DNA of 64,000 nucleotides from a virus. The stretch is taken from IMG/VR virus record IMGVR_UViG_3300028844_008248; one strand, written 5' to 3'. Numbering within the stretch: position 1 is the stretch's first letter; each line of letters opens with the position of its first letter. Below are positions 1 through 64,000 of the stretch, one piece after another. Position numbers and translations under genes: made by a program. The notes below the pieces were generated by a model, which worked only from the letters and a program-made list of their open reading frames with translations, searched no databases and was not told where the DNA came from.

Positions 1-634
1 TAATAACAACTGGATTTCCATCTATGTCGGTAGCCGTAGCGGTTTCCCCGGCATCAAAGGTTCCAAACACATGTACCAACTGGAATTGTGTTTGACCTGT
101 TCCTACTTTGATGACTAAATCAATTACCGCCGTTGCGCCTGTTGTGTTACCTGTAAGTAATCTACCTTGAATCGTTCTATATACATCTTGGAAATCTGAT
201 GTTTGTATGAAGATAGGTCTTGTCCATTTACCATCAGATGTTCTTAGAATTTCTAGTGATGGATATCTGAAACTAACTTCATCATCAAATAGAATTCTAA
301 ATAGATATTGTAATGACTCTTCTGATCCTCGTGTTCTATAAAAACTTCTTATATTCTTAATAAGAAATTCTTTATCAACTAATACTGTGTCAGGAATATC
401 TATAGCAAATTGTGTATTGAAGAATCGTTGAACACCAACTATAGTTTTGTCAATATCTTTGTATTGTAATAGATTTCCAATTACTTCATAAGCTTCTCCC
501 TGTTGTTCAAGGAATTCATAATACTTTTCCATGAACACAATAAACTCTGGATGATTTGTGTTTACAAAATCTGGAAGTCTAGATGCAACTTGTAGGGATA
601 TTTTTTCAGTAAGTGGGCTATGTATTGGTGCCAT
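1..634 (-). CDS. Baseplate wedge protein, gp7/gpI-like (partial; N-terminal 211 aa in window, C-terminus beyond window start)
   Basis: Minus-strand ORF starting ATG at 632-634 immediately downstream of gp6-like gene; position after Baseplate_J gene as in T4 (6-7) and P2 (J-I); translation MAPIHSPLTEKISLQ... continuous to window edge. Confidence 0.35.
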   Translation of the reverse strand, partial: MAPIHSPLTEKISLQVASRLPDFVNTNHPEFIVFMEKYYEFLEQQGEAYEVIGNLLQYKDIDKTIVGVQRFFNTQFAIDIPDTVLVDKEFLIKNIRSFYRTRGSEESLQYLFRILFDDEVSFRYPSLEILRTSDGKWTRPIFIQTSDFQDVYRTIQGRLLTGNTTGATAVIDLVIKVGTGQTQFQLVHVFGTFDAGETATATDIDGNPVVI

Positions 635-636
635 GT

Positions 637-2415
637 TTATTTAATATCTTTAGTTAGGGTAAGTGTTAAACTATTTGCATCTGAAGAATCTATTGTGAAA
701 ATCTGTTCACGAATTGCTTCTAAATTATTATTAGCAGGAGTCACAATAATTTTCATGACACCTCCTGCCGGGACTGATTCGAATGCCACATTAGTAATAA
801 TCACTGTTCCAGTTGCGTAGTCAATAGTCCCGGCAGTTTCTGATAAAATTACTTTCGATCCACTAACAGTTCGATAACATCTTACAATACCATCTAGATC
901 ATCCATGAATACATCGGAGAACCCACCAATACCATGTTGGGAAGATATCAATGTTCCGGGTGTTATGATATTATTAAACTCTAGAGTGAATGTTCCCGCA
1001 ACGTTTAATGTTGGTTGAAATCTTTTCTCTATTGTTATTGATGTATCGTTATTTATTATTGATGTATTGGAATCGTCTATACGTTTAGTAAGAATAGTAT
1101 ATCTAAATGACTCTTCAAATATATTTAGATCGTCTGCAAAATAATCTGTTATCGCATCTGATATTTGTGTTTGTAATTCTCCTAATGTATTTGTCAATGT
1201 TACTTCGTTGTAAAACACTTCACTGATAATGTTTATATAAGTGAATTCTGGATCAACAAATATAGGTAGTATTGAAGTCACGTTTAAATTATCTAGGAAT
1301 GTAACCATAGATGCTTTATCAAAATCAGAAAATGTTATTTGTCCTAATGGCTTTGCCGCAATGAATACCCTTCCAAATTGTGGTGGAACTTCTGTTTCTC
1401 CCCCCCAAACTGTTATTGATTCTATATCTGATCTTTCATTTAGTAATAAGTTTTTATAATCAGAAGAAGTTACGGCTCTACCCTGTGTTGAAAATAATTT
1501 TGGAGCTAAGAACTTAACAGATTCATCAGATTCTATATCAGCACCACCGGATGCAGATGTATTTGTTGTAATAGTGAATGATGTTTCTCCAGCTACGCTA
1601 CCAATAGCAGTAAATATATTTGCCCCATTGGATAGTGGTCCGTCAGTAACCAGATATTCTACTTTTAAAATGTTGCCATCTCTTAATGACTTACCAACAA
1701 TATCGTTACCAAATGTTAATTCATATCTTAAATCCTCTACCTCTTGAACCCAATAGACTTTATCGGTTGCAGAAATATTTGTTGATGTAGTTGCTTTTGT
1801 CCATGCTTCTGTGAATGTATCGGTAGAAGAGTTTTGAACAGTGACTACAAAGTTTGATAGATCAACATTTGCGTTTGGTATTACAAATCTTTGTGTTGGG
1901 TCTGATAAATCTACTGTGAAATTAAAATTTAACAATGACCCCTGTTTGATTGGAACAGCAACCGCATCGTAATTGCCACCAGACTCAAGAACAGTAAATG
2001 ATTCAGTTGTTACATATTTAAAAATAGCCCCATCGATTGTTGTATTGAATACTGTGTTCTTATCTATAAGGATAGATGGAGGCAATCCAGTAACCGCCGG
2101 GAAATTTATATCAACAGTGGCGGTTGGTGCATTTATAGACGATGGAGTATAGTTAAGATGTTTAGCGATTGATACAATAGAATCACGAACTACAGCCGAA
2201 TCTATAAATGATTCGTTTGCTAATAGGTTAGCATAGAAAGCTATATAATGTGTGTTGTAGGCAAGTACGTTTAATAATACTTGCATACCAGACCCATCAA
2301 AGTCATAGTCTGTGAATTCGTCTTGTGTTTGTAAAAAAGCTTTTAGATTTTGTTTGATATTATCAAAATCTGTATCAACTATATTTAATTTATCCGATGG
2401 TGTTATGTGTGCCAT
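637..2415 (-). CDS. gp6: Baseplate wedge subunit, Baseplate_J family (T4 gp6 / P2 gpJ-like), 592 aa
   Basis: Size and N-terminal sequence pattern typical of Baseplate_J; immediately downstream of gp25/W-like gene as in W-J-I baseplate cassettes. Confidence 0.7.
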   Translation of the reverse strand: MAHITPSDKLNIVDTDFDNIKQNLKAFLQTQDEFTDYDFDGSGMQVLLNVLAYNTHYIAFYANLLANESFIDSAVVRDSIVSIAKHLNYTPSSINAPTATVDINFPAVTGLPPSILIDKNTVFNTTIDGAIFKYVTTESFTVLESGGNYDAVAVPIKQGSLLNFNFTVDLSDPTQRFVIPNANVDLSNFVVTVQNSSTDTFTEAWTKATTSTNISATDKVYWVQEVEDLRYELTFGNDIVGKSLRDGNILKVEYLVTDGPLSNGANIFTAIGSVAGETSFTITTNTSASGGADIESDESVKFLAPKLFSTQGRAVTSSDYKNLLLNERSDIESITVWGGETEVPPQFGRVFIAAKPLGQITFSDFDKASMVTFLDNLNVTSILPIFVDPEFTYINIISEVFYNEVTLTNTLGELQTQISDAITDYFADDLNIFEESFRYTILTKRIDDSNTSIINNDTSITIEKRFQPTLNVAGTFTLEFNNIITPGTLISSQHGIGGFSDVFMDDLDGIVRCYRTVSGSKVILSETAGTIDYATGTVIITNVAFESVPAGGVMKIIVTPANNNLEAIREQIFTIDSSDANSLTLTLTKDIK

Positions 2416-2694
2416 TTAGTTTACCTTGAATTTTTTTATAAACGTTTTATCAACTGATTCATATTCTACATACTCCCCCAACTCTTTGTTTATGTAATAC
2501 GATCCTTGTGGGGTATCCATTTTTATTTTGTCATACTCTGAATCTATACTAACAAACTTTAATTCGTTATTATCAAATCTTGGTAACAATCCTATCGCCA
2601 ATGATTTTACGTTGTAGTCCATATTGTCAAATAATCTAATCTTGTCTTCAACATCTTTTTTTGTGTTATTCTCATTCATATGTATAAGTAACAT
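2416..2694 (-). CDS. Small baseplate-cassette protein, 92 aa, hypothetical
   Basis: Tightly packed between gp25-like and gp6-like genes, start overlaps upstream stop. Confidence 0.45.
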   Translation of the reverse strand: MLLIHMNENNTKKDVEDKIRLFDNMDYNVKSLAIGLLPRFDNNELKFVSIDSEYDKIKMDTPQGSYYINKELGEYVEYESVDKTFIKKFKVN

Positions 2695-3092
2695 TATCGA
2701 ATCCTTTGTAAGTTAATATCCAATGTTTCTGGTTTTGGTGAATTGTTTATAGTAAATACCAAAGAGACTTCTAATGTATGTGTATCAGGAACTTCATTAA
2801 TAAACACATCGAGTATTTGTACTCTTGGTTCAAAGTTTTCTATCAGAACCCCTATCTCGTTTTGTATTGCGAATCTAACTACATCACTAAAATTCTCGAA
2901 CAATAGAGCATGTATAGTTGATCCTATTTGTGGTTCAAATGGAAATTCATAATGAGATGTAGCTATCAAATTTGAAAGACTTTGTTTGATCGCATTTACA
3001 TCGGTCTTCTTTACAACATCACCAGTAACGGGATGTGGTTGAAAATTCAAATCGATATCTTTATATGTTCTGTTTAGTTTTGATCCTGCCAT
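2694..3092 (-). CDS. gp25: Baseplate wedge protein gp25 / GPW family (lysozyme-like fold), 132 aa
   Basis: 132 aa exactly as T4 gp25; sequence pattern of GPW family (…EFPFEPQIGSTIHALLFE…); context in baseplate operon. Confidence 0.8.
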   Translation of the reverse strand: MAGSKLNRTYKDIDLNFQPHPVTGDVVKKTDVNAIKQSLSNLIATSHYEFPFEPQIGSTIHALLFENFSDVVRFAIQNEIGVLIENFEPRVQILDVFINEVPDTHTLEVSLVFTINNSPKPETLDINLQRIR

Positions 3093-3974
3093 TTATAATA
3101 ATCCAGCTAATGTTTTTAATGCTGTGGATGATACACAATTTAACAATGGTAGTTTGAATGGATTATTTATCCAACCCACTACAGCGTTTGCGTTTATACA
3201 TGCTAATAATTCTGTAGCTAATGCGGTATATGTATTTTCATCATTATCTATCAATGCTTGAACAGCCGTTATTCCAGTATCTATTGTTGTGCCGTCTAAA
3301 CATGTTAAGTTTTGTATATCCGCTATGATGCTTGCTTTGTCGGCTCCCGGCGTTCCACTGGATATTCTGTTTTGCACATCCATTGCAATTACAGACCCAA
3401 CAGGAAGTTTATCAGTTTCTACTTTTATTGCTGATAATATATCCCCACCATCATAGAGACCGCTAAACATATTTTCTGTTTCTGCCACTATTGGTTTGTT
3501 GAATTGTTTTCGTGTGATGTTTACAGCATCTTCTACACCAGACCTAGAAAATATATTTGGGGTTATGCCACTAGTAAGGTCAACTCCTGATAATACGTCA
3601 GTATGGCCTTGAAAATCTGTTCCCAATTTTACTGACAAATTTGTCTGAGAAGTCTTTCTAGCATTCGCACAAGTTTCTTTTGCTTCCATCTCGGTTTTAA
3701 TATCAGTCATATCTTGTGATGACCAAATACCCGGCGGCGCACCTTCCCATGTTGTTAATTGGGAGATATCACTTCCCAGATCAGCCAATTCAGTTGTTAT
3801 GATCGCACTAGATGTATTGATAGAAGCAATTCCATCTGAAATATCAGATGATAGGGGGTTTACAAAAGCACCACCCTGTTCTATAAGTTTACATACATCT
3901 ATGTTTAGTTCATCTAAATTTAATATCCCAGATAAATCTGGAAGTAATCCAGCAGGAAATTCACATCCAGCCAT
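3093..3974 (-). CDS. Baseplate/tail structural protein, 293 aa, hypothetical
   Basis: Long ORF in operon continuity with baseplate genes, Ser/Thr/Gly-rich like virion proteins. Confidence 0.5.
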   Translation of the reverse strand: MAGCEFPAGLLPDLSGILNLDELNIDVCKLIEQGGAFVNPLSSDISDGIASINTSSAIITTELADLGSDISQLTTWEGAPPGIWSSQDMTDIKTEMEAKETCANARKTSQTNLSVKLGTDFQGHTDVLSGVDLTSGITPNIFSRSGVEDAVNITRKQFNKPIVAETENMFSGLYDGGDILSAIKVETDKLPVGSVIAMDVQNRISSGTPGADKASIIADIQNLTCLDGTTIDTGITAVQALIDNDENTYTALATELLACINANAVVGWINNPFKLPLLNCVSSTALKTLAGLL

Positions 3975-4219
3975 TACACACCTCCAAAATATTGTATGTC
4001 ATATTGTCGCCACGAATCATAGGTTCCATCTAACACTCGATACATCCCAGCCCGTGATACAGAATTTTCTCTACAAAATTTTCTTAAATTATTAGTTACT
4101 GTCATATAACCATTGGGGAGTGTAATCATATACGATGCTTTCTTTCCCGGTATACCAGCATTCGGAGATGACTTGCTTCCCTTTGGTCTTCCTTGATTAT
4201 ATTTTCTTCTATCTACCAT
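3974..4219 (-). CDS. Small basic protein with AT-hook-like GRPKGSK motif (possible DNA-binding; possible homing-endonuclease remnant), 81 aa
   Basis: GRPKGSK motif, basic; sits between PAAR and structural genes. Confidence 0.35.
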   Translation of the reverse strand: MVDRRKYNQGRPKGSKSSPNAGIPGKKASYMITLPNGYMTVTNNLRKFCRENSVSRAGMYRVLDGTYDSWRQYDIQYFGGV

Positions 4220-4220
4220 G

Positions 4221-4505
4221 TTACCCTATAAAAACGTTTGAACTTCCGGTTACTCTTTTATGACTACACGAATCATTATCGTTTACTCTTACTGCTGGAA
4301 TACCACTAATAAAAACTGTTGATGATCCAGTTACCACCGTAGCTACACAGTGAGTTGGTGGTATTGGGCATGATACGTGTGGAGTTATTGCAGACCCAAC
4401 TACACTAGCCAATTGTCCATTTATAAGAACCGTTGATTGAAGAGTTGTTATGATCGCACCACCGCCATCATTGGTGTCTCCCATTCGAACTGCAAGCATT
4501 CCCAT
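4221..4505 (-). CDS. PAAR-repeat spike-tip protein (T4 gp5.4-like), 94 aa
   Basis: Gly/Thr/Val-rich PAAR-like sequence MGMLAVRMGDTNDGGGAIITT…; follows gp5-like spike gene. Confidence 0.75.
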   Translation of the reverse strand: MGMLAVRMGDTNDGGGAIITTLQSTVLINGQLASVVGSAITPHVSCPIPPTHCVATVVTGSSTVFISGIPAVRVNDNDSCSHKRVTGSSNVFIG

Positions 4506-4633
4506 GTTTGTTACCTTTATATTTTATTAATGCGTATTTATTGTTGATTAAATTTTCTTGGTATTCTTGATTCTGTTTGGTTATTATAAAACTGCCATAA
4601 TGTCTCTGGTATTCATTTCCAATGAATGCTAAT

Positions 4634-4864
4634 TTAATGGCTTCCTTTGGTATCTTCATTAGACTTCTCTTCATCCTTTAATCGTAATTGTTCTGATAGT
4701 TCTTCCACTGTCATTCCACTGTTAGATACATATCCATTATGTAATAGAAATATAGCATCTGCATAGTAATTGCCAGATGGCTCTTTTGATTTGTATGTTT
4801 TGCTAGATATTACATCATGATCTGTTATCATAGGATGTAAGTAATGATCGTTTTCTTCTGTCAT
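4634..4864 (-). CDS. Hypothetical small protein, 76 aa
   Basis: ORF between spike and PAAR genes, same strand. Confidence 0.3.
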   Translation of the reverse strand: MTEENDHYLHPMITDHDVISSKTYKSKEPSGNYYADAIFLLHNGYVSNSGMTVEELSEQLRLKDEEKSNEDTKGSH

Positions 4865-4877
4865 ATTATTTATATGA

Positions 4878-5834
4878 CTAATTGATAGTCACAATTTCTC
4901 CTTTTAATATTAATAATCCACCACCATCTATCGTTGCCTGTTCGGTTGCTCTTACGTTGATATTTGGTGCTGATACATCCATATCTCCTATCGAAGTTAT
5001 TGTTGTTCCCCCAAGTACTGTTATAGTTGAATTCCCTTTGACTAATACACTGGACCCACCATCTATAGTAACGTCAGAATCCCCATTGACAACTACCGAT
5101 TCGTTTCCAGTGAGAATGGTATTGAAATTTCCATCCACGTATAAATTTTTATCTGATACAATTATTTCCCAATCTGTTCCCACTATCTTTGTAATCCGTT
5201 CTCCCGATGGTCCTATCTCTTCATATGTACCCGACTTGTGATATGTATGAAGTCTTTCCGCACCTTCTGTATCATCAACTTCTATAACATGACCGCCTTC
5301 TGTTTGCCATACGTGATTGTTTGGATATGTACCTGCATATGTTGGTTTTGGTTCTTCAAACCTATTTTTTTTATCAGTAGTAGCATTTTCTAATTTATCA
5401 ACAAGTATGGTGTCAAGCTTATTTATTTCTTTTCCCGAAACTTCCTCGAATGTATCAGTATCAATAATACCCTTTGACCGGGCCAGTCTTGGTGTATCGG
5501 ATTCCCCCGTACTTGTATTTATACCACCAATAGTTCCCATGATAATAGGCTCTTGGCAAGATTCAGCACCATCAGAAAAGAAACCTACAACATTAGTTCC
5601 TATGTTAGCTCCCGTTGGTGAACGACCAACACCATCCAATGATTGAGTTGTTATAGGTTGTATGACGTGCGCCCAAGGTAAGTCTTCGGTTGGAACCAAA
5701 CTCTTTGACTCATTATGGTATCCATTTATACGAACCCGCAACCGTCCTATTTCAAGAGGATCATCCCGATCTTCGACTACACCAGTGAACCATGCCATTT
5801 GTGGGTATAATGCTTCAGTACTCATTACGTCCAA
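4878..5834 (-). CDS. gp5: Baseplate central spike protein (gp5 N-terminal OB-fold plus C-terminal beta-helix; no lysozyme domain), 318 aa
   Basis: N-terminal WFTGVVEDRDDPLEIGRLRVRI… OB-fold signature of gp5/VgrG/gpV; C-terminal repetitive V/T/G-rich beta-helix (…VTIDGGSSVLVKGNSTITVLGGTTITSIGD…). Confidence 0.6.
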   Translation of the reverse strand: MDVMSTEALYPQMAWFTGVVEDRDDPLEIGRLRVRINGYHNESKSLVPTEDLPWAHVIQPITTQSLDGVGRSPTGANIGTNVVGFFSDGAESCQEPIIMGTIGGINTSTGESDTPRLARSKGIIDTDTFEEVSGKEINKLDTILVDKLENATTDKKNRFEEPKPTYAGTYPNNHVWQTEGGHVIEVDDTEGAERLHTYHKSGTYEEIGPSGERITKIVGTDWEIIVSDKNLYVDGNFNTILTGNESVVVNGDSDVTIDGGSSVLVKGNSTITVLGGTTITSIGDMDVSAPNINVRATEQATIDGGGLLILKGEIVTIN

Positions 5835-7168
5835 TTCCTTCTAGGTGAATTTGATTTAGCACTAACAACATTATCAACAGTGACGGTAAATGGTGTTTGT
5901 GTATATGAATCTTTAATTATAGTTAATACTGTTACATAGGATGTTATCTCTACCTTATGTCTTACTGTCAATACTAAAAAGTTTCCCGACAATATTTCAT
6001 CAACTGAATCAGATACTGATGGATCAATTTGTGGTTCGTTGTTTGGTAAAGAAAATTCCACAACATCACCAACAGCTATTGTAGTATTCCCCGGTAAATG
6101 TACTTGAATTTTTATATTATTAGTTTCTTGTAATCGTGATACCCGCCTTTGTATAACATCTGGCTCTGGAGATAATATAGGGGTAGTTGTTGCATCATTA
6201 ACTTTACTCGATGCACATATAAAAAATAGTTTATGTGGGTCAACCGTTGATGGATTAAATTGTGCATTGAATAATCTACCATCTTCTAAATGTGAAAGCT
6301 TCCCATCGAATGTATAATCATATGTAAACGAATTAGTGTCAACCGTTTTCAATGTTAAATTATGTGTCAATAATTTTGAGTGTAACATCCCTCTACTAGA
6401 ATTATTTAGAGAGTTATACATGGAATCAAACTTGTATGTTGTTATTGAATTTTTACCAGATAGCTCGTTAGCATCTGTATTCAATGGTTCGTACACTAAC
6501 AAATGTTTTGGTTTTTGTGTAGCCAGTGATTCAATGGGTTTGAAATGATACCCTCTTGCATTTTCATAAAACTTATAACCAACCCCTTCATGTTGTTCGT
6601 TAGACTTCGCTCTAGATGCTAACCAATTGATACCATCAAAGGGTGTCCAGTGTGAAGGGAATATAACATTGACTCCGTTAGAACATTCCTCTGATTCAAA
6701 ACTGGTAGTTGAATCAAGGTATGTATCAAATATATTAGTTGCTATTTTATTTGGTTGTTTATCCTTGTTCGATACATACGATCTATTTATTTTTGTATGT
6801 AGGTCCGTAAATCGTTCTGGAGTTATCCCGTGTAAAACATACGCCTGTGTTTTGTCTTTGTAATTATGTCTATTCGATACATTGTATATAGTAAACACCA
6901 TATCAATATCATCGGTTGATGATGAAAATGAATCTACTAAGGGTGAGTTTATTATTACATGTATTTGAGTTTCACCACCAATGATAGGGACATTTTTAAA
7001 TAAATTCAATGAGTCTATAATAGAAACATCAAACGTCATTGAGTTTTCTACCAGCGATTCATATATATTAAATTCAAGGAATAATTTTGTTATGTCTACT
7101 GTTTCATTAGAGCCAATTATTTCTAATACTCCCAAATGATATTCGTGTGCTGATCTTCCAAAGGACAT
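5825..7168 (-). CDS. Baseplate hub protein (gp27 / gpD-like), 447 aa
   Basis: Immediately upstream of spike gene with overlapping start/stop, size class of hub proteins; assignment by synteny only. Confidence 0.4.
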   Translation of the reverse strand: MSFGRSAHEYHLGVLEIIGSNETVDITKLFLEFNIYESLVENSMTFDVSIIDSLNLFKNVPIIGGETQIHVIINSPLVDSFSSSTDDIDMVFTIYNVSNRHNYKDKTQAYVLHGITPERFTDLHTKINRSYVSNKDKQPNKIATNIFDTYLDSTTSFESEECSNGVNVIFPSHWTPFDGINWLASRAKSNEQHEGVGYKFYENARGYHFKPIESLATQKPKHLLVYEPLNTDANELSGKNSITTYKFDSMYNSLNNSSRGMLHSKLLTHNLTLKTVDTNSFTYDYTFDGKLSHLEDGRLFNAQFNPSTVDPHKLFFICASSKVNDATTTPILSPEPDVIQRRVSRLQETNNIKIQVHLPGNTTIAVGDVVEFSLPNNEPQIDPSVSDSVDEILSGNFLVLTVRHKVEITSYVTVLTIIKDSYTQTPFTVTVDNVVSAKSNSPRRNWT

Positions 7169-7170
7169 TG

Positions 7171-7674
7171 TTACCTACCTATAAGAGTTCTAAACTCTTT
7201 TACAAAATCAGTTATAAATTCAGGCTTGAGTATTTTTATAGACCTCTTAGCATCATTGAGTGTTGTTTCGTGTTCTAAATTTGTTATAGGATTCGCACCA
7301 ACTTCAGTAGAGTTTACTTGAAAGCCATCATCATTTTCATAGTGATGGATATCTGACAGACTTCCATATTTACTATTTACAAACTTTATTAACTCTTGTT
7401 GTGACATAGGAAAGCCAAAGAATGGGTTCAATGTTTTATTGATTAATATTATCACCCAATGTAATTGAGAGTCGCCATAGAATCTATGAGCAATTATATC
7501 AACCCTATCAACATCTTCCCATTCATATTTTTCATATATAACTTTATTGTCTAATGTATTAGAATGAACACGTATTCGTTTAAGAATATCTGTTACTAAT
7601 TTTTCTTCTCCGCTTCCGGTAACATCATATTGCAATGTTGGGAATTGAGCAAAAAATCTATTTGAAAATCCCAT
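7171..7674 (-). CDS. Baseplate-associated protein, 167 aa, hypothetical
   Basis: Operon position between putative tail-tube-junction and hub genes. Confidence 0.4.
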   Translation of the reverse strand: MGFSNRFFAQFPTLQYDVTGSGEEKLVTDILKRIRVHSNTLDNKVIYEKYEWEDVDRVDIIAHRFYGDSQLHWVIILINKTLNPFFGFPMSQQELIKFVNSKYGSLSDIHHYENDDGFQVNSTEVGANPITNLEHETTLNDAKRSIKILKPEFITDFVKEFRTLIGR

Positions 7675-8712
7675 TTAAAATCCCTCGTTAATTCTTGATT
7701 TAGTCATGATTTCGACCTCTGAAAATGAAACACTCAATTCTACATCCACTGGCGCACCAGAATTAAATGCAGACCACAACCCGGACGATGTATAATTGAC
7801 AGTAACATCAGTACAAACGCATTGAGATATTTTAGGTAAAAACTGATTGTCCTTTACTGTTCCGTTGCTATCGTTTTTGTGTAAAAATTGTATTTGAAAT
7901 TCAGAAGGATACACTAAGAAATTTTGTGTTGAATCTCGTGTTAAGTCTGGTGCCGCATGAAACTTAAAAAGTTTTATGATGTTGGCGATTCTAATAACTT
8001 CCGATTCGCTTCTAGGACTTATCTTCCATGCAAAGGTAAATTTTCTAAAATCTGTTCCTTGAAATCTAACTTCGGCGTGTGGGTTTAATATAAATCTATT
8101 TGAGGTTTCGTTTACAACATCACCATTAGCACCTGTAGACGATACCGCTAAGTTTGCCAATTTAGATAATAATGTTGTTCCTATGTTACCACCAACTCCA
8201 GAACCTAAATCAGTTCTTTTTAATAAGTCTGTAATCGATCCTATTGGATCGTTCACGTTAATACCTCCACGAATAGCACCACCAACAAACCCCAACTCTG
8301 CATTATCCCATCCAACAGTATTATTAATACTCAATGCACTAGGCATAGGTAATACAATATCAGTAGACACCGTAAATTGTTTATTTCGTCTGTTAATCTT
8401 AGTTGGTCTTTCTCCTTGAAGTGTCTTAGGAGCAACTTGTGATTTAAACACATTTGGATTTCGTTGTTGTATAGTCTGATTAGATTTTGTTATAGGATCA
8501 TAATCTACTTCGCTTATCGTATTTATATTTGTGTTCTCGAATTCAACTATACCAAACCGCATCCAATCTTTATATTCTTCCTTTGATATATCTTCTGGAA
8601 ATGTATATATGGGATGTTCTCGATATTTAGCTGTAGTTTTAACACCTTCCAAACTCACTGGAGTTTGTTGAGATGTAGACTGGTCTGGTTTTATATCTTT
8701 AAATTCTGGCAT
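7675..8712 (-). CDS. Baseplate/tail tube initiator-like structural protein (gp48/gp54-like?), 345 aa
   Basis: First gene after late promoter TATAAATA (minus strand, 8759-8766); structural-type composition. Confidence 0.4.
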   Translation of the reverse strand: MPEFKDIKPDQSTSQQTPVSLEGVKTTAKYREHPIYTFPEDISKEEYKDWMRFGIVEFENTNINTISEVDYDPITKSNQTIQQRNPNVFKSQVAPKTLQGERPTKINRRNKQFTVSTDIVLPMPSALSINNTVGWDNAELGFVGGAIRGGINVNDPIGSITDLLKRTDLGSGVGGNIGTTLLSKLANLAVSSTGANGDVVNETSNRFILNPHAEVRFQGTDFRKFTFAWKISPRSESEVIRIANIIKLFKFHAAPDLTRDSTQNFLVYPSEFQIQFLHKNDSNGTVKDNQFLPKISQCVCTDVTVNYTSSGLWSAFNSGAPVDVELSVSFSEVEIMTKSRINEGF

Positions 8713-8758
8713 ATGTATTCGATTCTCTGGTATATAAATAGTATTATGGCTTGTATAT

Positions 8759-8766
8759 TATTTATA
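8759..8766 (-). promoter_or_regulatory. T4-type late promoter TATAAATA (minus strand) for baseplate operon
   Basis: Plus-strand tatttata = TATAAATA on minus strand, about 47 nt upstream of ORF start at 8712. Confidence 0.5.
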
Positions 8767-8800
8767 TGCACATTTAGAACATTTCTATAATATTTGAAAT

Positions 8801-8845
8801 GAAAGTTAAGTGTTACTTAGCACCCGTAACTTTCACTTTTTAAAC
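8801..8845. terminator. Conserved hairpin GAAAGTTA-N18-TAACTTTC followed by T-run (member 1 of 3 of a recurring hairpin)
   Basis: gaaagttaagtgttacttagcacccgtaactttcactttttaaac; same arm sequence recurs at 18013-18036 and 19549-19578. Confidence 0.4.
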
Positions 8846-8865
8846 AACTGTGTTATGTGTGCTAC

Positions 8866-8985
8866 TAGTTACTACTAGTAACCACTAGTTAGTATAAATA
8901 CCACACTATATAACACTACTATTGTAGAGTTATATTAGTAGTTATTTCTAGTAGTTACTAGTAGTAACTAGTAGTTAGATGTAGG
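8866..8985. repeat. Two clusters of 10-bp ACTAGT-containing direct/inverted repeats (ctactagtta x3 ; ctagtagtta x3) flanking a TATAAATA box (8893-8900, plus strand)
   Basis: Read directly: tactagttactactagtaaccactagttagTATAAATAcc … ttctagtagttactagtagtaactagtagttag. Confidence 0.7.
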
Positions 8986-9033
8986 TTTGTATTATAAAAG
9001 TGTTATTTATTAATTATAACTTTCGTTAGGACT

Positions 9034-9534
9034 ATGAAAAAGAAAAAGAGCAAATATCATCAAGGAAAATTTACTCCAAAGAATCCAGATAAGTATATGG
9101 GAGATGTTAATAATATTATATATAGGTCTGGTTGGGAATTGCGGTATATGAGATTTTTAGACTCTTCTAGCTCTATTAAGAAATGGTGTTCGGAACCATT
9201 CTATATTCCATACATATCCGAAGTGGATGACTGTAAGCACAGATACTTCCCAGATTTCTTGGTATACACAAGAGAGGGGCATGGATATATAGTGGAAGTA
9301 AAGCCGTTGAGAGAGACTAAACCACCACGTAAGACATCAAGGAAGGATACTTACCTAGAAGAACGAAAGCGAAGGTATAGAGAAACGAAACGTTGGGTTA
9401 CATGGAGAACAAATAAATCTAAGTGGGGAGCGGCTGAAGCATTTTGTCAGAGGAATGGATTGCAGTTTAAATTGGTAACAGAGAAATCATTGGGCATCGA
9501 TGGGAAAACATATAAAAAAAAGAAAAGACTTTAA
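9034..9534 (+). CDS. PD-(D/E)xK superfamily nuclease (TnsA/Hjc-like endonuclease fold), 166 aa
   Basis: Motif …RYFPDFLVYTREGHGYIVEVKP… (PD…EVK); only plus-strand gene in a minus-strand region, preceded by late promoter box and followed by hairpin terminator. Confidence 0.5.
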   Translation: MKKKKSKYHQGKFTPKNPDKYMGDVNNIIYRSGWELRYMRFLDSSSSIKKWCSEPFYIPYISEVDDCKHRYFPDFLVYTREGHGYIVEVKPLRETKPPRKTSRKDTYLEERKRRYRETKRWVTWRTNKSKWGAAEAFCQRNGLQFKLVTEKSLGIDGKTYKKKKRL

Positions 9535-9567
9535 CCATTGGTTGCGACTCCGGTTAAAGTCTTTTCG
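9526..9567 (+). terminator. Rho-independent terminator (gactttaacc…ggttaaagtc + TTTTCG)
   Basis: 10-bp perfect inverted repeat followed by T-run directly after stop of 9034..9534. Confidence 0.6.
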
Positions 9568-9735
9568 TTGATCTTTCTATCATTTTAATTATCCATTTTT
9601 CGCCTCTTATGGTGTTCCTGTTCCGCAACATTAGATTATCTAATGAAGGTTACTGGCATCTGAGTTTACATGGCTTCCTCCAATTGATTAATAAGTTTTA
9701 AAGGTTATTAAAATTCATTGTTAAAACTAATACTA

Positions 9736-9966
9736 TCACATAAAATCGATGTTGTCAATCTTTTTTATATATTTTTCATTTGTTTTGTACATGTCAATAC
9801 AACCGTATCCAATATAAATACCAGCTAAGACATTAACTAGACAAATCCAATAATTACCTATAATTAACAGAATTATAGCCGACACAAAATTAGCGGAAGC
9901 TAAAGCAATACAAATAGTGTACTCCAATAAATATTTCATTTCATTAATTCTCTTTCTTTCAACCAA
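9736..9966 (-). CDS. Small membrane protein, 76 aa (early)
   Basis: Hydrophobic ORF, early cluster. Confidence 0.4.
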   Translation of the reverse strand: MVERKRINEMKYLLEYTICIALASANFVSAIILLIIGNYWICLVNVLAGIYIGYGCIDMYKTNEKYIKKIDNIDFM

Positions 9967-10253
9967 TCTTTTGCAAACGTTACTGGATCGCCATCATATT
10001 GTTCAGTAGCGATTTTTTGTAAAATCACAATCGCCTGTCGTCCATAAAAACTAATCATATGTTCCCTATCCTTTGTATTATAGCGTTCCATAGTTTTCTG
10101 TCTTCGTTCTTCTACAGAATCAGGATGGTGTTGTTTACAATATCCATCTTTAACATGTTTACGTTTGCATTGTGCAACTCTACCCCAATTCCCCCAAGCG
10201 ACCTCTTCTTTACATTGTTCCGGGTTTATTTTGAAAACTGATTTATTATACAT
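9936..10253 (-). CDS. Hypothetical early protein, 105 aa (Cys/His-containing)
   Basis: ORF in early cluster. Confidence 0.45.
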   Translation of the reverse strand: MYNKSVFKINPEQCKEEVAWGNWGRVAQCKRKHVKDGYCKQHHPDSVEERRQKTMERYNTKDREHMISFYGRQAIVILQKIATEQYDGDPVTFAKDWLKERELMK

Positions 10254-10440
10254 GTTTAGTATCTCCTATTGTATTGGAACACCCATCGGAGTCTTTATCA
10301 GTCTCACCAAACAAATCATAATTGTTTAGCACCTTGTCCAGATTCTTTTCAGTGATATCAACATCACACGGAGTAACTGGATTTTCGATGATCTCTTTTA
10401 GTTCGCCATTCTTTCCGAATACTTTTACTCGATGTGCCAT
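10246..10440 (-). CDS. Hypothetical early protein, 64 aa
   Basis: ORF in early cluster. Confidence 0.35.
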   Translation of the reverse strand: MAHRVKVFGKNGELKEIIENPVTPCDVDITEKNLDKVLNNYDLFGETDKDSDGCSNTIGDTKHV

Positions 10441-10647
10441 TATTCGATATCTCCAAATTGCATTTCATCATTCCAGTCATCTTCCCCGATCTCGATATCT
10501 TGGAATTCTTCATCCGAAGGTTCATCACCCATCAATTCCACTTCGATCAAGTCCGGTAAAATGTCCGATTCGTTTGCTTCGTTTAATACTTGTGCTAGAG
10601 TCTTTTCCATCAGTTGGTCTCCAATTAATGTCCGGTTAAATGTTTGG

Positions 10648-11007
10648 TTATCTCATGTAGAAGATGTGATATCCATGTCTGTCGATAGCTTCTTCTCCAT
10701 GCTGGTCGGAAAGAATATTTCCCCTTGCATGTTTCGCTGGTACTTTCCATGATGCGGCTTTGTAAACATTTCCGTTATCAAGATCAACAAACGAATGGAC
10801 CGAACCAGAAATATTAATTTTTGCATATCGTCTACCCATACTCAGATTCATTTCTTCAATTCGAATCTGATTCTCGTAACCCATTCGATTCATATATTCA
10901 AGGTATCGGCGTTTGATCATCTCGAAATAATGGTCCAGATTTTCGGCTACTTGATTTCGCAGTTCCATTTCTTGATCTCCTGAAGAATGTGAGTTGTTAT
11001 CAATCAT
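10648..11007 (-). CDS. Hypothetical early protein (likely true start at second Met, about 10968, after AGGAGA)
   Basis: Early promoter at 11014-11041 (minus); SD AGGAGA precedes internal ATG. Confidence 0.45.
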   Translation of the reverse strand: MIDNNSHSSGDQEMELRNQVAENLDHYFEMIKRRYLEYMNRMGYENQIRIEEMNLSMGRRYAKINISGSVHSFVDLDNGNVYKAASWKVPAKHARGNILSDQHGEEAIDRHGYHIFYMR

Positions 11008-11013
11008 GTAAAC

Positions 11014-11041
11014 AGTATATCAGAGTTTTATTCGATGTCAA
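11014..11041 (-). promoter_or_regulatory. Early sigma70-type promoter TTGACA-N16-TATACT (minus strand)
   Basis: plus-strand agtata…tgtcaa; member of conserved promoter family (gtataccagagttttattcgatgtcaag). Confidence 0.65.
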
Positions 11042-11379
11042 GCAGATTCGTCAATAAAATCATGTTTAATTCGTGAAAATCTACCGTATATTTTCGGGCT
11101 TGGTCTTTCAGAGTGCTTTTTCTCTTCACCAGTGACTTTATCAAGCGTTACGAACCATACATCTTTATCAAATTTTCTATTAGATTCTTGTCTGAACAGG
11201 ATATATTTATCATTGACACCAACAGCAACTCCACCCATATTTCCGGCTCGAACACCATCAACCATCTGGATTGTCCAGACTAGCTTGGGATCGCCGTATA
11301 CGAACAGTTCCGTACCTTGATAAAGAAGTTCGTATTTGTCTTTGAGTTTGATTATTTTCTTTGGTTTCGTGTCATTCAT
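11038..11379 (-). CDS. Hypothetical early protein, 113 aa (possibly leaderless)
   Basis: ATG 8 nt downstream of -10 box of promoter 11387-11413. Confidence 0.45.
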   Translation of the reverse strand: MNDTKPKKIIKLKDKYELLYQGTELFVYGDPKLVWTIQMVDGVRAGNMGGVAVGVNDKYILFRQESNRKFDKDVWFVTLDKVTGEEKKHSERPSPKIYGRFSRIKHDFIDESA

Positions 11380-11386
11380 AAGTAAA

Positions 11387-11413
11387 GTATACCAGAGTTT
11401 TATTCGATGTCAA
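11387..11413 (-). promoter_or_regulatory. Early promoter TTGACA-N15-TATACT (minus)
   Basis: agtataccagagttttattcgatgtcaa. Confidence 0.65.
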
Positions 11414-11433
11414 CATTTATTTTTTATATAGAT

Positions 11434-11838
11434 TTACACCATCTTGCAATCTGTGTGTTTGGTGATTTGATCGGCAATCCAATCTGCATGTATGGCAATC
11501 GATTCAGGAGTTGCCAATCCATAATCCTCTGTTGGGTTTCCCTTGGTATCTTTCAAATTGATTTTTCGAACGCCAGCATGACAAACTTTATTATTTTGTC
11601 TAGAGGAACTTAATGGACAATTAGCACACATGGTAGACATTGGAGAAATTTCAGTACTGGCATCACACATAAAGCAATTATAATAATCTTTTGGTGGGAA
11701 TTTACTAAACCTTGCTGTGAATGAATCATTGAAATATGCCTGTCTTGTTTTATCATCCATCTCTGCCATTCTATCCAACTGTTCGAGATGTTGTTCATAG
11801 AAATCCCGCATTGCTTTTGTTGTTTCAATCAATTTCAT
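11434..11838 (-). CDS. Cys-rich (zinc-finger-like) early protein, 134 aa
   Basis: C-x2-C … C-x2-C pattern (CFMCDAS…MCANCPLS). Confidence 0.45.
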   Translation of the reverse strand: MKLIETTKAMRDFYEQHLEQLDRMAEMDDKTRQAYFNDSFTARFSKFPPKDYYNCFMCDASTEISPMSTMCANCPLSSSRQNNKVCHAGVRKINLKDTKGNPTEDYGLATPESIAIHADWIADQITKHTDCKMV

Positions 11839-12134
11839 TTAGTTCTCCCAAATCTATTCGGAAACATAATAGAATCCATATCAGATGTTGATATTTGTTT
11901 AAATTCTAATCCCAATCTACATATAGCCTGTTCGGTCAATTTCTGTTCATTACATGGACTTGGCCTGTCGTTTGGTTTTTGTTTTTCCATCAATACATTA
12001 TGACTGTTGACAATTTCCCGTGCAACGAAATGGTCAACGTCTTTCGCAACAACAGCACCATTTGAGTCAATAATACTACACCGTCCAAATTCATTGTTTG
12101 TTACCCATGCCCAATTACCTGTTCGTATCGTCAT
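11835..12134 (-). CDS. Hypothetical early protein, 99 aa
   Basis: ORF, overlapping start/stop with neighbour. Confidence 0.4.
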   Translation of the reverse strand: MTIRTGNWAWVTNNEFGRCSIIDSNGAVVAKDVDHFVAREIVNSHNVLMEKQKPNDRPSPCNEQKLTEQAICRLGLEFKQISTSDMDSIMFPNRFGRTK

Positions 12135-12143
12135 GATATATTC

Positions 12144-12341
12144 CTATTCATCACAAGTAGAACACACTGGTTCACCATTTTCATTAAAATTACAATCTAT
12201 TTCTAACTCACCACATTCAAAACATTCCCAATATTTATCAAGACATTTCACACAAACAAATCCTGATAATTCATTATTGTATGTAATATCATCAGGATTT
12301 TGATTGCCACAATCAATACATTGGTCGTTTTCCATAATCAA
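12144..12341 (-). CDS. Zinc-ribbon protein, 65 aa
   Basis: CIDCGN…CVKCLD…CFECGE…CSTC four CxxC pairs. Confidence 0.45.
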   Translation of the reverse strand: MIMENDQCIDCGNQNPDDITYNNELSGFVCVKCLDKYWECFECGELEIDCNFNENGEPVCSTCDE

Positions 12342-12586
12342 TTCTCCTTCTTTTTTTCATATTCGTATTTTTCGATTTCTCTACCTGTTACCTTTCGACC
12401 TAATATTTCTTCGAGTAGTTCCCAAGCTTTGTTCAGTATCAGAACTTCTTTACAAATCTCTGCTGAAGTTGCTTTGTCGTCATTACATAGGCTTTCTGGA
12501 TTTAGTCGTTTCTTTACTTCGACAAATGTATCGAGTATTTCATCATCAGTAGCTGGTAAAGTGATAAACAATTTCTTCATCATCAT
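12338..12586 (-). CDS. Hypothetical early protein, 82 aa
   Basis: ORF. Confidence 0.4.
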   Translation of the reverse strand: MMMKKLFITLPATDDEILDTFVEVKKRLNPESLCNDDKATSAEICKEVLILNKAWELLEEILGRKVTGREIEKYEYEKKKEN

Positions 12587-12852
12587 TATCCTTTCAAGAA
12601 TTTGGGAGCATTCTTAACAGTCCCATCAGGATTGATACAAATTGATCCAGCACGTTTTACAAAATTAGTGTCACCAATAAACTTAGAAACGGATGCGGTA
12701 ATTCGCCCATCGTCTTTTTCATCACCAACTTCAAACAGGTATCGATTTCCCTTAACATCCTTCCAAACATTGGTGCAACCAGAGTTAGCATAACATTTGT
12801 CTTGCATTTTTCGAAGAGTATCTCCTGCTTTTGCAGTACATGACCAGCCCAT
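12586..12852 (-). CDS. Hypothetical early protein, 88 aa
   Basis: SD GGAG 8 nt upstream; promoter 12899-12926. Confidence 0.45.
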   Translation of the reverse strand: MGWSCTAKAGDTLRKMQDKCYANSGCTNVWKDVKGNRYLFEVGDEKDDGRITASVSKFIGDTNFVKRAGSICINPDGTVKNAPKFLKG

Positions 12853-12898
12853 GATTTATATCTCCTTAGTGATGGTTAACATTTAATCTTATATATAC

Positions 12899-12926
12899 AT
12901 AATACTAGAATAAAATCAAATGTCAA
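12899..12926 (-). promoter_or_regulatory. Early promoter TTGACA-N16-TATTAT (minus)
   Basis: ataatactagaataaaatcaaatgtcaa. Confidence 0.55.
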
Positions 12927-12934
12927 GAGAAAAC

Positions 12935-13312
12935 TTATGATTCGAATTTCTTTAACATCTTTAACGCTTCGGATTCACTACCAAGCATAACTTCATCCAT
13001 GATAGCTTGTTTGGCAGTTTTCATCTGCTTCATTTTTTTGTGGTATTCTGGTTCGAATCCGGCTTCCTGTTCGTATGCAGAAAAATCCCAAACATCCTCT
13101 AATGGAACAGAAAAGCAATACGAGTCATCAAATATTTTATTAATCTTTTTGTTGCTGTTCATTTTCACAGTGCCATTGCGAATCATGCGTATTTTCTGTT
13201 TTGCTGATAGTCTTTTTCTAGGGATTTGGTATTTCTTGTGCAATTCTCCTTCTTTTTTATCACAAATATAATATAGACGGTTTTTTAAATACTCCAATTG
13301 TGCTGGTTTCAT
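12935..13312 (-). CDS. Hypothetical early protein, 125 aa
   Basis: ORF. Confidence 0.45.
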   Translation of the reverse strand: MKPAQLEYLKNRLYYICDKKEGELHKKYQIPRKRLSAKQKIRMIRNGTVKMNSNKKINKIFDDSYCFSVPLEDVWDFSAYEQEAGFEPEYHKKMKQMKTAKQAIMDEVMLGSESEALKMLKKFES

Positions 13313-13326
13313 AATATAATCTCCTG

Positions 13327-13800
13327 TTAAAAGTCATAAATTAATTCATATCCAAGTGCATTTACTTCGGCAATCAAATCAAGATCAATACATACACTGG
13401 TATGATGTTTCATATCATCAAAGTCGCCATCAACAGCTTTTTTGATATCATCAAGATAAATCTTTTGTGATTCTTCATTATAAGGTGCGTACTTGTACTC
13501 GTTTGTTTTTACGTCACTGTACAGCTTATAGATCGCCATTCCATTAAGCTTCGGATATAACTTGACCTGTGGATTGGTTTCGAGAAAAGATATCAACTTG
13601 AATAAATCATGGTCGCCAGAACAGATTTCAGTGCCACGTTTCCAGATGATTAAATCACCTTTTGACCATGACATATAATTCCATGCATACAGTCGTTGAA
13701 ATTTATATCCACGTTTCTTGAGTTTGGAGAAATCACCAGTGAATTTCACGTAACCGGGTCTTTTTTTAAAAGTCATATCGTAACCTTCTTTTCTTTTCAC
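13327..13800 (-). CDS. Hypothetical early protein, 157 aa
   Basis: ORF. Confidence 0.45.
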   Translation of the reverse strand: MKRKEGYDMTFKKRPGYVKFTGDFSKLKKRGYKFQRLYAWNYMSWSKGDLIIWKRGTEICSGDHDLFKLISFLETNPQVKLYPKLNGMAIYKLYSDVKTNEYKYAPYNEESQKIYLDDIKKAVDGDFDDMKHHTSVCIDLDLIAEVNALGYELIYDF

Positions 13801-14005
13801 ACTTATTTAATAATTCTCGTGCCTCAGACTCCAAAGCAAACGCTTCCTCAATAGATGTTCGACATGCCCACGAAAGCCTCAAAGACATCCGAGCCAACTG
13901 ATCACCAAGACTATCAGGCTCAGAACAATCCATGTAAATTAGTCGGGTTTTGATTTGTGATTGAAGAACAGCTAAATCAAGTATTTTATCACGAGTAGTT
14001 TTCAT
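13766..14005 (-). CDS. Hypothetical early protein, 79 aa
   Basis: ORF. Confidence 0.35.
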   Translation of the reverse strand: MKTTRDKILDLAVLQSQIKTRLIYMDCSEPDSLGDQLARMSLRLSWACRTSIEEAFALESEARELLNKCEKKRRLRYDF

Positions 14006-14008
14006 TGT

Positions 14009-14479
14009 TTACAGTACCTCAAGAACGTTTTTAATGAATTTGCCTCTTCCCCAATACTCATTGACAGGTTTCACCCCACGCTGATCGATAACCAAAGAAC
14101 CGTTTTCAACGACTTGAACATGTCGAGTAGTAGTAACAATGTAGGTCTTGGACGGATCAGCATGTTTAGTCATCCAAGTCTTTAACGATTTACGACCAGA
14201 CATCTCTACCTTCTTAACGGCAACATCAAGAAAATCCAGCATAAGAAGTCTTTCCGAATGGTAAGTACCGCCATCCCATCGTTCGGGCATATCAAAGAGA
14301 ATCTTAAAATCAGAAGTTACTACATCAAGTGACTTTTTAGCTACATACGCCATAGCCACAACTCCACAATTTCGTTTGTTCACTACCAATCCAAGTTCGT
14401 CCAGAGTGTCGGTAATTTTGGCTGTTGTCGTTTTCATCATCATCCTCAAAAGAATTAATATCATCATCAATATGTACAT
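14009..14479 (-). CDS. Hypothetical early protein, paralog family A (with 16593..17033)
   Basis: Shares …Y(I/L)V(T/V)TT.H.QVV..G..(V/A)DQ… and N-terminal Cys-containing segment with 16593..17033. Confidence 0.5.
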   Translation of the reverse strand: MYILMMILILLRMMMKTTTAKITDTLDELGLVVNKRNCGVVAMAYVAKKSLDVVTSDFKILFDMPERWDGGTYHSERLLMLDFLDVAVKKVEMSGRKSLKTWMTKHADPSKTYIVTTTRHVQVVENGSLVIDQRGVKPVNEYWGRGKFIKNVLEVL

Positions 14480-14507
14480 AGAATACCAGAATCTATGTGG
14501 ATGTCAA
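14480..14507 (-). promoter_or_regulatory. Early promoter TTGACA-N16-TATTCT (minus)
   Basis: agaataccagaatctatgtggatgtcaa. Confidence 0.5.
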
Positions 14508-14536
14508 GAGAAATCGTATATCATAATATAAAGTTA

Positions 14537-14968
14537 TTAATCTTTAAAATCACTTGGATCAGCAGTAACACCATATCCATCTTTGTATGTCCAGATGGGG
14601 ATATAAAAGTCTTCAATAAAGGAGTCACCAAATTCATCGTTACGAAAGGCATGAACAGACTCGTATCCATCGTATCGTCCAGCGAAACCAACTTCTAGGC
14701 TCATAACATCCACATTAGGACTAGCATGTATCGCCTTCATAGCATCGTTAACCATGTCCTGAACGTCTTTCTTGGAAAACTTGCTCAATGATTGTTCTTC
14801 ATTACCAGCAAACTTGATATTGACACCAGCACGATCATATAAATTACCATCACGATCAGATGCAACCAGATCAACACCACCAACAACAAACCCATAGGTC
14901 TTCTTAGCTCGTTTGTAGTGCTTACTTACAATCTTAGCAACCGCTTGTTTGATAGGTGAGTATTTCAT
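14537..14968 (-). CDS. Hypothetical early protein, 143 aa
   Basis: ORF, promoter 15010-15037. Confidence 0.45.
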   Translation of the reverse strand: MKYSPIKQAVAKIVSKHYKRAKKTYGFVVGGVDLVASDRDGNLYDRAGVNIKFAGNEEQSLSKFSKKDVQDMVNDAMKAIHASPNVDVMSLEVGFAGRYDGYESVHAFRNDEFGDSFIEDFYIPIWTYKDGYGVTADPSDFKD

Positions 14969-15009
14969 CAGTTATAATCTCCAATTAATAGAATCATTAA
15001 CAACAAGAG

Positions 15010-15037
15010 CAGTATACCAGAATCTATGTGGATGTCA
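15010..15037 (-). promoter_or_regulatory. Early promoter TTGACA-N16-TATACT (minus)
   Basis: agtataccagaatctatgtggatgtcaa. Confidence 0.6.
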
Positions 15038-15671
15038 AGGCATTTTCTTCAAAATATCCACTTACATATCCATGACTATTAACGACCAAACGTAGAACAG
15101 CAGAGTTACTATGATCATACAAAATCTTATCAGCACTAGACAAAGATATCGGAACCCACTGTCCAAAGGCTTCGATATGAATTTTGTAATCATATTTGAT
15201 ATAACGATCAACCACATATTTCATATCAGCACGATCCTGAAACACAATAGGATTTGTCATTACAATAGGATTTCCGGGGGCAACAATCTGAAACTCAGAA
15301 CAAATAACAGTTCCGGGTGGGCATTGTCCAATTGTCCAAGACGTTTTCGATCCGTATTCAGTAAAATATAAAACAGTTTTCTTTGACTTGCGTATATCTA
15401 CTTCATAGGCAACAATATTTGATTGTTCCTTATTAGACAAAGTAGGCGCAATCAGGTTATAGAACAAACACAAATGATCAATACTCTTGAATGCTGTAAA
15501 CGGTCCACAACCATCAGCAGGTGTCACAATGTATTTCGGATCGTACACCAGTTCGTTCCAAGTTGAAATTGGTCCAAGTTTATTATTAGGTAATTTTCTA
15601 AATAATTTGTATGCTTTCATATGTATGTCTCCTTTAATTATTAATGATCGAGAACAGCATAATAACGACAT
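15024..15671 (-). CDS. Hypothetical early protein, 215 aa
   Basis: ORF. Confidence 0.45.
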   Translation of the reverse strand: MSLLCCSRSLIIKGDIHMKAYKLFRKLPNNKLGPISTWNELVYDPKYIVTPADGCGPFTAFKSIDHLCLFYNLIAPTLSNKEQSNIVAYEVDIRKSKKTVLYFTEYGSKTSWTIGQCPPGTVICSEFQIVAPGNPIVMTNPIVFQDRADMKYVVDRYIKYDYKIHIEAFGQWVPISLSSADKILYDHSNSAVLRLVVNSHGYVSGYFEENALTST

Positions 15672-15973
15672 ATATGAAAATTATGTTGTTCTTTTTTTCG
15701 GCCCTCTAGAACATCCATCGAACCACGTTCAGGAAACGAACTCCAACCACTTGCAAAATTTGACATAGCAACACTCTTGGAAACGGCAGTATCATGCCAG
15801 TCAAAATACGGGTCATCACGAAAAATATCATCCAGAAATTCTTCCAGTTCTTCGTCACCTTCGTATATGTTCATCCATTTATCAAACATGATACTCCCAA
15901 TAAGATCGATCAGACATGTTATTATCAGCAACAGCACAAGACCGATGTGCCAGTTCGATATAATCAAGATCAC
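15641..15973 (-). CDS. Hypothetical acidic early protein (probable true start ATG at 15889 after GGGAG)
   Basis: ORF-track N-terminus overlaps upstream gene; internal Met with SD. Confidence 0.4.
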   Translation of the reverse strand: MILIISNWHIGLVLLLIITCLIDLIGSIMFDKWMNIYEGDEELEEFLDDIFRDDPYFDWHDTAVSKSVAMSNFASGWSSFPERGSMDVLEGRKKEQHNFHICRYYAVLDH

Positions 15974-16064
15974 CTTCTATATCCAGTACAATATGATCAG
16001 CAACCATATCAGAGGAATACATATAATCCAGAATAGCGGAACCACAAAGCGCACAATAAGTCAT
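15882..16064 (-). CDS. Small Cys-containing early protein, 60 aa
   Basis: SD GGAG upstream of ATG; downstream of promoter 16118-16145. Confidence 0.45.
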   Translation of the reverse strand: MTYCALCGSAILDYMYSSDMVADHIVLDIEGDLDYIELAHRSCAVADNNMSDRSYWEYHV

Positions 16065-16117
16065 GAGAGTTTCTCCGTGAAAATAGGTTATCTAAACAAC
16101 ATCATCAAAACAAGATC

Positions 16118-16145
16118 AGTATACCAGAATCCAAATGGATGTCAA
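16118..16145 (-). promoter_or_regulatory. Early promoter TTGACA-N16-TATACT (minus)
   Basis: agtataccagaatccaaatggatgtcaa. Confidence 0.6.
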
Positions 16146-16417
16146 GAGAAATCGTATATATCATAATCAACAACAATTTCATAGTCGTCATTATCTTCTA
16201 GTTCAAGATTTAACTGCATCTTCAAATACTTGTCACTTAATACTCGTTCTCCACAGTGGTATGCATGACAAGAAACCTTCGAATAAAAATCATATAGTTC
16301 ATTTGTTTTAATATGGGGGGTCCAACTTGGAAGTGTGGCTCGGTCTTGGTCTCGTAACATTTTGTCGTGTGCGATTGCTGTTGTATCGTAATTATATAAC
16401 ATCATCATTGCCTCCAA
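16142..16417 (-). CDS. Hypothetical early protein, 91 aa
   Basis: ORF. Confidence 0.4.
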   Translation of the reverse strand: MEAMMMLYNYDTTAIAHDKMLRDQDRATLPSWTPHIKTNELYDFYSKVSCHAYHCGERVLSDKYLKMQLNLELEDNDDYEIVVDYDIYDFS

Positions 16418-16575
16418 ATGAGTTTGAATGATTCACACTGAAGATCACGAAAGGTATCATAACCATATTTCGCAATCAACTTTTCACGGTATTCATTGTA
16501 AGAGTTATGAGTATATTCACCAATTAACAGCGTATAAAGCGTTTCGATTTCTACTTGTCGTTTAATAAACATGTT
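16408..16575 (-). CDS. Unlisted small ORF, about 55 aa (MFIKRQVEIETLYTLLIGEY…)
   Basis: Read from sequence; GAGG SD 6 nt upstream of ATG; fills gap between annotated ORFs. Confidence 0.35.
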
Positions 16576-16592
16576 GTTCCTCTCTATATATA

Positions 16593-17033
16593 TTAGACAA
16601 TTTCAAAGATATGTACGAGTTTCTTGTTACGTCCATTATAATCAGATATTACAGAAGTATTATTTTGATCAGCAACAATTCCTGATTGAACAACCTGTGC
16701 ATGGCCCGTAGTAACAACAAGATATTTCTTGTTCGGATCAGCTTCACACATAGCCCATTTTTTAAGTGTGTTATTGCGAAAGAACCAACTACGGGATTCA
16801 TGTTTGATATTGAAGTGTTTCATCAATTCCAGTAGCAAGTTCATAGAAACCGATCCTTTCCAGTTACCACGTTTGTTTCCAAGCTTTTTACATACATTCG
16901 TTACATGATTAATAGGAGTTTTCGTAATAATGGCAACAGAAGCCAAAGCACAATTTCCTTGCCCACCAAAAACTCCAAGATTTTCTTTCAACACATGCAT
17001 ATCATCAATTGCTAATGTATTTTCAACATTCAT
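16593..17033 (-). CDS. Hypothetical early protein, paralog family A (with 14009..14479)
   Basis: see 14009..14479. Confidence 0.5.
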   Translation of the reverse strand: MNVENTLAIDDMHVLKENLGVFGGQGNCALASVAIITKTPINHVTNVCKKLGNKRGNWKGSVSMNLLLELMKHFNIKHESRSWFFRNNTLKKWAMCEADPNKKYLVVTTGHAQVVQSGIVADQNNTSVISDYNGRNKKLVHIFEIV

Positions 17034-17425
17034 TATTTTTGATCTCCTTCCATTCTGAAATTAACTTGATCAGCAACAAACTTCTCATAACCAGCAACAG
17101 AAACTTCGTATCCACCATCACGCAACCATTTTTTGATACTATCAGCAACATAACCTTTGGATTTAAGAATGCCGTGAGGAGATTCACCAGCATCATATCG
17201 CTCGAAGTATTCAGCCGGAGAAAAGTTTTTGATTAGGAAAGAAAGAAATCCGGGTTTGTTGGACCTCATGTGTTTGAACCGGGCAACAAATTTGTCACCG
17301 TACATCAGATATCCACCATGATAGTTGAAGTTTTTTCGGTCAAATTTCATCGTGTTTTGATCTCCTGTAGTTGAATCGTTATCAATCATGTTCAACAAGT
17401 ATACCAGAGTTTTATTCGATGTCAA
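17033..17425 (-). CDS. Hypothetical early protein (true start probably 17350 or 17389; ORF-track N-terminus lies inside the promoter)
   Basis: Promoter -10 at 17399-17404 lies within ORF-track N-terminus; AGGAGA SD before ATG at 17350. Confidence 0.45.
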   Translation of the reverse strand: MTSNKTLVYLLNMIDNDSTTGDQNTMKFDRKNFNYHGGYLMYGDKFVARFKHMRSNKPGFLSFLIKNFSPAEYFERYDAGESPHGILKSKGYVADSIKKWLRDGGYEVSVAGYEKFVADQVNFRMEGDQK

Positions 17426-17426
17426 G
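17399..17426 (-). promoter_or_regulatory. Early promoter TTGACA-N16-TATACT (minus)
   Basis: agtataccagagttttattcgatgtcaa. Confidence 0.65.
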
Positions 17427-17624
17427 GTCTAAATCAATGCCCTGCATAATTTCTTTTTTCGTTCCACCAGAATATTTTGATCGCATATCAGAATGCTCTC
17501 TACTGGTCCATGCATTCCAGTATTTGGGTGGAACATTGTGATGACGATATATCGTAACGCCACGATAGAGATAGATGCCTGATTCGATTTTTTTAGCACT
17601 GTTTTTGTTTTTCATCATCGTCAT
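17412..17624 (-). CDS. Hypothetical early protein, 70 aa
   Basis: ORF; promoter at 17662-17689. Confidence 0.4.
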   Translation of the reverse strand: MTMMKNKNSAKKIESGIYLYRGVTIYRHHNVPPKYWNAWTSREHSDMRSKYSGGTKKEIMQGIDLDLDIE

Positions 17625-17661
17625 CTCTCATCATCCTCATCAAAAGAATTAATATGTACAT

Positions 17662-17689
17662 AGAATACCAGAATCCTAGAAGATGTCAA
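17662..17689 (-). promoter_or_regulatory. Early promoter TTGACA-N16-TATTCT (minus)
   Basis: agaataccagaatcctagaagatgtcaa. Confidence 0.5.
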
Positions 17690-17800
17690 GCAGAATCGGA
17701 GAATAATTCGGGGTTCAAAAAGTGCTACATTTTGTAGCATATTTATTTAATGGTCCAGAATAGTCGAAGTGGGTAAATGTGCTTGTTGATAGTGCATAGA

Positions 17801-17843
17801 GGAAATGACAGGAAATGACAGGTAATGACAGGTAATGACAGGA
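17801..17843. repeat. Tandem direct repeat 4 x 10 bp (aatgacagg[a/t])
   Basis: ggaaatgacaggaaatgacaggtaatgacaggtaatgacagg. Confidence 0.85.
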
Positions 17844-17897
17844 ATAGTCGAAGTTACCTATCCTTCCTCTGCAAAACCCGACTATTCTCAGAACTAC

Positions 17898-17950
17898 GCC
17901 CAAAATAACTCATAGCCCAAAATAACTCATAGCCCAAAATAACTCATCAC
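17898..17950. repeat. Tandem direct repeat 3 x 17 bp (cccaaaataactcatag)
   Basis: cccaaaataactcatagcccaaaataactcatagcccaaaataactcatcac. Confidence 0.85.
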
Positions 17951-18037
17951 GCCTAATTTAGCATATATATACCTGCTTTATCATAGATAGTCGGGTTTGT
18001 CAAGCTTTAAATGAAAGTTACGGGTGATAACTTTCAC

Positions 18038-18066
18038 TTGACACTGAACAACTCCTGTGATATACT
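18038..18066 (+). promoter_or_regulatory. Strong sigma70-type promoter on plus strand TTGACA-N17-TATACT with no downstream ORF (candidate sRNA promoter)
   Basis: cTTGACActgaacaactcctgtgaTATACT; downstream 200 nt lacks ORF, contains 15-bp inverted repeat. Confidence 0.5.
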
Positions 18067-18208
18067 GTAGGTTTATAGTTATGCATATACCAGAAACTGT
18101 GCGCTCCATTCCCATTATATATTATATATTCGAAGTTGTCAAGTGGAAATATTCGTGTAACATTAACTGTTAATGTAAATCTATGCTACGACTTAAACCT
18201 ACAGTATA
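18062..18208 (+). ncRNA. Candidate structured small RNA bounded by perfect 15-bp inverted repeat (tatactgtaggttta / taaacctacagtata)
   Basis: Transcription start predicted about 18073 from upstream promoter; IR arms 18062-18076 and 18194-18208; no ORF. Confidence 0.3.
18114..18142 (-). promoter_or_regulatory. Convergent sigma70-type promoter on minus strand TTGACA-N17-TATAAT facing the plus-strand promoter about 50 bp away
   Basis: minus strand cacTTGACAacttcgaatatataataTATAATggg. Confidence 0.5.
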
Positions 18209-18454
18209 GCACATAAAAACCATGATGTAAAGAAAATTCCGGCCTATTCTATGTGGCTTCCCTGTATGTGGTTGACCAACTCCGTAAATAACCGCACTTT
18301 GGCTCGATCAGTTTACGTGTGCTTATCTTACACTACATAGAATAGTCGGGTTTTTGGACCGCTATCAGAGACTCGAACTCTGAATTGTAACCCGGATTTA
18401 CAGAGCGTATCGATGCAAATCGTGTTATAGCGGATATTTTCACTATATTTTTAT

Positions 18455-18483
18455 ATACTATCACACATATTCGGGTTTGTCAA
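18455..18483 (-). promoter_or_regulatory. Promoter TTGACA-N17-TAGTAT (minus) firing into ORF-free region
   Basis: minus strand tcTTGACAaacccgaatatgtgtgaTAGTAT. Confidence 0.4.
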
Positions 18484-18567
18484 GAGGGTTTTTGTAAAAA
18501 CCGAATATCGTTATTCCTGCACTCTCAGCCAATATCTCCCTAGCTGAAAGTTGGTAAAAAGTCCTTA

Positions 18568-18759
18568 TCAATCCATCAAGAATAGTACTCCAGCCAAAAC
18601 ATAACCAAGCTGTCCGGTGGCTATTCCATACACAACGAGAATCCATCCTAATATATCCAAAGTCATGATTTCCTCTCTCGGTTCACCACAGAGCAAATAA
18701 GCAACGAGAATACATCCTAATATATCCCAAATCATGGTTCGAAGCTCAGATGCCCACAA
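18568..18759 (-). CDS. Small membrane protein with internal duplication, 63 aa
   Basis: Two about 30-bp direct repeats (atcctaatatatcc[c]aaa[g]tcatg) encode repeated MIWDILG / MTLDILGWIL. Confidence 0.35.
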   Translation of the reverse strand: MWASELRTMIWDILGCILVAYLLCGEPREEIMTLDILGWILVVYGIATGQLGYVLAGVLFLMD

Positions 18760-18938
18760 TTCGGGTCAAGATCACATACTTTCAATGATGTTGGTGGACA
18801 TCGGCGCAAAATATAATGTAGAGATGTTTCTTTTATTGGTATCCAGATGTCCGTACCTTTCACCTCTACATATACTTCTCTGAGATTAATAATAACAGGT
18901 AAGATTTCATCACCAACATATATAGTCGAGTTATCCAT
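18732..18938 (-). CDS. Hypothetical protein, 68 aa
   Basis: ORF. Confidence 0.3.
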   Translation of the reverse strand: MDNSTIYVGDEILPVIINLREVYVEVKGTDIWIPIKETSLHYILRRCPPTSLKVCDLDPNCGHLSFEP

Positions 18939-19127
18939 AATGTTACCACACCTCCATAGTTACAGGTCCAGTTGGCAATTTGTTCCACTGGTGCGCTACA
19001 TCAGGCCAGAGCATCAATGGCTCACCATAGTGTAAGACGCTCTCAAACCAAAAATTAGCTAGGTTAATCTGGTGTGCCAGCAAAGTAGTCGGGTTCATCT
19101 TATTAACTCCGTTTTAAAGCTCGTTTA

Positions 19128-19289
19128 TTATAGTTCAACTACGACTATGTTTGGGGAATATCCGTTCAACATCTCGTGGGCTTCGTCTTTACCGAAGTAA
19201 CCAACTAGCTTCGTACCGGACCAATGTTCAGTAACTCCAGCTTCCAACCAAGTCACTTCGTATGTTTTTCTCGGTTTTACTTTCATCAT
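19128..19289 (-). CDS. Small early protein (start trimmed to MMKVKPRK… after GGAG; ORF-track N-terminus overlaps promoter)
   Basis: Early promoter at 19328-19355; SD GGAG 7 nt before ATG at 19289. Confidence 0.45.
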   Translation of the reverse strand: MMKVKPRKTYEVTWLEAGVTEHWSGTKLVGYFGKDEAHEMLNGYSPNIVVVEL

Positions 19290-19327
19290 TCGATTAACTC
19301 CTATAAGCAATCGTTTATCATGTAACC

Positions 19328-19355
19328 AGTATACCAGAGTTTTGTCTGGTGTCAA
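19328..19355 (-). promoter_or_regulatory. Early promoter TTGACA-N16-TATACT (minus)
   Basis: agtataccagagttttgtctggtgtcaa. Confidence 0.6.
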
Positions 19356-19908
19356 GAGAAATATGTATATAAGTTTGAGCATAGATTTACATTAACAGTG
19401 AGTGTAATAACATCAGAAGATAGCTCTTGACAGATGTATAATATATGTGCTATACTGAGAGTGGAAACTGATTCTTAGATTTACAGTGAATGTTCTGGTA
19501 TATAAACATGTCACGTAAAGTACTATAAGAGATTAGTCGGGTTTTGTTTTGAAGTGAAAGTTAAGTCGTGCTAACTTTCATTTGGAGTAGACAATTCAGG
19601 ATTGAGTCGGACCTGTCATGTTGGGCTTGACTTGGAGAGAGAGCTTGCAAAGCCTAGTCGGGCTACTAGAGCCAGCATGGACACAGAGCCTAGTCGGGCT
19701 TTGCCCAAACCGGAAAAAAAACATTGGGCGAAAGTAGTCGAAGTTAGAAGCTATTTTGTAACAACTTTTTTATTAGTGTTTTATTCTGTAGGTTTTTCGG
19801 TGGGAAACTTCGAATATCTCTCTATCTACCAAATCAAATTCAACTATTCTAAAACCGGAAAATCAAAATTTTTTTCGAGCTATATTTTTAGGTTCTGAGA
19901 ACTTTACT

Positions 19909-20460
19909 TCAGTTGTTGTCTCGTAGTAGTATATCATCTTCTATCATTAATTCTATACATCTTGGACAAGTTATCCATTGAGCCATTTGTCTATACGAGA
20001 TATATGGATATTCCTCTCCATATAGTTTTCCATCTATGGTATAACACATAGAAACCAAGTCATACTTACCATCCACAGTAGTCCATGTCTTGATTCCTTT
20101 ATGATTATATTCTGGTTCTTTCACCTCTTCGTCTGTAGTATAATGATCAAAGGCTTTATTAAAATGTTCCTGTCGCAACGAGTCCAGTCTACCAGCAATA
20201 TCATTAAGTATATCGGATATTAATAAGTCATTATTATTAAGAAATATTTCAGGTATGGTAACATCTACCAGTTCACCCGAACATTTATCATATATGAATT
20301 TGATATTATGAGTCACATGGTTTTGGATATTATATAATTCATCAAACTTATCTTTTGACATGTTTTCTAATTCTTCGTTAGTGTAGTCGTCTAAAGTTTT
20401 TTCCATGATATTATGCTCCATATTTTTCACCTGTTTCAATTGTTTCCAGTGCGAGTTCAT
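19909..20460 (-). CDS. Hypothetical protein, 183 aa
   Basis: ORF. Confidence 0.5.
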   Translation of the reverse strand: MNSHWKQLKQVKNMEHNIMEKTLDDYTNEELENMSKDKFDELYNIQNHVTHNIKFIYDKCSGELVDVTIPEIFLNNNDLLISDILNDIAGRLDSLRQEHFNKAFDHYTTDEEVKEPEYNHKGIKTWTTVDGKYDLVSMCYTIDGKLYGEEYPYISYRQMAQWITCPRCIELMIEDDILLRDNN

Positions 20461-20620
20461 TTGTTAGCATCATTACGCCTAACGCTATGATCTGTTGTTT
20501 GGTCATTTCTTTTTCCTATCTTTTAGGTATATTTGAATAACGTAATTCAATTCAACCAAAAAATTACCAATGGCAAAAACTCCAATAACCAGAAGTATTT
20601 GCAAATAATGATTATCCATC

Positions 20621-20809
20621 TCACTCCTCCATTTCTCCGGTTTGCTTCCTGACTAATTCAGTTTTGCACTCAAAATTCATATCAGCATATTTCTTTATAG
20701 CTTTGGCCTCACCTATCATTTCACCAAAAGGAATTATATAAATAAAGAGCCAGCCTATAATTAGAAGGGTAAAAAACATTTGCAATATTATTTTAGATTG
20801 TTCGCTCAT
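20621..20809 (-). CDS. Small membrane protein, 62 aa
   Basis: Hydrophobic helix FFTLLIIGWLFIYIIPF. Confidence 0.4.
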   Translation of the reverse strand: MSEQSKIILQMFFTLLIIGWLFIYIIPFGEMIGEAKAIKKYADMNFECKTELVRKQTGEMEE

Positions 20810-21203
20810 CCATTTCTCCGGTTTGTTCGACTGCCTTCCAGAAGGCTATAAATTCGTTTTTGTTAATCTCACCTTTCTGATATGGCTCTAATGCTTTATC
20901 CATTTGCGCCCAATAACCTTTCCGGCGGGAATCAGTCTTCCAAGCAAACCCCCGCTTCTCCATCTCCCGCTTTCCAAGGTGCATTAGGATGGGGGCAATT
21001 CTAGTGTCATCAAATAGGTACGATTTCCATTGGTCGATATTAATAACGCCAGTAGTCGCAGGCCAAGCTAATCCTATATTTTTATTTTTCCATGCAACAG
21101 GAAAGCTCCAGTGGTCTGCACCCATCCCATAATCAGGATCAATTTCAGCATCAAAAAACTTCGCTACCTTCTCCGCAAGTTGTTTTTGTTCTGAGGGTTT
21201 CAT
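20793..21203 (-). CDS. Hypothetical protein, 136 aa
   Basis: ORF. Confidence 0.5.
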   Translation of the reverse strand: MKPSEQKQLAEKVAKFFDAEIDPDYGMGADHWSFPVAWKNKNIGLAWPATTGVINIDQWKSYLFDDTRIAPILMHLGKREMEKRGFAWKTDSRRKGYWAQMDKALEPYQKGEINKNEFIAFWKAVEQTGEMDERTI

Positions 21204-21856
21204 TATTTACCTTTAAATTTTATCTTACTTAGGTTGCTATTAATTTCAAAGTGAGCAACTTTCACTTCCAACTCCTTACCCCGCTTCTCACTAGCTTTGA
21301 GTTTTGCTTTGTATTTCAAAAGTTGTGCATCCATTGTAAGGTTTTTATCTTCTTCCTCTACATACTGTGCATTTATAAAACTCAATTCGCCTTGAGCTTC
21401 TTCAAGTTTCTGCTTGAGGTCTTTGATTTCATAAGCGTGATTAAATTTATCATCTATTAATTCATCAAATGTTTTGCGATATTTTTCCTTCAACTCCGCA
21501 TTTTCAGCTTCGAGTTTTTTTGCCTCGTTTACTTTATAGCTGTGTATGCCAATCAGATCAACAAGCTCCCCCTTCACCTTCTCCAGTTCGGCTTGGAGTT
21601 TTTCTTTTTGCTCTACTTGGAATCTTACATTGGTATCTAGCCTTCCTGCTTCCTCATACCAGTAATCCAACTTACCCTTCACCTGCTCCAGTTCAGCTTT
21701 GAAGGAGTCGATTTCTTGGTCACGCCAAGCCAACTGAATCGCTATGTCTGATTTGCTGTGCAACTTTTCAACGGTCATTGCAGAAACATGGTTAAGGTAG
21801 TGCTGGCCTAGCTCTTGCGCATCTTTTTCGGGATAATATTGATTCGTTTCACTCAT
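21203..21856 (-). CDS. Coiled-coil protein, 217 aa
   Basis: K/E/L-rich heptad-like sequence. Confidence 0.5.
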   Translation of the reverse strand: MSETNQYYPEKDAQELGQHYLNHVSAMTVEKLHSKSDIAIQLAWRDQEIDSFKAELEQVKGKLDYWYEEAGRLDTNVRFQVEQKEKLQAELEKVKGELVDLIGIHSYKVNEAKKLEAENAELKEKYRKTFDELIDDKFNHAYEIKDLKQKLEEAQGELSFINAQYVEEEDKNLTMDAQLLKYKAKLKASEKRGKELEVKVAHFEINSNLSKIKFKGK

Positions 21857-21858
21857 AA

Positions 21859-22311
21859 TTACTTATCCTCCGTTATTATTCTTCCTTTGTTATTTGTTTG
21901 GATAAATGTATTCCTTGGTAATGATGGTTCTAAGTATAAAATTCCATCAGCACAAATGGTTCCTATTATCCAATTACTCTGTAGTCTGCTACCGTCTTGA
22001 CCTATTTGTATATTAATATCTATTTCTGAATTTGATTTTCTTGGATTCAAAGACAAATACGCTTCTCTTTCATGAATATTAGGAAGCACGTGGCCATTAT
22101 GGTTTACATATAATTCTATATAATTATCATTTCTTTGCGATTCATTATCCGGGGTATTATTCAGACCATCTTTATATACAATCTGTTCTTTGGGAATGAG
22201 CATCGATTCGCCTTTATAGAAATCGATTAGCTTGGATATGACTTCCAATTGCTCTTGATCGAACTCCGATATATTTTCTTCGTACCATTCATTCAAGTAT
22301 TGAATATTCAT
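21859..22311 (-). CDS. WYEEN-module family member A (N-terminal MNIQYLNEWYEENISEFDQEQLEVISKLIDFY + variable C-terminus)
   Basis: Shared N-terminal about 35 aa with six downstream-upstream paralogs; C-terminus similar to member E (…GQDGS…). Confidence 0.55.
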   Translation of the reverse strand: MNIQYLNEWYEENISEFDQEQLEVISKLIDFYKGESMLIPKEQIVYKDGLNNTPDNESQRNDNYIELYVNHNGHVLPNIHEREAYLSLNPRKSNSEIDINIQIGQDGSRLQSNWIIGTICADGILYLEPSLPRNTFIQTNNKGRIITEDK

Positions 22312-22799
22312 TATTTTTTTCTCTCCACTGGTTTAATATATTTATTCGATGTAATAAATTTATTATCGTGTATAGCAAGCCGATGATTGATTTTTCTATA
22401 ATATTCGTAATGTTCCCGTTTTTTAAATGCCACAGGGGAGTACTTGTTCTTGTGGGATAGTTTATATCTTCGTACCATTCTCTTTATAGGTGATAATTTT
22501 ATTCTTGAATCTTTTAGTACGCAACTATCACAAGAACATCTTGATATATATTCTTTTATTTTATGTTCTATATTAATCAGATGGCGAAATGCCAATACAT
22601 GACTTCCCGTATATTTGTTCTGCCATTTCGGTTTTAATTTTACGATATATATACCATCAGTACCATCATCATTATATTTGGCAGTATTATAATCGATGTC
22701 AAGTATAATAGTTGACATAGATTTTTTTAATTCTTGGATTCGGGATTTGTTGTTGTTGATGTTGTTCATTATTTTAACCACTCCCAGACTTTCCACCAA
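22311..22799 (-). CDS. Basic protein with C-terminal RCxC..C motif, paralog of 23176..23508
   Basis: …EYISRCSCDSCVL… vs …KYIVRCFCSKCTT…. Confidence 0.5.
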   Translation of the reverse strand: MVESLGVVKIMNNINNNKSRIQELKKSMSTIILDIDYNTAKYNDDGTDGIYIVKLKPKWQNKYTGSHVLAFRHLINIEHKIKEYISRCSCDSCVLKDSRIKLSPIKRMVRRYKLSHKNKYSPVAFKKREHYEYYRKINHRLAIHDNKFITSNKYIKPVERKK

Positions 22800-23179
22800 G
22801 GAACTTCTTTTTTAATATAGTATGGTCCGGGGTATTCTCCGGGCTTGTGGGGATTTCCAAATCCCTGCTCTCTTTCTGGTCCACAATCATGAAACAATTG
22901 CCAATATTCGGGTTTTACATAACTATAGAATGCTCCTTGGGGTCGTGAGCCTACCTTCCTTGCACAAAAAAGTTCTCCAGCCATAAACATATTAGATTGA
23001 TCGAGATCATCAAATGCTTTCTGATACGCTTCCATATCTTCGTTTGGTCGGAACACTACTCCATCAGCGCAACCCCACGAAAACAAGTCGTTGGTGATTA
23101 TTTCATATTCGTCCATCTCTGCATCATAATCAACTACATCATAGTCTACTAAGTCTTGGAATGTTAGTTTTGTATTCAT
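22769..23179 (-). CDS. Hypothetical protein, 136 aa (W-rich)
   Basis: ORF. Confidence 0.45.
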   Translation of the reverse strand: MNTKLTFQDLVDYDVVDYDAEMDEYEIITNDLFSWGCADGVVFRPNEDMEAYQKAFDDLDQSNMFMAGELFCARKVGSRPQGAFYSYVKPEYWQLFHDCGPEREQGFGNPHKPGEYPGPYYIKKEVPWWKVWEWLK

Positions 23180-23508
23180 TTTATCACCTTTTGTAGTTTT
23201 ATAAATTTATAAGTTGTGGTGCATTTAGAACAAAAACATCGTACAATATATTTTGATAACAGCCTATCTAAAGTACCCAAACACAAAGATGTTATTTCAT
23301 GTTGCTCATAGTCTTTAACAGTCCATCCCATTCTTAGTTTTATTGTATGAATTGTAGTGTCTGATGTTTTATTATAAATTTCTTGCACTTTATTTCGGTG
23401 TTTGTGTTTTATATAATCTATTGATAACACAAACTTCTTCTTATGTTCCCTGTGTATTAGTCGGAACCTTTTTTCATTATCTTCATAGTCGGTGAATTTA
23501 TTTCTCAT
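23176..23508 (-). CDS. Basic protein with C-terminal RCxC..C motif, paralog of 22311..22799
   Basis: see 22311..22799. Confidence 0.5.
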   Translation of the reverse strand: MRNKFTDYEDNEKRFRLIHREHKKKFVLSIDYIKHKHRNKVQEIYNKTSDTTIHTIKLRMGWTVKDYEQHEITSLCLGTLDRLLSKYIVRCFCSKCTTTYKFIKLQKVIK

Positions 23509-23527
23509 GTTTATAATCCATAATCAC

Positions 23528-23797
23528 TTACCCGATATCAAATATATCATAATCATCAACTTTTTGTCTGTACTTGGATGCTCTTATACATTTTACTCTG
23601 CCACGACTCATAGTGCGTATTTTAATGAATTTATAATAACGAACTCGACCATGTACCCGGCCTCGTGAATATTTATTTTTTGGACTTTTTCTCCCAGCCA
23701 TCAATTTCAATTTATTTTTTGGGATTTTTTGGGATTTTTTTCCATTTTGATCAATAGAAAATATGACAGACGGTTCAACTATTAATTCCATTGTCAT
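23528..23797 (-). CDS. Highly basic small protein, 89 aa
   Basis: R/K-rich; DNA contains tandem ttttttgggatttttt repeat. Confidence 0.4.
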   Translation of the reverse strand: MTMELIVEPSVIFSIDQNGKKSQKIPKNKLKLMAGRKSPKNKYSRGRVHGRVRYYKFIKIRTMSRGRVKCIRASKYRQKVDDYDIFDIG

Positions 23798-24303
23798 TAT
23801 ATTTCACAAAAAAATGAATGGATTAAAATAACTACAGCAACTATTCCATATATAACGAATACCCAATATATAGGAACCATAGAAGTAACAAAAATGAATA
23901 AAATACTATTGATAATAAATATAGGTATTAACCCAAACAATATTACTCCAAGCCCTTGTCCGATGTAATCTAAACGCTCTTTCTTAAAATTGCTTGGTCT
24001 AAATTGATCGATGATTTCTTTGAATGTTTTTTTAATTCCACCCATAACACTTTGGTATATAGATTCGGAGTGGTTTTCTATTCTTCTGTCATCATAAGAA
24101 ACCAACTCGTTATATTTATTAATATATTTTGCTTTTTCTTTTTCCAATTTCTTAATATATTTTTTGAGATTTTTGGTATTACATTGTTCTTTTGATAACT
24201 GAATAAGATAGTCAATTATCTCTATAGAATCAGAGTCTAATTCGAGAATAAACGAATCATACCACTCTTCTATTTCTTTATATGTTGGCTCTTTATTAAA
24301 CAT
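23797..24303 (-). CDS. WYEEN-module family member B with C-terminal double transmembrane segment
   Basis: N-terminal …YKEIEEWYDSFILELDSDSIEIIDYLIQL…; C-terminal hydrophobic helices. Confidence 0.55.
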   Translation of the reverse strand: MFNKEPTYKEIEEWYDSFILELDSDSIEIIDYLIQLSKEQCNTKNLKKYIKKLEKEKAKYINKYNELVSYDDRRIENHSESIYQSVMGGIKKTFKEIIDQFRPSNFKKERLDYIGQGLGVILFGLIPIFIINSILFIFVTSMVPIYWVFVIYGIVAVVILIHSFFCEI

Positions 24304-24366
24304 TATTATTCTCCTATTACTTTCAATACATTGTATAAAAAATTCTTTATTATGGATTCCCCCATA

Positions 24367-24954
24367 TCACAATTTATTGATTCTTTTTCTGGTATTTCTT
24401 TTGATTTTCTTTTCTTCACATTTTTTAATTCTCTCAAGTTCGGTTTCAATAGCAATAGTTTGTATCCGTTCCTCATATTCCCTTTTTTCCTGCCAGAGTT
24501 CTTTCTCAAGTTCTTCTTTGAGTAATCTATCTCTATCCCTTTCTTCTCGAATAACAATATCTTGCCAAGACTCATTACCTAGATGGGAAGAAGAATAATT
24601 AAGAAATCCTAAATGAGAAATCTGTTTACGATCATGATATTCGTTGTCTATTGAACTAACAACACCTCTATAAAAATCATCAACAACAGCTAATTTCTCG
24701 TGAATATTTTTATCCCCAATATTTTGTTTGTTATAAAACTCAAATGAAAGTTGTTGTAAGGTCTCCCCCAAACGTTTGATCATGTATTGATCTTTTTTTT
24801 GCTCAGACCTCATAGTTTTTATATCGTTTTCATCTTTAGTTGATATAAAATTTTGTTTAGCCAGTTCAAAAATTTTATCTAAGTGAGTTGTATTTTGTGC
24901 ATCTAGATCAAGAATAATATCTTCGTACCACTCTTCAATATCAGAAATATTCAT
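24367..24954 (-). CDS. WYEEN-module family member C with coiled-coil/charged C-terminus
   Basis: MNISDIEEWYEDIILDLDAQNTTHLDKIFELAKQNF…. Confidence 0.55.
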   Translation of the reverse strand: MNISDIEEWYEDIILDLDAQNTTHLDKIFELAKQNFISTKDENDIKTMRSEQKKDQYMIKRLGETLQQLSFEFYNKQNIGDKNIHEKLAVVDDFYRGVVSSIDNEYHDRKQISHLGFLNYSSSHLGNESWQDIVIREERDRDRLLKEELEKELWQEKREYEERIQTIAIETELERIKKCEEKKIKRNTRKRINKL

Positions 24955-25364
24955 TTTCGATTCTCCGTTTCTAATGCTTTCTCTACTTGTATAATTGCCC
25001 GATCCAATTTATGGTCTGGTATGATGGCAGTTCCCCCATACAATCTTTTGAAAGTTTTTATTGTTTGAGCATTACATAAATTCAATCGCTCTACTAAAAT
25101 TTTTCTCTTGTCAGATGAACTAGTTTCTTTATCTATTTTCAGATCAACAAGACGAACATTTTCTTCTTCTAGTACTTTTATAATCTTCTTTAGATTTCTG
25201 TTTTCCCCTTTAAGGTCTTCTAAATTTGGTATTTTATTGTTGGTGAATCCAATAAAGTACTCCTTAGCAGTATCCACTAAAAAATCAATGACCTCGATTT
25301 GTTCTGCATCAAACTCTGGTAAATTTTCTTCATACCAGATATCTAAATCTTCTATAGTTTTCAT
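24951..25364 (-). CDS. WYEEN-module family member D
   Basis: MKTIEDLDIWYEENLPEFDAEQIEVIDFLVDTAKEYF…; ATGA overlap with neighbours. Confidence 0.55.
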   Translation of the reverse strand: MKTIEDLDIWYEENLPEFDAEQIEVIDFLVDTAKEYFIGFTNNKIPNLEDLKGENRNLKKIIKVLEEENVRLVDLKIDKETSSSDKRKILVERLNLCNAQTIKTFKRLYGGTAIIPDHKLDRAIIQVEKALETENRK

Positions 25365-25900
25365 TCCATATTACCAATTCCAACAAACCATGATGGTTTA
25401 TCTAATCTTAGCGTTTTCTGATTTAAGTTATTTCCTGAACGACTAGAATCTCTAATCAAGATGGTGTTATTGTTACTAATGCTTATCGGAGCATGTGTGC
25501 CATTTGAATATTTAGATTGGTCTGTAAATTCAAAACTACCATCTTGATATATTCTTCCTATAGCAACTGTTACCGCCGGACTAGAAATTCCAAATTCAAT
25601 AAAAGATTTGTCTGGACATATATGATCATTACTAACATAAAATACCGGGTGAAAAATATCAGGAGCCTGTTCTGTTTTAGCTAAAGATGCAGAGATAAAT
25701 TTATCAATAGGAATTTTTTTTGCAAAGCATTCAGTATTTTCCTGAAAAAAGTTATCCGCATATTCCAATTTAGCATCAACTTCCGGTCCTATATAATTCG
25801 TCTTATAATTCTCTACAAGATGGTTTATCATGTCAACTTGGTCTACATCAAATTCTGATAAATTTTCGTTATACCATTTATTTAATTGATTAATATCCAT
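25361..25900 (-). CDS. WYEEN-module family member E
   Basis: MDINQLNKWYNENLSEFDVDQVDMINHLVENYKTNY…. Confidence 0.55.
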   Translation of the reverse strand: MDINQLNKWYNENLSEFDVDQVDMINHLVENYKTNYIGPEVDAKLEYADNFFQENTECFAKKIPIDKFISASLAKTEQAPDIFHPVFYVSNDHICPDKSFIEFGISSPAVTVAIGRIYQDGSFEFTDQSKYSNGTHAPISISNNNTILIRDSSRSGNNLNQKTLRLDKPSWFVGIGNME

Positions 25901-25987
25901 TATAATATCCTATGCACTGGTGCCTGTTTTTGGTTTTATGGCCTATATGACCGTTACAGAGCCTCATATGGTGTCTTGTTGATCCCA

Positions 25988-26422
25988 CTAGAACGGAGAA
26001 TCTTCATCGTCATCTTCATCAGCTTCCGATCTACCAGAAAATTCGAACATTCGTTCATCCAACATACACGTTGGTTTTTTTGGTTTATTCGGAGTTAGTG
26101 GAATAACATTTTCGGGTTCTCCCATCAAATCACATAATTTATTGTTAATATGGATTCTATCCGACTCAATTTCATACGACATTTTCCGTAACAAATATTG
26201 AATAGATTTTTCCATGTTAATAAATTCTTTTTTGATATTGGCTTGTTTTTCCACTACATCTTTTTTGATATAGTCGAATGTGTCTTCTCTTGATTCTGTA
26301 TTATCTTCCGATTCAATCGGAGGATTATAATTTTCTACCAATTTTTCAATTATGATAGATTGTTCTTGATCGAAATCACCAATAGCCTCTTCATACCACG
26401 CTTGAACTTGTTTTTTATTCAT
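25988..26422 (-). CDS. WYEEN-module family member F (acidic C-terminal tail)
   Basis: MNKKQVQAWYEEAIGDFDQEQSIIIEKLVENYNPP…. Confidence 0.55.
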   Translation of the reverse strand: MNKKQVQAWYEEAIGDFDQEQSIIIEKLVENYNPPIESEDNTESREDTFDYIKKDVVEKQANIKKEFINMEKSIQYLLRKMSYEIESDRIHINNKLCDLMGEPENVIPLTPNKPKKPTCMLDERMFEFSGRSEADEDDDEDSPF

Positions 26423-26431
26423 GATAAAATC

Positions 26432-26998
26432 CTATTTAGTTTTCAAGTTTTTAATTCTATAGGTTCCCGATACACATTCAAGAGATTTTTTACCGGGAAT
26501 TGCTGAGTCAGCACTATATTTGTATAAATCTAAACCAACCTCTTCTACCTCATTACCCTTGCGTACATCACACCCCAACCCCGGAACTTCGGTTGTTTCT
26601 GTAATTATAGGTTCTCTCGATCCCAAATATATAGGCACCAACGAAACAATAATTAAAATTATAATAAAAATAGTATTCAAATTAGTAAAAAACCAACCCC
26701 CCAAAGTGATTTTAAAAGTGGTTTTTCGGGGAGTACTTATAGTTTGAGTATTTAAGTTGTGCAATAATTCATGTACTTCGGTTCTTAAATCTATATTCGA
26801 TAATACCACACTCCTAAGTTCAATTTTTAATTGTTCGTTTTCTTCTTCAGCATGTTCCATTCGTATTTTAATATCACCAATGTTATTTACAAGATAATTT
26901 TCTTTTAAAACTTCAATTATTTCAGCTTGGTTCTGATCAAATTCCCCAATATTTTCTTCATACCAAGAATTTAACTCAGTGTTGTTTAGATTATTCAT
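26432..26998 (-). CDS. WYEEN-module family member G with central transmembrane helix
   Basis: …LNSWYEENIGEFDQNQAEIIEVLKENY…; TM GGWFFTNLNTIFIIILIIVSLVPIYLG. Confidence 0.55.
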   Translation of the reverse strand: MNNLNNTELNSWYEENIGEFDQNQAEIIEVLKENYLVNNIGDIKIRMEHAEEENEQLKIELRSVVLSNIDLRTEVHELLHNLNTQTISTPRKTTFKITLGGWFFTNLNTIFIIILIIVSLVPIYLGSREPIITETTEVPGLGCDVRKGNEVEEVGLDLYKYSADSAIPGKKSLECVSGTYRIKNLKTK

Positions 26999-27009
26999 AG
27001 TGATACTTT

Positions 27010-27186
27010 CTATTTAGTTTTATTTTGATAAAATTCCAAGGAACATTTTGCACTACAAAACACAATATCAATTTCTTGTGTTTTGACACCTTCTACAAAT
27101 AAGGAAGTGTGATAGAGTGGTTTGTGGTTTTCTTTTTCATGTTCCCTCATAGTTATTTTATCAGTCCCGCATATTTGACAATTCAT
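27010..27186 (-). CDS. Unlisted small CxxC protein, about 58 aa (MNCQICGTDKITMREH…CSAKCSLEFY…)
   Basis: Read from sequence; SD GGAG 8 nt upstream; first gene after early promoter 27201-27228. Confidence 0.4.
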   Translation of the reverse strand: MNCQICGTDKITMREHEKENHKPLYHTSLFVEGVKTQEIDIVFCSAKCSLEFYQNKTK

Positions 27187-27200
27187 TTATTTCTCCAGTT

Positions 27201-27228
27201 ATTATATGACATATATAGATTTTGTCAA
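27201..27228 (-). promoter_or_regulatory. Early promoter TTGACA-N16-TATAAT (minus) heading the WYEEN-family operon
   Basis: attatatgacatatatagattttgtcaa. Confidence 0.55.
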
Positions 27229-27620
27229 GTATTTTTTTCGTACTTGGCTTTTAGTCGTTCATATTCGAGAAGGTCTCGTTTCTCTTTTTTCTCTTTTCGC
27301 TTTGCATCTGATTTTTTCTTGGCAATTTTTGCAGAACGATTTCTTTTCATTCTAGTAGCCAATTCTTCGTCTGTTTCTTCTCTGTTATAAAAGACGTTGA
27401 ATGCACCTACTCCATCATCATAATTATATTCGGTAAAATAATCTAATGTAGAATCTTCCCCATATGTTTTACGGATGTCTTGTATTAATATAATAATTTC
27501 ATTAAGTGATTTTCCATCAAAGAGAGAATAACAAGTTCCTAAATATTTACTCTCTTTAATTATTTTCTTTTTCATAATCTTCACCTTTTGTTTTTGTATA
27601 TCCATGATTAAAAATATCAA
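27225..27620 (-). CDS. Hypothetical protein with basic C-terminus, 131 aa
   Basis: ORF. Confidence 0.45.
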   Translation of the reverse strand: MIFLIMDIQKQKVKIMKKKIIKESKYLGTCYSLFDGKSLNEIIILIQDIRKTYGEDSTLDYFTEYNYDDGVGAFNVFYNREETDEELATRMKRNRSAKIAKKKSDAKRKEKKEKRDLLEYERLKAKYEKNT

Positions 27621-27813
27621 AATAGTTATTAATCAATACGAACTCTTCATCATCAATATTTTTAATAATTACCCGGTTGTCTGCATAGTGTGGACTATAA
27701 TAGGTTTTACCTTCTAGCTGGATTTTTTCAAAATCCTCTTTTACTGCATCCATTCTTTCGACAGTTGGATTTTCTACAATCCACACTCCATTTTTATTTT
27801 CTGTTTTTTCCAT
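27556..27813 (-). CDS. Hypothetical protein, 85 aa
   Basis: ORF. Confidence 0.4.
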   Translation of the reverse strand: MEKTENKNGVWIVENPTVERMDAVKEDFEKIQLEGKTYYSPHYADNRVIIKNIDDEEFVLINNYFDIFNHGYTKTKGEDYEKENN

Positions 27814-27828
27814 TATAGATTCCTTTCG

Positions 27829-28398
27829 TTACCACGAAGTTTTAGAGTAAGCATTTTTATATGGGTTATATTCTTCTTCATCATCATCAGGTTCTTCTTT
27901 TTCAATTTCCACTATCGTATCAGTTTCTTCAACGATATTGAGTGATTTTTTTATATCCTCCCCAGAGATAGTGTTTACTTGTTTTGTAAATGATTCAGTA
28001 TGATTTTCGTCCGGTTCCGGCTGATGTTCATGTTTTGGGGGAGCATGTTCATCATGCATTTTTTGAATTTCATTGTGATATGATTGTGGAATCTTATCAT
28101 AAAATTCCGAAAATTCATCTTCAAATAATTCCCAAGTACAAATCTTAGCGAAATTTTTGTATGAAACTTTCTCCCAACATATATTATCAATATTCCATAA
28201 CTCAATACCATCATCATGTATTAAACTTTCTACGGAAAGTTTTCTATCTCCAAGTGGTATAAACGGGTCTTCACACAACGTAAGAATATTATTCTTTGCA
28301 TTCAACCTGAAACTGTCTAGAAAATGTTTCAGGTTATCATACAATATTTCTTTTGGTGATGGATTACTATAATTTTTTCTAACAGGAAATTTAATCAT
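27829..28398 (-). CDS. Hypothetical protein with acidic C-terminal tail, 189 aa
   Basis: ORF. Confidence 0.5.
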   Translation of the reverse strand: MIKFPVRKNYSNPSPKEILYDNLKHFLDSFRLNAKNNILTLCEDPFIPLGDRKLSVESLIHDDGIELWNIDNICWEKVSYKNFAKICTWELFEDEFSEFYDKIPQSYHNEIQKMHDEHAPPKHEHQPEPDENHTESFTKQVNTISGEDIKKSLNIVEETDTIVEIEKEEPDDDEEEYNPYKNAYSKTSW

Positions 28399-28404
28399 AA
28401 AATA

Positions 28405-28707
28405 TTAACTCCAGTATACATAGTTTGGTGTGATATCGTTAATAATAAAATCCCGAACAGAAATACGAACACTACCATCATAACCCAAAAATATATTATA
28501 CTGCATATTATTAACCAATTCAAATTCAAGATAAAACGCTTCTGCTGGATGTTCGTTTCCATTATATTTACAGTCCATCAATTCTTCGGTACAAACCTTT
28601 CTAGTGATACCAACTTTCGAAAGGTGTTTCATAATTGGTTTGAGGCTTTCCAATTGATTTTTGTTAAAATCGTTTTTATATTTTCCGTCAAAGTCTGAAG
28701 TTTTCAT
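28405..28707 (-). CDS. Hypothetical protein, 100 aa
   Basis: ORF. Confidence 0.45.
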   Translation of the reverse strand: MKTSDFDGKYKNDFNKNQLESLKPIMKHLSKVGITRKVCTEELMDCKYNGNEHPAEAFYLEFELVNNMQYNIFLGYDGSVRISVRDFIINDITPNYVYWS

Positions 28708-28709
28708 AA

Positions 28710-29459
28710 TTAGAGTTTCTCCGTTTGGGAAATGTGAAATACCGTTACCATCTTACGACCAGTCTTGATTTTTTCATCTCCATTTTCATCAAGCTTTTTG
28801 GTTTTGAAGTACGTTCCGATCTTAACACCCTTCTCACCTTTTTTAACGATGCGATCAAATTTATGTTTCCAGATATTGAAAGTAAAAACATCTTCTCTCG
28901 GAGTAGCTTCGATCCCTCGATTTTCAAAAGCGGAAATTACGATGTTATCATTTTCTTCCGACATATTCATTCTGGCTTTAACAAAAGAATCTTCTGCTTC
29001 AACTTTTTTTGCTTTGGTACTTTCAGAAACTTTTTTCGGAGCAGATTTTTTCTTTGCTTTGGCAACTGGTTTCTTTTTCTCTACCATCTTGTAAGGTTTG
29101 TTCCAATCACCAATTTTCAGGCTGTAGTAAAATGCACAATGGAAATAATCGGTCATGGAATCAGATTCATCCCAATGCTCTTTTGCAATGATATCAATCA
29201 TCTTTCTAAGTTTGTCTTGATGAGAATGGGGAAGAATATTTTCACCAGCATGATTAGTAACAACATTGTCAGTTTCAAACCAATGCTGATTTACTTCACG
29301 ATGATCTTTTCCGTTCAACTCAAAATCATACGGGCTTTCTAAAATCGTTACATGCACCCACGAATGGTTTTCGTTTCGAACTGAAAATTTGACTTCGGGG
29401 AAAGCTTTTTTCAGATTGTTTCGAATAACTCTAACTTCATCAGCACTAATATAAGCCAT
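28710..29459 (-). CDS. Hypothetical protein, 249 aa (Lys-rich central linker)
   Basis: ORF; early promoter 29513-29540. Confidence 0.5.
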   Translation of the reverse strand: MAYISADEVRVIRNNLKKAFPEVKFSVRNENHSWVHVTILESPYDFELNGKDHREVNQHWFETDNVVTNHAGENILPHSHQDKLRKMIDIIAKEHWDESDSMTDYFHCAFYYSLKIGDWNKPYKMVEKKKPVAKAKKKSAPKKVSESTKAKKVEAEDSFVKARMNMSEENDNIVISAFENRGIEATPREDVFTFNIWKHKFDRIVKKGEKGVKIGTYFKTKKLDENGDEKIKTGRKMVTVFHISQTEKL

Positions 29460-29512
29460 TTTGAAATTCCTTTGTTAAGTTGTTTTTAGATGTCTCACTC
29501 ACTTACAAAGAT

Positions 29513-29540
29513 AGTATATCATATAATATTGCATTGTCAA
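29513..29540 (-). promoter_or_regulatory. Early promoter TTGACA-N16-TATACT (minus)
   Basis: agtatatcatataatattgcattgtcaa. Confidence 0.6.
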
Positions 29541-29562
29541 GTAAAAATCCGAAAATGTGCAT

Positions 29563-29570
29563 ATAAATAC
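29563..29570 (+). promoter_or_regulatory. T4-type late promoter TATAAATA (plus) for structural operon 29611-33750
   Basis: catataaatac 41 nt upstream of ATG 29611; divergent from early promoter. Confidence 0.55.
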
Positions 29571-29610
29571 TAGGTAACTAGTAATTTATTCACCTATAAA
29601 CCACCAAAAT

Positions 29611-30204
29611 ATGTCGATTTTTACCAATATTAAAGAACTCGCTTCGAAACGGGGTATAAGCTTCCAGAAAAATGCTCGACAAGCCAAAACATGGTTTGCC
29701 AATAAAGCTAAATCTTTAGGAGGGAATATATCCGGTTCTAGGTTAATGTCTCAGACCAGAACCAGACAAGTTGGACGAAGACCGGATAGGGGAAACATGG
29801 TTCATTTTGTATATGATCCAAAGACCAAAAAACAGCTTCCGTTCTATGACAAATTTCCGTTGATATTTATTGTCGAAGTATATAAAGATGGCTTCTTAGG
29901 AATTAATCTACATTATTTACCACCCGGACTTCGATTAAAATTACTAGAAAAATTAACATCATTACAAACAAATAAAAAGTACGATGATCGAACAAAATTG
30001 CGTTTGTCATATCGTGTATTAACTGCAACAAGCAGGTTCAAAGAATTTCAACCAACTATCAAACGATATTTAACTTCACACGTAAGAAGTAGATTTTTAA
30101 AAATAGATGCTAACGAATGGCATATGGCGATTTTCTTACCCACTTCAAATTTTGCAAAAGCATCAAACCGTACCGTATGGAATGATTCAAGGAGAAAGAT
30201 ATAG
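29611..30204 (+). CDS. Late structural-module protein, 197 aa (basic), hypothetical
   Basis: First ORF after late promoter. Confidence 0.5.
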   Translation: MSIFTNIKELASKRGISFQKNARQAKTWFANKAKSLGGNISGSRLMSQTRTRQVGRRPDRGNMVHFVYDPKTKKQLPFYDKFPLIFIVEVYKDGFLGINLHYLPPGLRLKLLEKLTSLQTNKKYDDRTKLRLSYRVLTATSRFKEFQPTIKRYLTSHVRSRFLKIDANEWHMAIFLPTSNFAKASNRTVWNDSRRKI

Positions 30205-30756
30205 ATGTCATTAAAAGATTTCACTACATTAGTTACCGGAGAGCCGGGATTAAATTCGCCAACAAGATATAGAGTTGACATATTTCCACCAGAATTATTA
30301 TTAGCACAAGATTTAGAAAACGATGCTAATAACACAAATCCTCTTCGAGTAAATCAGACGATGCAAAAACAAATATCTATGTATTGTGCAGAGTTTGGGT
30401 TTCCTTCACAAAATTTAGCAACAGTGGAAAGTAGATATATCGGTAACACTAGAAAACTCCCATACCTAAAAACATACGAAGATTTGACCGCTATATTTTA
30501 TTGTTCTAAAGACCTAAGAGAATATAGATTTTTTCTGAAATGGCAAGAGTTAGCTATCGGAAAAGATCACGGAGTTAATTTTTATAATGATTATATTGGA
30601 ACAATAGAAGTATCACAATTAGATAAAGCAGATAAAGAACTTTATAAATTTCCAGCAATACAGGAAGTTTATCCTCTAACCGTTGCGGCTGTTCCAGTTG
30701 CGTATGTTAGAAATAATGAATTTTCACGTTGCGTAGTTACTTTCAACTGGCGTTAA
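30205..30756 (+). CDS. Late structural-module protein, 183 aa, hypothetical (possible tail-tube-fold baseplate protein)
   Basis: ATGA-type coupling with upstream ORF. Confidence 0.5.
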   Translation: MSLKDFTTLVTGEPGLNSPTRYRVDIFPPELLLAQDLENDANNTNPLRVNQTMQKQISMYCAEFGFPSQNLATVESRYIGNTRKLPYLKTYEDLTAIFYCSKDLREYRFFLKWQELAIGKDHGVNFYNDYIGTIEVSQLDKADKELYKFPAIQEVYPLTVAAVPVAYVRNNEFSRCVVTFNWR

Positions 30757-30783
30757 TATATTAATTAAATATGGAGAATTAAA

Positions 30784-31494
30784 ATGTTACCACAATTACA
30801 ACACCCAACTTATAAAATTAAGTTACCATCCAATAACAAAGAAATAAAATTTAGACCGTTCTTAGTTGGAGAAGAAAAAATATTACTAATGGCTATGGAA
30901 AGTAACAACCCAAATGAAGTTGTTACTGCGATAGAACAAATTATTAGAGCGTGTGTTATTACTGATATTGATGTATCAGATATGCCGATCCTCGATGCTG
31001 AATATTTTTTCCTTCACCTACGGGCTAAGAGTAAGGGCGAAGTTTTAGAATTAAAATACATGTGTACACATTGCGATAAACCGATTGAATTTGATTTGAA
31101 TATCGAAGATGTAAAAATTAAGAAGAATAAAAAACATAATAAAAAAATTCCTATTGAAGGTGATATAGGAATGGTTATGAAATATCCAACATTACAATTA
31201 GGAAATATGATCACAGAAGATAGTGATGATGTAAACAAAGTTGAACTTCAATTTAATATGATTAAATCTTGTATAGATTATGTATATGATAAAGAAGAAC
31301 TTCATTACTTTAAGGATCAAACCGCCGAAGAAATAGACCAGTTCATAAATAATCTTCCAGAGAAACCTATAGTAGAAGCTACTAATTTTCTAAATACCAT
31401 ACCAGAAGTTGTGTATAAAGATGAATTAATATGTTCTCATTGTTCTTTGAAAAACGATATAGTGATTAAAGGACTACAAAATTTTTTCGGATAA
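30784..31494 (+). CDS. Late structural-module protein with two CxxC pairs (possible baseplate hub assembly protein), 236 aa
   Basis: CTHCDKP … CSHCS. Confidence 0.5.
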   Translation: MLPQLQHPTYKIKLPSNNKEIKFRPFLVGEEKILLMAMESNNPNEVVTAIEQIIRACVITDIDVSDMPILDAEYFFLHLRAKSKGEVLELKYMCTHCDKPIEFDLNIEDVKIKKNKKHNKKIPIEGDIGMVMKYPTLQLGNMITEDSDDVNKVELQFNMIKSCIDYVYDKEELHYFKDQTAEEIDQFINNLPEKPIVEATNFLNTIPEVVYKDELICSHCSLKNDIVIKGLQNFFG

Positions 31495-31514
31495 GCCTTG
31501 GAGAAACTTCTTTA

Positions 31515-31688
31515 ATGAATATGTATATTTCAAATTTCAATATGATGCAAAATCATAATTATTCATTAACAGAATTAGAAAATATGTTACCTTGGGAAAG
31601 AGAAGTTTATATGAACTTACTTTCGGAACATATTAAAGAAGAGAATAGATTGATCAGTGAACAAAAACTGAAAATGAAATCTCACTAA
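31515..31688 (+). CDS. Unlisted small ORF, about 57 aa (MNMYISNFNMMQNHNYSLTELENMLPWEREVY…)
   Basis: Read from sequence; GGAG SD upstream. Confidence 0.35.
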   Translation: MNMYISNFNMMQNHNYSLTELENMLPWEREVYMNLLSEHIKEENRLISEQKLKMKSH

Positions 31689-31719
31689 AATCTTCAAGGC
31701 TATTACTAAAAGGAGAGTA

Positions 31720-32028
31720 ATGGAAACGATACAAGAACAACAGGTAAAAAATTCTGATCTAGAAAAAGCTAAAATAGAACTTGCTTTATTCAAGAGAAAA
31801 TCAGAAGCGGAGTTTCAAAGAGATAAAGCTAAATGGACAAACCGCCGGAGGATGGCATGGGTGTCACTTAGTCTTCTTATATTGATGACTGTATATTTAT
31901 TTCATTATATGGAATTGCCCAGAATAGAAGCACTTAAAGGAATTATAGAATGGACATATACAGTGTTCGCAACTGTTGTACTTGCTTATTTAGGATTTGC
32001 AACATGGCAGGATGTTAAAAAGGGATAA
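31720..32028 (+). CDS. Membrane/coiled-coil small protein, 102 aa
   Basis: GGAG SD; two hydrophobic segments. Confidence 0.45.
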   Translation: METIQEQQVKNSDLEKAKIELALFKRKSEAEFQRDKAKWTNRRRMAWVSLSLLILMTVYLFHYMELPRIEALKGIIEWTYTVFATVVLAYLGFATWQDVKKG

Positions 32029-32031
32029 CTA

Positions 32032-33750
32032 ATGGCAGAGCCGAAAAAAACTTTATTAGAACGTGACGTAGAAGCTACGTCTAAAACACTTAAAAAAGTT
32101 ACAGAAAAATTAAATGTTCTATTACCAAAACAACAAGTTGGTTTTGAATCCATTGCTGAATCTATCAAGGAAGCAAATAAACTAACTAAGAAATCTGGTA
32201 AGGATTTTTCTGATGCTGGAAAAGAATTTAATAGCCAGTTAGATGATATTGTTAAGACTTCCAAGAGTGCAAGCCGGGACGATTTGATTGTTCAAAGAAA
32301 ACGCCTCAACGAAATTCTTGGAACTATTAAAGATACTGTTACTGATGAATCAGAACGCCAAGCTATCCTTGATAATTTTGACTCTGTTAAAAAACAAATA
32401 CAAACTAACATATCCTTTCAATCACAAGTATTTGAACAACTTGAGAAAGGAATTTCTAGACAAGTAACAGATGGTATTGCTATTATATCTTCTATTGCTT
32501 CTGATAGTCCGTTGGTTGGGTTTGTGTTTAATAATATAATTGCCGCAACTGGTTCTTTGTTTAATACAATACGAGAAAAACGAAAAAGAGATAAAGAAAT
32601 TGCTATTGCTGATTTAAAACAAATTAAGGATAGATCAAAACAAACTCTTGCTGAAAAAAAGAAGTTACTGAAAGACGAACAAGAAAAGAAAGAAGAAAAG
32701 AAAGAAGAAAAAGAAGAACGAAAAAGAAGAAAAGAATCAGATGAAAAAAGAACTAGAATAAGAACTACCAACAAAGTTATATTAAGTGAAATAAAATTAG
32801 AAACAATAAACACAAATTCATTGTTAGAAAATATTTCTAGTATGTTTGGTATGCAACAAAAACGTGAAGAACGAGTGTTGTCTACTACACGGGCGAGAGC
32901 ATCCGAAGAGAAATTAGAATCTTCTACTGAAGAAGTTTCTTCACCAGCCACATCATCTATTATACAACAAAAAATAGCTGGTGGTGGAGATGGTATTTTA
33001 GGATTTTTTGGAATCAGTCTAGCTGGATTGATGACCGGAATAATGTCTGTTATGGGAGGTATAGGAGCATTGTTAATTAGTGGTCCTGTGTTGGTTGCTC
33101 TTGCTGGATTGGCTACGGCTGGGATTGCTACGTTATTCAAAGATGAAATTCTTGGATTTGGTAAGGGAGTAAAAGAATTTATTAACGAAACTTTTGGAGT
33201 GAACTTAACATTTATAGATGATCTTCTAGAAGGGTTCGAAAAATTTGCAGATGGAATTACTAATTTCTTTCAAGGAAATTTTCTAAAAGGAATTGGACAA
33301 GTTCTGGAGTCGGTATTTACAACGGCAGGTAATACAATGATACGTGCTATTTCTAGAATGCTTGGTAAAATCGCCGGGACATTAGGATTGGATAATAGTT
33401 TTATAATGGACATTATAGAAAAGGGTAAGAAATTTAGTATTGGTGATAGTATCAAAAATTTGTTTGGTATTACTCCAGATAATATTAGTTCTAAAACTAC
33501 CAACCCAAAAACACCAACACCTGTTAGTGCGAATCAAGAAAAATCTATCAACAAATTAATTGATGATCTAGCCAACCTTTCTGCAAAACGAGATACAGAA
33601 ATTCAATCTTTAGTTGGTAGAACTCAAGGTCAATTGGCAAATATAATCGATAGTAAAACTATCAATACAAACAACATCAGTAATAGTTCCACAATTACAT
33701 CTTCACCAATCAACACATCTAACAACGAAACAGACGTACTTAAAAACTAA
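32032..33750 (+). CDS. Tape-measure-like / baseplate hub protein (T4 gp29-like), 572 aa
   Basis: Long coiled-coil K/E-rich region, Gly-rich hydrophobic segment, size close to T4 gp29 (590 aa); assignment by architecture only. Confidence 0.4.
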   Translation: MAEPKKTLLERDVEATSKTLKKVTEKLNVLLPKQQVGFESIAESIKEANKLTKKSGKDFSDAGKEFNSQLDDIVKTSKSASRDDLIVQRKRLNEILGTIKDTVTDESERQAILDNFDSVKKQIQTNISFQSQVFEQLEKGISRQVTDGIAIISSIASDSPLVGFVFNNIIAATGSLFNTIREKRKRDKEIAIADLKQIKDRSKQTLAEKKKLLKDEQEKKEEKKEEKEERKRRKESDEKRTRIRTTNKVILSEIKLETINTNSLLENISSMFGMQQKREERVLSTTRARASEEKLESSTEEVSSPATSSIIQQKIAGGGDGILGFFGISLAGLMTGIMSVMGGIGALLISGPVLVALAGLATAGIATLFKDEILGFGKGVKEFINETFGVNLTFIDDLLEGFEKFADGITNFFQGNFLKGIGQVLESVFTTAGNTMIRAISRMLGKIAGTLGLDNSFIMDIIEKGKKFSIGDSIKNLFGITPDNISSKTTNPKTPTPVSANQEKSINKLIDDLANLSAKRDTEIQSLVGRTQGQLANIIDSKTINTNNISNSSTITSSPINTSNNETDVLKN

Positions 33751-33756
33751 AAAGAC

Positions 33757-33795
33757 GGTAGTAGGGACTTGGCCCTTGCTACCGTCTTTAGTATC
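33757..33795. terminator. Bidirectional terminator hairpin between convergent gene 32 and late operon
   Basis: gacggtagtagggacttggcccttgctaccgtc followed by TTT. Confidence 0.6.
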
Positions 33796-33815
33796 ATGTA
33801 GGATTCCCTACACGA

Positions 33816-34727
33816 TTATTTTGCTGTTCTTTGTGCTAACTCTTCAAACTCTTCCATATTAAAATCCTGTTCATCTAAATCAGAATCAGCCTCACTAACA
33901 GGTGCTGGTGTTTCTAATTGTGGTTTAGCCATAGGTACATTAGCCATAGGTACACTCATGTCTAATCCATGAGGATTTTCCCCCAACACTTTAGTCAATC
34001 TAGCTTTAAGTTCCTCGTAAGTTTTAAAATTACTAGGCTCTGTAAACTCGGTCAAACTAACTAATTGTGGTTCGATTACAGCTTGATCTTCTAAGCTAAC
34101 CGGAGTACAAGGTTGAAAGTCTGATGAATCATAGTTAACAAACTTATTAACCATTTTTGCTTCTAAGGTAAAGTTAGCTCCTGTGTCATAATCAAACGGA
34201 ATAAATGCTTTCACCCCTTTGTGTTTTTTTGCATATTCATCGGGGTTCATTACATCGTTAATCTTATTAAATATTTTCTTTCCATATTTATAAAGAAAAA
34301 CTTTTCCCTCGTTTTGGGGATTTTCTGGGTCTTCTATAACCAATATATTAGAGATAAAAACTTGTTTTCGTTTTTGCTCTCTTGCAATATTTTGATTAGA
34401 TTCCAACCCGGTATCCCATAGTCGAGAATTTAATTCTCCACAAGGATCAGCTATACCATTTCCCAAACTAGTTCTAGAGTTCTCAATATACCATTGACCA
34501 TTATTCTTATTCTTGAACGAATGGGTATAGTATTTGACAATTGGCAACGAGTCATCTTCGTGCGGAGGTAAAAATCTAATTACCGCATAACCATTTCCGG
34601 TTGCTTTGTCTCTTGTTAATGTCCAGAATCTTTCATCTGTGAAATTTTTCTTACCAGAAGAAATCTTAGTGCATTCTTCTATCATACCTTTTTTCCATGC
34701 ATCTTTGTCTTGCTTACGTGTACTCAT
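33816..34727 (-). CDS. gp32: Single-stranded DNA-binding protein (T4 gp32 family), 303 aa
   Basis: GNGYAVIRFLP… motif and ENEGKVFLYKYGKKIFNKIN match gp32 core ([31 protein letters not shown]); acidic C-terminal tail. Confidence 0.85.
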   Translation of the reverse strand: MSTRKQDKDAWKKGMIEECTKISSGKKNFTDERFWTLTRDKATGNGYAVIRFLPPHEDDSLPIVKYYTHSFKNKNNGQWYIENSRTSLGNGIADPCGELNSRLWDTGLESNQNIAREQKRKQVFISNILVIEDPENPQNEGKVFLYKYGKKIFNKINDVMNPDEYAKKHKGVKAFIPFDYDTGANFTLEAKMVNKFVNYDSSDFQPCTPVSLEDQAVIEPQLVSLTEFTEPSNFKTYEELKARLTKVLGENPHGLDMSVPMANVPMAKPQLETPAPVSEADSDLDEQDFNMEEFEELAQRTAK

Positions 34728-34802
34728 TTAATTCTCCGTTAATGTTTGTATTAGTTCGTAATTGATTGATACAGACATAACAAAGATACTGCTTTCATCA
34801 CT

Positions 34803-35108
34803 TCATAATATAGGTACTTTTTCCTTCTTTTGCTCTTGATAAAACTTGGTTGTGGTATCAGTTACTCTAACCGGAATTGGTTTATTGTAAAGTGTTCGAA
34901 TATTTTTTGGAATGGGACTTGCACCCAATCTATGACCTCGATCACGCATTACAATAAAATTAAACAATCTAAATGGATCGTCAGTTTTACGTTCCGTGTT
35001 GAATGGCTTGTTCAATTCGTCACGGGAAGCTTTTGCATCCATCTTGTTTACAAATCCAGCTTGAATAACTGTACCACTTGCAACACTCACAACTCTAAAT
35101 AAACTCAT
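34803..35108 (-). CDS. Hypothetical protein, 101 aa
   Basis: ORF. Confidence 0.4.
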   Translation of the reverse strand: MSLFRVVSVASGTVIQAGFVNKMDAKASRDELNKPFNTERKTDDPFRLFNFIVMRDRGHRLGASPIPKNIRTLYNKPIPVRVTDTTTKFYQEQKKEKVPIL

Positions 35109-35123
35109 AATATAATTCCTCTC

Positions 35124-35666
35124 TCAATTCATACATAATGTACTTACAATATTATCATTCGTCAATTGTTTTCCATAATCACTTACATCAAAATCTATAA
35201 AAGTTTCTTCAATATTTGTAATAAACATATGGGAATCAGTTTCATCTTGATCCTTTATTTCTATGATCCCTTCCCGCCGGAAAGATTCAAATTGTATTGC
35301 TATCTGGAAACTACTCATATACTTCATAACAAGGGTCGTATCTAATTCCATATCAGGCTTTTCTTTCATCATACATTTTACACCCAATGTCAAGAATATA
35401 CGAATAATATCATTAGATAAACTCTCTTCCGCTAATTCCAAAACATCTTCTTTGGCTTTACCTTGTGCGTTAACAACAGATTCCATAAATCCCAACGACC
35501 CTTCGATCAAGGCACCCAATTGGGAATCTGTTATTGTGGTCAGATATAATCCTGTTCCAATATCCCCACCAATACAATAAAATTCATCGGTAAAATAACT
35601 ATTATACAATTCGTTATTTTTTAATGGATGATTTTCATCATCTGGATTATCGTTAAAATTAAACAT
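35124..35666 (-). CDS. Hypothetical protein (start trimmed to ATG at 35666; ORF-track N-terminus overlaps gp59 gene)
   Basis: Overlap of 89 nt with gp59-like ORF resolved by internal Met. Confidence 0.45.
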   Translation of the reverse strand: MFNFNDNPDDENHPLKNNELYNSYFTDEFYCIGGDIGTGLYLTTITDSQLGALIEGSLGFMESVVNAQGKAKEDVLELAEESLSNDIIRIFLTLGVKCMMKEKPDMELDTTLVMKYMSSFQIAIQFESFRREGIIEIKDQDETDSHMFITNIEETFIDFDVSDYGKQLTNDNIVSTLCMN

Positions 35667-36210
35667 ATTTTTCCATAAATGGTCTGTATTTTTCACAGCG
35701 TAGTTTATATTTTTTCCATAAAAACGGTTCCGGCATACTGTTATCACACAACTCTGAGAATTTAAATTTGTTGTCTAGTAATATAAAACTCTCTATATTT
35801 ATTTTATTTTTCAACAATAAATCAAAAAGAAATGGATATCCTTGTTTTGTCTTCTTTTCGATTATATTTTCTTCGGTGATTTCATAATCCCGCATTGCAG
35901 TTTTCAACCTATAATCACACGCCTGTATATCAGAACACCACTTCAAATAAATATCATAATCAAATTCATATATACTGTTTTTATCGTTTATAAAATTTGC
36001 TATCATATATTTAATTATTTCTTCAACATTATAATTAAACTTTTTTCGCAAATATTCGAAACAGTTTTTATCTTTACGGGCTTCAAAATCAGAAAATGAT
36101 AAATTACTTAACTTTCCTTTATACTTAAAAAAGTCGTATGATTCTACTGTGAAGTGAGTTTTCAATGCACAATAAATCGAATATACTCCGAATGCAGAAA
36201 TTACTTTCAT
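35659..36210 (-). CDS. gp59: DNA helicase loader (T4 gp59 family), 183 aa
   Basis: N-terminal …YDFFKYKGKLSNLSF…KNCFEYLRKKFN… resembles gp59 (…IKYNW…RRDKYFFQKLSEKY…); adjacent to gene 32. Confidence 0.6.
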   Translation of the reverse strand: MKVISAFGVYSIYCALKTHFTVESYDFFKYKGKLSNLSFSDFEARKDKNCFEYLRKKFNYNVEEIIKYMIANFINDKNSIYEFDYDIYLKWCSDIQACDYRLKTAMRDYEITEENIIEKKTKQGYPFLFDLLLKNKINIESFILLDNKFKFSELCDNSMPEPFLWKKYKLRCEKYRPFMEKYV

Positions 36211-36426
36211 CTATGATCCAAATTCACTTGCAACTGCTGAATATAAATCACCCATCATCTCAAGACAATCAGACTCCGAAATTCCCTTGTCGGTCAATCT
36301 ATCATAAACACTAATAAAAGTATCTCGGCAATCTTGTTTCCACCAATCGCCTGTTGATGATAATTCTTCTACAATAACATCAACAGGATGAATATTAATA
36401 TTTTCTTCGCTCATAATAAACTCCAC
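36211..36426 (-). CDS. Hypothetical acidic protein, 71 aa
   Basis: ORF. Confidence 0.4.
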   Translation of the reverse strand: MEFIMSEENINIHPVDVIVEELSSTGDWWKQDCRDTFISVYDRLTDKGISESDCLEMMGDLYSAVASEFGS

Positions 36427-36429
36427 TTA

Positions 36430-36690
36430 TTAAATTGGCAACCTTGGAGATACATCTACTAGTAAATGTAAATCATATGCATCGTGATATAATTTTGTTT
36501 TAAGTGCATCTCCAACATATGGAACAACATCTAATATATCATAATTAGATTCTTTACAAAATTGAACTACAGCATCAATATAATTACACCCTAGTTCGAT
36601 TTTGATATCTTCAATCTTCGATAAAAATTCCATCTGTGTAATAAATAATTCTAGGGTTTCTTCTACCTCTACTTCCGTTGCAGTACTCAT
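36430..36690 (-). CDS. Hypothetical protein, 86 aa
   Basis: ORF. Confidence 0.4.
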   Translation of the reverse strand: MSTATEVEVEETLELFITQMEFLSKIEDIKIELGCNYIDAVVQFCKESNYDILDVVPYVGDALKTKLYHDAYDLHLLVDVSPRLPI

Positions 36691-36911
36691 TTAGATGTAC
36701 CGCCATTAAACAATAAATAATTAACCATTATATTAAGTACAATTGATTGGGCAATATTAATAGCTGGCAACCCGAATAAAACAGGTACTATAAAATTCCA
36801 ACAATAAAATACAATAATCCCCGAAATAGTGACTCGTATTAAGAATAAAATTATGGCATGTCCCATAACATTAAACCATTCACCCCAATTAAATTTTTCC
36901 ATGTTATTCAT
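36687..36911 (-). CDS. Small membrane protein, 74 aa
   Basis: Two hydrophobic helices. Confidence 0.4.
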   Translation of the reverse strand: MNNMEKFNWGEWFNVMGHAIILFLIRVTISGIIVFYCWNFIVPVLFGLPAINIAQSIVLNIMVNYLLFNGGTSK

Positions 36912-37482
36912 TCCAATAAAAAATATGCGTACCTATATATTTTCTTTGCGAGAAAATATTTCTCCACACGGGTTTAACATAATTAGCATGATAATTTAAT
37001 GCTCCATGTGTCGGATCATTTTCCTTCGAGTAATATTTCAAAATATAATCCGCAACACTTTTGGAAGTAGCCCATGCTAATTTATCTTTTGGATCATCCA
37101 ATTTCCCATCCATCGTCCATGAAAACATTGGAACCAGTTTCTTAGTTTTTCTGTTTCGTCTTTTTTCCCAAACAACTTTACATATTGTGGATGGATATTT
37201 GTAAGATAATAGTCTGTTAATCGTAACATATCCAATGGCAATTTGACCATCCATATTTTCATTTCTTGATTCCCAATAAATATTTAGTGCCAAACATCTT
37301 CGATCCTTTTTTGTCAAACTAGATTTGAAAGATGGTTTAACAGCAACCCTTTTCTTAAAAGCAATTTCTTTTTTTACTGCAACTTGCTTTGATACTGTTG
37401 TGTGTGCTGGTTGAATAAAAATTACCAACGCCAGAATAGTAATCACATAAGAAAAAAATAATTTCATTGGGACTCCGATCAT
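36904..37482 (-). CDS. Secreted cell-wall hydrolase, SleB/Hydrolase_2-like, 192 aa
   Basis: N-terminal signal peptide; …LALNIYWESRNENMDGQIAIGYVTINRL… SleB-type motif. Confidence 0.55.
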   Translation of the reverse strand: MIGVPMKLFFSYVITILALVIFIQPAHTTVSKQVAVKKEIAFKKRVAVKPSFKSSLTKKDRRCLALNIYWESRNENMDGQIAIGYVTINRLLSYKYPSTICKVVWEKRRNRKTKKLVPMFSWTMDGKLDDPKDKLAWATSKSVADYILKYYSKENDPTHGALNYHANYVKPVWRNIFSQRKYIGTHIFYWNE

Positions 37483-37730
37483 AGTTGTACAGTTTCTGTT
37501 TTTTGTTCGACTTCCAGAGATTCAGAATTTAATATCAACGTGTCTTCTTGTTGTTTTCTAATACCTTCCAAGATAGCTCGTTTCTGCTCCCTAGCGGTAA
37601 ACACTTGATGATTGTCCAGAGTTTCTTTCATACCATTTCTTCTAATATTTCTAGTAACTCTTTTTTTATTGAGTTTCTTCTGTTTTTTATTACTTAATTT
37701 TTTATTATTTTTGTTCATACATTCCTTCAT
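37479..37730 (-). CDS. Highly basic small protein, 83 aa
   Basis: K/R-rich N-terminus. Confidence 0.4.
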   Translation of the reverse strand: MKECMNKNNKKLSNKKQKKLNKKRVTRNIRRNGMKETLDNHQVFTAREQKRAILEGIRKQQEDTLILNSESLEVEQKTETVQL

Positions 37731-37884
37731 TTGTTATAATACAGTGTAACATAATTAAGGCCGAATGTCAACATATTATTTTATTAAAAAAGACCTCGAA
37801 CCACCCAACCAAAACAGAATATCATAGCCATCAAAAATATTCCTGTCGTTAATTGTGATTTATCATCTTCTGGATCATCCATAA

Positions 37885-39123
37885 TTAATCTCCCTTTATA
37901 TTCAATATCTGTTTTAGTGTATGTACAATATCAACCAAATCTTTTTGATTTTCCATAACAACATCAATATCTTTATATGCATCAGGAATTTCATCAATAA
38001 CGGATTGCCTCGTGTTACATACAATTCCTTCCATACGTTCTTCTAAATCTTCAAGAGTATATAAAGTTTTTGCTTTTGATCGTGAGAATCTTCTACCTGC
38101 ACCATGAGAACATGAATTAAAAGATTCTTGATTTCCCTTTCCACGTACAATAAAAGATTTCGCTCCCATAGAGCCGGGTATAATACCCATAGTTCCGGTG
38201 GAAGCATTAACAGCACCTTTGCGGGTAATCCATACATTTTTGCCATAGTGATGTTCTTTGGATACATAATTATGATGACATTGAACAACAGAATCTTTTA
38301 TAATAATATCCTTCTTATTCGAAAATAAATGATAAAACACCCCAAGAATTTGATCCATCATAACCTGTCGATTGTAATATGCATATTGTTGTGCAAGATT
38401 TAATGCTTCGACATATTCATCAAAATATACTGTACCTTCCGATAAGTAAGACAAATCTGCATCGGGAAGATTAATAAAATGTCGTTCCATATCTTTTTTT
38501 GCCAATTTTATATAGTGTTGTCCTATTCTATTTCCAAGATTTCTAGAACCAGAGTGTAGCATAATCCAAATATTATCCGATTCATCAACACACACTTCAA
38601 TAAAATGATTTCCACCACCCAGCGTACCAAGTCGGGAATATCCGTTTTCAAGAATTCGCTCTTTCATTTTTCGATCAGATATAATATGGTCAAATCCGTT
38701 TTCAAACATATTTTTCCATAATTTATCTCGGCTTCTACCCTTCGTGAACTCGTACTTGTTAGATTTAGAATCCTGAAACGATCTTTGATATCCAGATTTT
38801 CCACAAGGAACATTTTTAATTATTCTGTTGTGTAATAAATCTAACGTATTTTCTTTTAAGTCATGAGATGTCAGGTTTGTTTGTACCGCCATCATACCAC
38901 ACCCAATATCAACTCCAACAGAAGCAGGTACAATTGCGCCCGAAGTTGGAATAACCGAACCAACACATGCACCTTTGCCCAAATGAGCATCCGGCATTAC
39001 CGCAATATGTTTATGTATGAATGGAAGATTGGACATATGTTCTAATTGATCGTATGTAACCGAATCAATATCTTCAGTCCAAATCTTTACCGGGAATTTA
39101 CCCTTTGTCATTACCTGTTTCAT
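37885..39123 (-). CDS. rtcB: RNA-splicing/repair ligase RtcB (3'-phosphate/5'-OH RNA ligase), 412 aa
   Basis: Diagnostic …MPDAHLGKGACVGSV…, …HSGSRNLGN…, C-terminal …NSCSHGAGR… metal-binding motifs of RtcB. Confidence 0.85.
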   Translation of the reverse strand: MKQVMTKGKFPVKIWTEDIDSVTYDQLEHMSNLPFIHKHIAVMPDAHLGKGACVGSVIPTSGAIVPASVGVDIGCGMMAVQTNLTSHDLKENTLDLLHNRIIKNVPCGKSGYQRSFQDSKSNKYEFTKGRSRDKLWKNMFENGFDHIISDRKMKERILENGYSRLGTLGGGNHFIEVCVDESDNIWIMLHSGSRNLGNRIGQHYIKLAKKDMERHFINLPDADLSYLSEGTVYFDEYVEALNLAQQYAYYNRQVMMDQILGVFYHLFSNKKDIIIKDSVVQCHHNYVSKEHHYGKNVWITRKGAVNASTGTMGIIPGSMGAKSFIVRGKGNQESFNSCSHGAGRRFSRSKAKTLYTLEDLEERMEGIVCNTRQSVIDEIPDAYKDIDVVMENQKDLVDIVHTLKQILNIKGD

Positions 39124-39134
39124 TTATAACCTCT

Positions 39135-39323
39135 CTAATATGCAATTGCAAAATATAATACATAAAACCAACTAAAAAATCCATGCAATATTGCCCAACC
39201 AATATGATTCCAAGTCGAGTATGAAATTACAATAGCTAACACACAACCAAATCCAATTCCATCTGATACATCTATTTCAGTAGCCATATTATTTCTCTCC
39301 AACTCGATTAATACTGACCGCAA
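39135..39323 (-). CDS. Small membrane protein, 62 aa
   Basis: Hydrophobic. Confidence 0.35.
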   Translation of the reverse strand: MRSVLIELERNNMATEIDVSDGIGFGCVLAIVISYSTWNHIGWAILHGFFSWFYVLYFAIAY

Positions 39324-39489
39324 GTTTTTTATTCTTGGTTTTTCGTATGATATATTCTTCCTTCAATTTTTTATATCCATTTTTATCGGATATATCATAA
39401 CGAGTTATTTTAATTCCATTTTCTTTTCGTACTGTTTTCGTATCTTCATACGATTTGAAAACCATATTATACGCCATATAAAACTCCAT
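39289..39489 (-). CDS. Hypothetical protein, 66 aa
   Basis: ORF. Confidence 0.35.
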   Translation of the reverse strand: MEFYMAYNMVFKSYEDTKTVRKENGIKITRYDISDKNGYKKLKEEYIIRKTKNKKLAVSINRVGEK

Positions 39490-39515
39490 GTTAAAATTAA
39501 ACCAGACTCATACTA

Positions 39516-40421
39516 TCATACAACTTCTGGTTTGTCCATTATAAAATGGGCATAATCCAATAATTCTTCTTTATTTAATTCAAACTCTTCATGAAGTTCG
39601 GTAAGCTTTTTAAGAACTTTTCCAAGTCTCGATCCACTGGAATATCCAAGCTTCAATAAATCCTTACCATTAACCACTGGTGCAGGTTTTTCCTCTAATA
39701 CATCTAAGTCCGTTGCTTGGCTTTCTAACCATCCTGCAAAAGAGAAATCAACTTTTTCTACTGGCGTTCCTCGACCAGCCTGATCAGCTTTCGCTACCCA
39801 AAGTAATTCTGATAACGTTGCTGGATGAAGATTTCTTGCAAGTCGTTTGACCGCACCTTTACCAGCTTTATCTTTATACAAGGTAACAGGCTTCAGATGG
39901 TACTCTACCAACTTCAAAACTTTTGCTGTTGTGGCTTGGTCTACATTTAGTTTTTCGAGAAAGGTTTTAGTAGGAGCCAAACCAGCTTCTTCATGCCCTC
40001 GTGCGAAAGTATCCCATCCACCAACAAAAACTTTTTCCCCAGATTTAAATCCACCATCTTTTACCACTTTCAACACTGGATTATCATACCAAGTAACTTC
40101 TGGCTTTCCTAAGTCATGGCATAATACCGCAAGAAACAAGGTGAACCTTTGCCCATCTTCTAGATCAGAATCGCTTAAAAGCTCACTCAGAGCGTCTACG
40201 ACCATTTTAGTATGGGTCCATACATCACCTTCTGGATGCCAATCAGGACTTTGAAGCGTATCTGCCATATGCCTGAATTCTGGAAAAGTCTTATCAAAGA
40301 GTCCCAAATCCCATGCCAATTGAAGTCCAACAGATGGTTTTGGAGACTTCAAAAAAAGCTTCTTAAACTCTTCTGCAAACCTCTCTTTAGATACTGTATT
40401 TAATGTGTCAGTCATTTTCAT
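39516..40421 (-). CDS. tRNA nucleotidyltransferase (CCA-adding enzyme) C-terminal half: body + HD domain, 301 aa
   Basis: …ERFAEEFKKLFLKSPKPSVGLQLAWDLGLFDKTFPEF… (body) and …LAVLCHDLGKP… (HD motif); own SD GGAG and weak promoter. Confidence 0.7.
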   Translation of the reverse strand: MKMTDTLNTVSKERFAEEFKKLFLKSPKPSVGLQLAWDLGLFDKTFPEFRHMADTLQSPDWHPEGDVWTHTKMVVDALSELLSDSDLEDGQRFTLFLAVLCHDLGKPEVTWYDNPVLKVVKDGGFKSGEKVFVGGWDTFARGHEEAGLAPTKTFLEKLNVDQATTAKVLKLVEYHLKPVTLYKDKAGKGAVKRLARNLHPATLSELLWVAKADQAGRGTPVEKVDFSFAGWLESQATDLDVLEEKPAPVVNGKDLLKLGYSSGSRLGKVLKKLTELHEEFELNKEELLDYAHFIMDKPEVV

Positions 40422-40452
40422 AACTCCATTAGAACATTATTTAGGCTAATTG

Positions 40453-40830
40453 TCAAGTATTTTTTTGATCATCCATTGTTATTTTATTGTCGCCACGAAA
40501 AAAATAATTTAATCGTTTATCCCGTACTCTTTGTTTATCCCGTACTCTAGAAACACTCCATATCCCATCTTTATTTTCTTTATATACAAAAAATCTAAAT
40601 TTATTTGCAATACAAGTAGATCGTTTTACTACATTGTCTGACGCTCTTTTTTTATTATATTTTGCTATTGCCAGTAAATAGTTCCAATTATATTTTTCTA
40701 GAGTTGTTTTGGCTTCGTATAGACCACAACCAGTTTTGGTGCGAAATTTTCTTAGCTGGCTAATTTTATCTCTATTAGTCATTCGAGTCCTCACTCCAAT
40801 CATAATCATCAATACATCCACCATCTTCAC
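40453..40830 (-). CDS. Insert ORF 1 within split CCA gene, 125 aa (EF-Ts-N/UBA-like segment TKTGCGLYEAKTTLEKYNWNYLLAI)
   Basis: ORF within 1.1-kb insertion. Confidence 0.4.
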   Translation of the reverse strand: MKMVDVLMIMIGVRTRMTNRDKISQLRKFRTKTGCGLYEAKTTLEKYNWNYLLAIAKYNKKRASDNVVKRSTCIANKFRFFVYKENKDGIWSVSRVRDKQRVRDKRLNYFFRGDNKITMDDQKNT

Positions 40831-40957
40831 AATTCGGACAATAGTGAACTAGATATTCTGGATTTTCCCAACCCTCAGATACCATTTCGCTATCACATTT
40901 GTCAACTGGAAATCTACCGTTGCATTCAGAACAAATTGCAATGTCTGGAATTAACAT
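40775..40957 (-). CDS. Insert ORF 2, zinc ribbon, 60 aa
   Basis: CSECNG … CPNCEDGGC. Confidence 0.35.
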   Translation of the reverse strand: MLIPDIAICSECNGRFPVDKCDSEMVSEGWENPEYLVHYCPNCEDGGCIDDYDWSEDSND

Positions 40958-41253
40958 TGGTTATGATATCTTTGAAGATCATTATAATATTCTGAAAAAT
41001 ATTTTTCTCTTTCGATATTAAGAATAGCAATAATATCATTTAACATATCTGCTGTTTCTAGTTTTCCGTTTTTTGTAAGAGTATTTGGAAGAGTTGCGGA
41101 AAGTGCAGAAACGTCTTCTACATCTATTTTAACCTTAATATTAATATATTTAATATTTCTTTTTTCATATAAGGCATCAAATTCTTCATCTGTCAATGCA
41201 TCAATATCTTCACTGGTCATTTCATCTAATGTTTTCATATTGTTTCTATCCAT
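40951..41253 (-). CDS. Insert ORF 3, 100 aa, hypothetical
   Basis: ORF. Confidence 0.4.
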   Translation of the reverse strand: MDRNNMKTLDEMTSEDIDALTDEEFDALYEKRNIKYINIKVKIDVEDVSALSATLPNTLTKNGKLETADMLNDIIAILNIEREKYFSEYYNDLQRYHNQC

Positions 41254-41555
41254 TTTTCATCAAATTCTTGAGTCGGTAATTGATGTAATTTGAAAAAATC
41301 TTTGTTTTGTGGATAATCTCTAATATATAATCTAGCATAAAAAGGAATTACATTATTACTAATTTTAAATGAAGTTTGTGGTTTCATAGATACGGAAGAT
41401 AAAAATCGTACAACATGCATGATTCCATATGCAGAATATCTTTTTACTCCCCGCCCAATTAATTCATTTGTTTTTTCTTTAAATACTTCATATATTTCTG
41501 GTTTTTCTTTATGAATATCTTTAAATGTTTTCCAATGAGAATTTAGTTTAGTCAT
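41235..41555 (-). CDS. Insert ORF 4, 106 aa, hypothetical
   Basis: ORF. Confidence 0.4.
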   Translation of the reverse strand: MTKLNSHWKTFKDIHKEKPEIYEVFKEKTNELIGRGVKRYSAYGIMHVVRFLSSVSMKPQTSFKISNNVIPFYARLYIRDYPQNKDFFKLHQLPTQEFDEKWIETI

Positions 41556-42178
41556 AAAACAAGCTCCTTCATTTTATTAAAAGTTTCTGGTTCGACAGTC
41601 AATCCAAAACGACCAGCAAATTGAACTCCACGTAATACTCGAAGTGGATCATCACCAAACGTTTCAGGATCGACCATACGCAAAACACGATTTTTCAAAT
41701 CTTTCAATCCACCAAATGGATCGTGCCATCTACCATTAACACAAGGTCCATTTTCGTCTTCATCCCAAAACAATTCCATAGCAACGGCATTTATCGTAAA
41801 ATCTCTTCGCTTCATTGCGTTCTCCAATCCCATGAATGGATTGAGTTTAACATCAAACCCACAATGCCCAGCCTTAGTTTTAGAATCTGTTCTTGGAAGT
41901 GAAAGATCAAAGTCAAGACCATTCATTTTCATTTTATATACTCCAAAAGATTTTCCAACCTTTGAGTATTCTTCACCAGATTCTTCTAGGTAATGTTCGA
42001 ATTCATTTAAACTCATATTGTGGAATTCAACATCGAAATCATTAACATTCTCAAACATATCATCAGGACCATCTAAATCTGAAAGAGAAACCCATGAGTC
42101 ACGGACACAACCACCAACTAAATATAATTTAGCATGTTCTGGAAACATACTCATTAATGTTCTGAATTCTTTTTTCAT
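41552..42178 (-). CDS. tRNA nucleotidyltransferase (CCA-adding enzyme) N-terminal half: head + neck, 208 aa
   Basis: …LVGGCVRDSW… (GGxVRD), DFDVEF carboxylates, …RRDFTINAVAMELF…, …DPLRVLRGVQFAGRFG… class II NTase motifs; ends where body domain should begin. Confidence 0.75.
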   Translation of the reverse strand: MKKEFRTLMSMFPEHAKLYLVGGCVRDSWVSLSDLDGPDDMFENVNDFDVEFHNMSLNEFEHYLEESGEEYSKVGKSFGVYKMKMNGLDFDLSLPRTDSKTKAGHCGFDVKLNPFMGLENAMKRRDFTINAVAMELFWDEDENGPCVNGRWHDPFGGLKDLKNRVLRMVDPETFGDDPLRVLRGVQFAGRFGLTVEPETFNKMKELVL

Positions 42179-42266
42179 GACATTCCTTAAAAATTTTTAT
42201 CAAGTGGCATGGTGCTTGGTTGCCATCGGTGGCCTCTTAGACCTCACATACACACTTGATAAATAA

Positions 42267-42551
42267 TTAACCAACAATTCCATCGATAACTGATACTAGC
42301 ATATCGGCATATACCATGTCAACACTTTTCTTTACTTTGCGTTCTGCTTTCCAATATTGTACAGCTTCAACCGTGTAGAGGTCTTGACCTTCAACATATT
42401 CAATCGTAATCCAACCACGTTTGAGTTTCGTTCCATTGACTCGAAAAGCAAGAGTTGTTCCGTATGCTTTGTATTCTCTTGCGCCCCATGCTCCCAATGC
42501 CCAAAAATCAGTTGCTTTAATTTGGTCTAGAATTGTTTGCTGAACAGACAT
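42267..42551 (-). CDS. Hypothetical early protein (start at second Met after AGGAG; ORF-track start lies in promoter)
   Basis: Promoter 42589-42616; AGGAGATAAAAACATG. Confidence 0.45.
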   Translation of the reverse strand: MSVQQTILDQIKATDFWALGAWGAREYKAYGTTLAFRVNGTKLKRGWITIEYVEGQDLYTVEAVQYWKAERKVKKSVDMVYADMLVSVIDGIVG

Positions 42552-42588
42552 GTTTTTATCTCCTGAATCATTGTTTATCATGTAACCA

Positions 42589-42616
42589 GTATACCAGAGT
42601 TTTATTCGATGTCAAG
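42589..42616 (-). promoter_or_regulatory. Early promoter TTGACA-N16-TATACT (minus)
   Basis: agtataccagagttttattcgatgtcaa. Confidence 0.65.
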
Positions 42617-42863
42617 AATAAACATCAGATTCTTCAATCTTTCTCCCAAGTAATTTCTCTAGCTCTTTCAATTCACGGTTCAATTCAGCAAGTCGGGATC
42701 GAACTCGACCACCTGATAATTCACCATCACAAGTAAGATTTTCTGGAGAAAGGTCACTAAACACCTTTTCAGCCCATACCAAAATCTCTTCTTCGGTCTT
42801 TGGTAATTTTAATGATGGATCGAATATTTTATCCCATAACAAACGTTTCTTCATTTCTTTCAT
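42612..42863 (-). CDS. Hypothetical early protein, 83 aa
   Basis: GGAG SD; promoter 42907-42934. Confidence 0.45.
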   Translation of the reverse strand: MKEMKKRLLWDKIFDPSLKLPKTEEEILVWAEKVFSDLSPENLTCDGELSGGRVRSRLAELNRELKELEKLLGRKIEESDVYS

Positions 42864-42906
42864 TGTTTATCTCCGATAGGGTTAGTCAAATCTCAATTAC
42901 AAAGAT

Positions 42907-42934
42907 AGTATACCAGAGTTTCGGTAGGTGTCAA
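42907..42934 (-). promoter_or_regulatory. Early promoter TTGACA-N16-TATACT (minus)
   Basis: agtataccagagtttcggtaggtgtcaa. Confidence 0.6.
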
Positions 42935-42937
42935 GTT

Positions 42938-43171
42938 TTATTTAACATGCTGTGCAAAATATCTTTCACGTTTCGAGAGTTCATATCCTTTCGGAAGTCC
43001 TACTTTATTAAGAGTTTTGGTATCATGATATTCAGCCGGATAACCTGCTGTGCGAAGCTCTACAACCTGTTTAACGGCTTTATCTCTCGTATCTACAGGA
43101 AAGGCTTTTTTCCACTCAAAATTGGCTGTACCACCAACTCGATAATATGCAGTAAAAGTTCTTTTAGGCAT
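42938..43171 (-). CDS. Hypothetical early protein (start trimmed to MPKRTF… after GGAG)
   Basis: Promoter 43206-43234 overlaps ORF-track N-terminus. Confidence 0.45.
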   Translation of the reverse strand: MPKRTFTAYYRVGGTANFEWKKAFPVDTRDKAVKQVVELRTAGYPAEYHDTKTLNKVGLPKGYELSKRERYFAQHVK

Positions 43172-43205
43172 CTTCAATCTCCTTTGGTTCGGTTGACTAT
43201 GTAAA

Positions 43206-43234
43206 CAGTATAACAGAGTTTCGGAGTATGTCAA
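43206..43234 (-). promoter_or_regulatory. Early promoter TTGACA-N17-TATACT (minus)
   Basis: agtataacagagtttcggagtatgtcaa. Confidence 0.55.
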
Positions 43235-43530
43235 TGTTTATTTTCGGGTATGTAAAAGAAGGTGGGACGTTCTGTTTCTAGGTGTCCCAAGCCCAAGGCA
43301 ACTTTACGCCGCCAATGCTAGATCGTAATCATTTGCATTTATAATCTGATAGATTTTTTACTAGGCCAACTATCATCCTAGTGCTGTCTTAAAGATTATT
43401 ATATCCAATCGAATCCAGTTCGCCCCCATGAAAAAAGTGTATTGCACTTCTCGTTTTGATTATTATCCAATTTCGACATGTCAGAATAATAAACTAGATG
43501 GGGTTTCAACCATGAACAATACACTCTTAT

Positions 43531-43560
43531 GGTGGAGGCGGTGGGTATCGAACCCACGTC
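43531..43560 (-). other. Orphan tRNA 3' fragment (T-arm + acceptor 3' strand + CCA) with no matching 5' half
   Basis: minus strand …CGTGGGTTCGATACCCACCGCCTCCACCA; no complementary GGAGGCG within 150 nt. Confidence 0.45.
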
Positions 43561-43595
43561 TTAAATACTTTCGTCAATAAGATTATACAGCAATA

Positions 43596-43982
43596 TTATA
43601 CTATGTTGTACATACCATCCAATTTTGTAATACCATCTTGAAGATATGTTGGTATTGATTTATGTTCTTTTGTATTATCAAATACTGATAAAAATTTATT
43701 ACCATCTACTCCGGGGTTTGTACAAATCATTGTGAATTCAGGACCACGATAAACCCACTTAGGTAAAAATCGTTGTGTGTATATTCCATCTTGATACCAC
43801 TGACCCAACTCCACAACATCTTTTTTAGATTCCCAATATATTACATGATCTTTTTCAGTCGGATCAATATACCAAAAATAATTTAGTTTTGACTCCATAG
43901 GAATAACAACCCAATCTTCTTGATATCCGAAATATTCATAAATTTCATTTTGTAATTTAAAATATTCACCCAATAATTTCAT
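43596..43982 (-). CDS. Hypothetical protein, 128 aa
   Basis: ORF. Confidence 0.45.
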   Translation of the reverse strand: MKLLGEYFKLQNEIYEYFGYQEDWVVIPMESKLNYFWYIDPTEKDHVIYWESKKDVVELGQWYQDGIYTQRFLPKWVYRGPEFTMICTNPGVDGNKFLSVFDNTKEHKSIPTYLQDGITKLDGMYNIV

Positions 43983-44488
43983 ACAGTAATTCCTTTCTCA
44001 TGTAACTTCGCTTTCAAAGATTCTTCATCATCATCCGTCCAATTATCTTGCCATACTTTCAACAACGTTTTATACACCAGATAATTTGGATAATATTTTG
44101 GAGAATCCCAAATCCAATTATCACTTCGACTACCATTTCTAATAACTGATAACGCACTAGCAACTCCAGAACTACGAGATATTCCAGCATAACAATTCAC
44201 ACAAATTAAATCTATATTATCTTCATAATATTCAGTAAAATCTATAATGTCTCTTGCGTGTGATTCGTTAAATGGAATTATATCAGGATCAATATTACCT
44301 TCCCAATCTTTATTATCACTCACGTCATCAAACGTTAATTGTAATACATCCATCCTGTTTGGATCGGCTAGTAATTCTGCGAACCCATGACTACCATCAG
44401 GATGTTTCCCGGCAATTGATATTAATACATATGGTTGATCCCCGATATATTTTTCTATGTTTTGTTGGCTAAAAATTTTAAATATCAT
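43979..44488 (-). CDS. Cysteine-based phosphatase (dual-specificity/PTP-like, CX5R motif), 169 aa
   Basis: …ICVNCYAGISRSSGVA… = (V/I)xCxAGxxRS P-loop of Cys-phosphatases. Confidence 0.6.
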   Translation of the reverse strand: MIFKIFSQQNIEKYIGDQPYVLISIAGKHPDGSHGFAELLADPNRMDVLQLTFDDVSDNKDWEGNIDPDIIPFNESHARDIIDFTEYYEDNIDLICVNCYAGISRSSGVASALSVIRNGSRSDNWIWDSPKYYPNYLVYKTLLKVWQDNWTDDDEESLKAKLHEKGITV

Positions 44489-44832
44489 TTAATGTCTTCT
44501 CCATATTCAATTTTTAGATTTTCTTCACGCATGGCAACATCCACTATATCATTAATTTTTTTGTTCATTTCATCAAAAGCAGACGCTCTTTTTGCTAACT
44601 CTACTTTTATCCATTGTTTAAATTTATCGTTGTTGGTTAGTCTTTTAAATGCGTTCTTTTTATTTTGTTCAAGACTTTTTGAATCAGCACCAGTAGCCAT
44701 CACCCCACTTGCTCTATGGAATATTCTAACACAATTTTTGTGTTTGTTTCTGTGTTGTCCACCAGCACCAGACCCAGAATAAAAACTGATCTCAAAATCC
44801 TTTTTTGTCATTCCAAATATATGTTCTCTCAT
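44485..44832 (-). CDS. Peptidyl-tRNA hydrolase, ArfB/ICT1-like release-factor-family GGQ protein, 115 aa
   Basis: …SGSGAGGQHRNKHKNCVRIFH… GGQ motif + basic C-terminal tail. Confidence 0.65.
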   Translation of the reverse strand: MREHIFGMTKKDFEISFYSGSGAGGQHRNKHKNCVRIFHRASGVMATGADSKSLEQNKKNAFKRLTNNDKFKQWIKVELAKRASAFDEMNKKINDIVDVAMREENLKIEYGEDIK

Positions 44833-45239
44833 TACATTTCTATATATCTATTATCAGATATATCCAAGTCGGTATGATATTCGGGTTCGATTACTATTAT
44901 ATTTCTTTCATTACAAATACTTTTCATATTCGCTGTTCCATTTCCACCCGGAAACGCAATTGCAAAATCTGGTTTGGTATCAGCCATTTCTTTGTTACGA
45001 ATTCGACCAGCCATATATCTACCATATTTTTTCCACTTGGCATATATAATCTGATGATCTACTTTGTTATGTTCGGCCCAACATGCGGCTAACGTATCTG
45101 CTCCAGAGGCTCCACCCAAGACTAATGAAATCTCTTCATTATAATCAACGTAATATTTATTTAATATCAAATCAATAAATTCATTATCTGTAAAATCCCT
45201 ACCACCTGTTATCAAAATTTTTATTTTCATACGTTCCAT
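44832..45239 (-). CDS. SLOG/LOG-like Rossmann-fold protein (DUF2493-like), 135 aa
   Basis: …KILITGGRDF… …LVLGGASGADTLAACWA… …AFPGGNGT… Gly-rich nucleotide-binding-loop pattern. Confidence 0.4.
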   Translation of the reverse strand: MERMKIKILITGGRDFTDNEFIDLILNKYYVDYNEEISLVLGGASGADTLAACWAEHNKVDHQIIYAKWKKYGRYMAGRIRNKEMADTKPDFAIAFPGGNGTANMKSICNERNIIVIEPEYHTDLDISDNRYIEM

Positions 45240-45505
45240 TCGTTCTTGTCGTCTAGTTCAAGTTGAACTACTACTGGTGGATGTTCTTCAACATCGATTA
45301 TATGCATCTCAATATTATCTAGGATTTTTTTATTAAATTTTTTATCTTCTTCTTGTTCTTCTTCATCCCAATGGTGGTTTGATATAGACCGTAACTTACA
45401 AGTTCTCAGATGAAGTTTTAAATGCCCCGGATTAACCCAAACTTTTTTATGATAGGTTCCAGAATCTTTATATTTTATCAGATATAATTTCATAATAAAT
45501 TCCAA
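45227..45505 (-). CDS. Hypothetical protein, 92 aa
   Basis: ORF. Confidence 0.4.
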   Translation of the reverse strand: MEFIMKLYLIKYKDSGTYHKKVWVNPGHLKLHLRTCKLRSISNHHWDEEEQEEDKKFNKKILDNIEMHIIDVEEHPPVVVQLELDDKNEWNV

Positions 45506-45560
45506 AAAAAGAAAAGGTGGGTAAAGTCTCTACCCACCTTTTATATTATGCCAGATAGGA

Positions 45561-46823
45561 TTATTTGCGATTCTTGTTAGAACCCATTGTCATATCCAAA
45601 TGAAGATCATTTGCGGTCTTGATTTTAATCAAGTCCATAAAATCGGTAACTGGAGATACATTTCCAGACTTACCAGATTGACCCATGACAATATTTGGAA
45701 CAAGTTTTTGTGCATTCTTTTCTAGAGCCGTAGCGTAATTTGCATTAACATTTACCCACGCTTCAAGTTTTTGTGCTAACGCACCATCGGCACTCATTAC
45801 CAACTTCTTTCGTTCCGATTCACCTTGACCCAAAAGAATCAACTGTTGTTTAGTTTCTTTTGCGGCCTGTCTAGCGAGTTTTGCAACTTCAAGTTCTTTA
45901 TGAGCATGAAGTTCCGCAACTTCTTTATCTCGTTCCGCAACAACAACAGCTTTAACTTTTACTTCCTCTTCTAAATATTTGGCTTTCATCACGTTAGCCA
46001 AACCTTCTTGCTCTACAGTAATAGCATCTTGTTCTGCTTTTTTAGCAAGAGATTTAGCAGTAGCGATAGCCATCAAATTTTCTTGCTGTTGGGCAATCTG
46101 TTTTCGTACCCGGTCTGGATAATCGAACTGTTTTACTTCGAAATTGACAATCCGAATACCAGTATTATTCAGAGGATGATTTGCTTCCCTCAAAATAATT
46201 CCAGTTTTCTTATCAACCCTCGGACGTTTTGCGAAGATTTTAATTTTAGTAAGACCAGACGGATCGGTTGGATCGACTACTTCTTTTTCATATTCTTCGG
46301 TCAAATACATTCCATATTCAACCTGATCTCTTGCCATTGTAAAGAAGTCTGTTTTCTTTTCTGCGTAAGATTCTCTAGCAGTCATAAGATTAGCAGTATT
46401 GATCAATGCTTTTCGTACAATCGGTAAGATCAATTTAGCTTCTAGGTCTTCTGGCGACATATATGCATGGTGCGTAATTAGACCAATAGCCTGTTCTGGC
46501 GAAGTGGGTAATGCATATCGCATTGTACCCGAAATTCCAGTTTCCGAACCATCAGCAAACCGTACTTGAACACTAGTATCGCTCGAACCACCTTCTACAT
46601 TATCTTTAGTGAAATAAAATGTTTCCGATTTAGGCCAAACTTGAATATCACCAAACCATTGTCCATACATACCCGGTTGCATATGTGCGGTCATTTCACC
46701 AGAAACGGCGGCCTGTTTAATCTGATAAGTTCCCTTTCCTACCGTTTCAACAATACGTGTGCCAAATACTCCAGCGATAATTGCTGAAATAAAAACTGCA
46801 AATACTGTAATTTTAAGTTTCAT
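45561..46823 (-). CDS. SPFH/band-7 (prohibitin/flotillin/HflKC-like) membrane protein, 420 aa
   Basis: N-terminal TM, SPFH-type core, long A/K/E-rich coiled-coil C-terminal region. Confidence 0.6.
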   Translation of the reverse strand: MKLKITVFAVFISAIIAGVFGTRIVETVGKGTYQIKQAAVSGEMTAHMQPGMYGQWFGDIQVWPKSETFYFTKDNVEGGSSDTSVQVRFADGSETGISGTMRYALPTSPEQAIGLITHHAYMSPEDLEAKLILPIVRKALINTANLMTARESYAEKKTDFFTMARDQVEYGMYLTEEYEKEVVDPTDPSGLTKIKIFAKRPRVDKKTGIILREANHPLNNTGIRIVNFEVKQFDYPDRVRKQIAQQQENLMAIATAKSLAKKAEQDAITVEQEGLANVMKAKYLEEEVKVKAVVVAERDKEVAELHAHKELEVAKLARQAAKETKQQLILLGQGESERKKLVMSADGALAQKLEAWVNVNANYATALEKNAQKLVPNIVMGQSGKSGNVSPVTDFMDLIKIKTANDLHLDMTMGSNKNRK

Positions 46824-46853
46824 CTTTAATACTCCATGATTAAATTAATAATA

Positions 46854-47138
46854 TTATAACGAGTTAAGTTTTTCTTTCAGTCCAGCAAGTTTTTCGTTTG
46901 CTGAAATGATTTCTTTTTCGTACTTTATTTCATCCTTTCTCAAATCTGTTTCAATTCTTTTCTCTTCAATTTTTTGCTTCAATACTTCTAGCCTTTCAAT
47001 TTGGGTTTTTAAATTATCCTTCGCAAGTTCTTTTGCAGTTTTTGGATAAAATATTTTTAAAATAATCTTAGATAAAAACAAGACAATTCCAAATATTAAT
47101 ATAAACCCAACAATTCCCATTAAACTTTGAATCCACAT
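46854..47138 (-). CDS. Small membrane + coiled-coil protein, 94 aa
   Basis: N-terminal TM, heptad C-terminus. Confidence 0.4.
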   Translation of the reverse strand: MWIQSLMGIVGFILIFGIVLFLSKIILKIFYPKTAKELAKDNLKTQIERLEVLKQKIEEKRIETDLRKDEIKYEKEIISANEKLAGLKEKLNSL

Positions 47139-47148
47139 AAAATTACTC

Positions 47149-47463
47149 CTATAAAAATTTAGTAGATATCATTACCCGTTGGTTTCTTCCACTATTTCCG
47201 GGTTTTTTTGTCCCGGTGTATGATATCCACCCCTTGTCAGATAATGCTTTATACCTTGCAGTTACGGACGAATAAGATAGATTAGGAAATGATTCTCGAA
47301 CCTGATCAGAGATACATCCAGAACTTCCATGATATTCAATGACCGTATAAACCTCTTTCTCTAAATTATTGAGATTTTTTAAGGATTCGGCGGCTTCTTT
47401 ACTTGTCTCCGGTCCATCTATTCGATGTAGTGTATGAATTGGAGTATTATTCATTTTTAACAT
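47149..47463 (-). CDS. Winged-helix (MarR/ArsR-like) transcription regulator, 104 aa
   Basis: wHTH pattern …EKEVYTVIEYHGSSGCISDQVRESFPNLSYSSVTARYKALSDKGWI…. Confidence 0.4.
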   Translation of the reverse strand: MLKMNNTPIHTLHRIDGPETSKEAAESLKNLNNLEKEVYTVIEYHGSSGCISDQVRESFPNLSYSSVTARYKALSDKGWISYTGTKKPGNSGRNQRVMISTKFL

Positions 47464-47554
47464 TCTCCTAAAGTTAAAGCAATGCCGGAGTGATAGGTTG
47501 CAATCGAGTCAGTTATGAACCAACCTCAAAAATGCTACCACTCCGGCAAATCAA

Positions 47555-47767
47555 TTAATATTCGTCCATATAAAAATCTTGTCTCGAAATTTTCTTATTC
47601 TTAGCTCGATTGTATTCATTGATGGGAGATTTCACTTTTTCATGAAATCGTTTATTCTGCATAGCCTTTGCTACTGGATTGGCTTTCATGATTTTGATAC
47701 GTTTGACACCATCAGTTTTATCAACCTTTTGAATAGTCATTTTCTTTTTCCTTTTTTTATTCTTCAT
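47555..47767 (-). CDS. Small basic protein (start trimmed; ORF-track N-terminus is translated tRNA)
   Basis: ORF 47555..47848 overlaps tRNA 47769-47844; internal Met at 47767 or 47740. Confidence 0.3.
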   Translation of the reverse strand: MKNKKRKKKMTIQKVDKTDGVKRIKIMKANPVAKAMQNKRFHEKVKSPINEYNRAKNKKISRQDFYMDEY

Positions 47768-47768
47768 A

Positions 47769-47844
47769 ATATAATATTTGGAGATAGGGACGGGACTTGA
47801 ACCCGCATTCTTTGGGTTTGCAATCCAACGCCATACCGATTCAG
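47769..47844 (-). tRNA. tRNA-Cys (anticodon GCA) candidate
   Basis: Manual cloverleaf: acceptor GCTAGGG/CCCTATC (one mismatch), D-loop with GG, anticodon loop TTGCAAA, T-loop TTCAAGT, encoded CCA. Confidence 0.5.
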
Positions 47845-47922
47845 CCACCCTAGCTCGCTCTCAATTGTCTGATACAAATTATCATATGATACCATTTTTG
47901 TCAAGTATTATTTTCAAGTATA

Positions 47923-48138
47923 TTATAAAGGTTTTGCCCATACGATATAATCTCCCGGTTTCCAAGGTGTATATGGAGGAATATGTGGTACTGGTAATGT
48001 ATATTTGTCTCTTTCTAATCTACTAACCCGATCTTCCAATTCCTTAATTCGGGCTTTCAATTTAGAAATATAATCATTCTTCTCCATTCTCATTTTTACT
48101 TGTTTCTTTTTCTTTTCCAGATATTCTTTTTGTTTCAT
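47923..48138 (-). CDS. Hypothetical coiled-coil protein, 71 aa
   Basis: ORF. Confidence 0.35.
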   Translation of the reverse strand: MKQKEYLEKKKKQVKMRMEKNDYISKLKARIKELEDRVSRLERDKYTLPVPHIPPYTPWKPGDYIVWAKPL

Positions 48139-48499
48139 TATTCTCTTTTAGTTGTACCTCTCTTAGAGCGTTAATAGCAGACACTGTACCAGCTTTTAAG
48201 AAGTTTTTACAATGTATTGGAGTAAAGCATCGTGTGTAAATATTCCAAACTCGACTAATCCAACCAATCTCTATTCGATCATCATGTTCTTTGAATAGCA
48301 ATACAAACCCATAATAATTCATAGTAGGATATAATTGATTATAAAAATCATTATAATCCGTATGGAAATTTGGCATGTGGTCAAGTTCTTTTCCAAAAAT
48401 ATTTGTATGGCAATTTTCCCACTTAGCATACTCCGTGAATATTTTTGGTAGTTTAAATTCTCGTTCTAATTCTTTTAATTGTGCATCGGTCATAGTCAT
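48074..48499 (-). CDS. Hypothetical protein, 141 aa
   Basis: ORF. Confidence 0.45.
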   Translation of the reverse strand: MTMTDAQLKELEREFKLPKIFTEYAKWENCHTNIFGKELDHMPNFHTDYNDFYNQLYPTMNYYGFVLLFKEHDDRIEIGWISRVWNIYTRCFTPIHCKNFLKAGTVSAINALREVQLKENNETKRISGKEKETSKNENGEE

Positions 48500-48515
48500 A
48501 ATAATACCTCATATG

Positions 48516-48740
48516 TTAAGAATTATGTTGTGCATTATATTTTAATTTTCTATGTATTTGTCTATATGCTACTGTATCATGTCCTTGTCTTTTATCTAAA
48601 TGTGTTTGTACTAAATCTAATATTAAACTATATTCTGTATCATTAAAATCAATTAATGGGATTATCTTATCTCCTGAATCGTCTGGTTTTTTTTCTGTAG
48701 TGCTATCAGATAACATGACGTTCTGGTAATCCATATACAA
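48516..48740 (-). CDS. Hypothetical protein, 74 aa
   Basis: ORF. Confidence 0.35.
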   Translation of the reverse strand: MYMDYQNVMLSDSTTEKKPDDSGDKIIPLIDFNDTEYSLILDLVQTHLDKRQGHDTVAYRQIHRKLKYNAQHNS

Positions 48741-49236
48741 CTCCCCCTTTGGAAATGGTTAGTACTTGTTTTCGATTATGAATCATATTATATGAAACAT
48801 GAACCCAACCACCTTGCGGATCGGCTGGATTATAAAATTCCAATATCAATTGATCGAACTCTAAATTATCACGAATCCAATATGCCAATTCAATATTTGG
48901 AATTCCAATTATTTCTATATCTCCGGCTTCTCCTTTCGGGTGTGATTTACCTTCAAAATACTTTTCCCATGACTCTTCATTTACTTCAAGTTTTCTTTTT
49001 TCACACCACCTTATATAAGATTTATGTGTTAATATTTTTTCTAATGCTTCACATCTAAAACCAGAATTTACTGTAACAACTTGTCCATAATGATTTCTTA
49101 CTGGTTGTAGAATATTACCACACAATGCTTTTAAATTCTCAATATGTTCTGAATTTGGAATATTATCTATATCATTCCGCAATGCTGTTCTAGATTTAGT
49201 AAGTTCTTCTAACGTAAAATTTTCTGCTAGTTTCAT
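48706..49236 (-). CDS. Peptidase M15-family (VanY/DUF882-like) cell-wall peptidase candidate, 176 aa
   Basis: …VNSGFRCEALEKIL…H…GEAGDIEI… resembles SxxR…H…D metal-site spacing of M15 peptidases. Confidence 0.4.
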   Translation of the reverse strand: MKLAENFTLEELTKSRTALRNDIDNIPNSEHIENLKALCGNILQPVRNHYGQVVTVNSGFRCEALEKILTHKSYIRWCEKRKLEVNEESWEKYFEGKSHPKGEAGDIEIIGIPNIELAYWIRDNLEFDQLILEFYNPADPQGGWVHVSYNMIHNRKQVLTISKGGVVYGLPERHVI

Positions 49237-49238
49237 TG

Positions 49239-49493
49239 TTACCTTAGTTTGATGTTGTTGTCTTTATACCTTTCCTTCATTGGTTTTAATATATGGTTTG
49301 TAAAGTCGGATGGTGGCTTTAAAACACCAACTCGAACTGGATCACAAACCATTGGTGATGATATCAACTTAGAAACTTTTTTCTTTTTGCAACTTGGACA
49401 AGGTTTCGTAGTTGGTATTTCTCTATCCTCTATACTATGAACTTCTACAAATAAGTGTTCGCATTTACTACATTGATAATCGTATTGAGGCAT
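49239..49493 (-). CDS. FmdB-family zinc-ribbon protein, 84 aa
   Basis: MPQYDYQCSKCEHLFEV…CPSC pattern typical of FmdB. Confidence 0.55.
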   Translation of the reverse strand: MPQYDYQCSKCEHLFVEVHSIEDREIPTTKPCPSCKKKKVSKLISSPMVCDPVRVGVLKPPSDFTNHILKPMKERYKDNNIKLR

Positions 49494-49918
49494 TATTTTT
49501 CAACTTTTGGAAAGAGTTGTGGAAATACTTCTTTAACTAACTTTGGAGTAAGACCACTAACTTTTAATTTCTTCTTGACCATACCCAATAAGATTTTTGA
49601 TTCTTCTGCATGTAGATTTTCTAGTAAGTCTAGTAACAGCGATAATTTATTTTCTGGTTCCATAGTAGAACTTTCCAATAACCATGCTAGTCGTCTATGC
49701 TCATACGCCAATGTCGTATAAGCGAACCCATACGGAGAATCACTTTCTTTGTATTGCAATTTTTTAGGAACTTTAATAAATTCTATTCTAGGATCAAATA
49801 CACCACTCATAATAGTTAAGAATGTTTTATCTCCCGAATATTTTATTAAGATATCCTGTTTTTCCTTCTTAGTTTTTGCTTCTTCAAATTCGTTAAAAAT
49901 TTCTGATATGTATAACAT
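49493..49918 (-). CDS. Hypothetical protein, 141 aa
   Basis: ORF. Confidence 0.45.
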   Translation of the reverse strand: MLYISEIFNEFEEAKTKKEKQDILIKYSGDKTFLTIMSGVFDPRIEFIKVPKKLQYKESDSPYGFAYTTLAYEHRRLAWLLESSTMEPENKLSLLLDLLENLHAEESKILLGMVKKKLKVSGLTPKLVKEVFPQLFPKVEK

Positions 49919-50775
49919 TAAAATTCATCTACCCTTTCTAATAATTGATTTAATCCAGTACTAGTCAGATATGTCATAATTTTATATCCAGACTTTCTTT
50001 GTAATGGAAGTTGACATAATCTTTCAAATTCCGATATAATATTTTTTTGATATTCTTTCGGTATCATGCTCAAATCAATAAGATTTTTATTTCTCTCGAA
50101 ATTTTTCAATTGATCTTCATCAAAATTTGCTTCCGGGGTATGTTTCAACCATTTAGCTACATTATCTTTTTTGATAGATTTTTGTTTCGTCTTAGTTACA
50201 AAACAATCATCGGCTGAAAGAAAATTTGGAATACCATCACCACGATCACCTCTCAAAATATGTTCGTATAAGTATTTATCTGGATTAGCTTCTTTAAGAT
50301 ATGACGATTTCATTGGCGACCAAATACTAACATTGTTATTTTGCAACTGAATGAAATCTTTATCATTCGATACTATGACAATATCAGTATGAGTTCCATA
50401 CTCCATAGCCAGAGTTCCTATGATATCATCACCTTCCATATGATTAACACCTACAATTTTATATGGAAAATTATCATGAATTTCTTCCGTTACTTTGTTA
50501 AATATTTTATATATTTGATCCCATCGATCTCTATCTTTATCCCGGTCTTCCTTTCTCTTATATTTATAATACTCAAATACAGTTTTTCTCCATGAAGAAC
50601 CAGTATCCGCACATAAAACTACATGATCTTTTCCGTATTTTCTAGAAAATTTACGAACAATTTCCCGAAGAGAATTAATCAAAGAATGGCGAACTAAATC
50701 TTCTTCGATAGGCTTCTTATACGTTACCGCCATTATAGCACTAATTCCAATATTTGACCAATCTATAAGTATCAT
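49918..50775 (-). CDS. rnh: RNase H / 5'-3' flap exonuclease (T4 rnh family), 285 aa
   Basis: …VVLCADTGSSWRK…, …VSNDKDFIQL…, …LRGDRGDGIPN… align with T4 RNase H blocks (VLCIDNAKSGYWRR, SSDGDFTQL, LKGDKKDNV) and C-terminal …LNQLLERVDEF vs …LSKLTNSINEF. Confidence 0.8.
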   Translation of the reverse strand: MILIDWSNIGISAIMAVTYKKPIEEDLVRHSLINSLREIVRKFSRKYGKDHVVLCADTGSSWRKTVFEYYKYKRKEDRDKDRDRWDQIYKIFNKVTEEIHDNFPYKIVGVNHMEGDDIIGTLAMEYGTHTDIVIVSNDKDFIQLQNNNVSIWSPMKSSYLKEANPDKYLYEHILRGDRGDGIPNFLSADDCFVTKTKQKSIKKDNVAKWLKHTPEANFDEDQLKNFERNKNLIDLSMIPKEYQKNIISEFERLCQLPLQRKSGYKIMTYLTSTGLNQLLERVDEF

Positions 50776-51044
50776 TCATCGTATCCTATTCCATTAACAC
50801 TATCCACTCGAAATGATCTCCATTCTTTGCGCTCGAAATCCCAAACTTTTATGATATCTTCGTTGATGGGTTTATCGGTATCGCTGTTGGGATGATTTTC
50901 TTCTGGAATATTTTTAAAATCCAACGTGCAATACATAGCACGATCTTCGCCATTTTTCTTGGTAAAATCTACAACAACATCTTTTTTGGTTTTCAATATG
51001 TCGATCATTTCTTCTCGTGTCATTTTCTTTTCTTGTTTACTCAT
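50772..51044 (-). CDS. Hypothetical protein, 90 aa
   Basis: ORF. Confidence 0.4.
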   Translation of the reverse strand: MSKQEKKMTREEMIDILKTKKDVVVDFTKKNGEDRAMYCTLDFKNIPEENHPNSDTDKPINEDIIKVWDFERKEWRSFRVDSVNGIGYDE

Positions 51045-51055
51045 AATATAATCTC

Positions 51056-51484
51056 CTATGCTGGATATTCACGATATAATTTAATTACTTCAACTCCTGC
51101 TTTTGTTAAATATACAAGACCTTCATCAGTTCCATATTTTTGTTGATAATATAAAGTTTTGATACCACATTCGGCAATCATCTTTGCACAATTAATACAT
51201 GGTGTGTGTGTTAAAAACATAATTGCATCTTTACTAGATTCCGTAGACTTTGCTATCTTGGTTAATGCGTTATGCTCTGCATGAAGCACTTCTGGTTTAG
51301 TTTTATTGTTTTCATCTTCACAAACATTATCCCAACCTTCAGGCGTACCATTATAACCATCAGATATTGGTTTGTGGTCTTCTTCCCGCACAATATAACA
51401 TCCTACTTGAAGACGTTTTGCAGAACTCAATTGAGCATACACTTCTGCTATTTTCATGTATGCATATATATGTTTTTGTTTCAT
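51056..51484 (-). CDS. cd: dCMP deaminase (T4 cd-like), 142 aa
   Basis: HAEHNAL and PCINCAKMI zinc-binding CDA motifs. Confidence 0.75.
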   Translation of the reverse strand: MKQKHIYAYMKIAEVYAQLSSAKRLQVGCYIVREEDHKPISDGYNGTPEGWDNVCEDENNKTKPEVLHAEHNALTKIAKSTESSKDAIMFLTHTPCINCAKMIAECGIKTLYYQQKYGTDEGLVYLTKAGVEVIKLYREYPA

Positions 51485-51681
51485 ATATCGCTTTCGTATT
51501 CTACAGTTACTTTATAATGACCATTGCCATTATTAAAATTTTTAGTAATATCATCTCGCTTTTCTTCATCAACTTCTAACAAATGATTGATACTATCAAA
51601 TACATCTTCTTCTATATCACACAAATTATCCACATAATAATTACTTTCATAAATTTTCATAATACATCTCCATAATAAATT

Positions 51682-51756
51682 TGGTGGACCCGCAGGGACT
51701 CGAACCCCGATAATCTCCGTTATGAGCGGAACGCCTTACCATTAGGCTACAGGTCC
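51682..51756 (-). tRNA. tRNA-Met (anticodon CAT; could be initiator, elongator or Ile2/lysidine type)
   Basis: Clean manual cloverleaf: acceptor GGACCTG/CGGGTCC, D-stem GCCT/AGGC, anticodon loop CTCATAA, T-loop TTCGAGT, ACCA end. Confidence 0.75.
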
Positions 51757-51762
51757 GTTAGT

Positions 51763-52314
51763 TTATTTTTCTTTTTTTGTGGTATCTATAACTTCAATTT
51801 CTTTCTTAAACTCTTTTCGTTTACCTAATATATTAGCATCTCGATACCTATATTTTGAATTTATATTCTCTTCGAGTACATCATAATCATCTTCATTATC
51901 TTTATACCCACCCTCGAATGGAAGTTTAGAATGATCTACCACGATAGTTCCTTCCAAATTTTCAACAACAACTAATACATCTGGACGAAGAGATTTAGAG
52001 CCATTTTTATAAGTCCATCTACGGGGAACATTACTAGTGTGACTAGACCCAACGCCAGAATTAATCCATCCACCAACAGTTATATCATGATGGTTCCTAA
52101 CACCAACTCCGACTTGTTTTTTTGATAAATTAACTACTCGATATTTAGCAAACCCAGCAAACGAACTAGAAGACCCATGAATTACAATACAACCCGGTGT
52201 TATTTGATTTCCTAATGCATCCACATGTGTTGGTTCATTCTTTTCCATTTTTCTCTCCATGCTTTTCTGACATATTAAATATTGCTCGAAAAGTATTATT
52301 ACCACCATAACCAA
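51763..52314 (-). CDS. Hypothetical protein, 183 aa
   Basis: ORF. Confidence 0.45.
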   Translation of the reverse strand: MVMVVIILFEQYLICQKSMERKMEKNEPTHVDALGNQITPGCIVIHGSSSSFAGFAKYRVVNLSKKQVGVGVRNHHDITVGGWINSGVGSSHTSNVPRRWTYKNGSKSLRPDVLVVVENLEGTIVVDHSKLPFEGGYKDNEDDYDVLEENINSKYRYRDANILGKRKEFKKEIEVIDTTKKEK

Positions 52315-52690
52315 TTACTTGATCGAGAACTTTAATCCCATCCCAATAAAAAAATGTTGGTGTACCCTGTACGTGTGGGATACGTTTATCGTTCATTGCC
52401 GAAATCACCCATTCAGGAAATGAACGTGCTGGAGGCATATCCAAAATATATAAATTTGGAATAACAACCCCAGCTTTATTTTTATAAAACTCTTGAAAAT
52501 TTTTCCACTCCGGCATCCCTTCTTCAAGAAAAGAAATACAATAACTACAAGTTGTAGAATTCATCATAATAATTGCATGGTCTGTAATTGGTTTTTCATC
52601 AACCACCTGTTGAGAAAATGCAGTAGAGTATACTGTCATAAAAACAATAAATACAAATCCAACCATAAATTTTTTGAAAAAGTTTTTCAT
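52235..52690 (-). CDS. Secreted thioredoxin-fold thiol-disulfide oxidoreductase candidate, 151 aa
   Basis: Signal peptide; CSYC (CxxC) active-site-like motif. Confidence 0.45.
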   Translation of the reverse strand: MKNFFKKFMVGFVFIVFMTVYSTAFSQQVVDEKPITDHAIIMMNSTTCSYCISFLEEGMPEWKNFQEFYKNKAGVVIPNLYILDMPPARSFPEWVISAMNDKRIPHVQGTPTFFYWDGIKVLDQVIGYGGNNTFRAIFNMSEKHGEKNGKE

Positions 52691-52700
52691 AATAATCTCC

Positions 52701-53807
52701 TTAAAATACTTTCACGATAAGAGTGTCTTTGTTAAGTCTTCCATTTAATTTTTGCTCTTTGGCTTTTACTTCACCAAATGTTTTTTTCATAACTCGTTTG
52801 CCACCACTCATAATTTTTTCAAAATATTCTTTTGGATTTCTAATAGTTTTACTCACAGAGGTTTCATCAAAATCCTGAATGGTTGTTCCTTTGATTGTCA
52901 AACCATTGGTACTCTTGGAACGATACACTCCAAGCTTTCTCAATTTTTGATTCCAAACCCAAACTTCATCAGCCTTAACAATTTTAGATGGATGTAGACT
53001 TTCAAGTTTCAGTTTGGAATCGTGTTTTAAATATTGCACTTTTGCAATTATTTTATTAATATCAATAGATTTGTGTTTTCTCGGTTTAGCTGATCTCTTT
53101 TTGTTTTCTGATAATGTATTACAATCTTCAATCATCGAAGAAATGAATTTATCAAATAACTTAATTTGAGTTTTTGTAAACTGTGACCAACTTTCTCTTA
53201 GATCAAAAGCAATATCCCAATCAGCAATCAATTCCTGCAATTCTTTTTGTTGTGGTACAAGAGATTCGCCAATTCTTTTTGCAATCAATCCTTTGATTTC
53301 ATTTTTCTCTAAAAATTCTAACATAGAGAAATCTGATTCAAATCCATTAGCAATAAATTTATCAATTTCAAATTCAATATCGCCCACATAATTGTTTACT
53401 GAATTTGTAATATGCTCTTGAACACTTACTTTTTTAGGATTATTTTTTTTACTTTTAAGTTGATCGTGATCTACATATTCGTTCAAATTAGCTGATAATT
53501 CTAAAAAGTGTTTGTGTTGTTTATCAGAGAAATTTGCACCATTCTTTACCATTCTTGCCCAAGTACCAACAGTACAAAATCTATAATCAGGAACAGTTTT
53601 TAATTGTGTAACATCTTCCTCGCTGAGTTCTCTTTCAGCAAACTCTAAAAACCATTTCTTCTTTATAGCATCAGATTGTGTTTCTCGATACCACTTAAAA
53701 GATTCATACAGTTCTGATTCACTCGGTTCCTTATCAGTATCAAATGTCGGCTCTGGTCCATAGATAATATCTAACTCTGCTTGAGATATTGCTTTAGTCA
53801 TTATCAC
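52701..53807 (-). CDS. Hypothetical protein, 368 aa
   Basis: ORF. Confidence 0.5.
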   Translation of the reverse strand: MIMTKAISQAELDIIYGPEPTFDTDKEPSESELYESFKWYRETQSDAIKKKWFLEFAERELSEEDVTQLKTVPDYRFCTVGTWARMVKNGANFSDKQHKHFLELSANLNEYVDHDQLKSKKNNPKKVSVQEHITNSVNNYVGDIEFEIDKFIANGFESDFSMLEFLEKNEIKGLIAKRIGESLVPQQKELQELIADWDIAFDLRESWSQFTKTQIKLFDKFISSMIEDCNTLSENKKRSAKPRKHKSIDINKIIAKVQYLKHDSKLKLESLHPSKIVKADEVWVWNQKLRKLGVYRSKSTNGLTIKGTTIQDFDETSVSKTIRNPKEYFEKIMSGGKRVMKKTFGEVKAKEQKLNGRLNKDTLIVKVF

Positions 53808-53869
53808 AATCTCCTGTATTGTTTATTCACTATACCAGTATAGCAAAGATGTGATTGAATGTCAATATA

Positions 53870-54403
53870 TTATTTTTCAAATATTTTACGAATGAAATCG
53901 ACATTACCATCATCTCCAAGAAATGTATCTAGCTCATTAATGACATATGATTTATACCAAACAGAGTCTCTTTGATTGTGGTTAAATGCCCAACGATCAT
54001 CACATAATATATACGTTCCATGTCTTGAAATTTTCCATATTAAAAACCATAGATCAACTTCTCCTGCATCAAATTCAACTTCGGAAATCCATCCGTCTAA
54101 CAATGGAATAGAATGATCTCCTATTAACTTATGAAAAGGAAAATCTGCATAATGCTTACATTCAATAACCAGATTCGACATCGTATCTGGTGGGATTATA
54201 TCACCTTTAAAAAGTCGAATCTGGTTATCTGATAATTGATCTTTTCGTACTTGATTCTGTCCACCAATAAAGGCTCCAGAATTTGGAACTCTTGTAAAAG
54301 ATTCTCCAAATTTCTCTGTTAGATATTTAGATATGTCCAATTCAAACTTGTTCCCCTTTGTCTTCGATTTGTTTTTCCCCATTAGCTCTCTTATACACAT
54401 CAC
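53870..54403 (-). CDS. PD-(D/E)xK nuclease, Hjc-like Holliday-junction resolvase candidate, 177 aa
   Basis: …FELDISKYL…VPNSGAF…KGDIIP…VIECKH… matches Hjc-type E…D…ExK layout. Confidence 0.45.
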   Translation of the reverse strand: MMCIRELMGKNKSKTKGNKFELDISKYLTEKFGESFTRVPNSGAFIGGQNQVRKDQLSDNQIRLFKGDIIPPDTMSNLVIECKHYADFPFHKLIGDHSIPLLDGWISEVEFDAGEVDLWFLIWKISRHGTYILCDDRWAFNHNQRDSVWYKSYVINELDTFLGDDGNVDFIRKIFEK

Positions 54404-55466
54404 ATAAACTTAAAGTGTTTTCATCATTATGTATAATATCGCTCAATAAAATCTGTTTATTATAATGTTCGTTGTACTTGTTTATAAATGTTTCTATTTC
54501 ATCCCGTGATAGTTCTCTGGTCTTCAAAACATCATAACAACGTCCATTTCTAACTATCGCATCATCAATATTCTTCATGGTCAAATTAGTACTAATAATA
54601 ATTTTCTTGTTGGTGGGAATTAACCCATCAGCCGTAAACAATAATTTATTAAGATTGTCGTTTCCATCCTTTCGATTTGTCATAATATTGTAATCAGCAT
54701 CTTCCAAAATCATTAATCTACTAGACCCACAAAGATAACTAAAATAAAATTTATCATCATTAATAACCTCTGTACTATTTGTACAGGTCACTATCATTCT
54801 TCCCCGGTGTCCATATGTATCATCAGAAGATGGTCGTTTTGGATAATACTTTATATTCATTCTTTTGATAATTTCTCTGATGAATCTCGTTTTACCTGTA
54901 CCCGGAACTCCATATAGAATTAAAATATTTTCGTTCCCATTTATAAAATTATCAATATAAGAATCAAAATTTTCTACATATGGATAAGATTCGGGAAATA
55001 CACTATCCTTTAATACTGCTGGTAATTCATATTCTTGTATAGAACCTCGTTCAAATAAATTCCAACTAAATGTTACTTTGTGGTCTGGTTCGTGTGTGAT
55101 ATCTTCTAATATGTCATTTATTATTTTTGAAGTTCTTTTCAATTTCTCTTGGTGAATAGCAAATATTTGAAAATTTAAAGTCCAGTTTTCATAATCTAAC
55201 TTCTCTACAACAAACGAAAAAAAGCACCCATCATCAACTTCAAACAAAAATTTTGAGGGAGTAATAACGTTACATTTGAACTCTTTTTTTAACAACCCCA
55301 ATGGCACTTGAATTTCCGAAGTTGTATTTATCGACATTATATCAACACTAGAAAAACTAGAAACATCTTTATATCTGTTTTGCAGATTTTCAATAAGTTT
55401 TTCTGTCGTTAACACATTAATCAATTCACTGTCATATACTTCATACATAATTTTAGAAAAATCCAT
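54342..55466 (-). CDS. AAA+ ATPase, 374 aa
   Basis: Walker A GVPGTGKT, Walker B LMILEDAD, sensor-1 TN, Arg finger RNGR. Confidence 0.6.
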   Translation of the reverse strand: MDFSKIMYEVYDSELINVLTTEKLIENLQNRYKDVSSFSSVDIMSINTTSEIQVPLGLLKKEFKCNVITPSKFLFEVDDGCFFSFVVEKLDYENWTLNFQIFAIHQEKLKRTSKIINDILEDITHEPDHKVTFSWNLFERGSIQEYELPAVLKDSVFPESYPYVENFDSYIDNFINGNENILILYGVPGTGKTRFIREIIKRMNIKYYPKRPSSDDTYGHRGRMIVTCTNSTEVINDDKFYFSYLCGSSRLMILEDADYNIMTNRKDGNDNLNKLLFTADGLIPTNKKIIISTNLTMKNIDDAIVRNGRCYDVLKTRELSRDEIETFINKYNEHYNKQILLSDIIHNDENTLSLCDVYKRANGEKQIEDKGEQV

Positions 55467-55469
55467 AAT

Positions 55470-55760
55470 CTATTCCTCTTTTTTTAAGCGTTCAATTTCG
55501 AGTTCTATTTCTTTTAAAACTTCTGGCATTATTTCATAAAATGCTTCAATTTTAAAACATCGTCTATGTTCATCATTCGGCTCCTGAACATGCCGTTCCA
55601 TATAATCATTTGATTTGGATAAAATTAATTTTTTAAATTTATGGGATATATGAGTATACACTCTATGAGTATCATCATCCCAAAACCAATCATCTCCTAA
55701 TGTTGCAGATCGATATCTATCTCTTTTATTACCAAAAAAGCTTTTCAAAAATTCAAACAT
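55470..55760 (-). CDS. Hypothetical protein, 96 aa
   Basis: ORF. Confidence 0.4.
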   Translation of the reverse strand: MFEFLKSFFGNKRDRYRSATLGDDWFWDDDTHRVYTHISHKFKKLILSKSNDYMERHVQEPNDEHRRCFKIEAFYEIMPEVLKEIELEIERLKKEE

Positions 55761-55774
55761 AACTGACTCTCTTA

Positions 55775-56059
55775 TTAATTATCAGTAATAATATACTTAC
55801 TCTTTCCCAACATTACGTTTACTTTAAATTCTAAAACGTTTTTTTCTGGATTATCTTCTGATTTTTTCACGTACACACCAATACCGGGAAACAATAATGT
55901 TTCACTTCCTTCAGGAATTTCTGATGGATCAAAATACATAGTTGTATCGTAAGTCAATTTTCCTGATCGATATGGCTTCAAATAAACTTTTAGTTTACCG
56001 TCTTCCCCAATTTCATTCAGGACTCCTTCCCACTCCCACGTTACTTTTTTTGTCTCCAT
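55775..56059 (-). CDS. Hypothetical protein, 94 aa
   Basis: ORF. Confidence 0.4.
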   Translation of the reverse strand: METKKVTWEWEGVLNEIGEDGKLKVYLKPYRSGKLTYDTTMYFDPSEIPEGSETLLFPGIGVYVKKSEDNPEKNVLEFKVNVMLGKSKYIITDN

Positions 56060-56219
56060 ATAATTTCTCCTTTTTTCGTTGTTCTTCGTATTCGTCTAAA
56101 GACGTATAGTACGCTGGATATACTCTAGATGTAGTACCCGCAACATTCCAAAAAATAACTTTGTCTGTGGGTATATTTATCTGGTATATTTCTTCGTTAT
56201 CATCCACAATCATTACCAA
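56013..56219 (-). CDS. Hypothetical protein, 68 aa
   Basis: ORF. Confidence 0.3.
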   Translation of the reverse strand: MVMIVDDNEEIYQINIPTDKVIFWNVAGTTSRVYPAYYTSLDEYEEQRKKEKLYGDKKSNVGVGRSPE

Positions 56220-56246
56220 GTATTATATGTTTTATTGTTCATTTTG

Positions 56247-58187
56247 TCAACCAGATATTTCACCAATATCTGTAATTTCGCATGAACCACCAGAACACGC
56301 CAAAGTTTGACTTCCAGTTGTATTATCTTCTTGTTCGTACTGCGACAAATCATTCCAATCTACATCTTGGGGCATCTTAGCAAGTAATTCCTCATATTGC
56401 TCTTTCGTACATTCTTGATAAGGTGCTTGAAGATACGAATGCTCTGCGTATGGTAAAAAAGAAACTCCGTTTAAATCGTTGAAGTTTTCATATACCCATG
56501 ACCCAACACCCATCCATTCATCTTCTTTGACATTGATGGTTACTGATGGATTATGCTCACACCAACTCTTTGAATATTTTTTCCACAATTTTAATTGGTC
56601 GGTTGCACTCAAATCTTTTCGCAATCTTCCATTCGATGGTGCTTTTTGGGGAAACGAAAATACCCACATGTGATCTGGTTGATGAATTTCATCTTCACAA
56701 GGAAATCCTTTGTCAAACATAAATTTAGAAACCGGGTCTTTTTTATCCCCCCTAATCGTTCTCACATAGTATTCAGCATGTCTAGGATGAATGCCTGACG
56801 ATGCATTTACAAGCTGTGAAACGGTTCCTGATGGCTTTATACAGGTGATTGCTGTAGCAGGATTGATTCCTAATTTCTTAGCCCATTCCTTGTTGGTGTC
56901 GATAGCTACTTTCTTGAGCATAGCCACATATTCGTCTATCTTATCAACATCTCCTATTCCATTCAACATTTCATGGTCCATAATACCAGTTAGAGAAACG
57001 CCAAGCAATCTTTCTTCTTGACAATTCTTAGACCATTCGTTTGAAATATATCTAAAATCTGTTAATAACGATTGTAGGGTTCCAAGAATAGTTGCTACTT
57101 TTACTTTCGCTTTCAAAGTTTTTTCTGTATCGTCCGGTCTAACAACAATCTCTGATAGATTACAGAATTGTCGATCTCGTAAAATAATTTCTCCACACGG
57201 ATTCACACCAAATTCATATGAACTATCTCTGCGATCAACCAGTTCTGTTAAATGTTTTTTAACAGCTTCTCGATTGAATATTCCACGTTCACCAGACTTC
57301 GACTTATAAAGAGAATTCCATTCATGCATAAAAATACCCATATCAGGTTTTTCAGTATACGCAACAGAATTATTTGCCAATGATCGTTGTGGATTTATTT
57401 CCCACCATTGACCGGACTTGGCGGTTCGAAGTCTTTCGTCTGTTAAATTTGAAAGAGAAATAAGTGCTGATCTTCGAACTCCACCAACAACAACAATTTC
57501 TGCAATCTTACAAACCAAATCGTGACACTCGATAGAATTTAATTTTCTACCAGTTGCTTTCATAAAAGTGTTGACTGTAAATTTAAAAAGATTTTCTAAT
57601 GGTGCTGGTCCTGATGATCGACCACCAAAAGTTTTTAATCTAGCTCCTGCTGGTCTAAGTTTTGATAAATCCCATTTAGGAATTTGACCCGAATACAATA
57701 GAGAAATTAATTCTTTATATGCTTTAGCCCAACCAATTTTTGAATCCGCAACCATTATTGTAGTATCGGTTTGATATAACTTTTCTGAAACTTCGGGAAG
57801 GTTATTAACGAATTGTCGCTCTACAGAAAACCCAACTCCAGTACCACACATGAGGATGTACATTATTTCATCGAATGATCGTTGTCGGCTAATTGCTACA
57901 TATGCACAATTATATCCTGCAACATGATCTCTCTCTAATGCTAATCCGGCGGTCATCAATGCTCTCATGGATGGCATAGCTTCTAACTTTAAAACTGCTT
58001 TTTCTAATTGTTTTCTTTCTTTGAATTCGTAGTTATAATTATCTAGTAAATATTTTTCAAAAAAATCAAAGTATCTTGTTACTGTTTCATCCCAAGTTTC
58101 TCTTCGTTCTTCATCGTCTAACCATCTTGCATATCGTGATAAATGTATTATATTTTGGTATTCAGTTGGTAAATATTGTTCTGTCAT
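56247..58187 (-). CDS. nrdJ: Ribonucleotide reductase, class II (adenosylcobalamin-dependent NrdJ-like), 646 aa
   Basis: …VNPCGEIILRDRQFCNLSEIVV… (NPCGEI…CNL) active-site block; C-terminal CSGGSC redox pair. Confidence 0.6.
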   Translation of the reverse strand: MTEQYLPTEYQNIIHLSRYARWLDDEERRETWDETVTRYFDFFEKYLLDNYNYEFKERKQLEKAVLKLEAMPSMRALMTAGLALERDHVAGYNCAYVAISRQRSFDEIMYILMCGTGVGFSVERQFVNNLPEVSEKLYQTDTTIMVADSKIGWAKAYKELISLLYSGQIPKWDLSKLRPAGARLKTFGGRSSGPAPLENLFKFTVNTFMKATGRKLNSIECHDLVCKIAEIVVVGGVRRSALISLSNLTDERLRTAKSGQWWEINPQRSLANNSVAYTEKPDMGIFMHEWNSLYKSKSGERGIFNREAVKKHLTELVDRRDSSYEFGVNPCGEIILRDRQFCNLSEIVVRPDDTEKTLKAKVKVATILGTLQSLLTDFRYISNEWSKNCQEERLLGVSLTGIMDHEMLNGIGDVDKIDEYVAMLKKVAIDTNKEWAKKLGINPATAITCIKPSGTVSQLVNASSGIHPRHAEYYVRTIRGDKKDPVSKFMFDKGFPCEDEIHQPDHMWVFSFPQKAPSNGRLRKDLSATDQLKLWKKYSKSWCEHNPSVTINVKEDEWMGVGSWVYENFNDLNGVSFLPYAEHSYLQAPYQECTKEQYEELLAKMPQDVDWNDLSQYEQEDNTTGSQTLACSGGSCEITDIGEISG

Positions 58188-58642
58188 TCGGCCCCTTGTT
58201 GTCCCTTTAGTGTATTATCGGTCTCTGTTATAATTAATGGTGATGTATAATCTATTTCTACGTTCCTTGCTAGTGGTATTAAAAAATCTAAGTTGTGCAT
58301 CCGATCATAATGCTCTAATGTATTCACTCTAATTTTTGTAATCTCTTCCTCTTCAACCGTTCTCGCCATATCATAATAATCATTATTGAAACATCTGTAG
58401 TAGTATATTTTGTAATCTTCTTTCCAACTATACTCACAAAATAATTCCCATTCGTGCGGTCCTATCCAAACTCCACCCTCTTCTTGAAATTCACGGACCA
58501 TAGCTGTAGATGGGGATTCTCCCGGCTCGACCTTTCCACCTACACCATTAAGTTTTCCTTTTTGGTATGCAGGTTTTAATTTTTCTATGAGAACTATATT
58601 GTCTCTTGATTCATTAAATAAAAATCCAGCTACATATTTCAT
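58184..58642 (-). CDS. Nudix hydrolase (MutT-like), 152 aa
   Basis: Nudix box GGKVEPGESPSTAMVREFQEEGG. Confidence 0.75.
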   Translation of the reverse strand: MKYVAGFLFNESRDNIVLIEKLKPAYQKGKLNGVGGKVEPGESPSTAMVREFQEEGGVWIGPHEWELFCEYSWKEDYKIYYYRCFNNDYYDMARTVEEEEITKIRVNTLEHYDRMHNLDFLIPLARNVEIDYTSPLIITETDNTLKGQQGAE

Positions 58643-59187
58643 AAGTCACTCTCACTCAAATTTAAAATATCATTAACAACTTCTTCACATGATCTATTAT
58701 TATCTATTACATAGTCTGCAACAATATGAGAAATTTGTAACTCTGATTGGTGATTGTGGGTTTTAATATTTGGTACATCCCGTTCTAATCGAAATATAGT
58801 GCCTTCAAGCGATCTTGCGGCTGATGCTTCATTTAAAAATCTACAATCATCTGTTACAACATCTACTCCCGTATCTAATAATTTGATAACTTTATGTTTC
58901 CAAATATTGACCCAAAATTTTTCGTCTATTAAATTCCTAGCCCAATCAGTCCCAAGAGTTTGTAAAACATATCGGGGAGTTTGTCCCGACAATAATTCAC
59001 AAGGAACTTCTTTTAAATCTCCAGTTAAATGCTGTTCGGTTAATCCCAAAGTTCTAACCATATCACGTATGGGATCAGCAAAAGATACTATCGACATATT
59101 ATGATTTATTAATTCCTTTGCTATTGTGGATTTTCCAGAACCAGCTTTTCCTACCAATACAATTACTCTACTCATACTCTTCTCCAA
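58639..59187 (-). CDS. gp1: Deoxynucleoside monophosphate kinase (T4 gp1 family), 182 aa
   Basis: P-loop VGKAGSGKST; …LQTLGTDW… and …VVTDDCRFLNEA… blocks as in T4 gp1 (…LMQALGTDL…, …IVPDTRQDHEMDA…). Confidence 0.65.
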   Translation of the reverse strand: MEKSMSRVIVLVGKAGSGKSTIAKELINHNMSIVSFADPIRDMVRTLGLTEQHLTGDLKEVPCELLSGQTPRYVLQTLGTDWARNLIDEKFWVNIWKHKVIKLLDTGVDVVTDDCRFLNEASAARSLEGTIFRLERDVPNIKTHNHQSELQISHIVADYVIDNNRSCEEVVNDILNLSESDL

Positions 59188-60233
59188 TGTTGTAGTTTCA
59201 AAGTTGCTTCAATACCAGATTTAGAATTCTCTTTTAAATTCAAATCTTCAATAATGTTTCCATCTAATATAAATTCATTAACATCTTTTGATGAAACTTC
59301 TTCATCCCAAAAATATACTAATCTACCCATCTTTATTGCTTTCTTCATTTCATTCAATACCTCTTTACTTCTAGGTTGATTATCATAAACCAAAACTGCA
59401 TTTGTATAATCAATCTGAGTTTTTTTATGCAATGAGGATGACGTAACAGCAACGGCATTTTTTATGAACATAGAATCAAATGGACCTTCCAAAACATATA
59501 CTGTCTGTGACCAGTCAACAAGATCGAGTCCGTATGTTAATTCTTTTTCTTTATCAAATTTTGCTGTTAAATATTTTTGATCAAATGTATCCCCCGATAA
59601 ATATGATCTAGCTTGACATCCAATAATATTTTTTTCACTATCATAAAATGGTATTACTATTTTTGGAAATTCGTTATCAATTATCTTGAATTTGTCGGGC
59701 AGTATACTATTAACCCATGATCGAAAGTTATCACAATAGAAAATCCTGCTGTACGAAGTTTTGGGCAATTTTCGCCCAACAACATAATCTATTGCAAACT
59801 TTTGGTTATCTGATAAATCTTTTAGAGTATATAGAGTATTTATATCCACCATATTCCCTAAAGATATCTTCGATTTTGTGGTCTTTTTTAGTGAGTTATA
59901 AGTGGCTTCAAATTTTGATATACTCGCATGTTCTTTTTTGATTTTTTTTGGTGTGTTCGTGTGATTTGCTTCATAGCTATCGTAGCGGTATTGTTGATAT
60001 AATGAAGGATCAACTTGTTTTAAAAAGTTTCCAAATGACATAGACACATTACAATTGTGACATTTGAATGTTATAGTATTGTTATTGCGGTATAAATATC
60101 CTCTGGCTTTCAATTTATTCTTTTTAGAATCTCCACATAATGGACAAGAAAAGTTCCACAGATAAGTATCTTTCTGGGTAAAATTTCTAAATTGACTTCC
60201 CATATTATTTATATATCGTATTTCTTCAAACAT
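59172..60233 (-). CDS. gp61: DNA primase (T4 gp61 family; zinc-binding + TOPRIM), 353 aa
   Basis: N-terminal CPLCGDS…CHNCN zinc ribbon; length and position next to dNMP kinase as in T4. Confidence 0.65.
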   Translation of the reverse strand: MFEEIRYINNMGSQFRNFTQKDTYLWNFSCPLCGDSKKNKLKARGYLYRNNNTITFKCHNCNVSMSFGNFLKQVDPSLYQQYRYDSYEANHTNTPKKIKKEHASISKFEATYNSLKKTTKSKISLGNMVDINTLYTLKDLSDNQKFAIDYVVGRKLPKTSYSRIFYCDNFRSWVNSILPDKFKIIDNEFPKIVIPFYDSEKNIIGCQARSYLSGDTFDQKYLTAKFDKEKELTYGLDLVDWSQTVYVLEGPFDSMFIKNAVAVTSSSLHKKTQIDYTNAVLVYDNQPRSKEVLNEMKKAIKMGRLVYFWDEEVSSKDVNEFILDGNIIEDLNLKENSKSGIEATLKLQHWRRV

Positions 60234-60253
60234 TTTATTTGTAGCTCATTGGT

Positions 60254-60781
60254 TTATAATATCTGAACATTATGTATATCTTCTAATCGTCTTGCAATTT
60301 CTTTTGGACATTCGGCACTACCACTAACAGAATAAAAATTAATATCATTATCCATCATAAAATCTTTCACGGTTGTATCAATAATCTTTGCTTCATCTTC
60401 TGTTTGATGTCGTCCGATATTGGAATATGGTTTTTCTCTATTGATGAAAAAGTTTATGTTGTCGTATGATCTAAAAGCTTCTAAACATAGATTTGAAAAT
60501 GATGGAAAATAATTCACTGGCGCATATACCGCACTAAGTATTATTGGAGAATCAGTAATAATCCAATCGACACTATTTACTAAAATATGTTGTCTGCGAT
60601 TTTGTTTTGCAAAAATATACATCTGGTCATCAAAAATATTTCTGGATTCATATACTGCATCTTTAACATATTCTCGTACTAATTCTACTTTCAATCCCGC
60701 ACTCTTCATATAATAAAAAAGACCGGAAGCTGTGGTTGATTTACCACATCCCGGTCCACCTAAAAGATTAATTATTTTCAT
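60254..60781 (-). CDS. P-loop NTPase / nucleotide-kinase-like protein, 175 aa
   Basis: Walker A GGPGCGKST. Confidence 0.45.
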   Translation of the reverse strand: MKIINLLGGPGCGKSTTASGLFYYMKSAGLKVELVREYVKDAVYESRNIFDDQMYIFAKQNRRQHILVNSVDWIITDSPIILSAVYAPVNYFPSFSNLCLEAFRSYDNINFFINREKPYSNIGRHQTEDEAKIIDTTVKDFMMDNDINFYSVSGSAECPKEIARRLEDIHNVQIL

Positions 60782-61080
60782 TTCGGCCCCAATCCAAATG
60801 GATTTCTGATTTCTGTAGAAGATTCTTTTGTTATTTCTTTAATGTCATCTGTTGTATGATTTTCTTCGGTAAGTTTCCCACCACACCAAGGACAATATCT
60901 GAATATAATATTTTTATTATCATCCCATTTTGGTCCAGCAGATTGAAATGTGGAAAATACTATAAACGAATCGATCATTTTTATTTGAGGTTTCCAGTCC
61001 TCGCACGTACAAATATTACATACACTACAGCCTGATACTGGTCCTGATTGGCTGGAACAAAATGGTAGATGTTTTTTCAT
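60778..61080 (-). CDS. Cys-rich zinc-binding protein, 100 aa
   Basis: CSVCNICTC … CPWCGG. Confidence 0.4.
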   Translation of the reverse strand: MKKHLPFCSSQSGPVSGCSVCNICTCEDWKPQIKMIDSFIVFSTFQSAGPKWDDNKNIIFRYCPWCGGKLTEENHTTDDIKEITKESSTEIRNPFGLGPK

Positions 61081-61110
61081 AGACTATCCTTTATATTTAA
61101 CAAAGATATT

Positions 61111-61186
61111 TGGTACTCTCGGTAGGATTCGAACCTACACTGAATGCATTCTAAGTGCATTGCCTCTGCCGTTGGGCTACGAGAGC
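61111..61186 (-). tRNA. tRNA with anticodon TAG (Leu-type anticodon) but class-I (short variable arm) architecture
   Basis: Manual fold: acceptor GCTCTCG/CGAGAGT, anticodon stem ATGCA/TGCAT loop CTTAGAA, T-loop TTCGAAT, A73, CCA. Confidence 0.55.
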
Positions 61187-61211
61187 ATTTAATGTAATTC
61201 ATTTAATTTTT

Positions 61212-61329
61212 TGGTACTCCGGGCAGGAATCGAACCTACACATCACGCCATTATATCATTGAGATATAATAGTTATGGATAAGGTCTCTAATATAATCTT
61301 GTTGCCTCTTCCATTTGGGCTACCGGAGT
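61212..61329 (-). tRNA. tRNA-like gene with about 40-nt internal insertion (perfect 7-bp acceptor ACTCCGG/CCGGAGT, canonical T-arm GGTTCGATTCC, CCA) spanning 118 nt
   Basis: 3' part reads as canonical tRNA; complementary 5' acceptor strand found 118 nt upstream; internal AT-rich hairpin TTATATC…GATATAA. Confidence 0.35.
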
Positions 61330-61466
61330 GTAATTTCTCGTACAGTTTTTTCTATGATATATTATTTTTATTCTTCTTTTTTTATTTCTTGGCTTATTTT
61401 CATTTCCAACTTCAAATTTTCCTATTTTTTTATTGCAATGTGAACAAAATAAAGTATATAGGAAAC

Positions 61467-62033
61467 TCACAACACATATATTGAAATATTTATATCATGA
61501 AATATATTAAGAATTATATTTTCTATAGTTTCCCAATCACCACCACCAAGTCCTGTTCCGATTTTTGGAATTGCTAAATTGGAGAAATTATTATTTGAAA
61601 ATAATTTTAAACTTTGTATACAATCTCTAATTGCCCCATAATCTACATATTGGGTTCCATCAGAACCATAGTTTTTCTGTGTTGCACAATTAATTATGTA
61701 TTTTGTTTCATAATATGGTTTGTGGTTTGCTCTTGGTGGTCCACCAATAACAAAAGGAGGTTGTTCCACTTGGACTTTTACTGGTTGAATATCTCCAAGA
61801 AACCACCCATAAGGCGAATATATTTTTCCATCATTATATTTTTTCAAATATGCTTCTCGAACTTCTGGATACTGTTGTGCTATCTGTCCTGCAATACCAG
61901 AACCAAATCCACCAGAACAATTTACTCCATGTGCAATAGCACCTATTCGATCATCTTTAAGAGCATCTAGAATATTTCCTTTTTGGAGTATAATCATGAT
62001 AGTCCCATTAACGTTAAATAATAATATAAACAA
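61467..62033 (-). CDS. Macro-domain protein (ADP-ribose binding / de-ADP-ribosylating), 188 aa
   Basis: …GAIAHGVNCSGGFGSGIAGQI… and …AIPKIGTGLGGGDWE… Macro domain signature blocks. Confidence 0.65.
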   Translation of the reverse strand: MFILLFNVNGTIMIILQKGNILDALKDDRIGAIAHGVNCSGGFGSGIAGQIAQQYPEVREAYLKKYNDGKIYSPYGWFLGDIQPVKVQVEQPPFVIGGPPRANHKPYYETKYIINCATQKNYGSDGTQYVDYGAIRDCIQSLKLFSNNNFSNLAIPKIGTGLGGGDWETIENIILNIFHDINISIYVL

Positions 62034-62133
62034 ATTGCTATTAAACCACCAGATATTAAATAAATTGCACTAATAACACATCGGTATCTTACTTCTGTTT
62101 CAATAGTCCACTCAATAAATTTATCCCACATAT

Positions 62134-62289
62134 TAGTCTTCTTTCACAGTTGGGTATTTATTTTGTATGTAAGTTTTAATTCTTCTATCTAACATGGTAA
62201 ATGTTTCTGGAAATACCATAGTACCTATCATTACACCAACAAATACAACTAATAATATAAAAAACAATAATCCAATTATAAAATTCATG
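62134..62289 (-). CDS. Unlisted small membrane peptide, about 50 aa (MNFIIGLLFFILLVVFVGVMIGTMVFPE…)
   Basis: Read from sequence between macro gene and tRNA-Ser. Confidence 0.3.
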
Positions 62290-62310
62290 TTAATTCCCTT
62301 TCAATTATTT

Positions 62311-62400
62311 TGGCGGTAGGTAAAGGATTCGAACCTTTGGTGGTGTTACCCACGTTTCTTTAGCAAAGAAGTGTAATAAACCAAACTCTACCAACCTACC
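62311..62400 (-). tRNA. tRNA-Ser (anticodon GCT), class II with long variable arm
   Basis: Acceptor GGTAGGT/ACCTACC, anticodon loop TTGCTAA, variable stem GTGG…CCAC, T-loop TTCGAAT, GCCA end; 90 nt. Confidence 0.65.
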
Positions 62401-62439
62401 TTTTAAATTTTTCATCCAAATATTCTTTCCATCTACATT

Positions 62440-62592
62440 CAATATGTTTTACTAATGGAGGCAAAAAAACTGCACAAGAAACCACTATTAATACTGTTGC
62501 TATTAGAATTGTTATTATTACTCCAGCCGTTTCAAATCCCGTACACATAACAAACTCCTTAATTTATAATTGGTACTCCCATTATTCTCCGT
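62440..62592 (-). CDS. Unlisted small membrane peptide, about 50 aa (MCTGFETAGVIITILIATVLIVVSCAVF…)
   Basis: Read from sequence. Confidence 0.25.
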
Positions 62593-62598
62593 TTAAAT

Positions 62599-63549
62599 TT
62601 ACTCTTTTTTAAATATCCAAATTGGTTCTGAAAAAATATTACCAACAGCTTTTGAATTAGGTCGTTTTCGCATTCTATATCCAATGGCACCAATATATTT
62701 GGCATCATCGAGAGTTAAGATATGATCGACCATCGTATCGCATATTTTATTAACAGTATGATGTGAATAAACATCTGAAATATTAATTGCCATATGACCA
62801 CCAACTTCTAGCATATCCCACGAATTCTCTACCATTTTAAATAAAAACTTTTCCATCCAATCATTAAACTTTTTATACTTAGAATGGGATTGCCACATAC
62901 CTTCATATCGTTCAATGTCATAGTATGGTGGTGAAGTAAATATAAAATCAAATTTCTTTGTTGGATCATTATAAACTTCTGCACGTTCAAATACTAAATC
63001 AATATCTTTATTAGTGTTTGCTAAATTAATCTGTCGCTCGTATCCAAGAAATAAATGCGGGTTTACATCAAGACCTGTATAGGATTCAGCATCACTAGTT
63101 AAAAATGCCACTAATCTATCACCCCAACCCATACAAGGATCAAATATATTTTTAGCATTAAACATCTTATAAAGAGCAAGTGCTGATGTCGGTCTAAACT
63201 GACTAGCTATATATTTACGAAGTGCTAATGCAACTTTCATATCCCCTTTAGCCATGTCACAATTAGTTAATCCAACTTTGAATTTTGGATTATACCAACT
63301 TCTAATCGGGCTTGGGGAATTAAGAGACTCACAACACATCCTTGCATCATAATGAAAAAATCCTGAAGCCTTTAATCCTACATTACTAAAGTCTAAATAC
63401 TGATCTAGAAAGTCATGAGTGTATTCGTATCTACTAGTCCATTGACCTTGTTTTATTATCGAGGTTGCATCAAATGCTTGTAATGCTTTGTAATCTAGGT
63501 CTTGTTCTATAATAGTAGGTGGGACTATTGGAAACTGTTCAATCATAAT
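62599..63549 (-). CDS. DNA methyltransferase (N6-adenine/N4-cytosine class, SPPY motif), about 317 aa after trimming
   Basis: Motif I …DPCMGWGDRLVAF… and motif IV …FIFTSPPYYD…; ORF-track N-terminal 56 aa (62599..63717) overlaps two tRNA genes so start moved to Met at 63549. Confidence 0.65.
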   Translation of the reverse strand: MMIEQFPIVPPTIIEQDLDYKALQAFDATSIIKQGQWTSRYEYTHDFLDQYLDFSNVGLKASGFFHYDARMCCESLNSPSPIRSWYNPKFKVGLTNCDMAKGDMKVALALRKYIASQFRPTSALALYKMFNAKNIFDPCMGWGDRLVAFLTSDAESYTGLDVNPHLFLGYERQINLANTNKDIDLVFERAEVYNDPTKKFDFIFTSPPYYDIERYEGMWQSHSKYKKFNDWMEKFLFKMVENSWDMLEVGGHMAINISDVYSHHTVNKICDTMVDHILTLDDAKYIGAIGYRMRKRPNSKAVGNIFSEPIWIFKKE

Positions 63550-63580
63550 CTTTCTCCTGTAATCAGGTTTATAATATATT

Positions 63581-63657
63581 TGGTACTCCCGGTTGGACTC
63601 GAACCAACACTTTATGGATTTTAAGTCCACTGACTCTGCCAATTGGCCTACAGGAGC
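63581..63657 (-). tRNA. tRNA with anticodon TAA (Leu-type anticodon), class-I architecture, paralog of 61111..61186
   Basis: Acceptor GCTCCTG/CGGGAGT, anticodon stem GTGGA/TCCAT loop CTTAAAA, T-loop TTCGAGT, A73, CCA. Confidence 0.55.
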
Positions 63658-63662
63658 AAGTT

Positions 63663-63752
63663 TGGAGGTAGATGTAGGATTCGAACCTACGGAGGTTTGA
63701 CCCCCTCTAGTTTTCAAAACTAGTGCAATAAACCAGACTCTGCCAATCTACC
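63663..63752 (-). tRNA. tRNA-Ser (anticodon TGA), class II
   Basis: Acceptor GGTAGAT/ATCTACC, anticodon stem CTAGT/ACTAG loop TTTGAAA, long variable arm, T-loop TTCGAAT; 90 nt. Confidence 0.65.
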
Positions 63753-63754
63753 AT

Positions 63755-64000
63755 TTATTTTTTATTTATATTAGATATCTTCCCACCAAAAAACCATGAC
63801 TCATATCTATTAACACCATCATGAAATTCAAAATATCCCTCATGTGGGTATGGATACCAAGCATCACTCAATCGTTTATGAAGCTTTCCTTCTCCATCGA
63901 TTTTATATTTTTCTAATTTACCACCAAGAGATTTTGTTTGAAATTGATCTCCTGTTGATGGTTTTATATCATTATATTCTACTTGTAAATAATCAAACAT
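63755..64000 (-). CDS. Hypothetical protein, 81 aa
   Basis: ORF. Confidence 0.4.
   Translation of the reverse strand: MFDYLQVEYNDIKPSTGDQFQTKSLGGKLEKYKIDGEGKLHKRLSDAWYPYPHEGYFEFHDGVNRYESWFFGGKISNINKK

Follow-up and report, generated by a model that had tools for sequence, protein, structure and literature searches.

The analysed stretch of DNA (hereafter the window) is 64 kb of a T4-like marine phage. Four enzymes predicted to act on tRNA or the ribosome lie within 7 kb of its minus strand: the RNA ligase RtcB, a CCA-adding enzyme encoded by two open reading frames, a CX5R cysteine-phosphatase-fold protein and a stand-alone GGQ protein. They are accompanied by a tmRNA gene, and the cluster is located upstream of the genes for the gp33 coactivator, gp59 and gp32. 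The features, with the evidence for each in brackets, are:

37885–39123, minus strand: RtcB 3'-phosphate/5'-OH RNA ligase, 412 aa (Pfam RtcB and catalytic motifs)
39135–39489, minus strand: two small ORFs of 62 and 66 aa between the CCA C-terminal half and RtcB (kept in place in L017 and L018)
39516–40421, minus strand: CCA-adding/repair enzyme, C-terminal half, RNA-binding body and HD phosphohydrolase domain, 301 aa (PolyA_pol_RNAbd, E 2.3e-10)
40453–41555, minus strand: variable insert between the CCA halves, four small ORFs (ORF calls)
41552–42178, minus strand: CCA-adding enzyme, N-terminal half, catalytic head, 208 aa (PolyA_pol, E 6e-16)
42267–42581, minus strand: 104-aa ORF flanked by the tmRNA and the CCA head (80% identity with its L017 counterpart)
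43254–43427, minus strand: tmRNA coding piece with 5' acceptor strand GGGGGCG, P2, pseudoknot PK1 and tag frame (ARAGORN, Rfam)
43428–43529, minus strand: tmRNA precursor intervening segment, 102 nt, hairpin-closed, excision predicted (length and fold)
43530–43593, minus strand: tmRNA acceptor piece with P2 3' strand, T-arm, 3' acceptor strand and encoded CCA (Rfam alignment)
43596–43982, minus strand: 128-aa ORF between the CX5R gene and the tmRNA (phrog_24232, unknown function)
43979–44488, minus strand: CX5R cysteine-phosphatase-fold protein, 169 aa, predicted RNA end-healing phosphatase (motif and predicted fold)
44485–44832, minus strand: stand-alone GGQ peptidyl-tRNA hydrolase domain of the release-factor domain 3 type, 115 aa (Pfam RF-1, E 1.6e-15)
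44832–45239, minus strand: YAcAr/YspA-type SLOG domain protein, 135 aa, at the upstream cluster edge (Pfam PF10686, E 1e-15)

L017 and L018 are metagenomic relatives with 60–83% amino-acid identity to the window. They have in common the order SPFH, SLOG, (GGQ), CX5R, tmRNA, CCA head, variable insert, CCA tail and RtcB, the GGQ gene being absent from L018. Since these diverged relatives keep the order, the clustering is more than chance, and the theme of RNA and translation maintenance put forward in a preliminary description of this DNA is borne out. Small ORFs between the shared genes differ in the two relatives. The 128-aa ORF gave no match in tblastn of L017 and L018, the 104-aa ORF matches phrog_9437 (unknown function), and a Pfam scan of the 66-aa ORF next to RtcB gave no match. 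The SLOG protein is 73% identical to the copies at the same position in L017 and L018, and a SLOG homologue is found 2.3 kb from the GGQ gene in contigs L002 and L003. As described before, the window holds multiple tRNA genes elsewhere, six in number, at 47.8–63.8 kb; CCA is encoded in all six and in the tmRNA gene. Promoter-like sites in the window were not above their frequency in shuffled sequence.

The ligase identification is firm, with a full-length match to Pfam RtcB (437 bits, E 1.1e-130, model positions 1–426 of 426) and all metal-binding and His-GMP motifs (VDIGCGM, GGGNHF, HSGSR, CHHNY, SHGAGR). Its closest solved relatives are the tRNA-splicing ligases of T. thermophilus and P. horikoshii (E ~1e-38), and it is 83% identical to the L017 copy. 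The PrfH-linked RtcB model TIGR03073 scored 146 bits, below its cut-off of 271.8. RtcB was found in 700 phage records, 221 of them from mycobacteriophages, and CCA enzymes in 471.

The split CCA enzyme was likewise recognised by domain models. The catalytic head carries the motifs GGCVRD, DFDVE, RRDFTINA, DPFGG and DDPLRVLR, and the C-terminal half keeps the H..HD..H..D residues, its HD domain scoring 20.9 bits, slightly below Pfam's 22-bit cut-off. The two ORFs are consecutive on full-length CCA models, covering positions 2–164 (E 2.2e-29) then 168–261 of PRK10885 and 20–198 then 197–447 of TIGR02692, and intact homologues, which are single ORFs in other phages, span the junction in one HSP. 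The C-terminal half, with an ATG and a GGAG ribosome-binding site of its own, is 70–77% identical to the L017 and L018 copies and starts at the same point; the last residue of the head (..KMKELV) is likewise common to the three phages. The break thus falls at an identical residue in three of three, and the best-conserved part of each half flanks it. Of the four insert ORFs, two match PHROGs without an assigned function; no homologue of any of the four is present in the L017 or L018 inserts, which hold other genes, and Rfam finds neither an intron nor a riboswitch in the insert. Because the relatives share the gene order and the break point with different genes inserted, the split enzyme looks functional, and its halves would pair into a two-subunit protein. 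As the tRNA and tmRNA genes already encode CCA, its proposed role is repair, not maturation.

An element previously read as an orphan tRNA 3' fragment proved to be the acceptor piece of a two-piece (circularly permuted) tmRNA gene, which is complete at 43254–43593. ARAGORN predicts a permuted tmRNA at 43213–43622 with the tag ANDYDLALAA, and Rfam scores it at 112.6 bits with tmRNA_permuted (gathering score 47) and 96.6 bits with beta_tmRNA (gathering score 84). The tag reading frame runs from 43336 to 43304, from a GCA resume codon through ANDYDLALAA to a stop, and the coding piece closes with a terminal hairpin followed by a U-tract. When cofolded, the two pieces form P2, a T-arm and an acceptor stem of 7 bp that includes a G3:U pair, and this architecture was recovered in three of three sequences (window, L017 and L018). 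Relative to L017 and L018, compensatory changes are seen at acceptor stem positions 4–7 and at three pairs of the T-stem, two of P2 and two of PK1; both G3:U and the tag frame are preserved. The intervening segment of L018 is also 102 nt, of other sequence with the same closing hairpin, and that of L017 is only 12 nt. No SmpB gene was found in the 64-kb window, so the tmRNA must depend on host SmpB or on one encoded beyond the window.

The GGQ protein, in which the motif stands in the context SGAGGQHRNK, lacks a codon-reading domain. It had been called ArfB-like, an identity that we rejected: it scores 21 bits on the ArfB model (cut-off 100) and higher on the RF1, RF2 and PrfH models, and has no ArfB-type basic tail (net charge −1 versus about +13). 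A fold search placed RF2 and RF1 at the top and ArfB at rank 43, with PrfH-ribosome structures among the matches, so the protein resembles domain 3 of RF1, RF2 and PrfH; on the PrfH model it covers only positions 104–174 of 200. Its family, with a conserved acidic/hydrophobic ..ENLKIEY motif at the C-terminus, consists of widespread proteins of 105–130 aa on phage and metagenome contigs. The supposed rarity of such factors in phages is only partly true, as 239 INPHARED records contain the mini-protein, as do at least 176 metagenomic clusters. Homologues lie within tRNA arrays in at least five independent phage contigs. The gene adjoins RtcB in one of ten IMG/VR loci, being 66 bp upstream of it in L008; 5.4 kb separates the two in the window, and individual cluster genes are mostly unclustered in other phages.

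The cysteine phosphatase of the preliminary description retains its motif and gains a predicted fold, with zero Pfam or NCBIfam family matches. The loop CxAGISRS (C99-x-AGISRS) and D55 are invariant in ten homologues. The AlphaFold2 model (pLDDT 90) predicts a dual-specificity-phosphatase fold, and all 50 of the 50 Foldseek PDB matches listed are cysteine-dependent (PTP-superfamily) phosphatases, mostly dual-specificity. In other phage lineages, CX5R homologues adjoin RNA ligases, CCA enzymes and Thg1 far above chance. An RtcB, Rnl, CCA or Thg1 gene lies within 10 kb in 18 of 53 dereplicated IMG/VR lineages, and in 10 of these 18 the nearest lies within 1 kb (binomial P ~2e-6 versus uniform expectation). 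Close-linked lineages include overlapping Rnl-CX5R gene pairs, and L016 has the order CX5R, 101-aa ORF, RtcB. The protein most likely removes terminal phosphates from broken RNA ends. RtcB needs a 3'-phosphate, which a 3'-phosphatase would oppose, and the substrate is therefore uncertain; the enzyme could instead be a protein phosphatase.

T4 repairs tRNA cut by the PrrC anticodon nuclease with Pnkp and Rnl1, and RtcB, unlike this pair, seals 3'-phosphate/5'-OH ends directly, without a kinase or 3'-phosphatase. The cluster yielded no homologue of Pnkp or Rnl1; it is predicted to provide a comparable phage-encoded heal-and-seal pathway for cleaved tRNA, by which late-protein translation would continue. 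The novelty earlier claimed for such a T4 analogue overlooked the published jumbo-phage sets of tRNA genes, RtcB and/or Rnl, end-healing phosphoesterases, CCA enzyme, Thg1 and peptidyl-tRNA hydrolase, read as an answer to RNases that attack the translation apparatus (Iyer et al. 2021, PMC7824862). Compared with these sets, the window has a bacterial-type GGQ domain in place of PTH2, a cysteine-phosphatase (DSP) fold as end-healing candidate in place of HAD, calcineurin-like, HD, 2H or cRec enzymes, a split CCA enzyme, and a tmRNA within the same cluster (PMC7824862). Its carrier is T4-like, and a jumbo genome is not indicated, given the 64-kb window and an identical GGQ protein on a 76-kb metagenomic contig.

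Two-piece tmRNAs (ssrA) are known from Methylophilales phage Melnitz and related marine myophages, and amino-acid recycling through tmRNA tagging of host proteins was proposed for Melnitz (Buchholz et al. 2022, PMC9004378). Both phages carry the permuted gene upstream of gp33, gp59 and gp32, with a similar terminal hairpin (AAACAGAA loop and ACCUU tail) and a tag ending in ALAA. However, only the tRNA-like core of the tmRNA is alignable, the tags differ (ANDYDLALAA versus ANDNYVPVDYALAA), Rfam detected no glutamine riboswitch in the window, and the 14-kb Melnitz region at the tmRNA is without RtcB, CCA, GGQ and CX5R genes. In joining an RtcB ligase to a release-factor homologue with GGQ, the cluster recalls the bacterial PrfH-RtcB2 module for rescue and repair of ribosomes (PMC9304027), from which the window differs in having domain 3 only, an RtcB below the PrfH-linked cut-off, and genes that are not adjacent. 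The alternative ribosome rescue factors ArfB (YaeJ) and ICT1 are likewise small, codon-independent GGQ proteins, as is predicted here, but the window protein has ENLKIEY in place of their basic C-terminal tail. The mycobacteriophage ScottMcG (Bixzunavirus, cluster C) also combines a homologous GGQ mini-protein (37% identity) with a tmRNA, located in a large tRNA array, in one genome; its tmRNA is one-piece, its GGQ gene is among replication genes ~19 kb from the tmRNA, and its host phylum and phage lineage are unrelated. For RtcB, the comparison is with the 221 records of mycobacteriophages as a group, not with ScottMcG itself.

In T4-like genomes, unrelated accessory genes accumulate in a hyperplastic zone upstream of gp33-gp59-gp32. 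The five elements could thus be together by descent only, acting independently, the tmRNA for instance in amino-acid recycling as proposed for Melnitz, with no functional meaning in their proximity. The synteny is limited to three fairly close relatives, the Melnitz tmRNA occupies the same position without the other genes, GGQ homologues are mostly away from RtcB, many unrelated small ORFs are interspersed and L018 has no GGQ gene. We nevertheless consider this explanation rather unlikely, as each of the five functional elements has a predicted target in tRNA or the ribosome, all five persist while variable ORFs turn over, and other lineages show independent linkage of CX5R to RNA-repair genes and of GGQ to tRNA arrays and once to RtcB.

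It is less probable still that the GGQ protein frees the peptide from ribosomes whose decoding centre is cut in the 16S rRNA (colicin E3 type) and RtcB religates the rRNA, the main target being rRNA and not tRNA. Such a function is experimentally established for PrfH-RtcB2 (PMC9304027, PMC9223846), and the ranking of PrfH, RF1 and RF2 above ArfB, the PrfH-ribosome fold matches and the L008 gene pair would fit it. Yet the GGQ protein, at 115 aa, is without those domains by which PrfH senses damage to the decoding centre, RtcB resembles the tRNA-splicing type, the two genes are 5.4 kb apart, and the CCA enzyme, the tRNA genes and the Thg1/Rnl partners of the phosphatase family point to tRNA. That the cluster consists of decaying remnants, with a dead CCA gene and a tRNA-like leftover of an integration site, is very improbable and already disfavoured. 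The 1.1 kb of foreign ORFs interrupting a gene that is a single ORF in other phages might suggest it, as might the known prophage-derived ssrA fragments (discussed in PMC9004378). Against it, three phages diverged to 61–77% identity keep each CCA half as an intact ORF with its full set of motifs, the break is identical and its flanks are conserved, and the tmRNA is complete (both pieces, PK1 and tag), exceeds the Rfam gathering scores and shows compensatory substitutions.

The region is thus probably a cassette for maintaining the translation apparatus, conserved in a clade of marine T4-like phages and combining RNA repair with ribosome rescue. RtcB would reseal tRNA, or other RNA, whose cleavage has left 2',3'-cyclic-phosphate/3'-phosphate and 5'-OH ends, the two-subunit CCA-adding enzyme with its HD domain would restore damaged 3' CCA ends, and the CX5R enzyme would most likely trim terminal phosphates at broken RNA ends. 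The phage tmRNA, charged with alanine via its G3:U pair and partnered by host SmpB, would rescue ribosomes halted on broken mRNAs and mark their peptides with ANDYDLALAA for degradation by host proteases. The GGQ domain, reading no codon, would hydrolyse peptidyl-tRNA where ribosomes have stalled. The RNA may be damaged by host defence nucleases, or by the phage itself as it shuts off host mRNA, and a putative counter-defence role of the cluster is plausible. With the puzzle of the tRNA fragment gone, the two-piece tmRNA, which looks functional, brings trans-translation into the kit. As phage RNA-repair and ribosome-rescue kits (PMC7824862) and two-piece tmRNAs of marine phages (PMC9004378) are already published, this kit for sustaining translation in infection is not fundamentally new, but it is unusually complete.

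Every gene from 37.8 to 47 kb of the window is carried on the minus strand. The phage is a marine T4-like myovirus that encodes gp6, a gp48-like protein, gp32, gp59, gp33, RNase H and a class II RNR, and its gp32 shares about 45% identity with the gp32 of cyanophages and of Melnitz, a phage of the Methylophilales (OM43). Nucleotide searches of INPHARED phages with the island and with its tmRNA returned no match, indicating a phage without a close sequenced relative; IMG/VR scans with one protein at a time, either the CX5R protein or the head of the CCA enzyme, gave no close relative. Two metagenomic relatives, L017 and L018, were reached through protein-database homologues of the CX5R protein, followed by look-up of the contigs. 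Both share the gene order of the window: SPFH, SLOG, GGQ (absent from L018), CX5R, tmRNA, CCA head, an insert, CCA tail, two small ORFs, RtcB, a SleB-like hydrolase and gp33. Amino-acid identities between the window and these relatives are 60–83%.

The upstream edge of the cluster is conserved in all three phages and consists of a gene with a YAcAr/YspA-type SLOG domain (44832-45239, minus strand) and a gene for a 420-aa SPFH/Band-7 protein (45561-46823, minus strand), which is followed by a strong terminator-like hairpin at 45542-45512. In a 253-kb viral contig, too, a SLOG homologue is found near a GGQ gene, at a distance of 2.3 kb. At the other end, a SleB/CwlJ-like cell-wall hydrolase gene (36904-37482, minus strand) is located between RtcB and gp33; it is kept in L017, and a homologue is found in the corresponding region of Melnitz.

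What the preliminary description had taken for an orphan tRNA fragment turned out to be the acceptor piece of a complete permuted tmRNA. ARAGORN placed a permuted tmRNA with the tag ANDYDLALAA at 43213-43622, and the Rfam models tmRNA_permuted and beta_tmRNA scored 112.6 and 96.6 bits (gathering scores 47 and 84, respectively). Reading of the sequence resolved the gene into the following parts.

Parts of the two-piece tmRNA gene
43593-43530, minus strand: acceptor piece, 64 nt, ending in an encoded CCA
43529-43428, minus strand: spacer, 102 nt, closed by a hairpin
43427 to ~43254, minus strand: coding piece, beginning GGGGGCG, with P2, PK1, the tag frame, a terminal hairpin and a U-tract

The tag frame runs from a GCA resume codon at 43336 to a stop at 43306-43304 (GCA..UAA). 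In the tRNA-Ala-like domain, GGGGGCG pairs with CGCCUCC-ACCA to form a 7-bp acceptor stem with a G3:U pair, the pair that specifies alanine, and the T-arm is formed by GUGGG/CCCAC. PK1 is an H-type pseudoknot with the stems CUAGG/CCUAG and GAUAG/CUAUC, the first of which covaries in L018. Cofolding of the two pieces gave an intermolecular acceptor stem, the T-arm and a long P2 helix, and the intermolecular stem was recovered in all three phages.

A permuted tmRNA occupies the same place in L017 and L018; the encoded tags are ANDYDLALAA and ANDYDVLAIAA. When the three genes are compared, substitutions compensate each other at acceptor positions 4–7, at three pairs of the T-stem, at two of P2 and at two of PK1, and the G3:U pair and the tag frame are retained. 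The spacer measures 102 nt in two of the phages, which differ in its sequence but have the same closing hairpin, and only 12 nt in the third. We conclude from this comparison that the tmRNA is under purifying selection. The Rfam scores, the retention of the permuted gene in the relatives and the two-piece cofold led us to reject an orphan fragment or a remnant of integration. An Rfam search at E ≤ 1 for a riboswitch (as in Melnitz) or a group I intron in the gene showed only the tmRNA. A tblastn search of the 64-kb window with E. coli SmpB gave nothing better than E ~1; we assume that SmpB of the host is the partner of the tmRNA, the rest of the phage genome lying outside the window. The tag ANDYDLALAA was uninformative about the host, as its four matches in bacterial genomes came from unrelated MAGs (Atribacterota, Thermodesulfobacteriota and Clostridia).

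A TATAAT sequence just before the 5′ end of the tmRNA overlaps the stop codon of the upstream ORF. At the other end, a listed 98-aa ORF with a TTG start (42938-43234, minus strand) overlaps the 3′ end of the ARAGORN call; its real start is probably the ATG at 43171, which follows an AGGAG ribosome-binding site and would yield a protein of 77 aa. Three near-identical promoter-like sites (43234-43207, 42934-42907 and 42615-42588, minus strand), each with TTGACA, 16 nt and a TG-extended TATACT, precede consecutive small ORFs in the stretch from the tmRNA to the CCA head. Promoter-like sites overall were not enriched over shuffled sequence.

The CCA-adding enzyme is encoded in two parts, as had been described. 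A 208-aa ORF (41552-42178) carries the catalytic head motifs (GGxVRD..DxD, RRDxTxNA and DDPLRxLR), and a 301-aa ORF (39516-40421) carries the RNA-binding body and the HD domain, with ERF.. and H..HD..H..D present. The two cover consecutive positions of the models PRK10885 (2-164, then 168-261) and TIGR02692 (20-198, then 197-447), and when joined they align to intact phage CCA enzymes as a single HSP that spans the junction. A class II CCA enzyme of the multifunctional, HD-containing kind is a single polypeptide; here two ORFs lie 1.1 kb apart, separated by four small ORFs. The same split is found in L017 and L018, with the break at the identical residue in all three phages (..KMKELV, then M..TDTL..SKERF), and the segments flanking it are the most conserved of the two halves. 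The inserted genes are wholly different, numbering four in the window, two in L017 and three in L018. We conclude that both halves are under purifying selection and that the break has probably become a hot spot for cargo genes; judged from these alignments, the two ORFs most likely encode the subunits of a functional enzyme. CCA is already encoded by the tmRNA gene and by each of the six tRNA genes, so the enzyme would serve repair rather than maturation.

An Rfam search at E ≤ 1 detected neither an intron nor a riboswitch in the insert. The last ORF of the insert (40453-40779, minus strand) probably starts at the ATG at 40779 (MTNRDKISQLRKFRTKTGCGLYEAK..). A resemblance of its start to a UBA or EF-Ts N-terminal domain was discarded, the sole PDB match being a UBA domain at a non-significant E of 1.1. 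In L018, a gene between the CCA halves (4230-4595) encodes a cREC_REC domain, a phosphoesterase-type domain that has been linked to RNA ligases (PMC7824862).

The RtcB assignment is supported by the domain search: the 412-aa product of 37885-39123 matches the Pfam model over its full length (1-426 of 426, 437 bits, E 1.1e-130). Metal-binding and nucleotidyl-histidine (guanylylated His) motifs are found at residues 71, 169, 190, 282 and 339. The protein aligns to the PDB entries 2epg, 1uc2 and 4dwr, and its nearest solved relatives are tRNA-splicing ligases of Thermus and Pyrococcus.

The CX5R protein had been called a cysteine phosphatase, and this identity is supported, with the protein as a member of a divergent new family. 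Searches of Pfam (DSPc included) and NCBIfam gave no match at E ≤ 0.01; the only family match was phrog_5614, of unknown function, and the PDB sequence match was DUSP16 at E 1.3. The P-loop, C-X5-R-(S/T), reads C99-Y-A-G-I-S-R105-S106; its cysteine and AGISRS, as well as the upstream Asp55 of an FDD motif, a candidate general acid, are invariant in 10 homologues. The AlphaFold2 model has a DSP-like alpha/beta fold and a pLDDT of 90.3, and among the 50 listed Foldseek matches in the PDB all are cysteine-dependent phosphatases of the PTP superfamily, mostly dual-specificity enzymes, which supports the assignment. They include MKP5, DUSP8, DUSP12, the vaccinia VH1-type Tyr/Ser phosphatase 2q05, PRL-1 and PTPs, with probabilities of 0.95–1.0 and TM scores of 0.4–0.5.

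The gene neighbourhoods of this family point to RNA. The family pattern recovered 181 viral stretches, and iterated HMM searches of 80 IMG/VR loci with the pattern found Rnl in 15, Thg1 in 13, RtcB in 4 and CCA enzymes in 4. Dereplication left 53 lineages; in 18 of them the CX5R gene has an RtcB, Rnl, CCA or Thg1 gene no more than 10 kb away. The nearest such gene was at most 1 kb away in 10 of these 18 (binomial P ~2e-6 against a uniform expectation), and the close neighbours include overlapping Rnl-CX5R gene pairs. In one viral contig (L016) CX5R is followed by a 101-aa ORF and RtcB, and in another (L012) by a Zn-ribbon gene, a GIY-YIG gene and an RNA ligase. From these neighbourhoods and the predicted fold, we infer that the CX5R protein is an RNA-end phosphatase. 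A 3′-phosphatase would suit Rnl and CCA enzymes but not RtcB. A full-text search, whose coverage did not extend to the main review (Burroughs & Aravind 2016), returned no paper joining dual-specificity phosphatases with phage RNA repair.

Loci L076-L088 and related ones share an array of WGR-PARP, a 162-aa unknown protein and Thg1, about 0.4–2.5 kb upstream of the CX5R homologue, and downstream of it a metallophosphoesterase and a Macro-like protein (assigned by eye, with no Pfam match). This arrangement suggests NAD/ADP-ribose chemistry in the repair context.

The preliminary description had also named an ArfB-like GGQ hydrolase; the GGQ motif and the RF-1 domain stand, and the ArfB identity does not. 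The Pfam RF-1 domain contains SGAGGQHRNK at residues 19-30, and G24, G25 and Q26 are present in each of 34 family members. Models of RF1, RF2 and PrfH score 40–46 bits, whereas the ArfB equivalog model NF006718 reaches 21.1 bits against a cut-off of 100 and matches residues 8-38 only. By sequence, the closest PDB entries are mtRF-R/C12orf65 and RF2. In fold comparisons with the predicted model (pLDDT 85), domain 3 of RF2/RF1 ranks first, PrfH 13, mtRF-R 29 and ArfB 43. ArfB probes the empty mRNA channel with a basic C-terminal tail; the 49 C-terminal residues of the phage protein have a net charge of −1, compared with about +13 for the tail of E. coli ArfB. Given the release-factor-type scores and fold and the non-basic tail, ArfB was rejected, and the protein is a predicted stand-alone peptidyl-tRNA hydrolase domain.

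Family members, 105–130 aa long and with a conserved C-terminal ..M.EENLKIEY motif, fall into at least 176 clusters. Homologues are present in 239 INPHARED records, 206 of them mycobacteriophages, and 221 of the phage records that carry RtcB are mycobacteriophages as well. In the Bixzunavirus mycobacteriophage ScottMcG, in which RtcB itself was not located, the GGQ protein co-occurs with a tmRNA whose gene lies within a large array of tRNA genes. Homologues on IMG/VR and other contigs are often inside tRNA arrays (L002, L004, L009, L011 and L019), and the homologue in L008 is separated from RtcB by 66 bp. Amber-suppressor tRNA genes (anticodon CTA) occur within a few kb of GGQ homologues (L009/L010, 12292-12366) and of a CX5R homologue (L012, 2512-2582); ScottMcG encodes one about 23 kb from its GGQ gene (record 92153-92225; L106 32154-32226). 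These tRNAs may hint at a link of GGQ and CX5R genes with stop-codon recoding.

The best-supported reading of the cluster is a translation-maintenance cassette that combines tRNA repair with ribosome rescue. RtcB, the CX5R phosphatase and the two-subunit CCA/HD enzyme would form the repair arm, and the two-piece tmRNA, using SmpB of the host, would form the rescue arm with the GGQ domain. The damage countered could come from anticodon nucleases of the host or from breakdown of host mRNA by the phage itself. The observations behind the earlier idea of an RNA and translation-maintenance island are confirmed in part and its interpretation partly supported, the orphan fragment and ArfB excepted. 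We also considered that the genes merely reside together in a hyperplastic region upstream of gp33-gp59-gp32, as would fit Melnitz, which carries only the tmRNA there. Decaying remnants are contradicted by the conservation of the tmRNA and of both CCA halves. Another explanation considered was a pair for rRNA repair resembling PrfH-RtcB2, an experimentally established rescue-and-repair pair (PMC9304027); however, the RtcB of the window scores 146.3 bits with TIGR03073 (release_rtcB, NCBIfam), the model of PrfH-associated RtcB2, under its cut-off of 271.8 bits.

A more far-reaching version of the cassette reading is tentative, and we give it somewhat less than even credence. The CX5R protein would represent a new family of polynucleotide end-healing enzymes with a cysteine-phosphatase fold, acting in phage tRNA repair alongside RtcB, Rnl, Thg1 and CCA enzymes. 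The CCA enzyme of this clade would be an obligate two-subunit enzyme whose gene break is a hot spot at which cargo inserts. With the phage tmRNA and the tail-less GGQ hydrolase added, these would make a self-contained viral system of tRNA repair and ribosome recycling.

Comparable kits of jumbo phages include tRNAs, RtcB or Rnl, end-healing phosphoesterases, a CCA enzyme, Thg1 and a peptidyl-tRNA hydrolase (PMC7824862). Here, in contrast, the phosphatase has a DSP fold, absent from the listed end-healing enzymes, and the GGQ domain is of bacterial type where those kits have PTH2. Two-piece tmRNAs are known from marine phages and account for 53 of 133 distinct phage tmRNAs (PMC9004378). Melnitz shares a tmRNA in the corresponding region, where RtcB, CCA, GGQ and CX5R genes are absent. 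What is new is the particular composition, with a DSP-fold phosphatase, a conserved split CCA enzyme, a bacterial-type GGQ domain and a tmRNA inside the same conserved cluster.

For annotation, a tRNA-like ‘fragment’ in the genome of a marine phage may be one half of a permuted tmRNA gene. The gene neighbourhoods of the new phosphatase family predict an RNA substrate, the naturally split CCA enzyme could help to explain the cooperation of the catalytic head with the body that binds tRNA, and the widespread 110-aa GGQ protein raises the question of how stalled ribosomes are recognized. If the cassette works as proposed, even mid-sized marine phages of streamlined hosts would carry RNA repair and ribosome rescue, with both arms of translation quality control made from parts outside the T4 paradigm.

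Follow-up and report, generated by a model that had tools for sequence, protein, structure and literature searches.

Can a tRNA nucleotidyltransferase be encoded in two separated pieces, and would such pieces still serve a single enzyme? The question is raised by a locus in IMG/VR virus record IMGVR_UViG_3300028844_008248, a 64,000-nucleotide stretch of DNA that was analysed as a whole and is referred to here as the window. The phage is uncultured, and its gp32 reaches no more than 46% identity with those of marine T4-like phages. A megablast search with the locus found no match among 50,697 phage records. In public data both pieces are unnamed or labelled by a domain only, and pangenome tools would score them as two unrelated genes.

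The two halves and their junction

The original prediction held that a CCA-type enzyme is split into halves by about 1.1 kb of DNA carrying four small ORFs, and all six ORFs were verified on the minus strand against the ORF list of the window (Table 1). The halves abut in three independent profiles, which bears the prediction out: in phrog_2244 the N-half covers positions 3–163 (E=3.6e-43) and the C-half 163–375, in NF008137 they cover 2–164 and 169–261, and in TIGR02692 they cover 20–198 and 198–447, so that the meeting points in the first and last of these are 163 and 198 respectively. When the junction is aligned to fused homologues it runs straight across, with 0–4 extra residues and nothing missing. 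Matches to Pfam are divided in the same manner, with PF01743 found in the N-half (59 bits, cut-off 23) and PF12627 positions 14–60 in the C-half (40.5 bits). The HD family PF01966 scores 20.9 bits in the C-half, marginally below its cut-off of 22, and is among the precomputed Pfam domains of the orthologues P0002 and P0003. Judged by these comparisons, the two halves are complementary parts of one enzyme and not two complete genes. The 64-kb window was the range checked for a second intact copy of the CCA gene.

Table 1. Features of the split locus and its surroundings in the window.
Feature	Coordinates	Strand	Description
RtcB RNA ligase	37885..39123	-	PF01139, 437 bits; downstream neighbour, outside the split gene
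C-half of split enzyme	39516..40421	-	Remaining neck, body, HD phosphohydrolase domain and tail (predicted)
Spacer ahead of C-half	40416..40452	-	GGAG Shine-Dalgarno 8 nt before ATG at 40415; direct sequence reading
Insert ORF i4	40453..40782	-	109 aa from ATG at 40782; weak UBA-like N-terminus
Insert ORF i3	40775..40957	-	60 aa; small, Cys-rich, two CxxC pairs; phrog_13332, E=1.8e-7
Insert ORF i2	40951..41238	-	Acidic; 95 aa from ATG at 41238, 100 aa from 41253
Insert ORF i1	41235..41555	-	106 aa; promiscuous small phage ORF; phrog_13625, E=8e-15
N-half of split class II tRNA nucleotidyltransferase	41552..42178	-	208 aa; head domain and first neck helices (predicted); catalytic motifs A–D
Promoter-like site upstream of N-half	42588..42615	-	TTGACA-N16-TATACT, extended TG

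Some details of the prediction have shifted. The motifs quoted for the N-half (GGCVRD, DFDVE, RRDFTINA and DDPLRVLRGVQFAGRF) are present, but the break does not fall at a clean border between neck and body; it lies inside the neck region, at PF12627 position 13/14 and about 25 residues after motif D. The body-domain and HD motifs quoted for the C-half (ERFAEEFKKLF, LFDKTFPEF, HPEGDVWTHT and LCHDLGKP) were all recovered. The ORF coordinates hold, with likely starts moved inwards for the C-half, i2 and i4, and those of i2 and i4 each overlap the preceding stop. The C-half is 301 aa long from 40421 and 299 aa from the second ATG, which is probably the true start because the GGAG lies 8 nt upstream and both public gene calls and the L021 and L089 orthologues agree with it. 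This Shine-Dalgarno sequence of the downstream half is real, as originally described. The promoter proposed with it is not supported: the TTGACA at 40453–40458 has no acceptable -10 element and was not reported by the promoter scan.

The N-half has a Shine-Dalgarno sequence of its own (AAGGAA, 5 nt upstream of the start), and its stop codon, TGA, shares nucleotides with the start codon of i1 (ATGA), which is translationally coupled to it. No internal promoter or terminator was found between the halves, and the stop/start overlaps are tight. The promoter-like site upstream of the N-half has near-identical counterparts at 42907–42934 and 43207–43234 (11/12 matches each). It probably serves the transcription unit as its early promoter, and is only suggestive because the total number of such sites equals the shuffle expectation. 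The neighbourhood contains the RtcB ligase, a tmRNA, an ArfB-like hydrolase and phage tRNAs, and the synteny with RtcB is repeated in contigs L020, L024 and L085.

Enzyme class and predicted fold

The N-half contains motif A of class II nucleotidyltransferases, with GGCVRD followed by the DFDVE carboxylates, as well as motif B (RRDFTINA), motif C (DPFGGLKDL) and motif D (DDPLRVLRG); in class II enzymes motif D is the nucleotide-templating [ED]DxxR. In an alignment of 50 homologues D47, D49, R124–N130, D153, G157, D160, D177 and R180 are invariant, and G22, G23, R26 and D27 nearly so. The metal-binding residues of an HD-domain phosphohydrolase (H...HD...D) are found in the C-half within HPEGDVWTHT, LCHDLGKP and AKAD, and H278, H310, D311 and D421 are likewise invariant in the 50-sequence alignment. 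We therefore assign the locus, on its motifs, to the class II tRNA nucleotidyltransferases of CCA-adding/repair type with a C-terminal HD phosphohydrolase domain. The best NCBIfam match is 'multifunctional CCA addition/repair protein' at 102.5 bits, far under the equivalog cut-off of 451, and neither half reached an equivalog cut-off in the NCBIfam profile search. Among PDB sequences the Aquifex CC-adding enzyme is the best match.

An AF2 model of the joined halves (pLDDT 88.4, pTM 0.87) predicts one complete CCA-enzyme fold, with TM values of 0.53–0.72 against full-length CC-, CCA- and A-adding enzymes; its input was an artificially joined chain and the model is thus silent on whether the pieces bind each other. 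The model includes a loop between motifs A and B, for which confidence is low (pLDDT 53 at residues 101–110). Single-chain class II enzymes, including the Aquifex CC-adding (3WFO–3WFS), Thermotoga (3H37), Bacillus (1MIV) and E. coli-type enzymes, have the same catalytic motifs and, according to the model, the same head-neck-body-tail fold as the joined halves, and the HD domain of the C-half is matched in the E. coli-type multifunctional CCA addition/repair protein and the Aquifex CC-adding enzyme. Each of these is a single polypeptide, whereas in the window it takes the joining of two ORFs, which lie about 1.1 kb from each other in the genome, to complete the architecture. The situation in Aquifex also differs, as labour is split there between two complete enzymes, one CC-adding and one A-adding, and not between the parts of one enzyme cut in two.

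Split relatives and the contents of the gap

The original prediction likened the locus to split genes of the T4 family and called for a search for uninterrupted versions. Both points are upheld: relatives have an unbroken gene, and in the window it is broken at a defined site into two ORFs that are intact and complementary. Both halves lie in one frame with no stop codon in 51 of 54 IMG/VR relatives, and uninterrupted versions are also present in MT835871, in L028 and in the nearest relative, P0005/L083. The matches in IMG/VR are fused and at most 38% identical, with no close relative among them, and no exact peptide of the N-half turned up in a scan of that database.

Nine distinct sequences share the break to the residue; they derive from different, independent samples and from independent assemblers (JGI, ENA, Logan). 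Both halves are on one contig in the window, L020, L021, L027, L085 and L089, with gaps of 188 to 2176 nt, and one half is seen in L023, L086 and L088; L027 was the only new split contig that the metagenome scan yielded. The N-half orthologues are 61–72% identical and end at the same residue, and the C-half orthologues are 50–72% identical. The split N-halves are monophyletic in 179 of 200 neighbour-joining bootstraps, with the fused P0005 as their sister. Both halves are under purifying selection, with dN/dS of 0.27–0.36 for the N-half and 0.14–0.24 for the C-half at dS of 0.65–1.6. In six lineages the pieces have kept their linkage, shared orientation and order although the DNA between them has turned over heavily. 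In L086 the N-half ends at the same residue and the C-half is absent from the whole 10.6-kb contig; the pieces therefore need not adjoin and may not always be retained together. A homologue in L047 is without the head domain, consisting of a neck remnant, body and HD domain, and an N-half is absent within 6 kb of it. On a 294-kb bacterial contig (L087) an N and a C ORF lie side by side; this pair was considered as another split and rejected because the frameshift is at a different position and a second frameshift follows downstream.

The gap contains one to four unrelated small ORFs, is densely coding, and differs in content by lineage. Some cassettes are common to lineages (L027_i2 and L089_i1, 92%; L020_i2 and L027_i3, 66%; L021_i2 and L023_i1, 48%; L023_i2 and L088_i1, 83%). 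The L089 cassette is flanked by an exact 17-nt direct repeat, matched by none of 500 shuffles, and the L085 cassette by an exact 15-nt direct repeat, matched by 7 of 500. By this comparison the insert is a variable cassette slot in the anciently split gene of a phage clade, and not one element.

Within the window, i1 has free-standing homologues in Pelagibacter, Acinetobacter and Polaribacter phages, and i2, which is annotated as 95 aa in the public contig L024, has no family match in Pfam, PHROGs or NCBIfam. Insert ORF i3 is probably a zinc ribbon, its zinc-ribbon Pfam matches all being sub-threshold, as are those of i4 to UBA_8/TAP_C. Insert ORF i4 is also weakly similar to insert ORF i1 of L020 (30% over 37 aa, E=6e-4) and contains an 18-nt tandem duplication at 40515–40548. 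A cREC cyclic-phosphate-processing domain is found in L021. Homing-endonuclease folds, which the original prediction had proposed looking for in the insert, were not recognisable: Pfam, PHROGs and NCBIfam profiles found no HNH, GIY-YIG, LAGLIDADG or other nuclease in the four insert ORFs of the window. In L027 an ORF immediately after the N-half matches MUG113/T5orf172, of the GIY-YIG superfamily, at 28.6 and 26 bits, both above the cut-offs. Insertion of a homing endonuclease is a possible cause of the original cut.

Fate of the pieces and comparison with other genes in pieces

We consider it probable that the locus is a class II tRNA nucleotidyltransferase of the 'genes-in-pieces' kind, with an ancient cut, separate translation, non-covalent reassembly and a cassette slot in the gap. 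A single cut would have occurred in the ancestor of a clade of uncultured T4-like phages, in the inter-helix linker of the neck some 25 residues after motif D, whereupon the upstream part acquired a stop codon and the downstream part a start codon. The N-piece (about 200 aa) would constitute the catalytic core, with motifs A–D and the flexible loop, and the C-piece (about 285–300 aa) would provide the tRNA-binding body, the tail and the HD domain. Both would be translated separately from one early transcript, through their own Shine-Dalgarno sequences or translational coupling. Purifying selection, conserved linkage and precedent suggest that they then associate non-covalently into an enzyme of normal fold, and two such polypeptides working within an RtcB/tmRNA/tRNA repair module are the most likely product of the locus. 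Together with the RtcB ligase, tmRNA, ArfB-like hydrolase and phage tRNAs, the assembled enzyme would restore damaged 3' ends of tRNAs. Insertions would be tolerated in the gap, with recombination at short junction repeats moving small ORFs from lineage to lineage, and the four insert ORFs of the window would be cargo and not parts of the enzyme.

It is rather unlikely that the pieces are now independent proteins. The N-piece would then be a minimal nucleotidyltransferase, acting alone or with another partner, as could be the case in L086 where no C-piece is nearby, yet it is without the body and tail, which grip the tRNA in every class II enzyme of solved structure. The C-piece would be an HD 2',3'-cyclic phosphodiesterase/phosphatase or a tRNA-binding factor that prepares ends for repair. 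The headless homologue in L047 and the invariance of the HD residues are consistent with such a role, and the isolated HD domain of E. coli Cca is reportedly active (Yakunin et al. 2004); nonetheless, the cut is placed within one Pfam domain (PF12627) and not between autonomous domains. That linkage, orientation and order persist in six lineages while the gap turns over, and that purifying selection is similar on both pieces, also argue against sub-functionalisation.

It is very improbable that the interruption is removed and one polypeptide made, whether by a self-splicing intron, an intein (split or otherwise), or ribosome bypass of the T4 gene 60 type. All three mechanisms are known from T4-like phages (PMC2988022; bioRxiv 10.1101/2022.08.31.505936), but an Rfam E-value scan of 37000–45000 returned the tmRNA and a chance lncRNA match and nothing else, with no intron family, and the gap is densely coding with unrelated content and widely differing length in each lineage. 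For an intein, the end of the N-piece and the start of the C-piece fall exactly at the point where fused homologues read on, and the 0–4 extra residues at the junction therefore leave no room for intein fragments; for bypass, the gap far exceeds a 50-nt element.

That the gene is a pseudogene in decay, or the split an artefact of assembly or sequencing, is scarcely credible: frameshifted CCA genes do occur in assemblies, as in L087, but the break in that contig is elsewhere and is followed by another, whereas here nine sequences of independent origin share one break, each half is an intact ORF whose dN/dS is far below 1 though synonymous sites are nearly saturated, all catalytic residues are kept, and the halves of other lineages are without inactivating changes.

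A literature search for split or two-piece CCA-adding enzymes, part of whose matches were non-specific, gave no earlier description, and we know of no natural two-piece class II enzyme of CCA-adding type. The proposed gene in pieces has its closest parallel in 43A/43B of Aeromonas phages 25 and 44RR, in which the split position is conserved and either a seg endonuclease or an untranslated spacer lies between the parts (Petrov et al. 2006, PMC2988022); the split gp43 of phage 25 reassembles and is active, and it has been asked whether an endonuclease caused that split or invaded an already split gene (PMC2988022). The CCA locus likewise has a conserved split position and a differing gap, with the T5orf172 ORF in L027 and none in the other split lineages, although a different enzyme is concerned, its gap has up to four ORFs, and there are signs that cassettes are exchanged through the 15–17-nt junction repeats. 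In the nrdA-a/mobE/nrdA-b arrangement of Aeromonas phage Aeh1 the split NrdA pieces reassemble into an active enzyme (Friedrich et al. 2007, reviewed in PMC2988022). There too a T4-like phage has an enzyme gene divided into two ORFs at a point where relatives are uninterrupted, and each piece is translated on its own with no splicing. Aeh1 differs in having the HNH homing endonuclease mobE, where the insert of the window has no recognisable endonuclease, and in that its split is confined to that phage, whereas the CCA split is common to a diverged clade with variable cargo. The T4 topoisomerase genes 39 and 60 involve a mobA insertion, and gene 60 contains a 50-nt bypass (PMC2988022). They too represent a subunit gene that is single in relatives and divided in a T4-family phage, the enzyme working as an assembly of pieces, but the CCA locus has no bypass element and its gap is 188–2176 nt of ordinary ORFs.

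Whether the split is adaptive, and not merely tolerated, such that the locus is a modular tRNA-repair platform, is a distinctly doubtful extension of this reading. Separation of the core from the tRNA-binding/HD module could allow the phage to tune their stoichiometry, and the catalytic core could pair with other partners, as hinted by L086. The gap, protected and co-transcribed, could also be dedicated to expressing interchangeable cargo for counter-defence or RNA repair, of which the cREC domain of L021 would be an example.

The proposed split enzyme adds a translation-repair function to the short list of phage genes in pieces, which comprises NrdA, gp43 and topoisomerase. A cut maintained in the neck across a clade would mark a natural point of separation between the catalytic core and the tRNA-binding/HD module, and the split halves are ready sequences for reconstitution work on how the neck couples these two parts. 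The locus would also be a well-resolved instance of an old split turned hot spot for cassette insertion, in which junction repeats indicate the route by which ORFs have entered.

Two halves of one nucleotidyltransferase

Every gene between 37.5 and 45 kb in the window lies on the minus strand, and among them a CCA-type tRNA nucleotidyltransferase is encoded in two pieces. Pfam PF01743 (the poly(A)-polymerase/CCA head domain) spans the whole of the 208-aa N-half (59 bits), and the C-half (301 aa from its first ATG) matches PF12627 at positions 14-60 (40.5 bits), with a marginal HD-domain score (20.9 bits) and a faint match to the tRNA_NucTran2_2 tail. Three profiles are divided between the ORFs: phrog_2244 (phage tRNA nucleotidyltransferase; N-half 3-163, C-half 163-375), NF008137 (2-164 and 169-261) and TIGR02692 (20-198 and 198-447). 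Because these independent profiles split in this way, the halves are complementary and are not two complete nucleotidyltransferase genes. The original prediction of one such enzyme in two halves separated by four small ORFs was essentially right, and all of its motif strings are present in the ORFs.

Coordinates of features in the window and in contigs fetched for comparison (L prefix)
Sequence	Feature	Position	Strand	Remarks
Window	RtcB	37885..39123	-	
Window	C-half	39516..40421	-	likely start 40415 (299 aa)
Window	i4	40453..40782	-	likely start 40782 (109 aa)
Window	16-nt repeat in i4	40515..40548	+	GTTTATCCCGTACTCT as read on the plus strand; both copies lie inside minus-strand i4
Window	i3	40775..40957	-	small Cys-rich protein, phrog_13332
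Window	i2	40951..41238	-	likely start 41238 (95 aa)
Window	i1	41235..41555	-	phrog_13625
Window	N-half	41552..42178	-	
Window	promoter-like sites	42588..42615, 42907..42934, 43207..43234	-	
Window	permuted tmRNA	43253..43644	-	RF04321 112.6 bits; RF01850 (betaproteobacterial tmRNA) 96.6 bits
Window	ORF	43596..43982	-	overlaps 5' end of tmRNA
Window	RF-1-domain (ArfB-like) protein	44485..44832	-	57.5 bits; GGQ motif
Window	YAcAr/SLOG-family protein	44832..45239	-	57.7 bits; adjoins RF-1-domain protein
L021	L021_i1	4230..4595		cREC_REC, PF20274, 61 bits
L021	16-nt repeat	5253..5268, 5579..5594		
L023	start of L023_i2	365..395		MTDTLENVSK
L047	truncated homologue	5830..7002		390 aa
L085	T4 Rnl1-type RNA ligase	1361..2425		upstream
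L085	15-nt repeat	5005 and 5661		TTTAAAATAATGCTT
L085	L085_i3	5014..5670		PF00034/PF13442, signal peptide
L086	N-half	4414..5061		...ETFNVMKQLV*
L087	broken CCA-enzyme gene	6001..7336		bacterial contig, 294 kb

Aligned with 49 fused homologues, the window protein keeps a set of invariant residues that includes D47 and D49 (carboxylates of the nucleotidyltransferase), R124-N130 (motif B), D153, G157 and D160 (motif C), D177 and R180 (motif D), and the HD residues H278, H310, D311 and D421. Pairwise Nei-Gojobori estimates put dN/dS at 0.27-0.36 in the N-half and at 0.14-0.24 in the C-half, at dS of 0.65-1.6 where synonymous sites are near saturation, and both pieces are maintained. AlphaFold2 models the joined halves with confidence (pLDDT 88.4, pTM 0.87), and the model resembles full-length CC-, CCA- and A-adding enzymes with TM 0.53-0.72. 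The junction (208|209) lies at the end of helix 197-215, ahead of a lower-confidence linker and helix 220-233; the equivalent stretch of fused homologues is a shorter, proline-containing linker. As modelled, the pieces sum to one fold, and because the chain was joined artificially their mutual binding lies outside the model's reach.

The four insert ORFs are chained by stop/start overlaps (ATGA, ATGTTAA and ATGACTAA), and these overlaps together with public gene calls on L024, a contig identical to the window, give the likely starts of i2 and i4. The C-half does have its own Shine-Dalgarno sequence, as proposed (GGAG, 8 nt upstream of 40415), and its likely start moves there from 40421, in agreement with the L024 calls; the weak TTGACA promoter ascribed to it has no usable -10 element and is absent from the promoter scan output. 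Scanning found no promoter- or terminator-like site inside the insert. Upstream of the N-half are three near-identical promoter-like sites (TTGACA-N16-TATACT, extended TG, 11/12 matches), spaced ~300 nt apart and followed by small ORFs. The array resembles the repeated early-promoter cassettes known from T4-like phages, and the sites are only suggestive because the total site count equals the shuffle expectation.

Uninterrupted relatives and the split clade

Related phages had been put forward as the place to look for an uninterrupted gene, and in distant ones it is found. By tblastn the halves map side by side within one frame of MT835871 (8013-8492 and 8496-9212), and among loci fetched from IMG/VR and metagenomes the two matches share one frame with no intervening stop in 51/54 distinct IMG/VR contigs, and likewise in L028. 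The best 120 protein matches to the joined query are full-length (456-581 aa), except for the top four. Fused proteins read straight through the breakpoint, where the split version has 0-4 additional residues and none missing, and the joined query aligns with the Aquifex CC-adding enzyme 3WFO across the junction (over residues 120-497).

Architecture of the split loci
Locus	ORFs in order (aa)	Gap
Window = L024	N208, 106, 95, 60, 109, C299	1130 nt to first ATG (40421), 1136 nt to likely start (40415)
L020	N199, 107, 69, C285	515 nt
L021 = L022	N197, 121, 271, 52, C282	1332 nt
L027	N-end, 138, 51, 68, C-start	about 777 nt
L085	N194, 290, 62, 218, 133, C282	2176 nt
L089	N198, 50, C-start	188 nt
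L023	only C-half and upstream insert ORFs visible	
L088	only N-half visible	
L086	only N-half visible	

Stand-alone C-halves (P0002-P0004, 64-72% identical) and N-halves (P0122-P0128, 49-72%) occur among public proteins, and the contigs carrying them yield the arrangements tabulated above. All N-halves end ...ETFxxMxxL(V/I)(L)* and all C-halves begin M..(D/E)(T/S)Lxx(V/I/L)(S/P)KER(F/Y). In a neighbour-joining tree of the N-half region, the seven split N-halves cluster in 179/200 bootstraps with the fused P0005 as sister (44% identity to each half by tblastn, 47% in the A3 alignment). Downstream of the split locus are RtcB and Hydrolase_2, and Hydrolase_2 follows the P0005 gene too. Flanking genes of the window and L020 are orthologous (upstream ORF 83%, downstream ORFs 62-77% identical), and L024 carries the gp32, gp59 and Trans_coact domains of a T4-like phage, with gp32 at best 46% identical to cultured phages. 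The simplest reading of these comparisons is one ancestral cut.

The break in L087 was rejected as another instance: it is a frameshift that precedes the phage breakpoint by ~10 residues, with a second break after it, and ribosomal protein L20 and IF3 lie nearby. Unrelated to the phage split, it probably reflects an assembly error or a pseudogene.

The gap between the halves

None of the window insert ORFs has a BLAST match below E=5e-4 among the inserts of other lineages; the sole matches are marginal ones of i4 (E about 7-9e-4), which pairs with L020_i1 along a UBA-like N-terminus and more briefly with L027_i2 and L089_i1. Cassettes are shared among lineages in differing combinations, with 92% identity between L027_i2 and L089_i1, 83% between L023_i2 and L088_i1, 66% between L020_i2 and L027_i3, and 48% between L021_i2 and L023_i1. 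In L089, an exact 17-nt direct repeat (AGGAACTTATATTATGA), consisting of the N-half 3' end and stop codon, flanks the single ORF and was reached in 0/500 shuffles; the exact direct repeat flanking the cytochrome-c-like ORF of L085 is weaker on length, being reached in 7/500. Such junction repeats are traces of cassette entry, and the gap is a slot for exchangeable cassettes.

An exact repeat in L021 ties i2 to the C-half start, and L023_i2 opens by repeating the first codons of the C-half, which suggests that recombination takes place at that start as cassettes turn over. Within window i4, an exact unit repeated 18 nt apart and encoding RVRDKQ/RVRDKR indicates a recent small tandem duplication.

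The cargo is of mixed kinds. Free-standing homologues of window i1 occur in Pelagibacter, Acinetobacter and Polaribacter phages. Among all the cargo, only L021_i1, the first insert ORF of its locus, is obviously linked in function to the split enzyme: its cREC_REC family, with predicted processing of 2',3'-cyclic phosphates, is tied to RNA ligases in phages (PMC7824862). The cytochrome-c-like L085_i3, also between enzyme halves, is an odd cargo for a phage.

No homing endonuclease, for which a check of the insert ORFs had been proposed, is recognisable in the window: its insert ORFs have no nuclease-family match in Pfam, PHROGs or NCBIfam. In L027 only, an ORF immediately after the N-half matches MUG113/T5orf172 of the GIY-YIG superfamily (28.6 and 26 bits, both over cut-offs) and phrog_681 'endonuclease'. 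An endonuclease origin of the split is possible, and this ORF may just as well have entered later, into an already split gene; Aeromonas phage gene 43 poses the same ambiguity (PMC2988022).

Rival readings and biological role

The serious rival is that the two pieces work independently. In its favour are L086, which has no C-half anywhere on its 10.6-kb contig, and the L047 homologue without a head domain. Against it, the cut interrupts PF12627, the body and tail that bind tRNA are missing from the N-piece, and six lineages keep the pieces linked. L086 itself is T4-like, with gp44/gp45-like genes nearby, and its N-half stops at the common breakpoint, with an acidic ORF of 737 aa next to it; either its halves are far apart or the C-half is lost. 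The L047 ORF, from a phage, represents another, truncated form of this enzyme family, starting with a motif D remnant (KPLRVLRAFQMAG) ahead of body and HD, and an N-half is absent from the 6 kb upstream. Other explanations fail: a pseudogene or artefact on recurrence in independent samples and purifying selection, ribosome bypass on a gap that varies, carries coding sequence and reaches 2.2 kb, an intein on a junction without room for its fragments, and an intron on the Rfam search of 37000-45000, which shows none.

The preferred reading is of two pieces that probably work as one enzyme. ARAGORN also calls the tmRNA permuted (tag peptide ANDYDLALAA), the RF-1-domain protein resembles ArfB peptidyl-tRNA hydrolase, its gene and the YAcAr/SLOG gene recur in L020 and L021, and six tRNA genes are found farther upstream as transcribed. 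With RtcB, these form a translation-rescue and RNA-repair neighbourhood, to which L085 adds its T4 Rnl1-type RNA ligase, a gene set matching the phage repertoires reviewed for these functions (PMC7824862). A betaproteobacterial host is hinted at because the tmRNA is of betaproteobacterial flavour and gp32 is similar to that of Methylophilales phage Melnitz (44%).

A literature search, part of which returned non-specific matches only, turned up no previous account of a split CCA-adding enzyme. The split gene belongs to the known class of genes in pieces and does not make a new kind of system; its novelty lies in which enzyme is cut, in how deep and conserved the split is, and in how clearly the gap emerges as a slot for exchangeable cassettes. 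In the phage, the split enzyme would restore the 3' ends of tRNAs after damage by host nucleases.

Follow-up and report, generated by a model that had tools for sequence, protein, structure and literature searches.

We describe a 118-nt tRNA-like gene on the minus strand, at 61212–61329, of a 64,000-nt stretch of viral DNA (IMG/VR record IMGVR_UViG_3300028844_008248; "the window" denotes the whole of this stretch). The gene joins the acceptor stem, D arm and T arm of a leucine tRNA to a long AU-rich interior. It has an orthologue in a related contig (L054), its D and T arms are under purifying selection, and its acceptor stem has changed in ways that preserve structure. An anticodon arm, conserved or restorable by excision, is absent from both genes, the structure of the interior being judged from this one comparison. 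The locus probably encodes a selected, non-decoding tRNA-like RNA, and on balance we favour the fuller explanation that this RNA is a conserved mimic of tRNA-Leu, descended from the phage's own tRNA-Leu family and acting off the ribosome. That it is leucylated we put forward tentatively, and a role specifically as a decoy is doubtful. The features of the locus are as follows.

61212–61329, minus strand: complete tRNA-like gene of 118 nt, encoded CCA included; match to Rfam RF00005
61323–61329, minus strand: 5′ strand of the acceptor stem, ACUCCGG (RNA nt 1–7), 7/7 paired with 61216–61222
61304–61322, minus strand: U8, A9 and Leu-type D arm, GCC(C) AAAUGGAAGA (A)GGC, placed by the Rfam alignment
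61240–61303, minus strand: interior, 64 nt, made up of position 26, 58 nt of AU-rich sequence and a 5-nt variable-loop equivalent, GAUGU
61268–61303, minus strand: 5′ 36 nt of the interior, the sole part that can be aligned with L054; core UAGAGACCUUAUCCAUAACUA versus UAGAUAACCUAUCUAUAGCUA
61248–61272, minus strand: 10-bp AU hairpin, CUAUUAUAUC-UCAAU-GAUAUAAUGG, present in the MFE fold
61223–61239, minus strand: T arm, GUAGG UUCGAUU CCUGC, 5/5 pairs in the candidate and in L054
61212–61222, minus strand: 3′ strand of the acceptor stem, CCGGAGU, discriminator A73 and encoded CCA, read from the sequence
61111–61186, minus strand: normal tRNA-Leu(UAG), a paralogue, 25 nt downstream (ARAGORN; Rfam, 60.5 bits)

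Read from 61329 to 61212, the minus-strand RNA is ACUCCGG-UA-GCCC AAAUGGAAGA GGC-A-(63 nt)-GUAGG UUCGAUU CCUGC-CCGGAGU-A-CCA. An earlier note on this DNA had proposed a tRNA-like gene here with an internal insertion of about 40 nt, a T arm, acceptor strand and CCA at its 3′ end, and ACTCCGG as its 5′ acceptor strand 118 nt away; all of the elements it described are present. The T arm is canonical, the CCA is encoded, the acceptor stem pairs at all seven positions, and the D arm has a 3-bp stem with G18 and G19 in its loop. The nucleotides that form the tRNA elbow (U8, A14, G18G19 and the UUCGA loop) are all in place. In a permissive Rfam scan the tRNA model RF00005 covered the full span (61215–61329) with 29.9 bits, which is marginal against a gathering score of 29; the E value was 2e-4 in the local scan and 0.035 for the whole window. 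The note had named the lack of a full-span covariance-model match as grounds for refutation, and this match does not bear such a refutation out. The alignment places the acceptor, D and T arms and skips the anticodon arm through a 56-nt insertion, and by the same RF00005 criteria an anticodon arm at the standard place, with a 5-bp stem and a 7-nt loop carrying U33, is absent. The gene is the sole aberrant tRNA match in the window by Rfam; it is missed by ARAGORN at default settings and by a fast-filtered Rfam scan. Its predicted fold (MFE −34.5 kcal/mol, z = −3.25) was more stable than that of every shuffled sequence (0/200 as stable). The tRNA-like feature at this locus is beyond chance.

The note had also judged the gene too long for a class II tRNA, and we agree: a class II reading would put a 14-nt 'anticodon loop' on a mismatched stem (ACAAG/CUUAU) and demand a variable region of 39 nt. 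The variant of this reading that takes the AU hairpin as the variable arm was rejected, as the hairpin is not conserved in L054. The hairpin itself, originally noted as 7 bp of TTATATC/GATATAA within an AT-rich interior, is real in the candidate, where the pairing continues to 10 bp around a 5-nt loop.

The surplus can be placed by comparison with normal tRNAs. All 'Leu' tRNAs that neighbour it in this phage and in related phages are short (76–79 nt); they share A73, an encoded CCA and a D arm with a 3-bp stem and an AAnnGGnAGA loop. Against nine of them the candidate aligns from end to end except for a single block of 41 columns in the anticodon-arm region, which accounts for the insertion of about 40 nt that had been estimated. 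The resemblance of its 3′ end to that of the tRNA at 63581–63657 is likewise evident (CCGGAGUACCA versus CCGGGAGUACCA). Short (type I) tRNA-Leu genes of this phage group and of GenBank phages have the same acceptor, D-arm and T-arm design with A73 and CCA; the candidate sits in their cluster but carries 41 extra nt and has no anticodon stem-loop. Among GenBank phages only its D-arm segment finds matches, in genes annotated as tRNA-Leu, and the long form was found in no deposited phage. These comparisons indicate that the candidate is derived from the phage's own short tRNA-Leu family and is longer by about 41 nt in the region of the anticodon arm. Of the three readings offered in the earlier note (an intron-containing tRNA, a tRNA with an inserted element, and a tRNA-derived pseudogene), the inserted element stands as a description, while the other two are not supported, for reasons given below. 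The window also holds six normal tRNAs and a permuted tmRNA at 43213–43622 (ARAGORN and Rfam); ARAGORN reported no normal Leu(CAA) gene in it. A tmRNA at the candidate locus itself was rejected, as no tmRNA model matched there and the tmRNA of the window lies elsewhere.

Related contigs were retrieved through the flanking macro-domain, AAA_28 and zinc-ribbon proteins. In one of them, L054 from JGI sample 3300009515, a global alignment puts the AAA_28 protein at 81% identity to that of the window, and gene order is shared through the primase-like, dNMP kinase, NUDIX and RNR genes. Comparison of orthologous loci, also proposed earlier, revealed an over-long counterpart in this contig: tRNA-Leu(CAA) at 611–687 is followed by a 117-nt tRNA-like gene at 698–814 and then by tRNA-Leu(UAG). 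The counterpart scores 30.2 bits with the Rfam tRNA model, which once more places the acceptor, D and T arms and passes over the anticodon arm. It keeps A73 and has ACA in place of CCA. In both the window and L054 the long gene stands directly upstream of tRNA-Leu(UAG). As L054 has a normal Leu(CAA) besides, the long gene is an inherited gene in its own right rather than a damaged Leu(CAA). In more distant relatives the same slot holds only Leu(CAA) (L012) or nothing (L010/L011 and L218/L219). Further orthologues were not found in IMG/VR, searched with DNA patterns and through relatives of two flanking proteins, or in JGI metagenomes, GTDB genomes and GenBank phages, DNA collections whose searchable part does not include the window's own contig. 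A search of a large protein collection with three flanking proteins, with 12 contigs looked up, returned the gene in L054 only. The long gene thus appears to be confined to a narrow lineage, and its absence from the slightly more distant L010, L012 and L218 suggests a young gene that the phage can do without, a point against the reading preferred below.

Four-fold degenerate sites in four flanking genes served as the neutral reference for the comparison of window and L054; 201/327 of them (61.5%) are identical, where chance would give 37%. Against this background, positions 8–26 are identical at 19/19 sites and the GU plus T arm at a further 19/19. At the neutral rate, identity at all 38 positions would have a probability of 0.615^38, about 1e-8. 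The D and T blocks are more conserved even than the adjacent normal tRNA-Leu(UAG), which is identical at 62/77 positions. The acceptor stem has diverged, with six substitutions in 3/7 pairs, and pairing is kept in every case: pair 1 has changed from A-U to G-C, pair 3 from U-A to C-G and pair 6 from G-C to U·G. Over the acceptor, D and T stems of the two genes, 30/30 pair-cells are paired, compared with 29–50% in slid controls; a shuffle control for covariation was weak (69/500), as it draws on two sequences only. The interior shows a different pattern. Overall it is about 60% identical to that of L054, which is the neutral level, and similar in length (64 nt, with 62 nt in L054). Its 5′ 36 nt are identical at 25/36 positions, with an alignment score that shuffles do not reach (p < 0.001), and its 3′ part of about 27 nt aligns no better than random sequence (p = 0.58). 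The strongest interior hairpin of the candidate is absent from L054, and vice versa. Judged from these two sequences, the anticodon arm appears to have been replaced by some 58–62 nt of fast-evolving AU-rich sequence that lacks a conserved secondary structure, and constraint appears to sit on the top half and elbow of the tRNA.

This pattern is the opposite of that expected of a pseudogene, one of the identities suggested earlier. A decaying tRNA-Leu pseudogene, disrupted by an insertion and still undeleted, would explain the missing anticodon arm, an interior that changes at about the neutral rate, the loss of the encoded CCA in L054, the variable occupancy of the slot in relatives and the Rfam score that barely reaches threshold. 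It does not explain D and T blocks conserved far above neutral sites and above a functional neighbour, acceptor changes that are all compensatory, or the retained length of the interior, and we regard it as very unlikely. An interrupted tRNA, from which a protein-dependent pathway (an endonuclease together with the phage RtcB) would remove the insert and leave a working leucine tRNA, perhaps with a CAA anticodon, is also unlikely. In its favour, the phage encodes RtcB, the window shows no normal Leu(CAA) gene, and many phage tRNA genes carry 34–52-nt inserts whose excision restores perfect tRNAs. The hairpin loop, CUCAAUG, resembles the CUCAAAA loop of tRNA-Leu(CAA) in L053, and a BHB-like cut (B1 at nt 40, B2 at nt 67) would take out 27 nt and leave AUUAUAU-CUCAAUG-AUAUAAU. 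We enumerated every single excision and required a 5-bp stem with at least four pairs, a 7-nt loop with U33 and a variable loop of 4–6 nt. For the candidate, 0 single excisions gave even a 4/5 anticodon stem with U33, and in L054 the only products had AAA or AUA anticodons, U37 and a mismatched stem. Seven insert-bearing phage tRNAs served as positive controls, and from them the same procedure recovered perfect arms for Leu(UAA), Pro(UGG), Arg(UCU) and Val(UAC). The BHB-like cut would leave a 12-layer arm instead of 5 bp; motifs of this kind occur in 16–18% of shuffles and lie at non-homologous positions in the candidate and L054. A contiguous anticodon arm within the interior (UAUAU-CUCAAUG-AUAUA, reading 'CAA' with U37) was rejected too, since an equivalent arises in 13.5% of composition-matched shuffles and none is found in L054, which lacks an anticodon-like hairpin and has a normal Leu(CAA) beside the long gene. 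Conservation is lowest just where the anticodon arm would have to form, the candidate has no match to a recurrent insert family (described below), and no EndA-like endonuclease was recognised among 60 scanned ORFs of the window, many of which are unannotated. The ARAGORN intron-mode call, 'tRNA-Tyr(AUA)' with a 25-nt intron, was discarded for an anticodon stem of only 3 bp. Group I introns and ribozymes gave no match at E ≤ 10 on the locus and none in the whole window, the insert matched no known RNA family, and a surplus of 41 nt falls far short of a group I catalytic core of about 200 nt or more. With no restoring excision, an AU hairpin that is not conserved and BHB motifs at chance level, a simple intron is disfavoured.

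Other explanations give the weight to the insert or to the locus. The tRNA body could be a chassis, a natural 'tRNA scaffold', whose active part is the insert, for instance a regulatory or protein-binding RNA. Engineered tRNA scaffolds, in which a cargo replaces the anticodon arm, have the same architecture as the candidate. The conserved 5′ 36 nt of the interior, with a shared core of UAGA.A.CCU.AUC.AUA.CUA, also speak for this proposal and may signal a role of the insert in its own right. The core can pair with the candidate's own D arm (−11.2 kcal/mol, reached by 1.6% of shuffles), but in L054 the pairing is reached by 46% of shuffles, and a conserved D-arm/insert switch was rejected. Against a chassis, interior identity is at the neutral level with a random 3′ part, no secondary structure is common to both genes, and IMG/VR shows no case of the shared motif linked to a tRNA. 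The interior, a single copy, finds no antisense target longer than 12 nt in the window, and a repeat, a mobile element and an antisense role were rejected. A mere chassis would also have no need of 38/38 identity in the D and T arms, and we consider it distinctly unlikely. Lastly, the gene could act at the level of transcript or DNA, either as RNase P punctuation between the upstream mRNA and the downstream tRNA and genes, or as an internal promoter. It does sit between protein-coding genes and tRNA-Leu(UAG), and a perfect extended −10 box, TGATATAAT, lies within it on the transcribed strand (61250–61258), with TATAAAT at the aligned position of L054. However, RNase P already has a site in the normal tRNA 25 nt downstream, punctuation does not require a sequence-invariant D arm, and this AT-rich window shows no enrichment of the extended −10 motif (11 observed versus 7.6 ± 3.0 expected). 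As no σ70-type two-hexamer site was called within the candidate or L054, an internal promoter was rejected, and a role of either kind seems highly improbable.

The preferred reading, a non-decoding mimic of tRNA-Leu, can be set out as a course of events. The RNA would be co-transcribed with the tRNA cluster, cut at its 5′ end by RNase P, and trimmed or repaired to CCA at its 3′ end, possibly with the help of the phage's own CCA-adding enzyme. The top half and elbow (the 7-bp acceptor helix, A73, U8/A14, G18G19 and the UUCGA T loop) would have been kept for the enzymes that process and charge tRNAs. Leucylation would probably be possible, because bacterial LeuRS relies on A73 and the tertiary core and can do without the anticodon arm. 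Critical for Aquifex LeuRS are A73, U8-A14, G18-U55 and G19-C56; the anticodon arm is described as 'dispensable for aminoacylation', while its removal abolishes editing (PMC2377443). The candidate sequence carries the corresponding elements, namely A73, U8-A14 and the G18/G19–T-loop core. E. coli LeuRS charges type I (short) tRNA-Leu poorly (PMC6614811); since not every LeuRS charges a short tRNA-Leu, charging would depend on the LeuRS of the host. An RNA of this design would be unable to decode and so would have to act off the ribosome, where it would most likely occupy a protein that recognises the body of tRNA or tRNA-Leu. It might serve either as a decoy or sink in a tRNA-centred conflict or as a dedicated leucyl carrier.

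The window belongs to a T4-like myovirus, with gp5, gp6, gp53, gp32, gp59, a T4 baseplate protein and RNase H. Two of its genes are given here as context only.

37885–39123, minus strand: RtcB RNA ligase (Pfam PF01139, E = 1e-130)
39516–42178, minus strand: CCA-adding-enzyme-like gene in two ORFs, with four small ORFs between them

The CCA-enzyme head domain lies at 41552–42178 (PF01743, E = 6e-16) and the RNA-binding region, together with an HD domain, in the ORF at 39516–40421 (PF12627, E = 2e-10); the four ORFs between the halves have no Pfam match. The tmRNA lies nearby, as does a gene for a protein with an RF-1 (GGQ) domain. Among 60 scanned ORFs of the window, most of them unannotated, none had a Pfam match to a tRNA nuclease, an EndA-like endonuclease, a synthetase or an aminoacyl-transferase. 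Phage RtcB and CCA enzymes have been interpreted as repairing tRNAs that are cut by host nucleases (PMC7824862). The presence of RtcB, CCA-enzyme, tmRNA and RF-1-domain genes in the same phage suggests a tRNA-centred conflict, and if the candidate were a decoy or carrier, RNA mimicry would join the contest of tRNA cleavage and repair between phages and hosts.

Stable RNAs other than tRNAs, T4 species 1 and 2 among them, have reportedly been known in phage tRNA clusters for fifty years. These RNAs, encoded by rnaC (species 1) and rnaD (species 2), are small stable RNAs of the T4 tRNA cluster whose function is still unknown according to their annotation. At 139 and 119 nt they are over-long like the 118-nt candidate, and, like it, they come from a tRNA cluster in a T4-like phage. 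A canonical T arm (CCGGG UUCGAAU CCCGG) is present in rnaC, together with an acceptor-like 3′ end and AU-rich interior hairpins that replace the anticodon arm. This RNA has no recognisable D arm and reaches 17.5 bits with tRNA-Sec, whereas the candidate has a full Leu-type D arm and matches the general tRNA model. Neither T4 RNA has a BLAST match to the candidate, so the likeness is one of position and architecture only. The tRNA-like domain of tmRNA also consists of an acceptor and T arm without an anticodon and is charged by AlaRS, which ignores the anticodon, as we propose here for LeuRS; the candidate differs in that its D arm is complete and that it carries neither pseudoknots nor a tag reading frame. 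The BHB introns of archaea and eukaryotes and the bacterial group I introns in tRNA-Leu(UAA) likewise place extra sequence in the anticodon-arm region, and the phage genome encodes an RtcB ligase. The candidate differs from these in that excision restores nothing and that it has neither a conserved BHB nor an Rfam intron match. We take the candidate to be a putative tRNA-like stable RNA of a phage tRNA cluster, with a confidence limited by the number of orthologues, which is two. Compared with the T4 RNAs it would be a cleaner case, in which the decoding arm of a leucine tRNA is replaced and the enzyme-binding half is under strong selection. The mimic reading predicts an RNase P substrate with a CCA end that is leucylated but does not decode.

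Pattern scans of IMG/VR also brought up dozens of over-long tRNA genes with perfect acceptor stems, in some contigs (L032, L051 and L052) in arrays of four or more. Two structured insert families recur among them. In one, a covarying hairpin of 7 bp, with an invariant ACAGCAAUU behind it, enters after nt 28–29 of the anticodon stem in several isotypes. In the other, a nested mini-helix that resembles an acceptor and T arm and ends in ACCA lies inside the anticodon loop of tRNA-Leu(UAA), with compensatory changes in 9/12 of its pairs. Neither has a BHB motif or an Rfam family, and full-text literature searches gave no description of short inserts in phage tRNA genes, so both families are apparently undescribed. 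Like the candidate, these genes are over-long (99–137 nt), with perfect acceptor stems and inserts of about 40–50 nt in the anticodon arm; in contrast to the candidate and its L054 orthologue, which are not restorable, their inserts are structured, covary and excise to canonical tRNAs. Membership of the candidate in the hairpin-ACAGCAAUU family was rejected, as the family model (R1) had no match on 61212–61329 or L054:698–814 at E ≤ 10 with filters off, and the candidate has no features of the mini-helix-ACCA family.

A broader picture would make an end-matured, leucylated and ribosome-barred decoy or carrier one face of a large, undescribed population of insert-bearing phage tRNAs, with insert removal requiring tRNA splicing in bacteria or their viruses. 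We think it rather unlikely as a whole. If it were true, removing the structured inserts would need tRNA splicing with RtcB as the ligase and possibly RNase P among the nucleases. Over-long tRNA genes, some with conserved structured inserts, make up a sizeable class in viral metagenomes that escapes standard tRNA finders; this bears on counts of phage tRNAs, on studies of code reassignment and on the question whether protein-dependent tRNA splicing exists outside archaea and eukaryotes. In cellular genomes the matches to the over-long pattern were mostly artefacts of partial tRNA duplication. In one viral contig with a ACAGCAAUU-type insert, RtcB and a CCA-enzyme head domain are encoded within 5 kb.

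Phage tRNA genes of isotypes that include Pro, Arg, Val and Asn share a recurrent insert of 38-52 nt, which lies in the anticodon stem after nt 28-29. From 5' to 3' it consists of a variable leader, a 7-bp hairpin with compensatory changes at all seven pairs, and the invariant motif ACAGCAAUU; once it is excised, perfect tRNAs are regained. Comparison of the insert with Rfam returned no family, a search for bulge-helix-bulge motifs found none, and full-text literature searches yielded no description of it. Inserts of this kind were located on the following viral contigs:
L032:1550-2219
L051:1319-2029
L146, inserts at about 4474, 4992 and 5121, with identical copies in L211
L038, in the region of 3133
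L025, inserts in the regions of 8226 and 8463

Further over-long genes of Leu type, on AT-rich viral contigs, carry A-rich inserts in which the motif is degenerate, taking the forms UCAGCAUUA, UCAGCAACC and ACUGCAAUU:
L032:2102-2219, identical in L014
L052:2518-2636, identical in L016
L020:5082-5187, inspected by eye only
For the L032 and L052 genes no single excision yields an anticodon loop containing U33, a property they share with the tRNA-like gene of the window.

The anticodon loop of tRNA-Leu(UAA) genes is split by another element, of 46-49 nt, which folds into a 7-bp stem with a stacked hairpin of 5 bp and a 7-nt loop, followed by ACCA. Of its 12 pairs, 9 are compensatory, and the element is a nested tRNA acceptor/T-arm mini-helix, whose 5' boundary might be an RNase P site. 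It was observed in these genes:
L019, identical in L024, L026 and L034
L028:167-289
L029:1799-1920, identical in L035
L038:5287-5408
L049:2136-2256
Directly downstream of the L038 gene, at 5409-5466, is a weak match to the HDV-like ribozyme family RF02682, which at 27.3 bits falls short of the 44-bit threshold. The match recalls the ‘theta’ ribozymes that have been reported to adjoin phage tRNAs (PMC10879173).

When the over-long-tRNA pattern was sought in cellular genomes (L061-L065, L082, L092, L093 and L097, all Actinomycetospora, and L060, L073 and L078), the matches were mostly a partial 5' tRNA fragment fused ahead of a complete tRNA-Leu gene. The cellular fusions look like tandem partial duplications such as are left behind at integration sites.

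Bacterial tRNA-Leu is normally of the long-variable-arm type. In contrast, all ‘leucine’ tRNAs compared in the phage group (window 61111-61186 and 63581-63657, and those of the related contigs L009, L010, L012, L053, L054 and L218) are of type-I length, at 76-79 nt with a 5-nt variable loop. For comparison, a type-I tRNA-Leu is charged poorly by the E. coli LeuRS (PMC6614811). In L054, the orthologue of the tRNA-like gene is followed after A73 by ACA rather than CCA (815-817), and would therefore need 3' trimming and a CCA-adding enzyme; the neighbouring tRNAs in L054 encode CCA.

At its 5' end the tRNA-like gene overlaps by 42 nt an ORF that follows the macro-domain gene and takes its UAG stop codon from within the tRNA-like gene:
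61288-61470, minus strand, 60-aa ORF with a GTG start and a CxxC motif
A Pfam scan of this ORF gave no match. The equivalent place in L010 holds a 38-aa CxxC ORF.

Elsewhere in the window, 37885-44832 (minus strand) is an RNA repair and ribosome-rescue cluster of a T4-like phage:
37885-39123, minus strand, RtcB
39516-40421 and 41552-42178, minus strand, CCA-adding-enzyme-like gene in two ORFs
43213-43622, minus strand, permuted two-piece tmRNA with the tag ANDYDLALAA
44485-44832, minus strand, RF-1-domain GGQ protein
The CCA-adding-enzyme-like gene has apparently been split in two by four small unannotated ORFs. A further ORF, which may have arrived as a mobile or homing-type insertion, lies on the strand opposite to that of the neighbouring baseplate and tail genes:
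9034-9534, plus strand, TnsA-like/endonuclease I-like ORF
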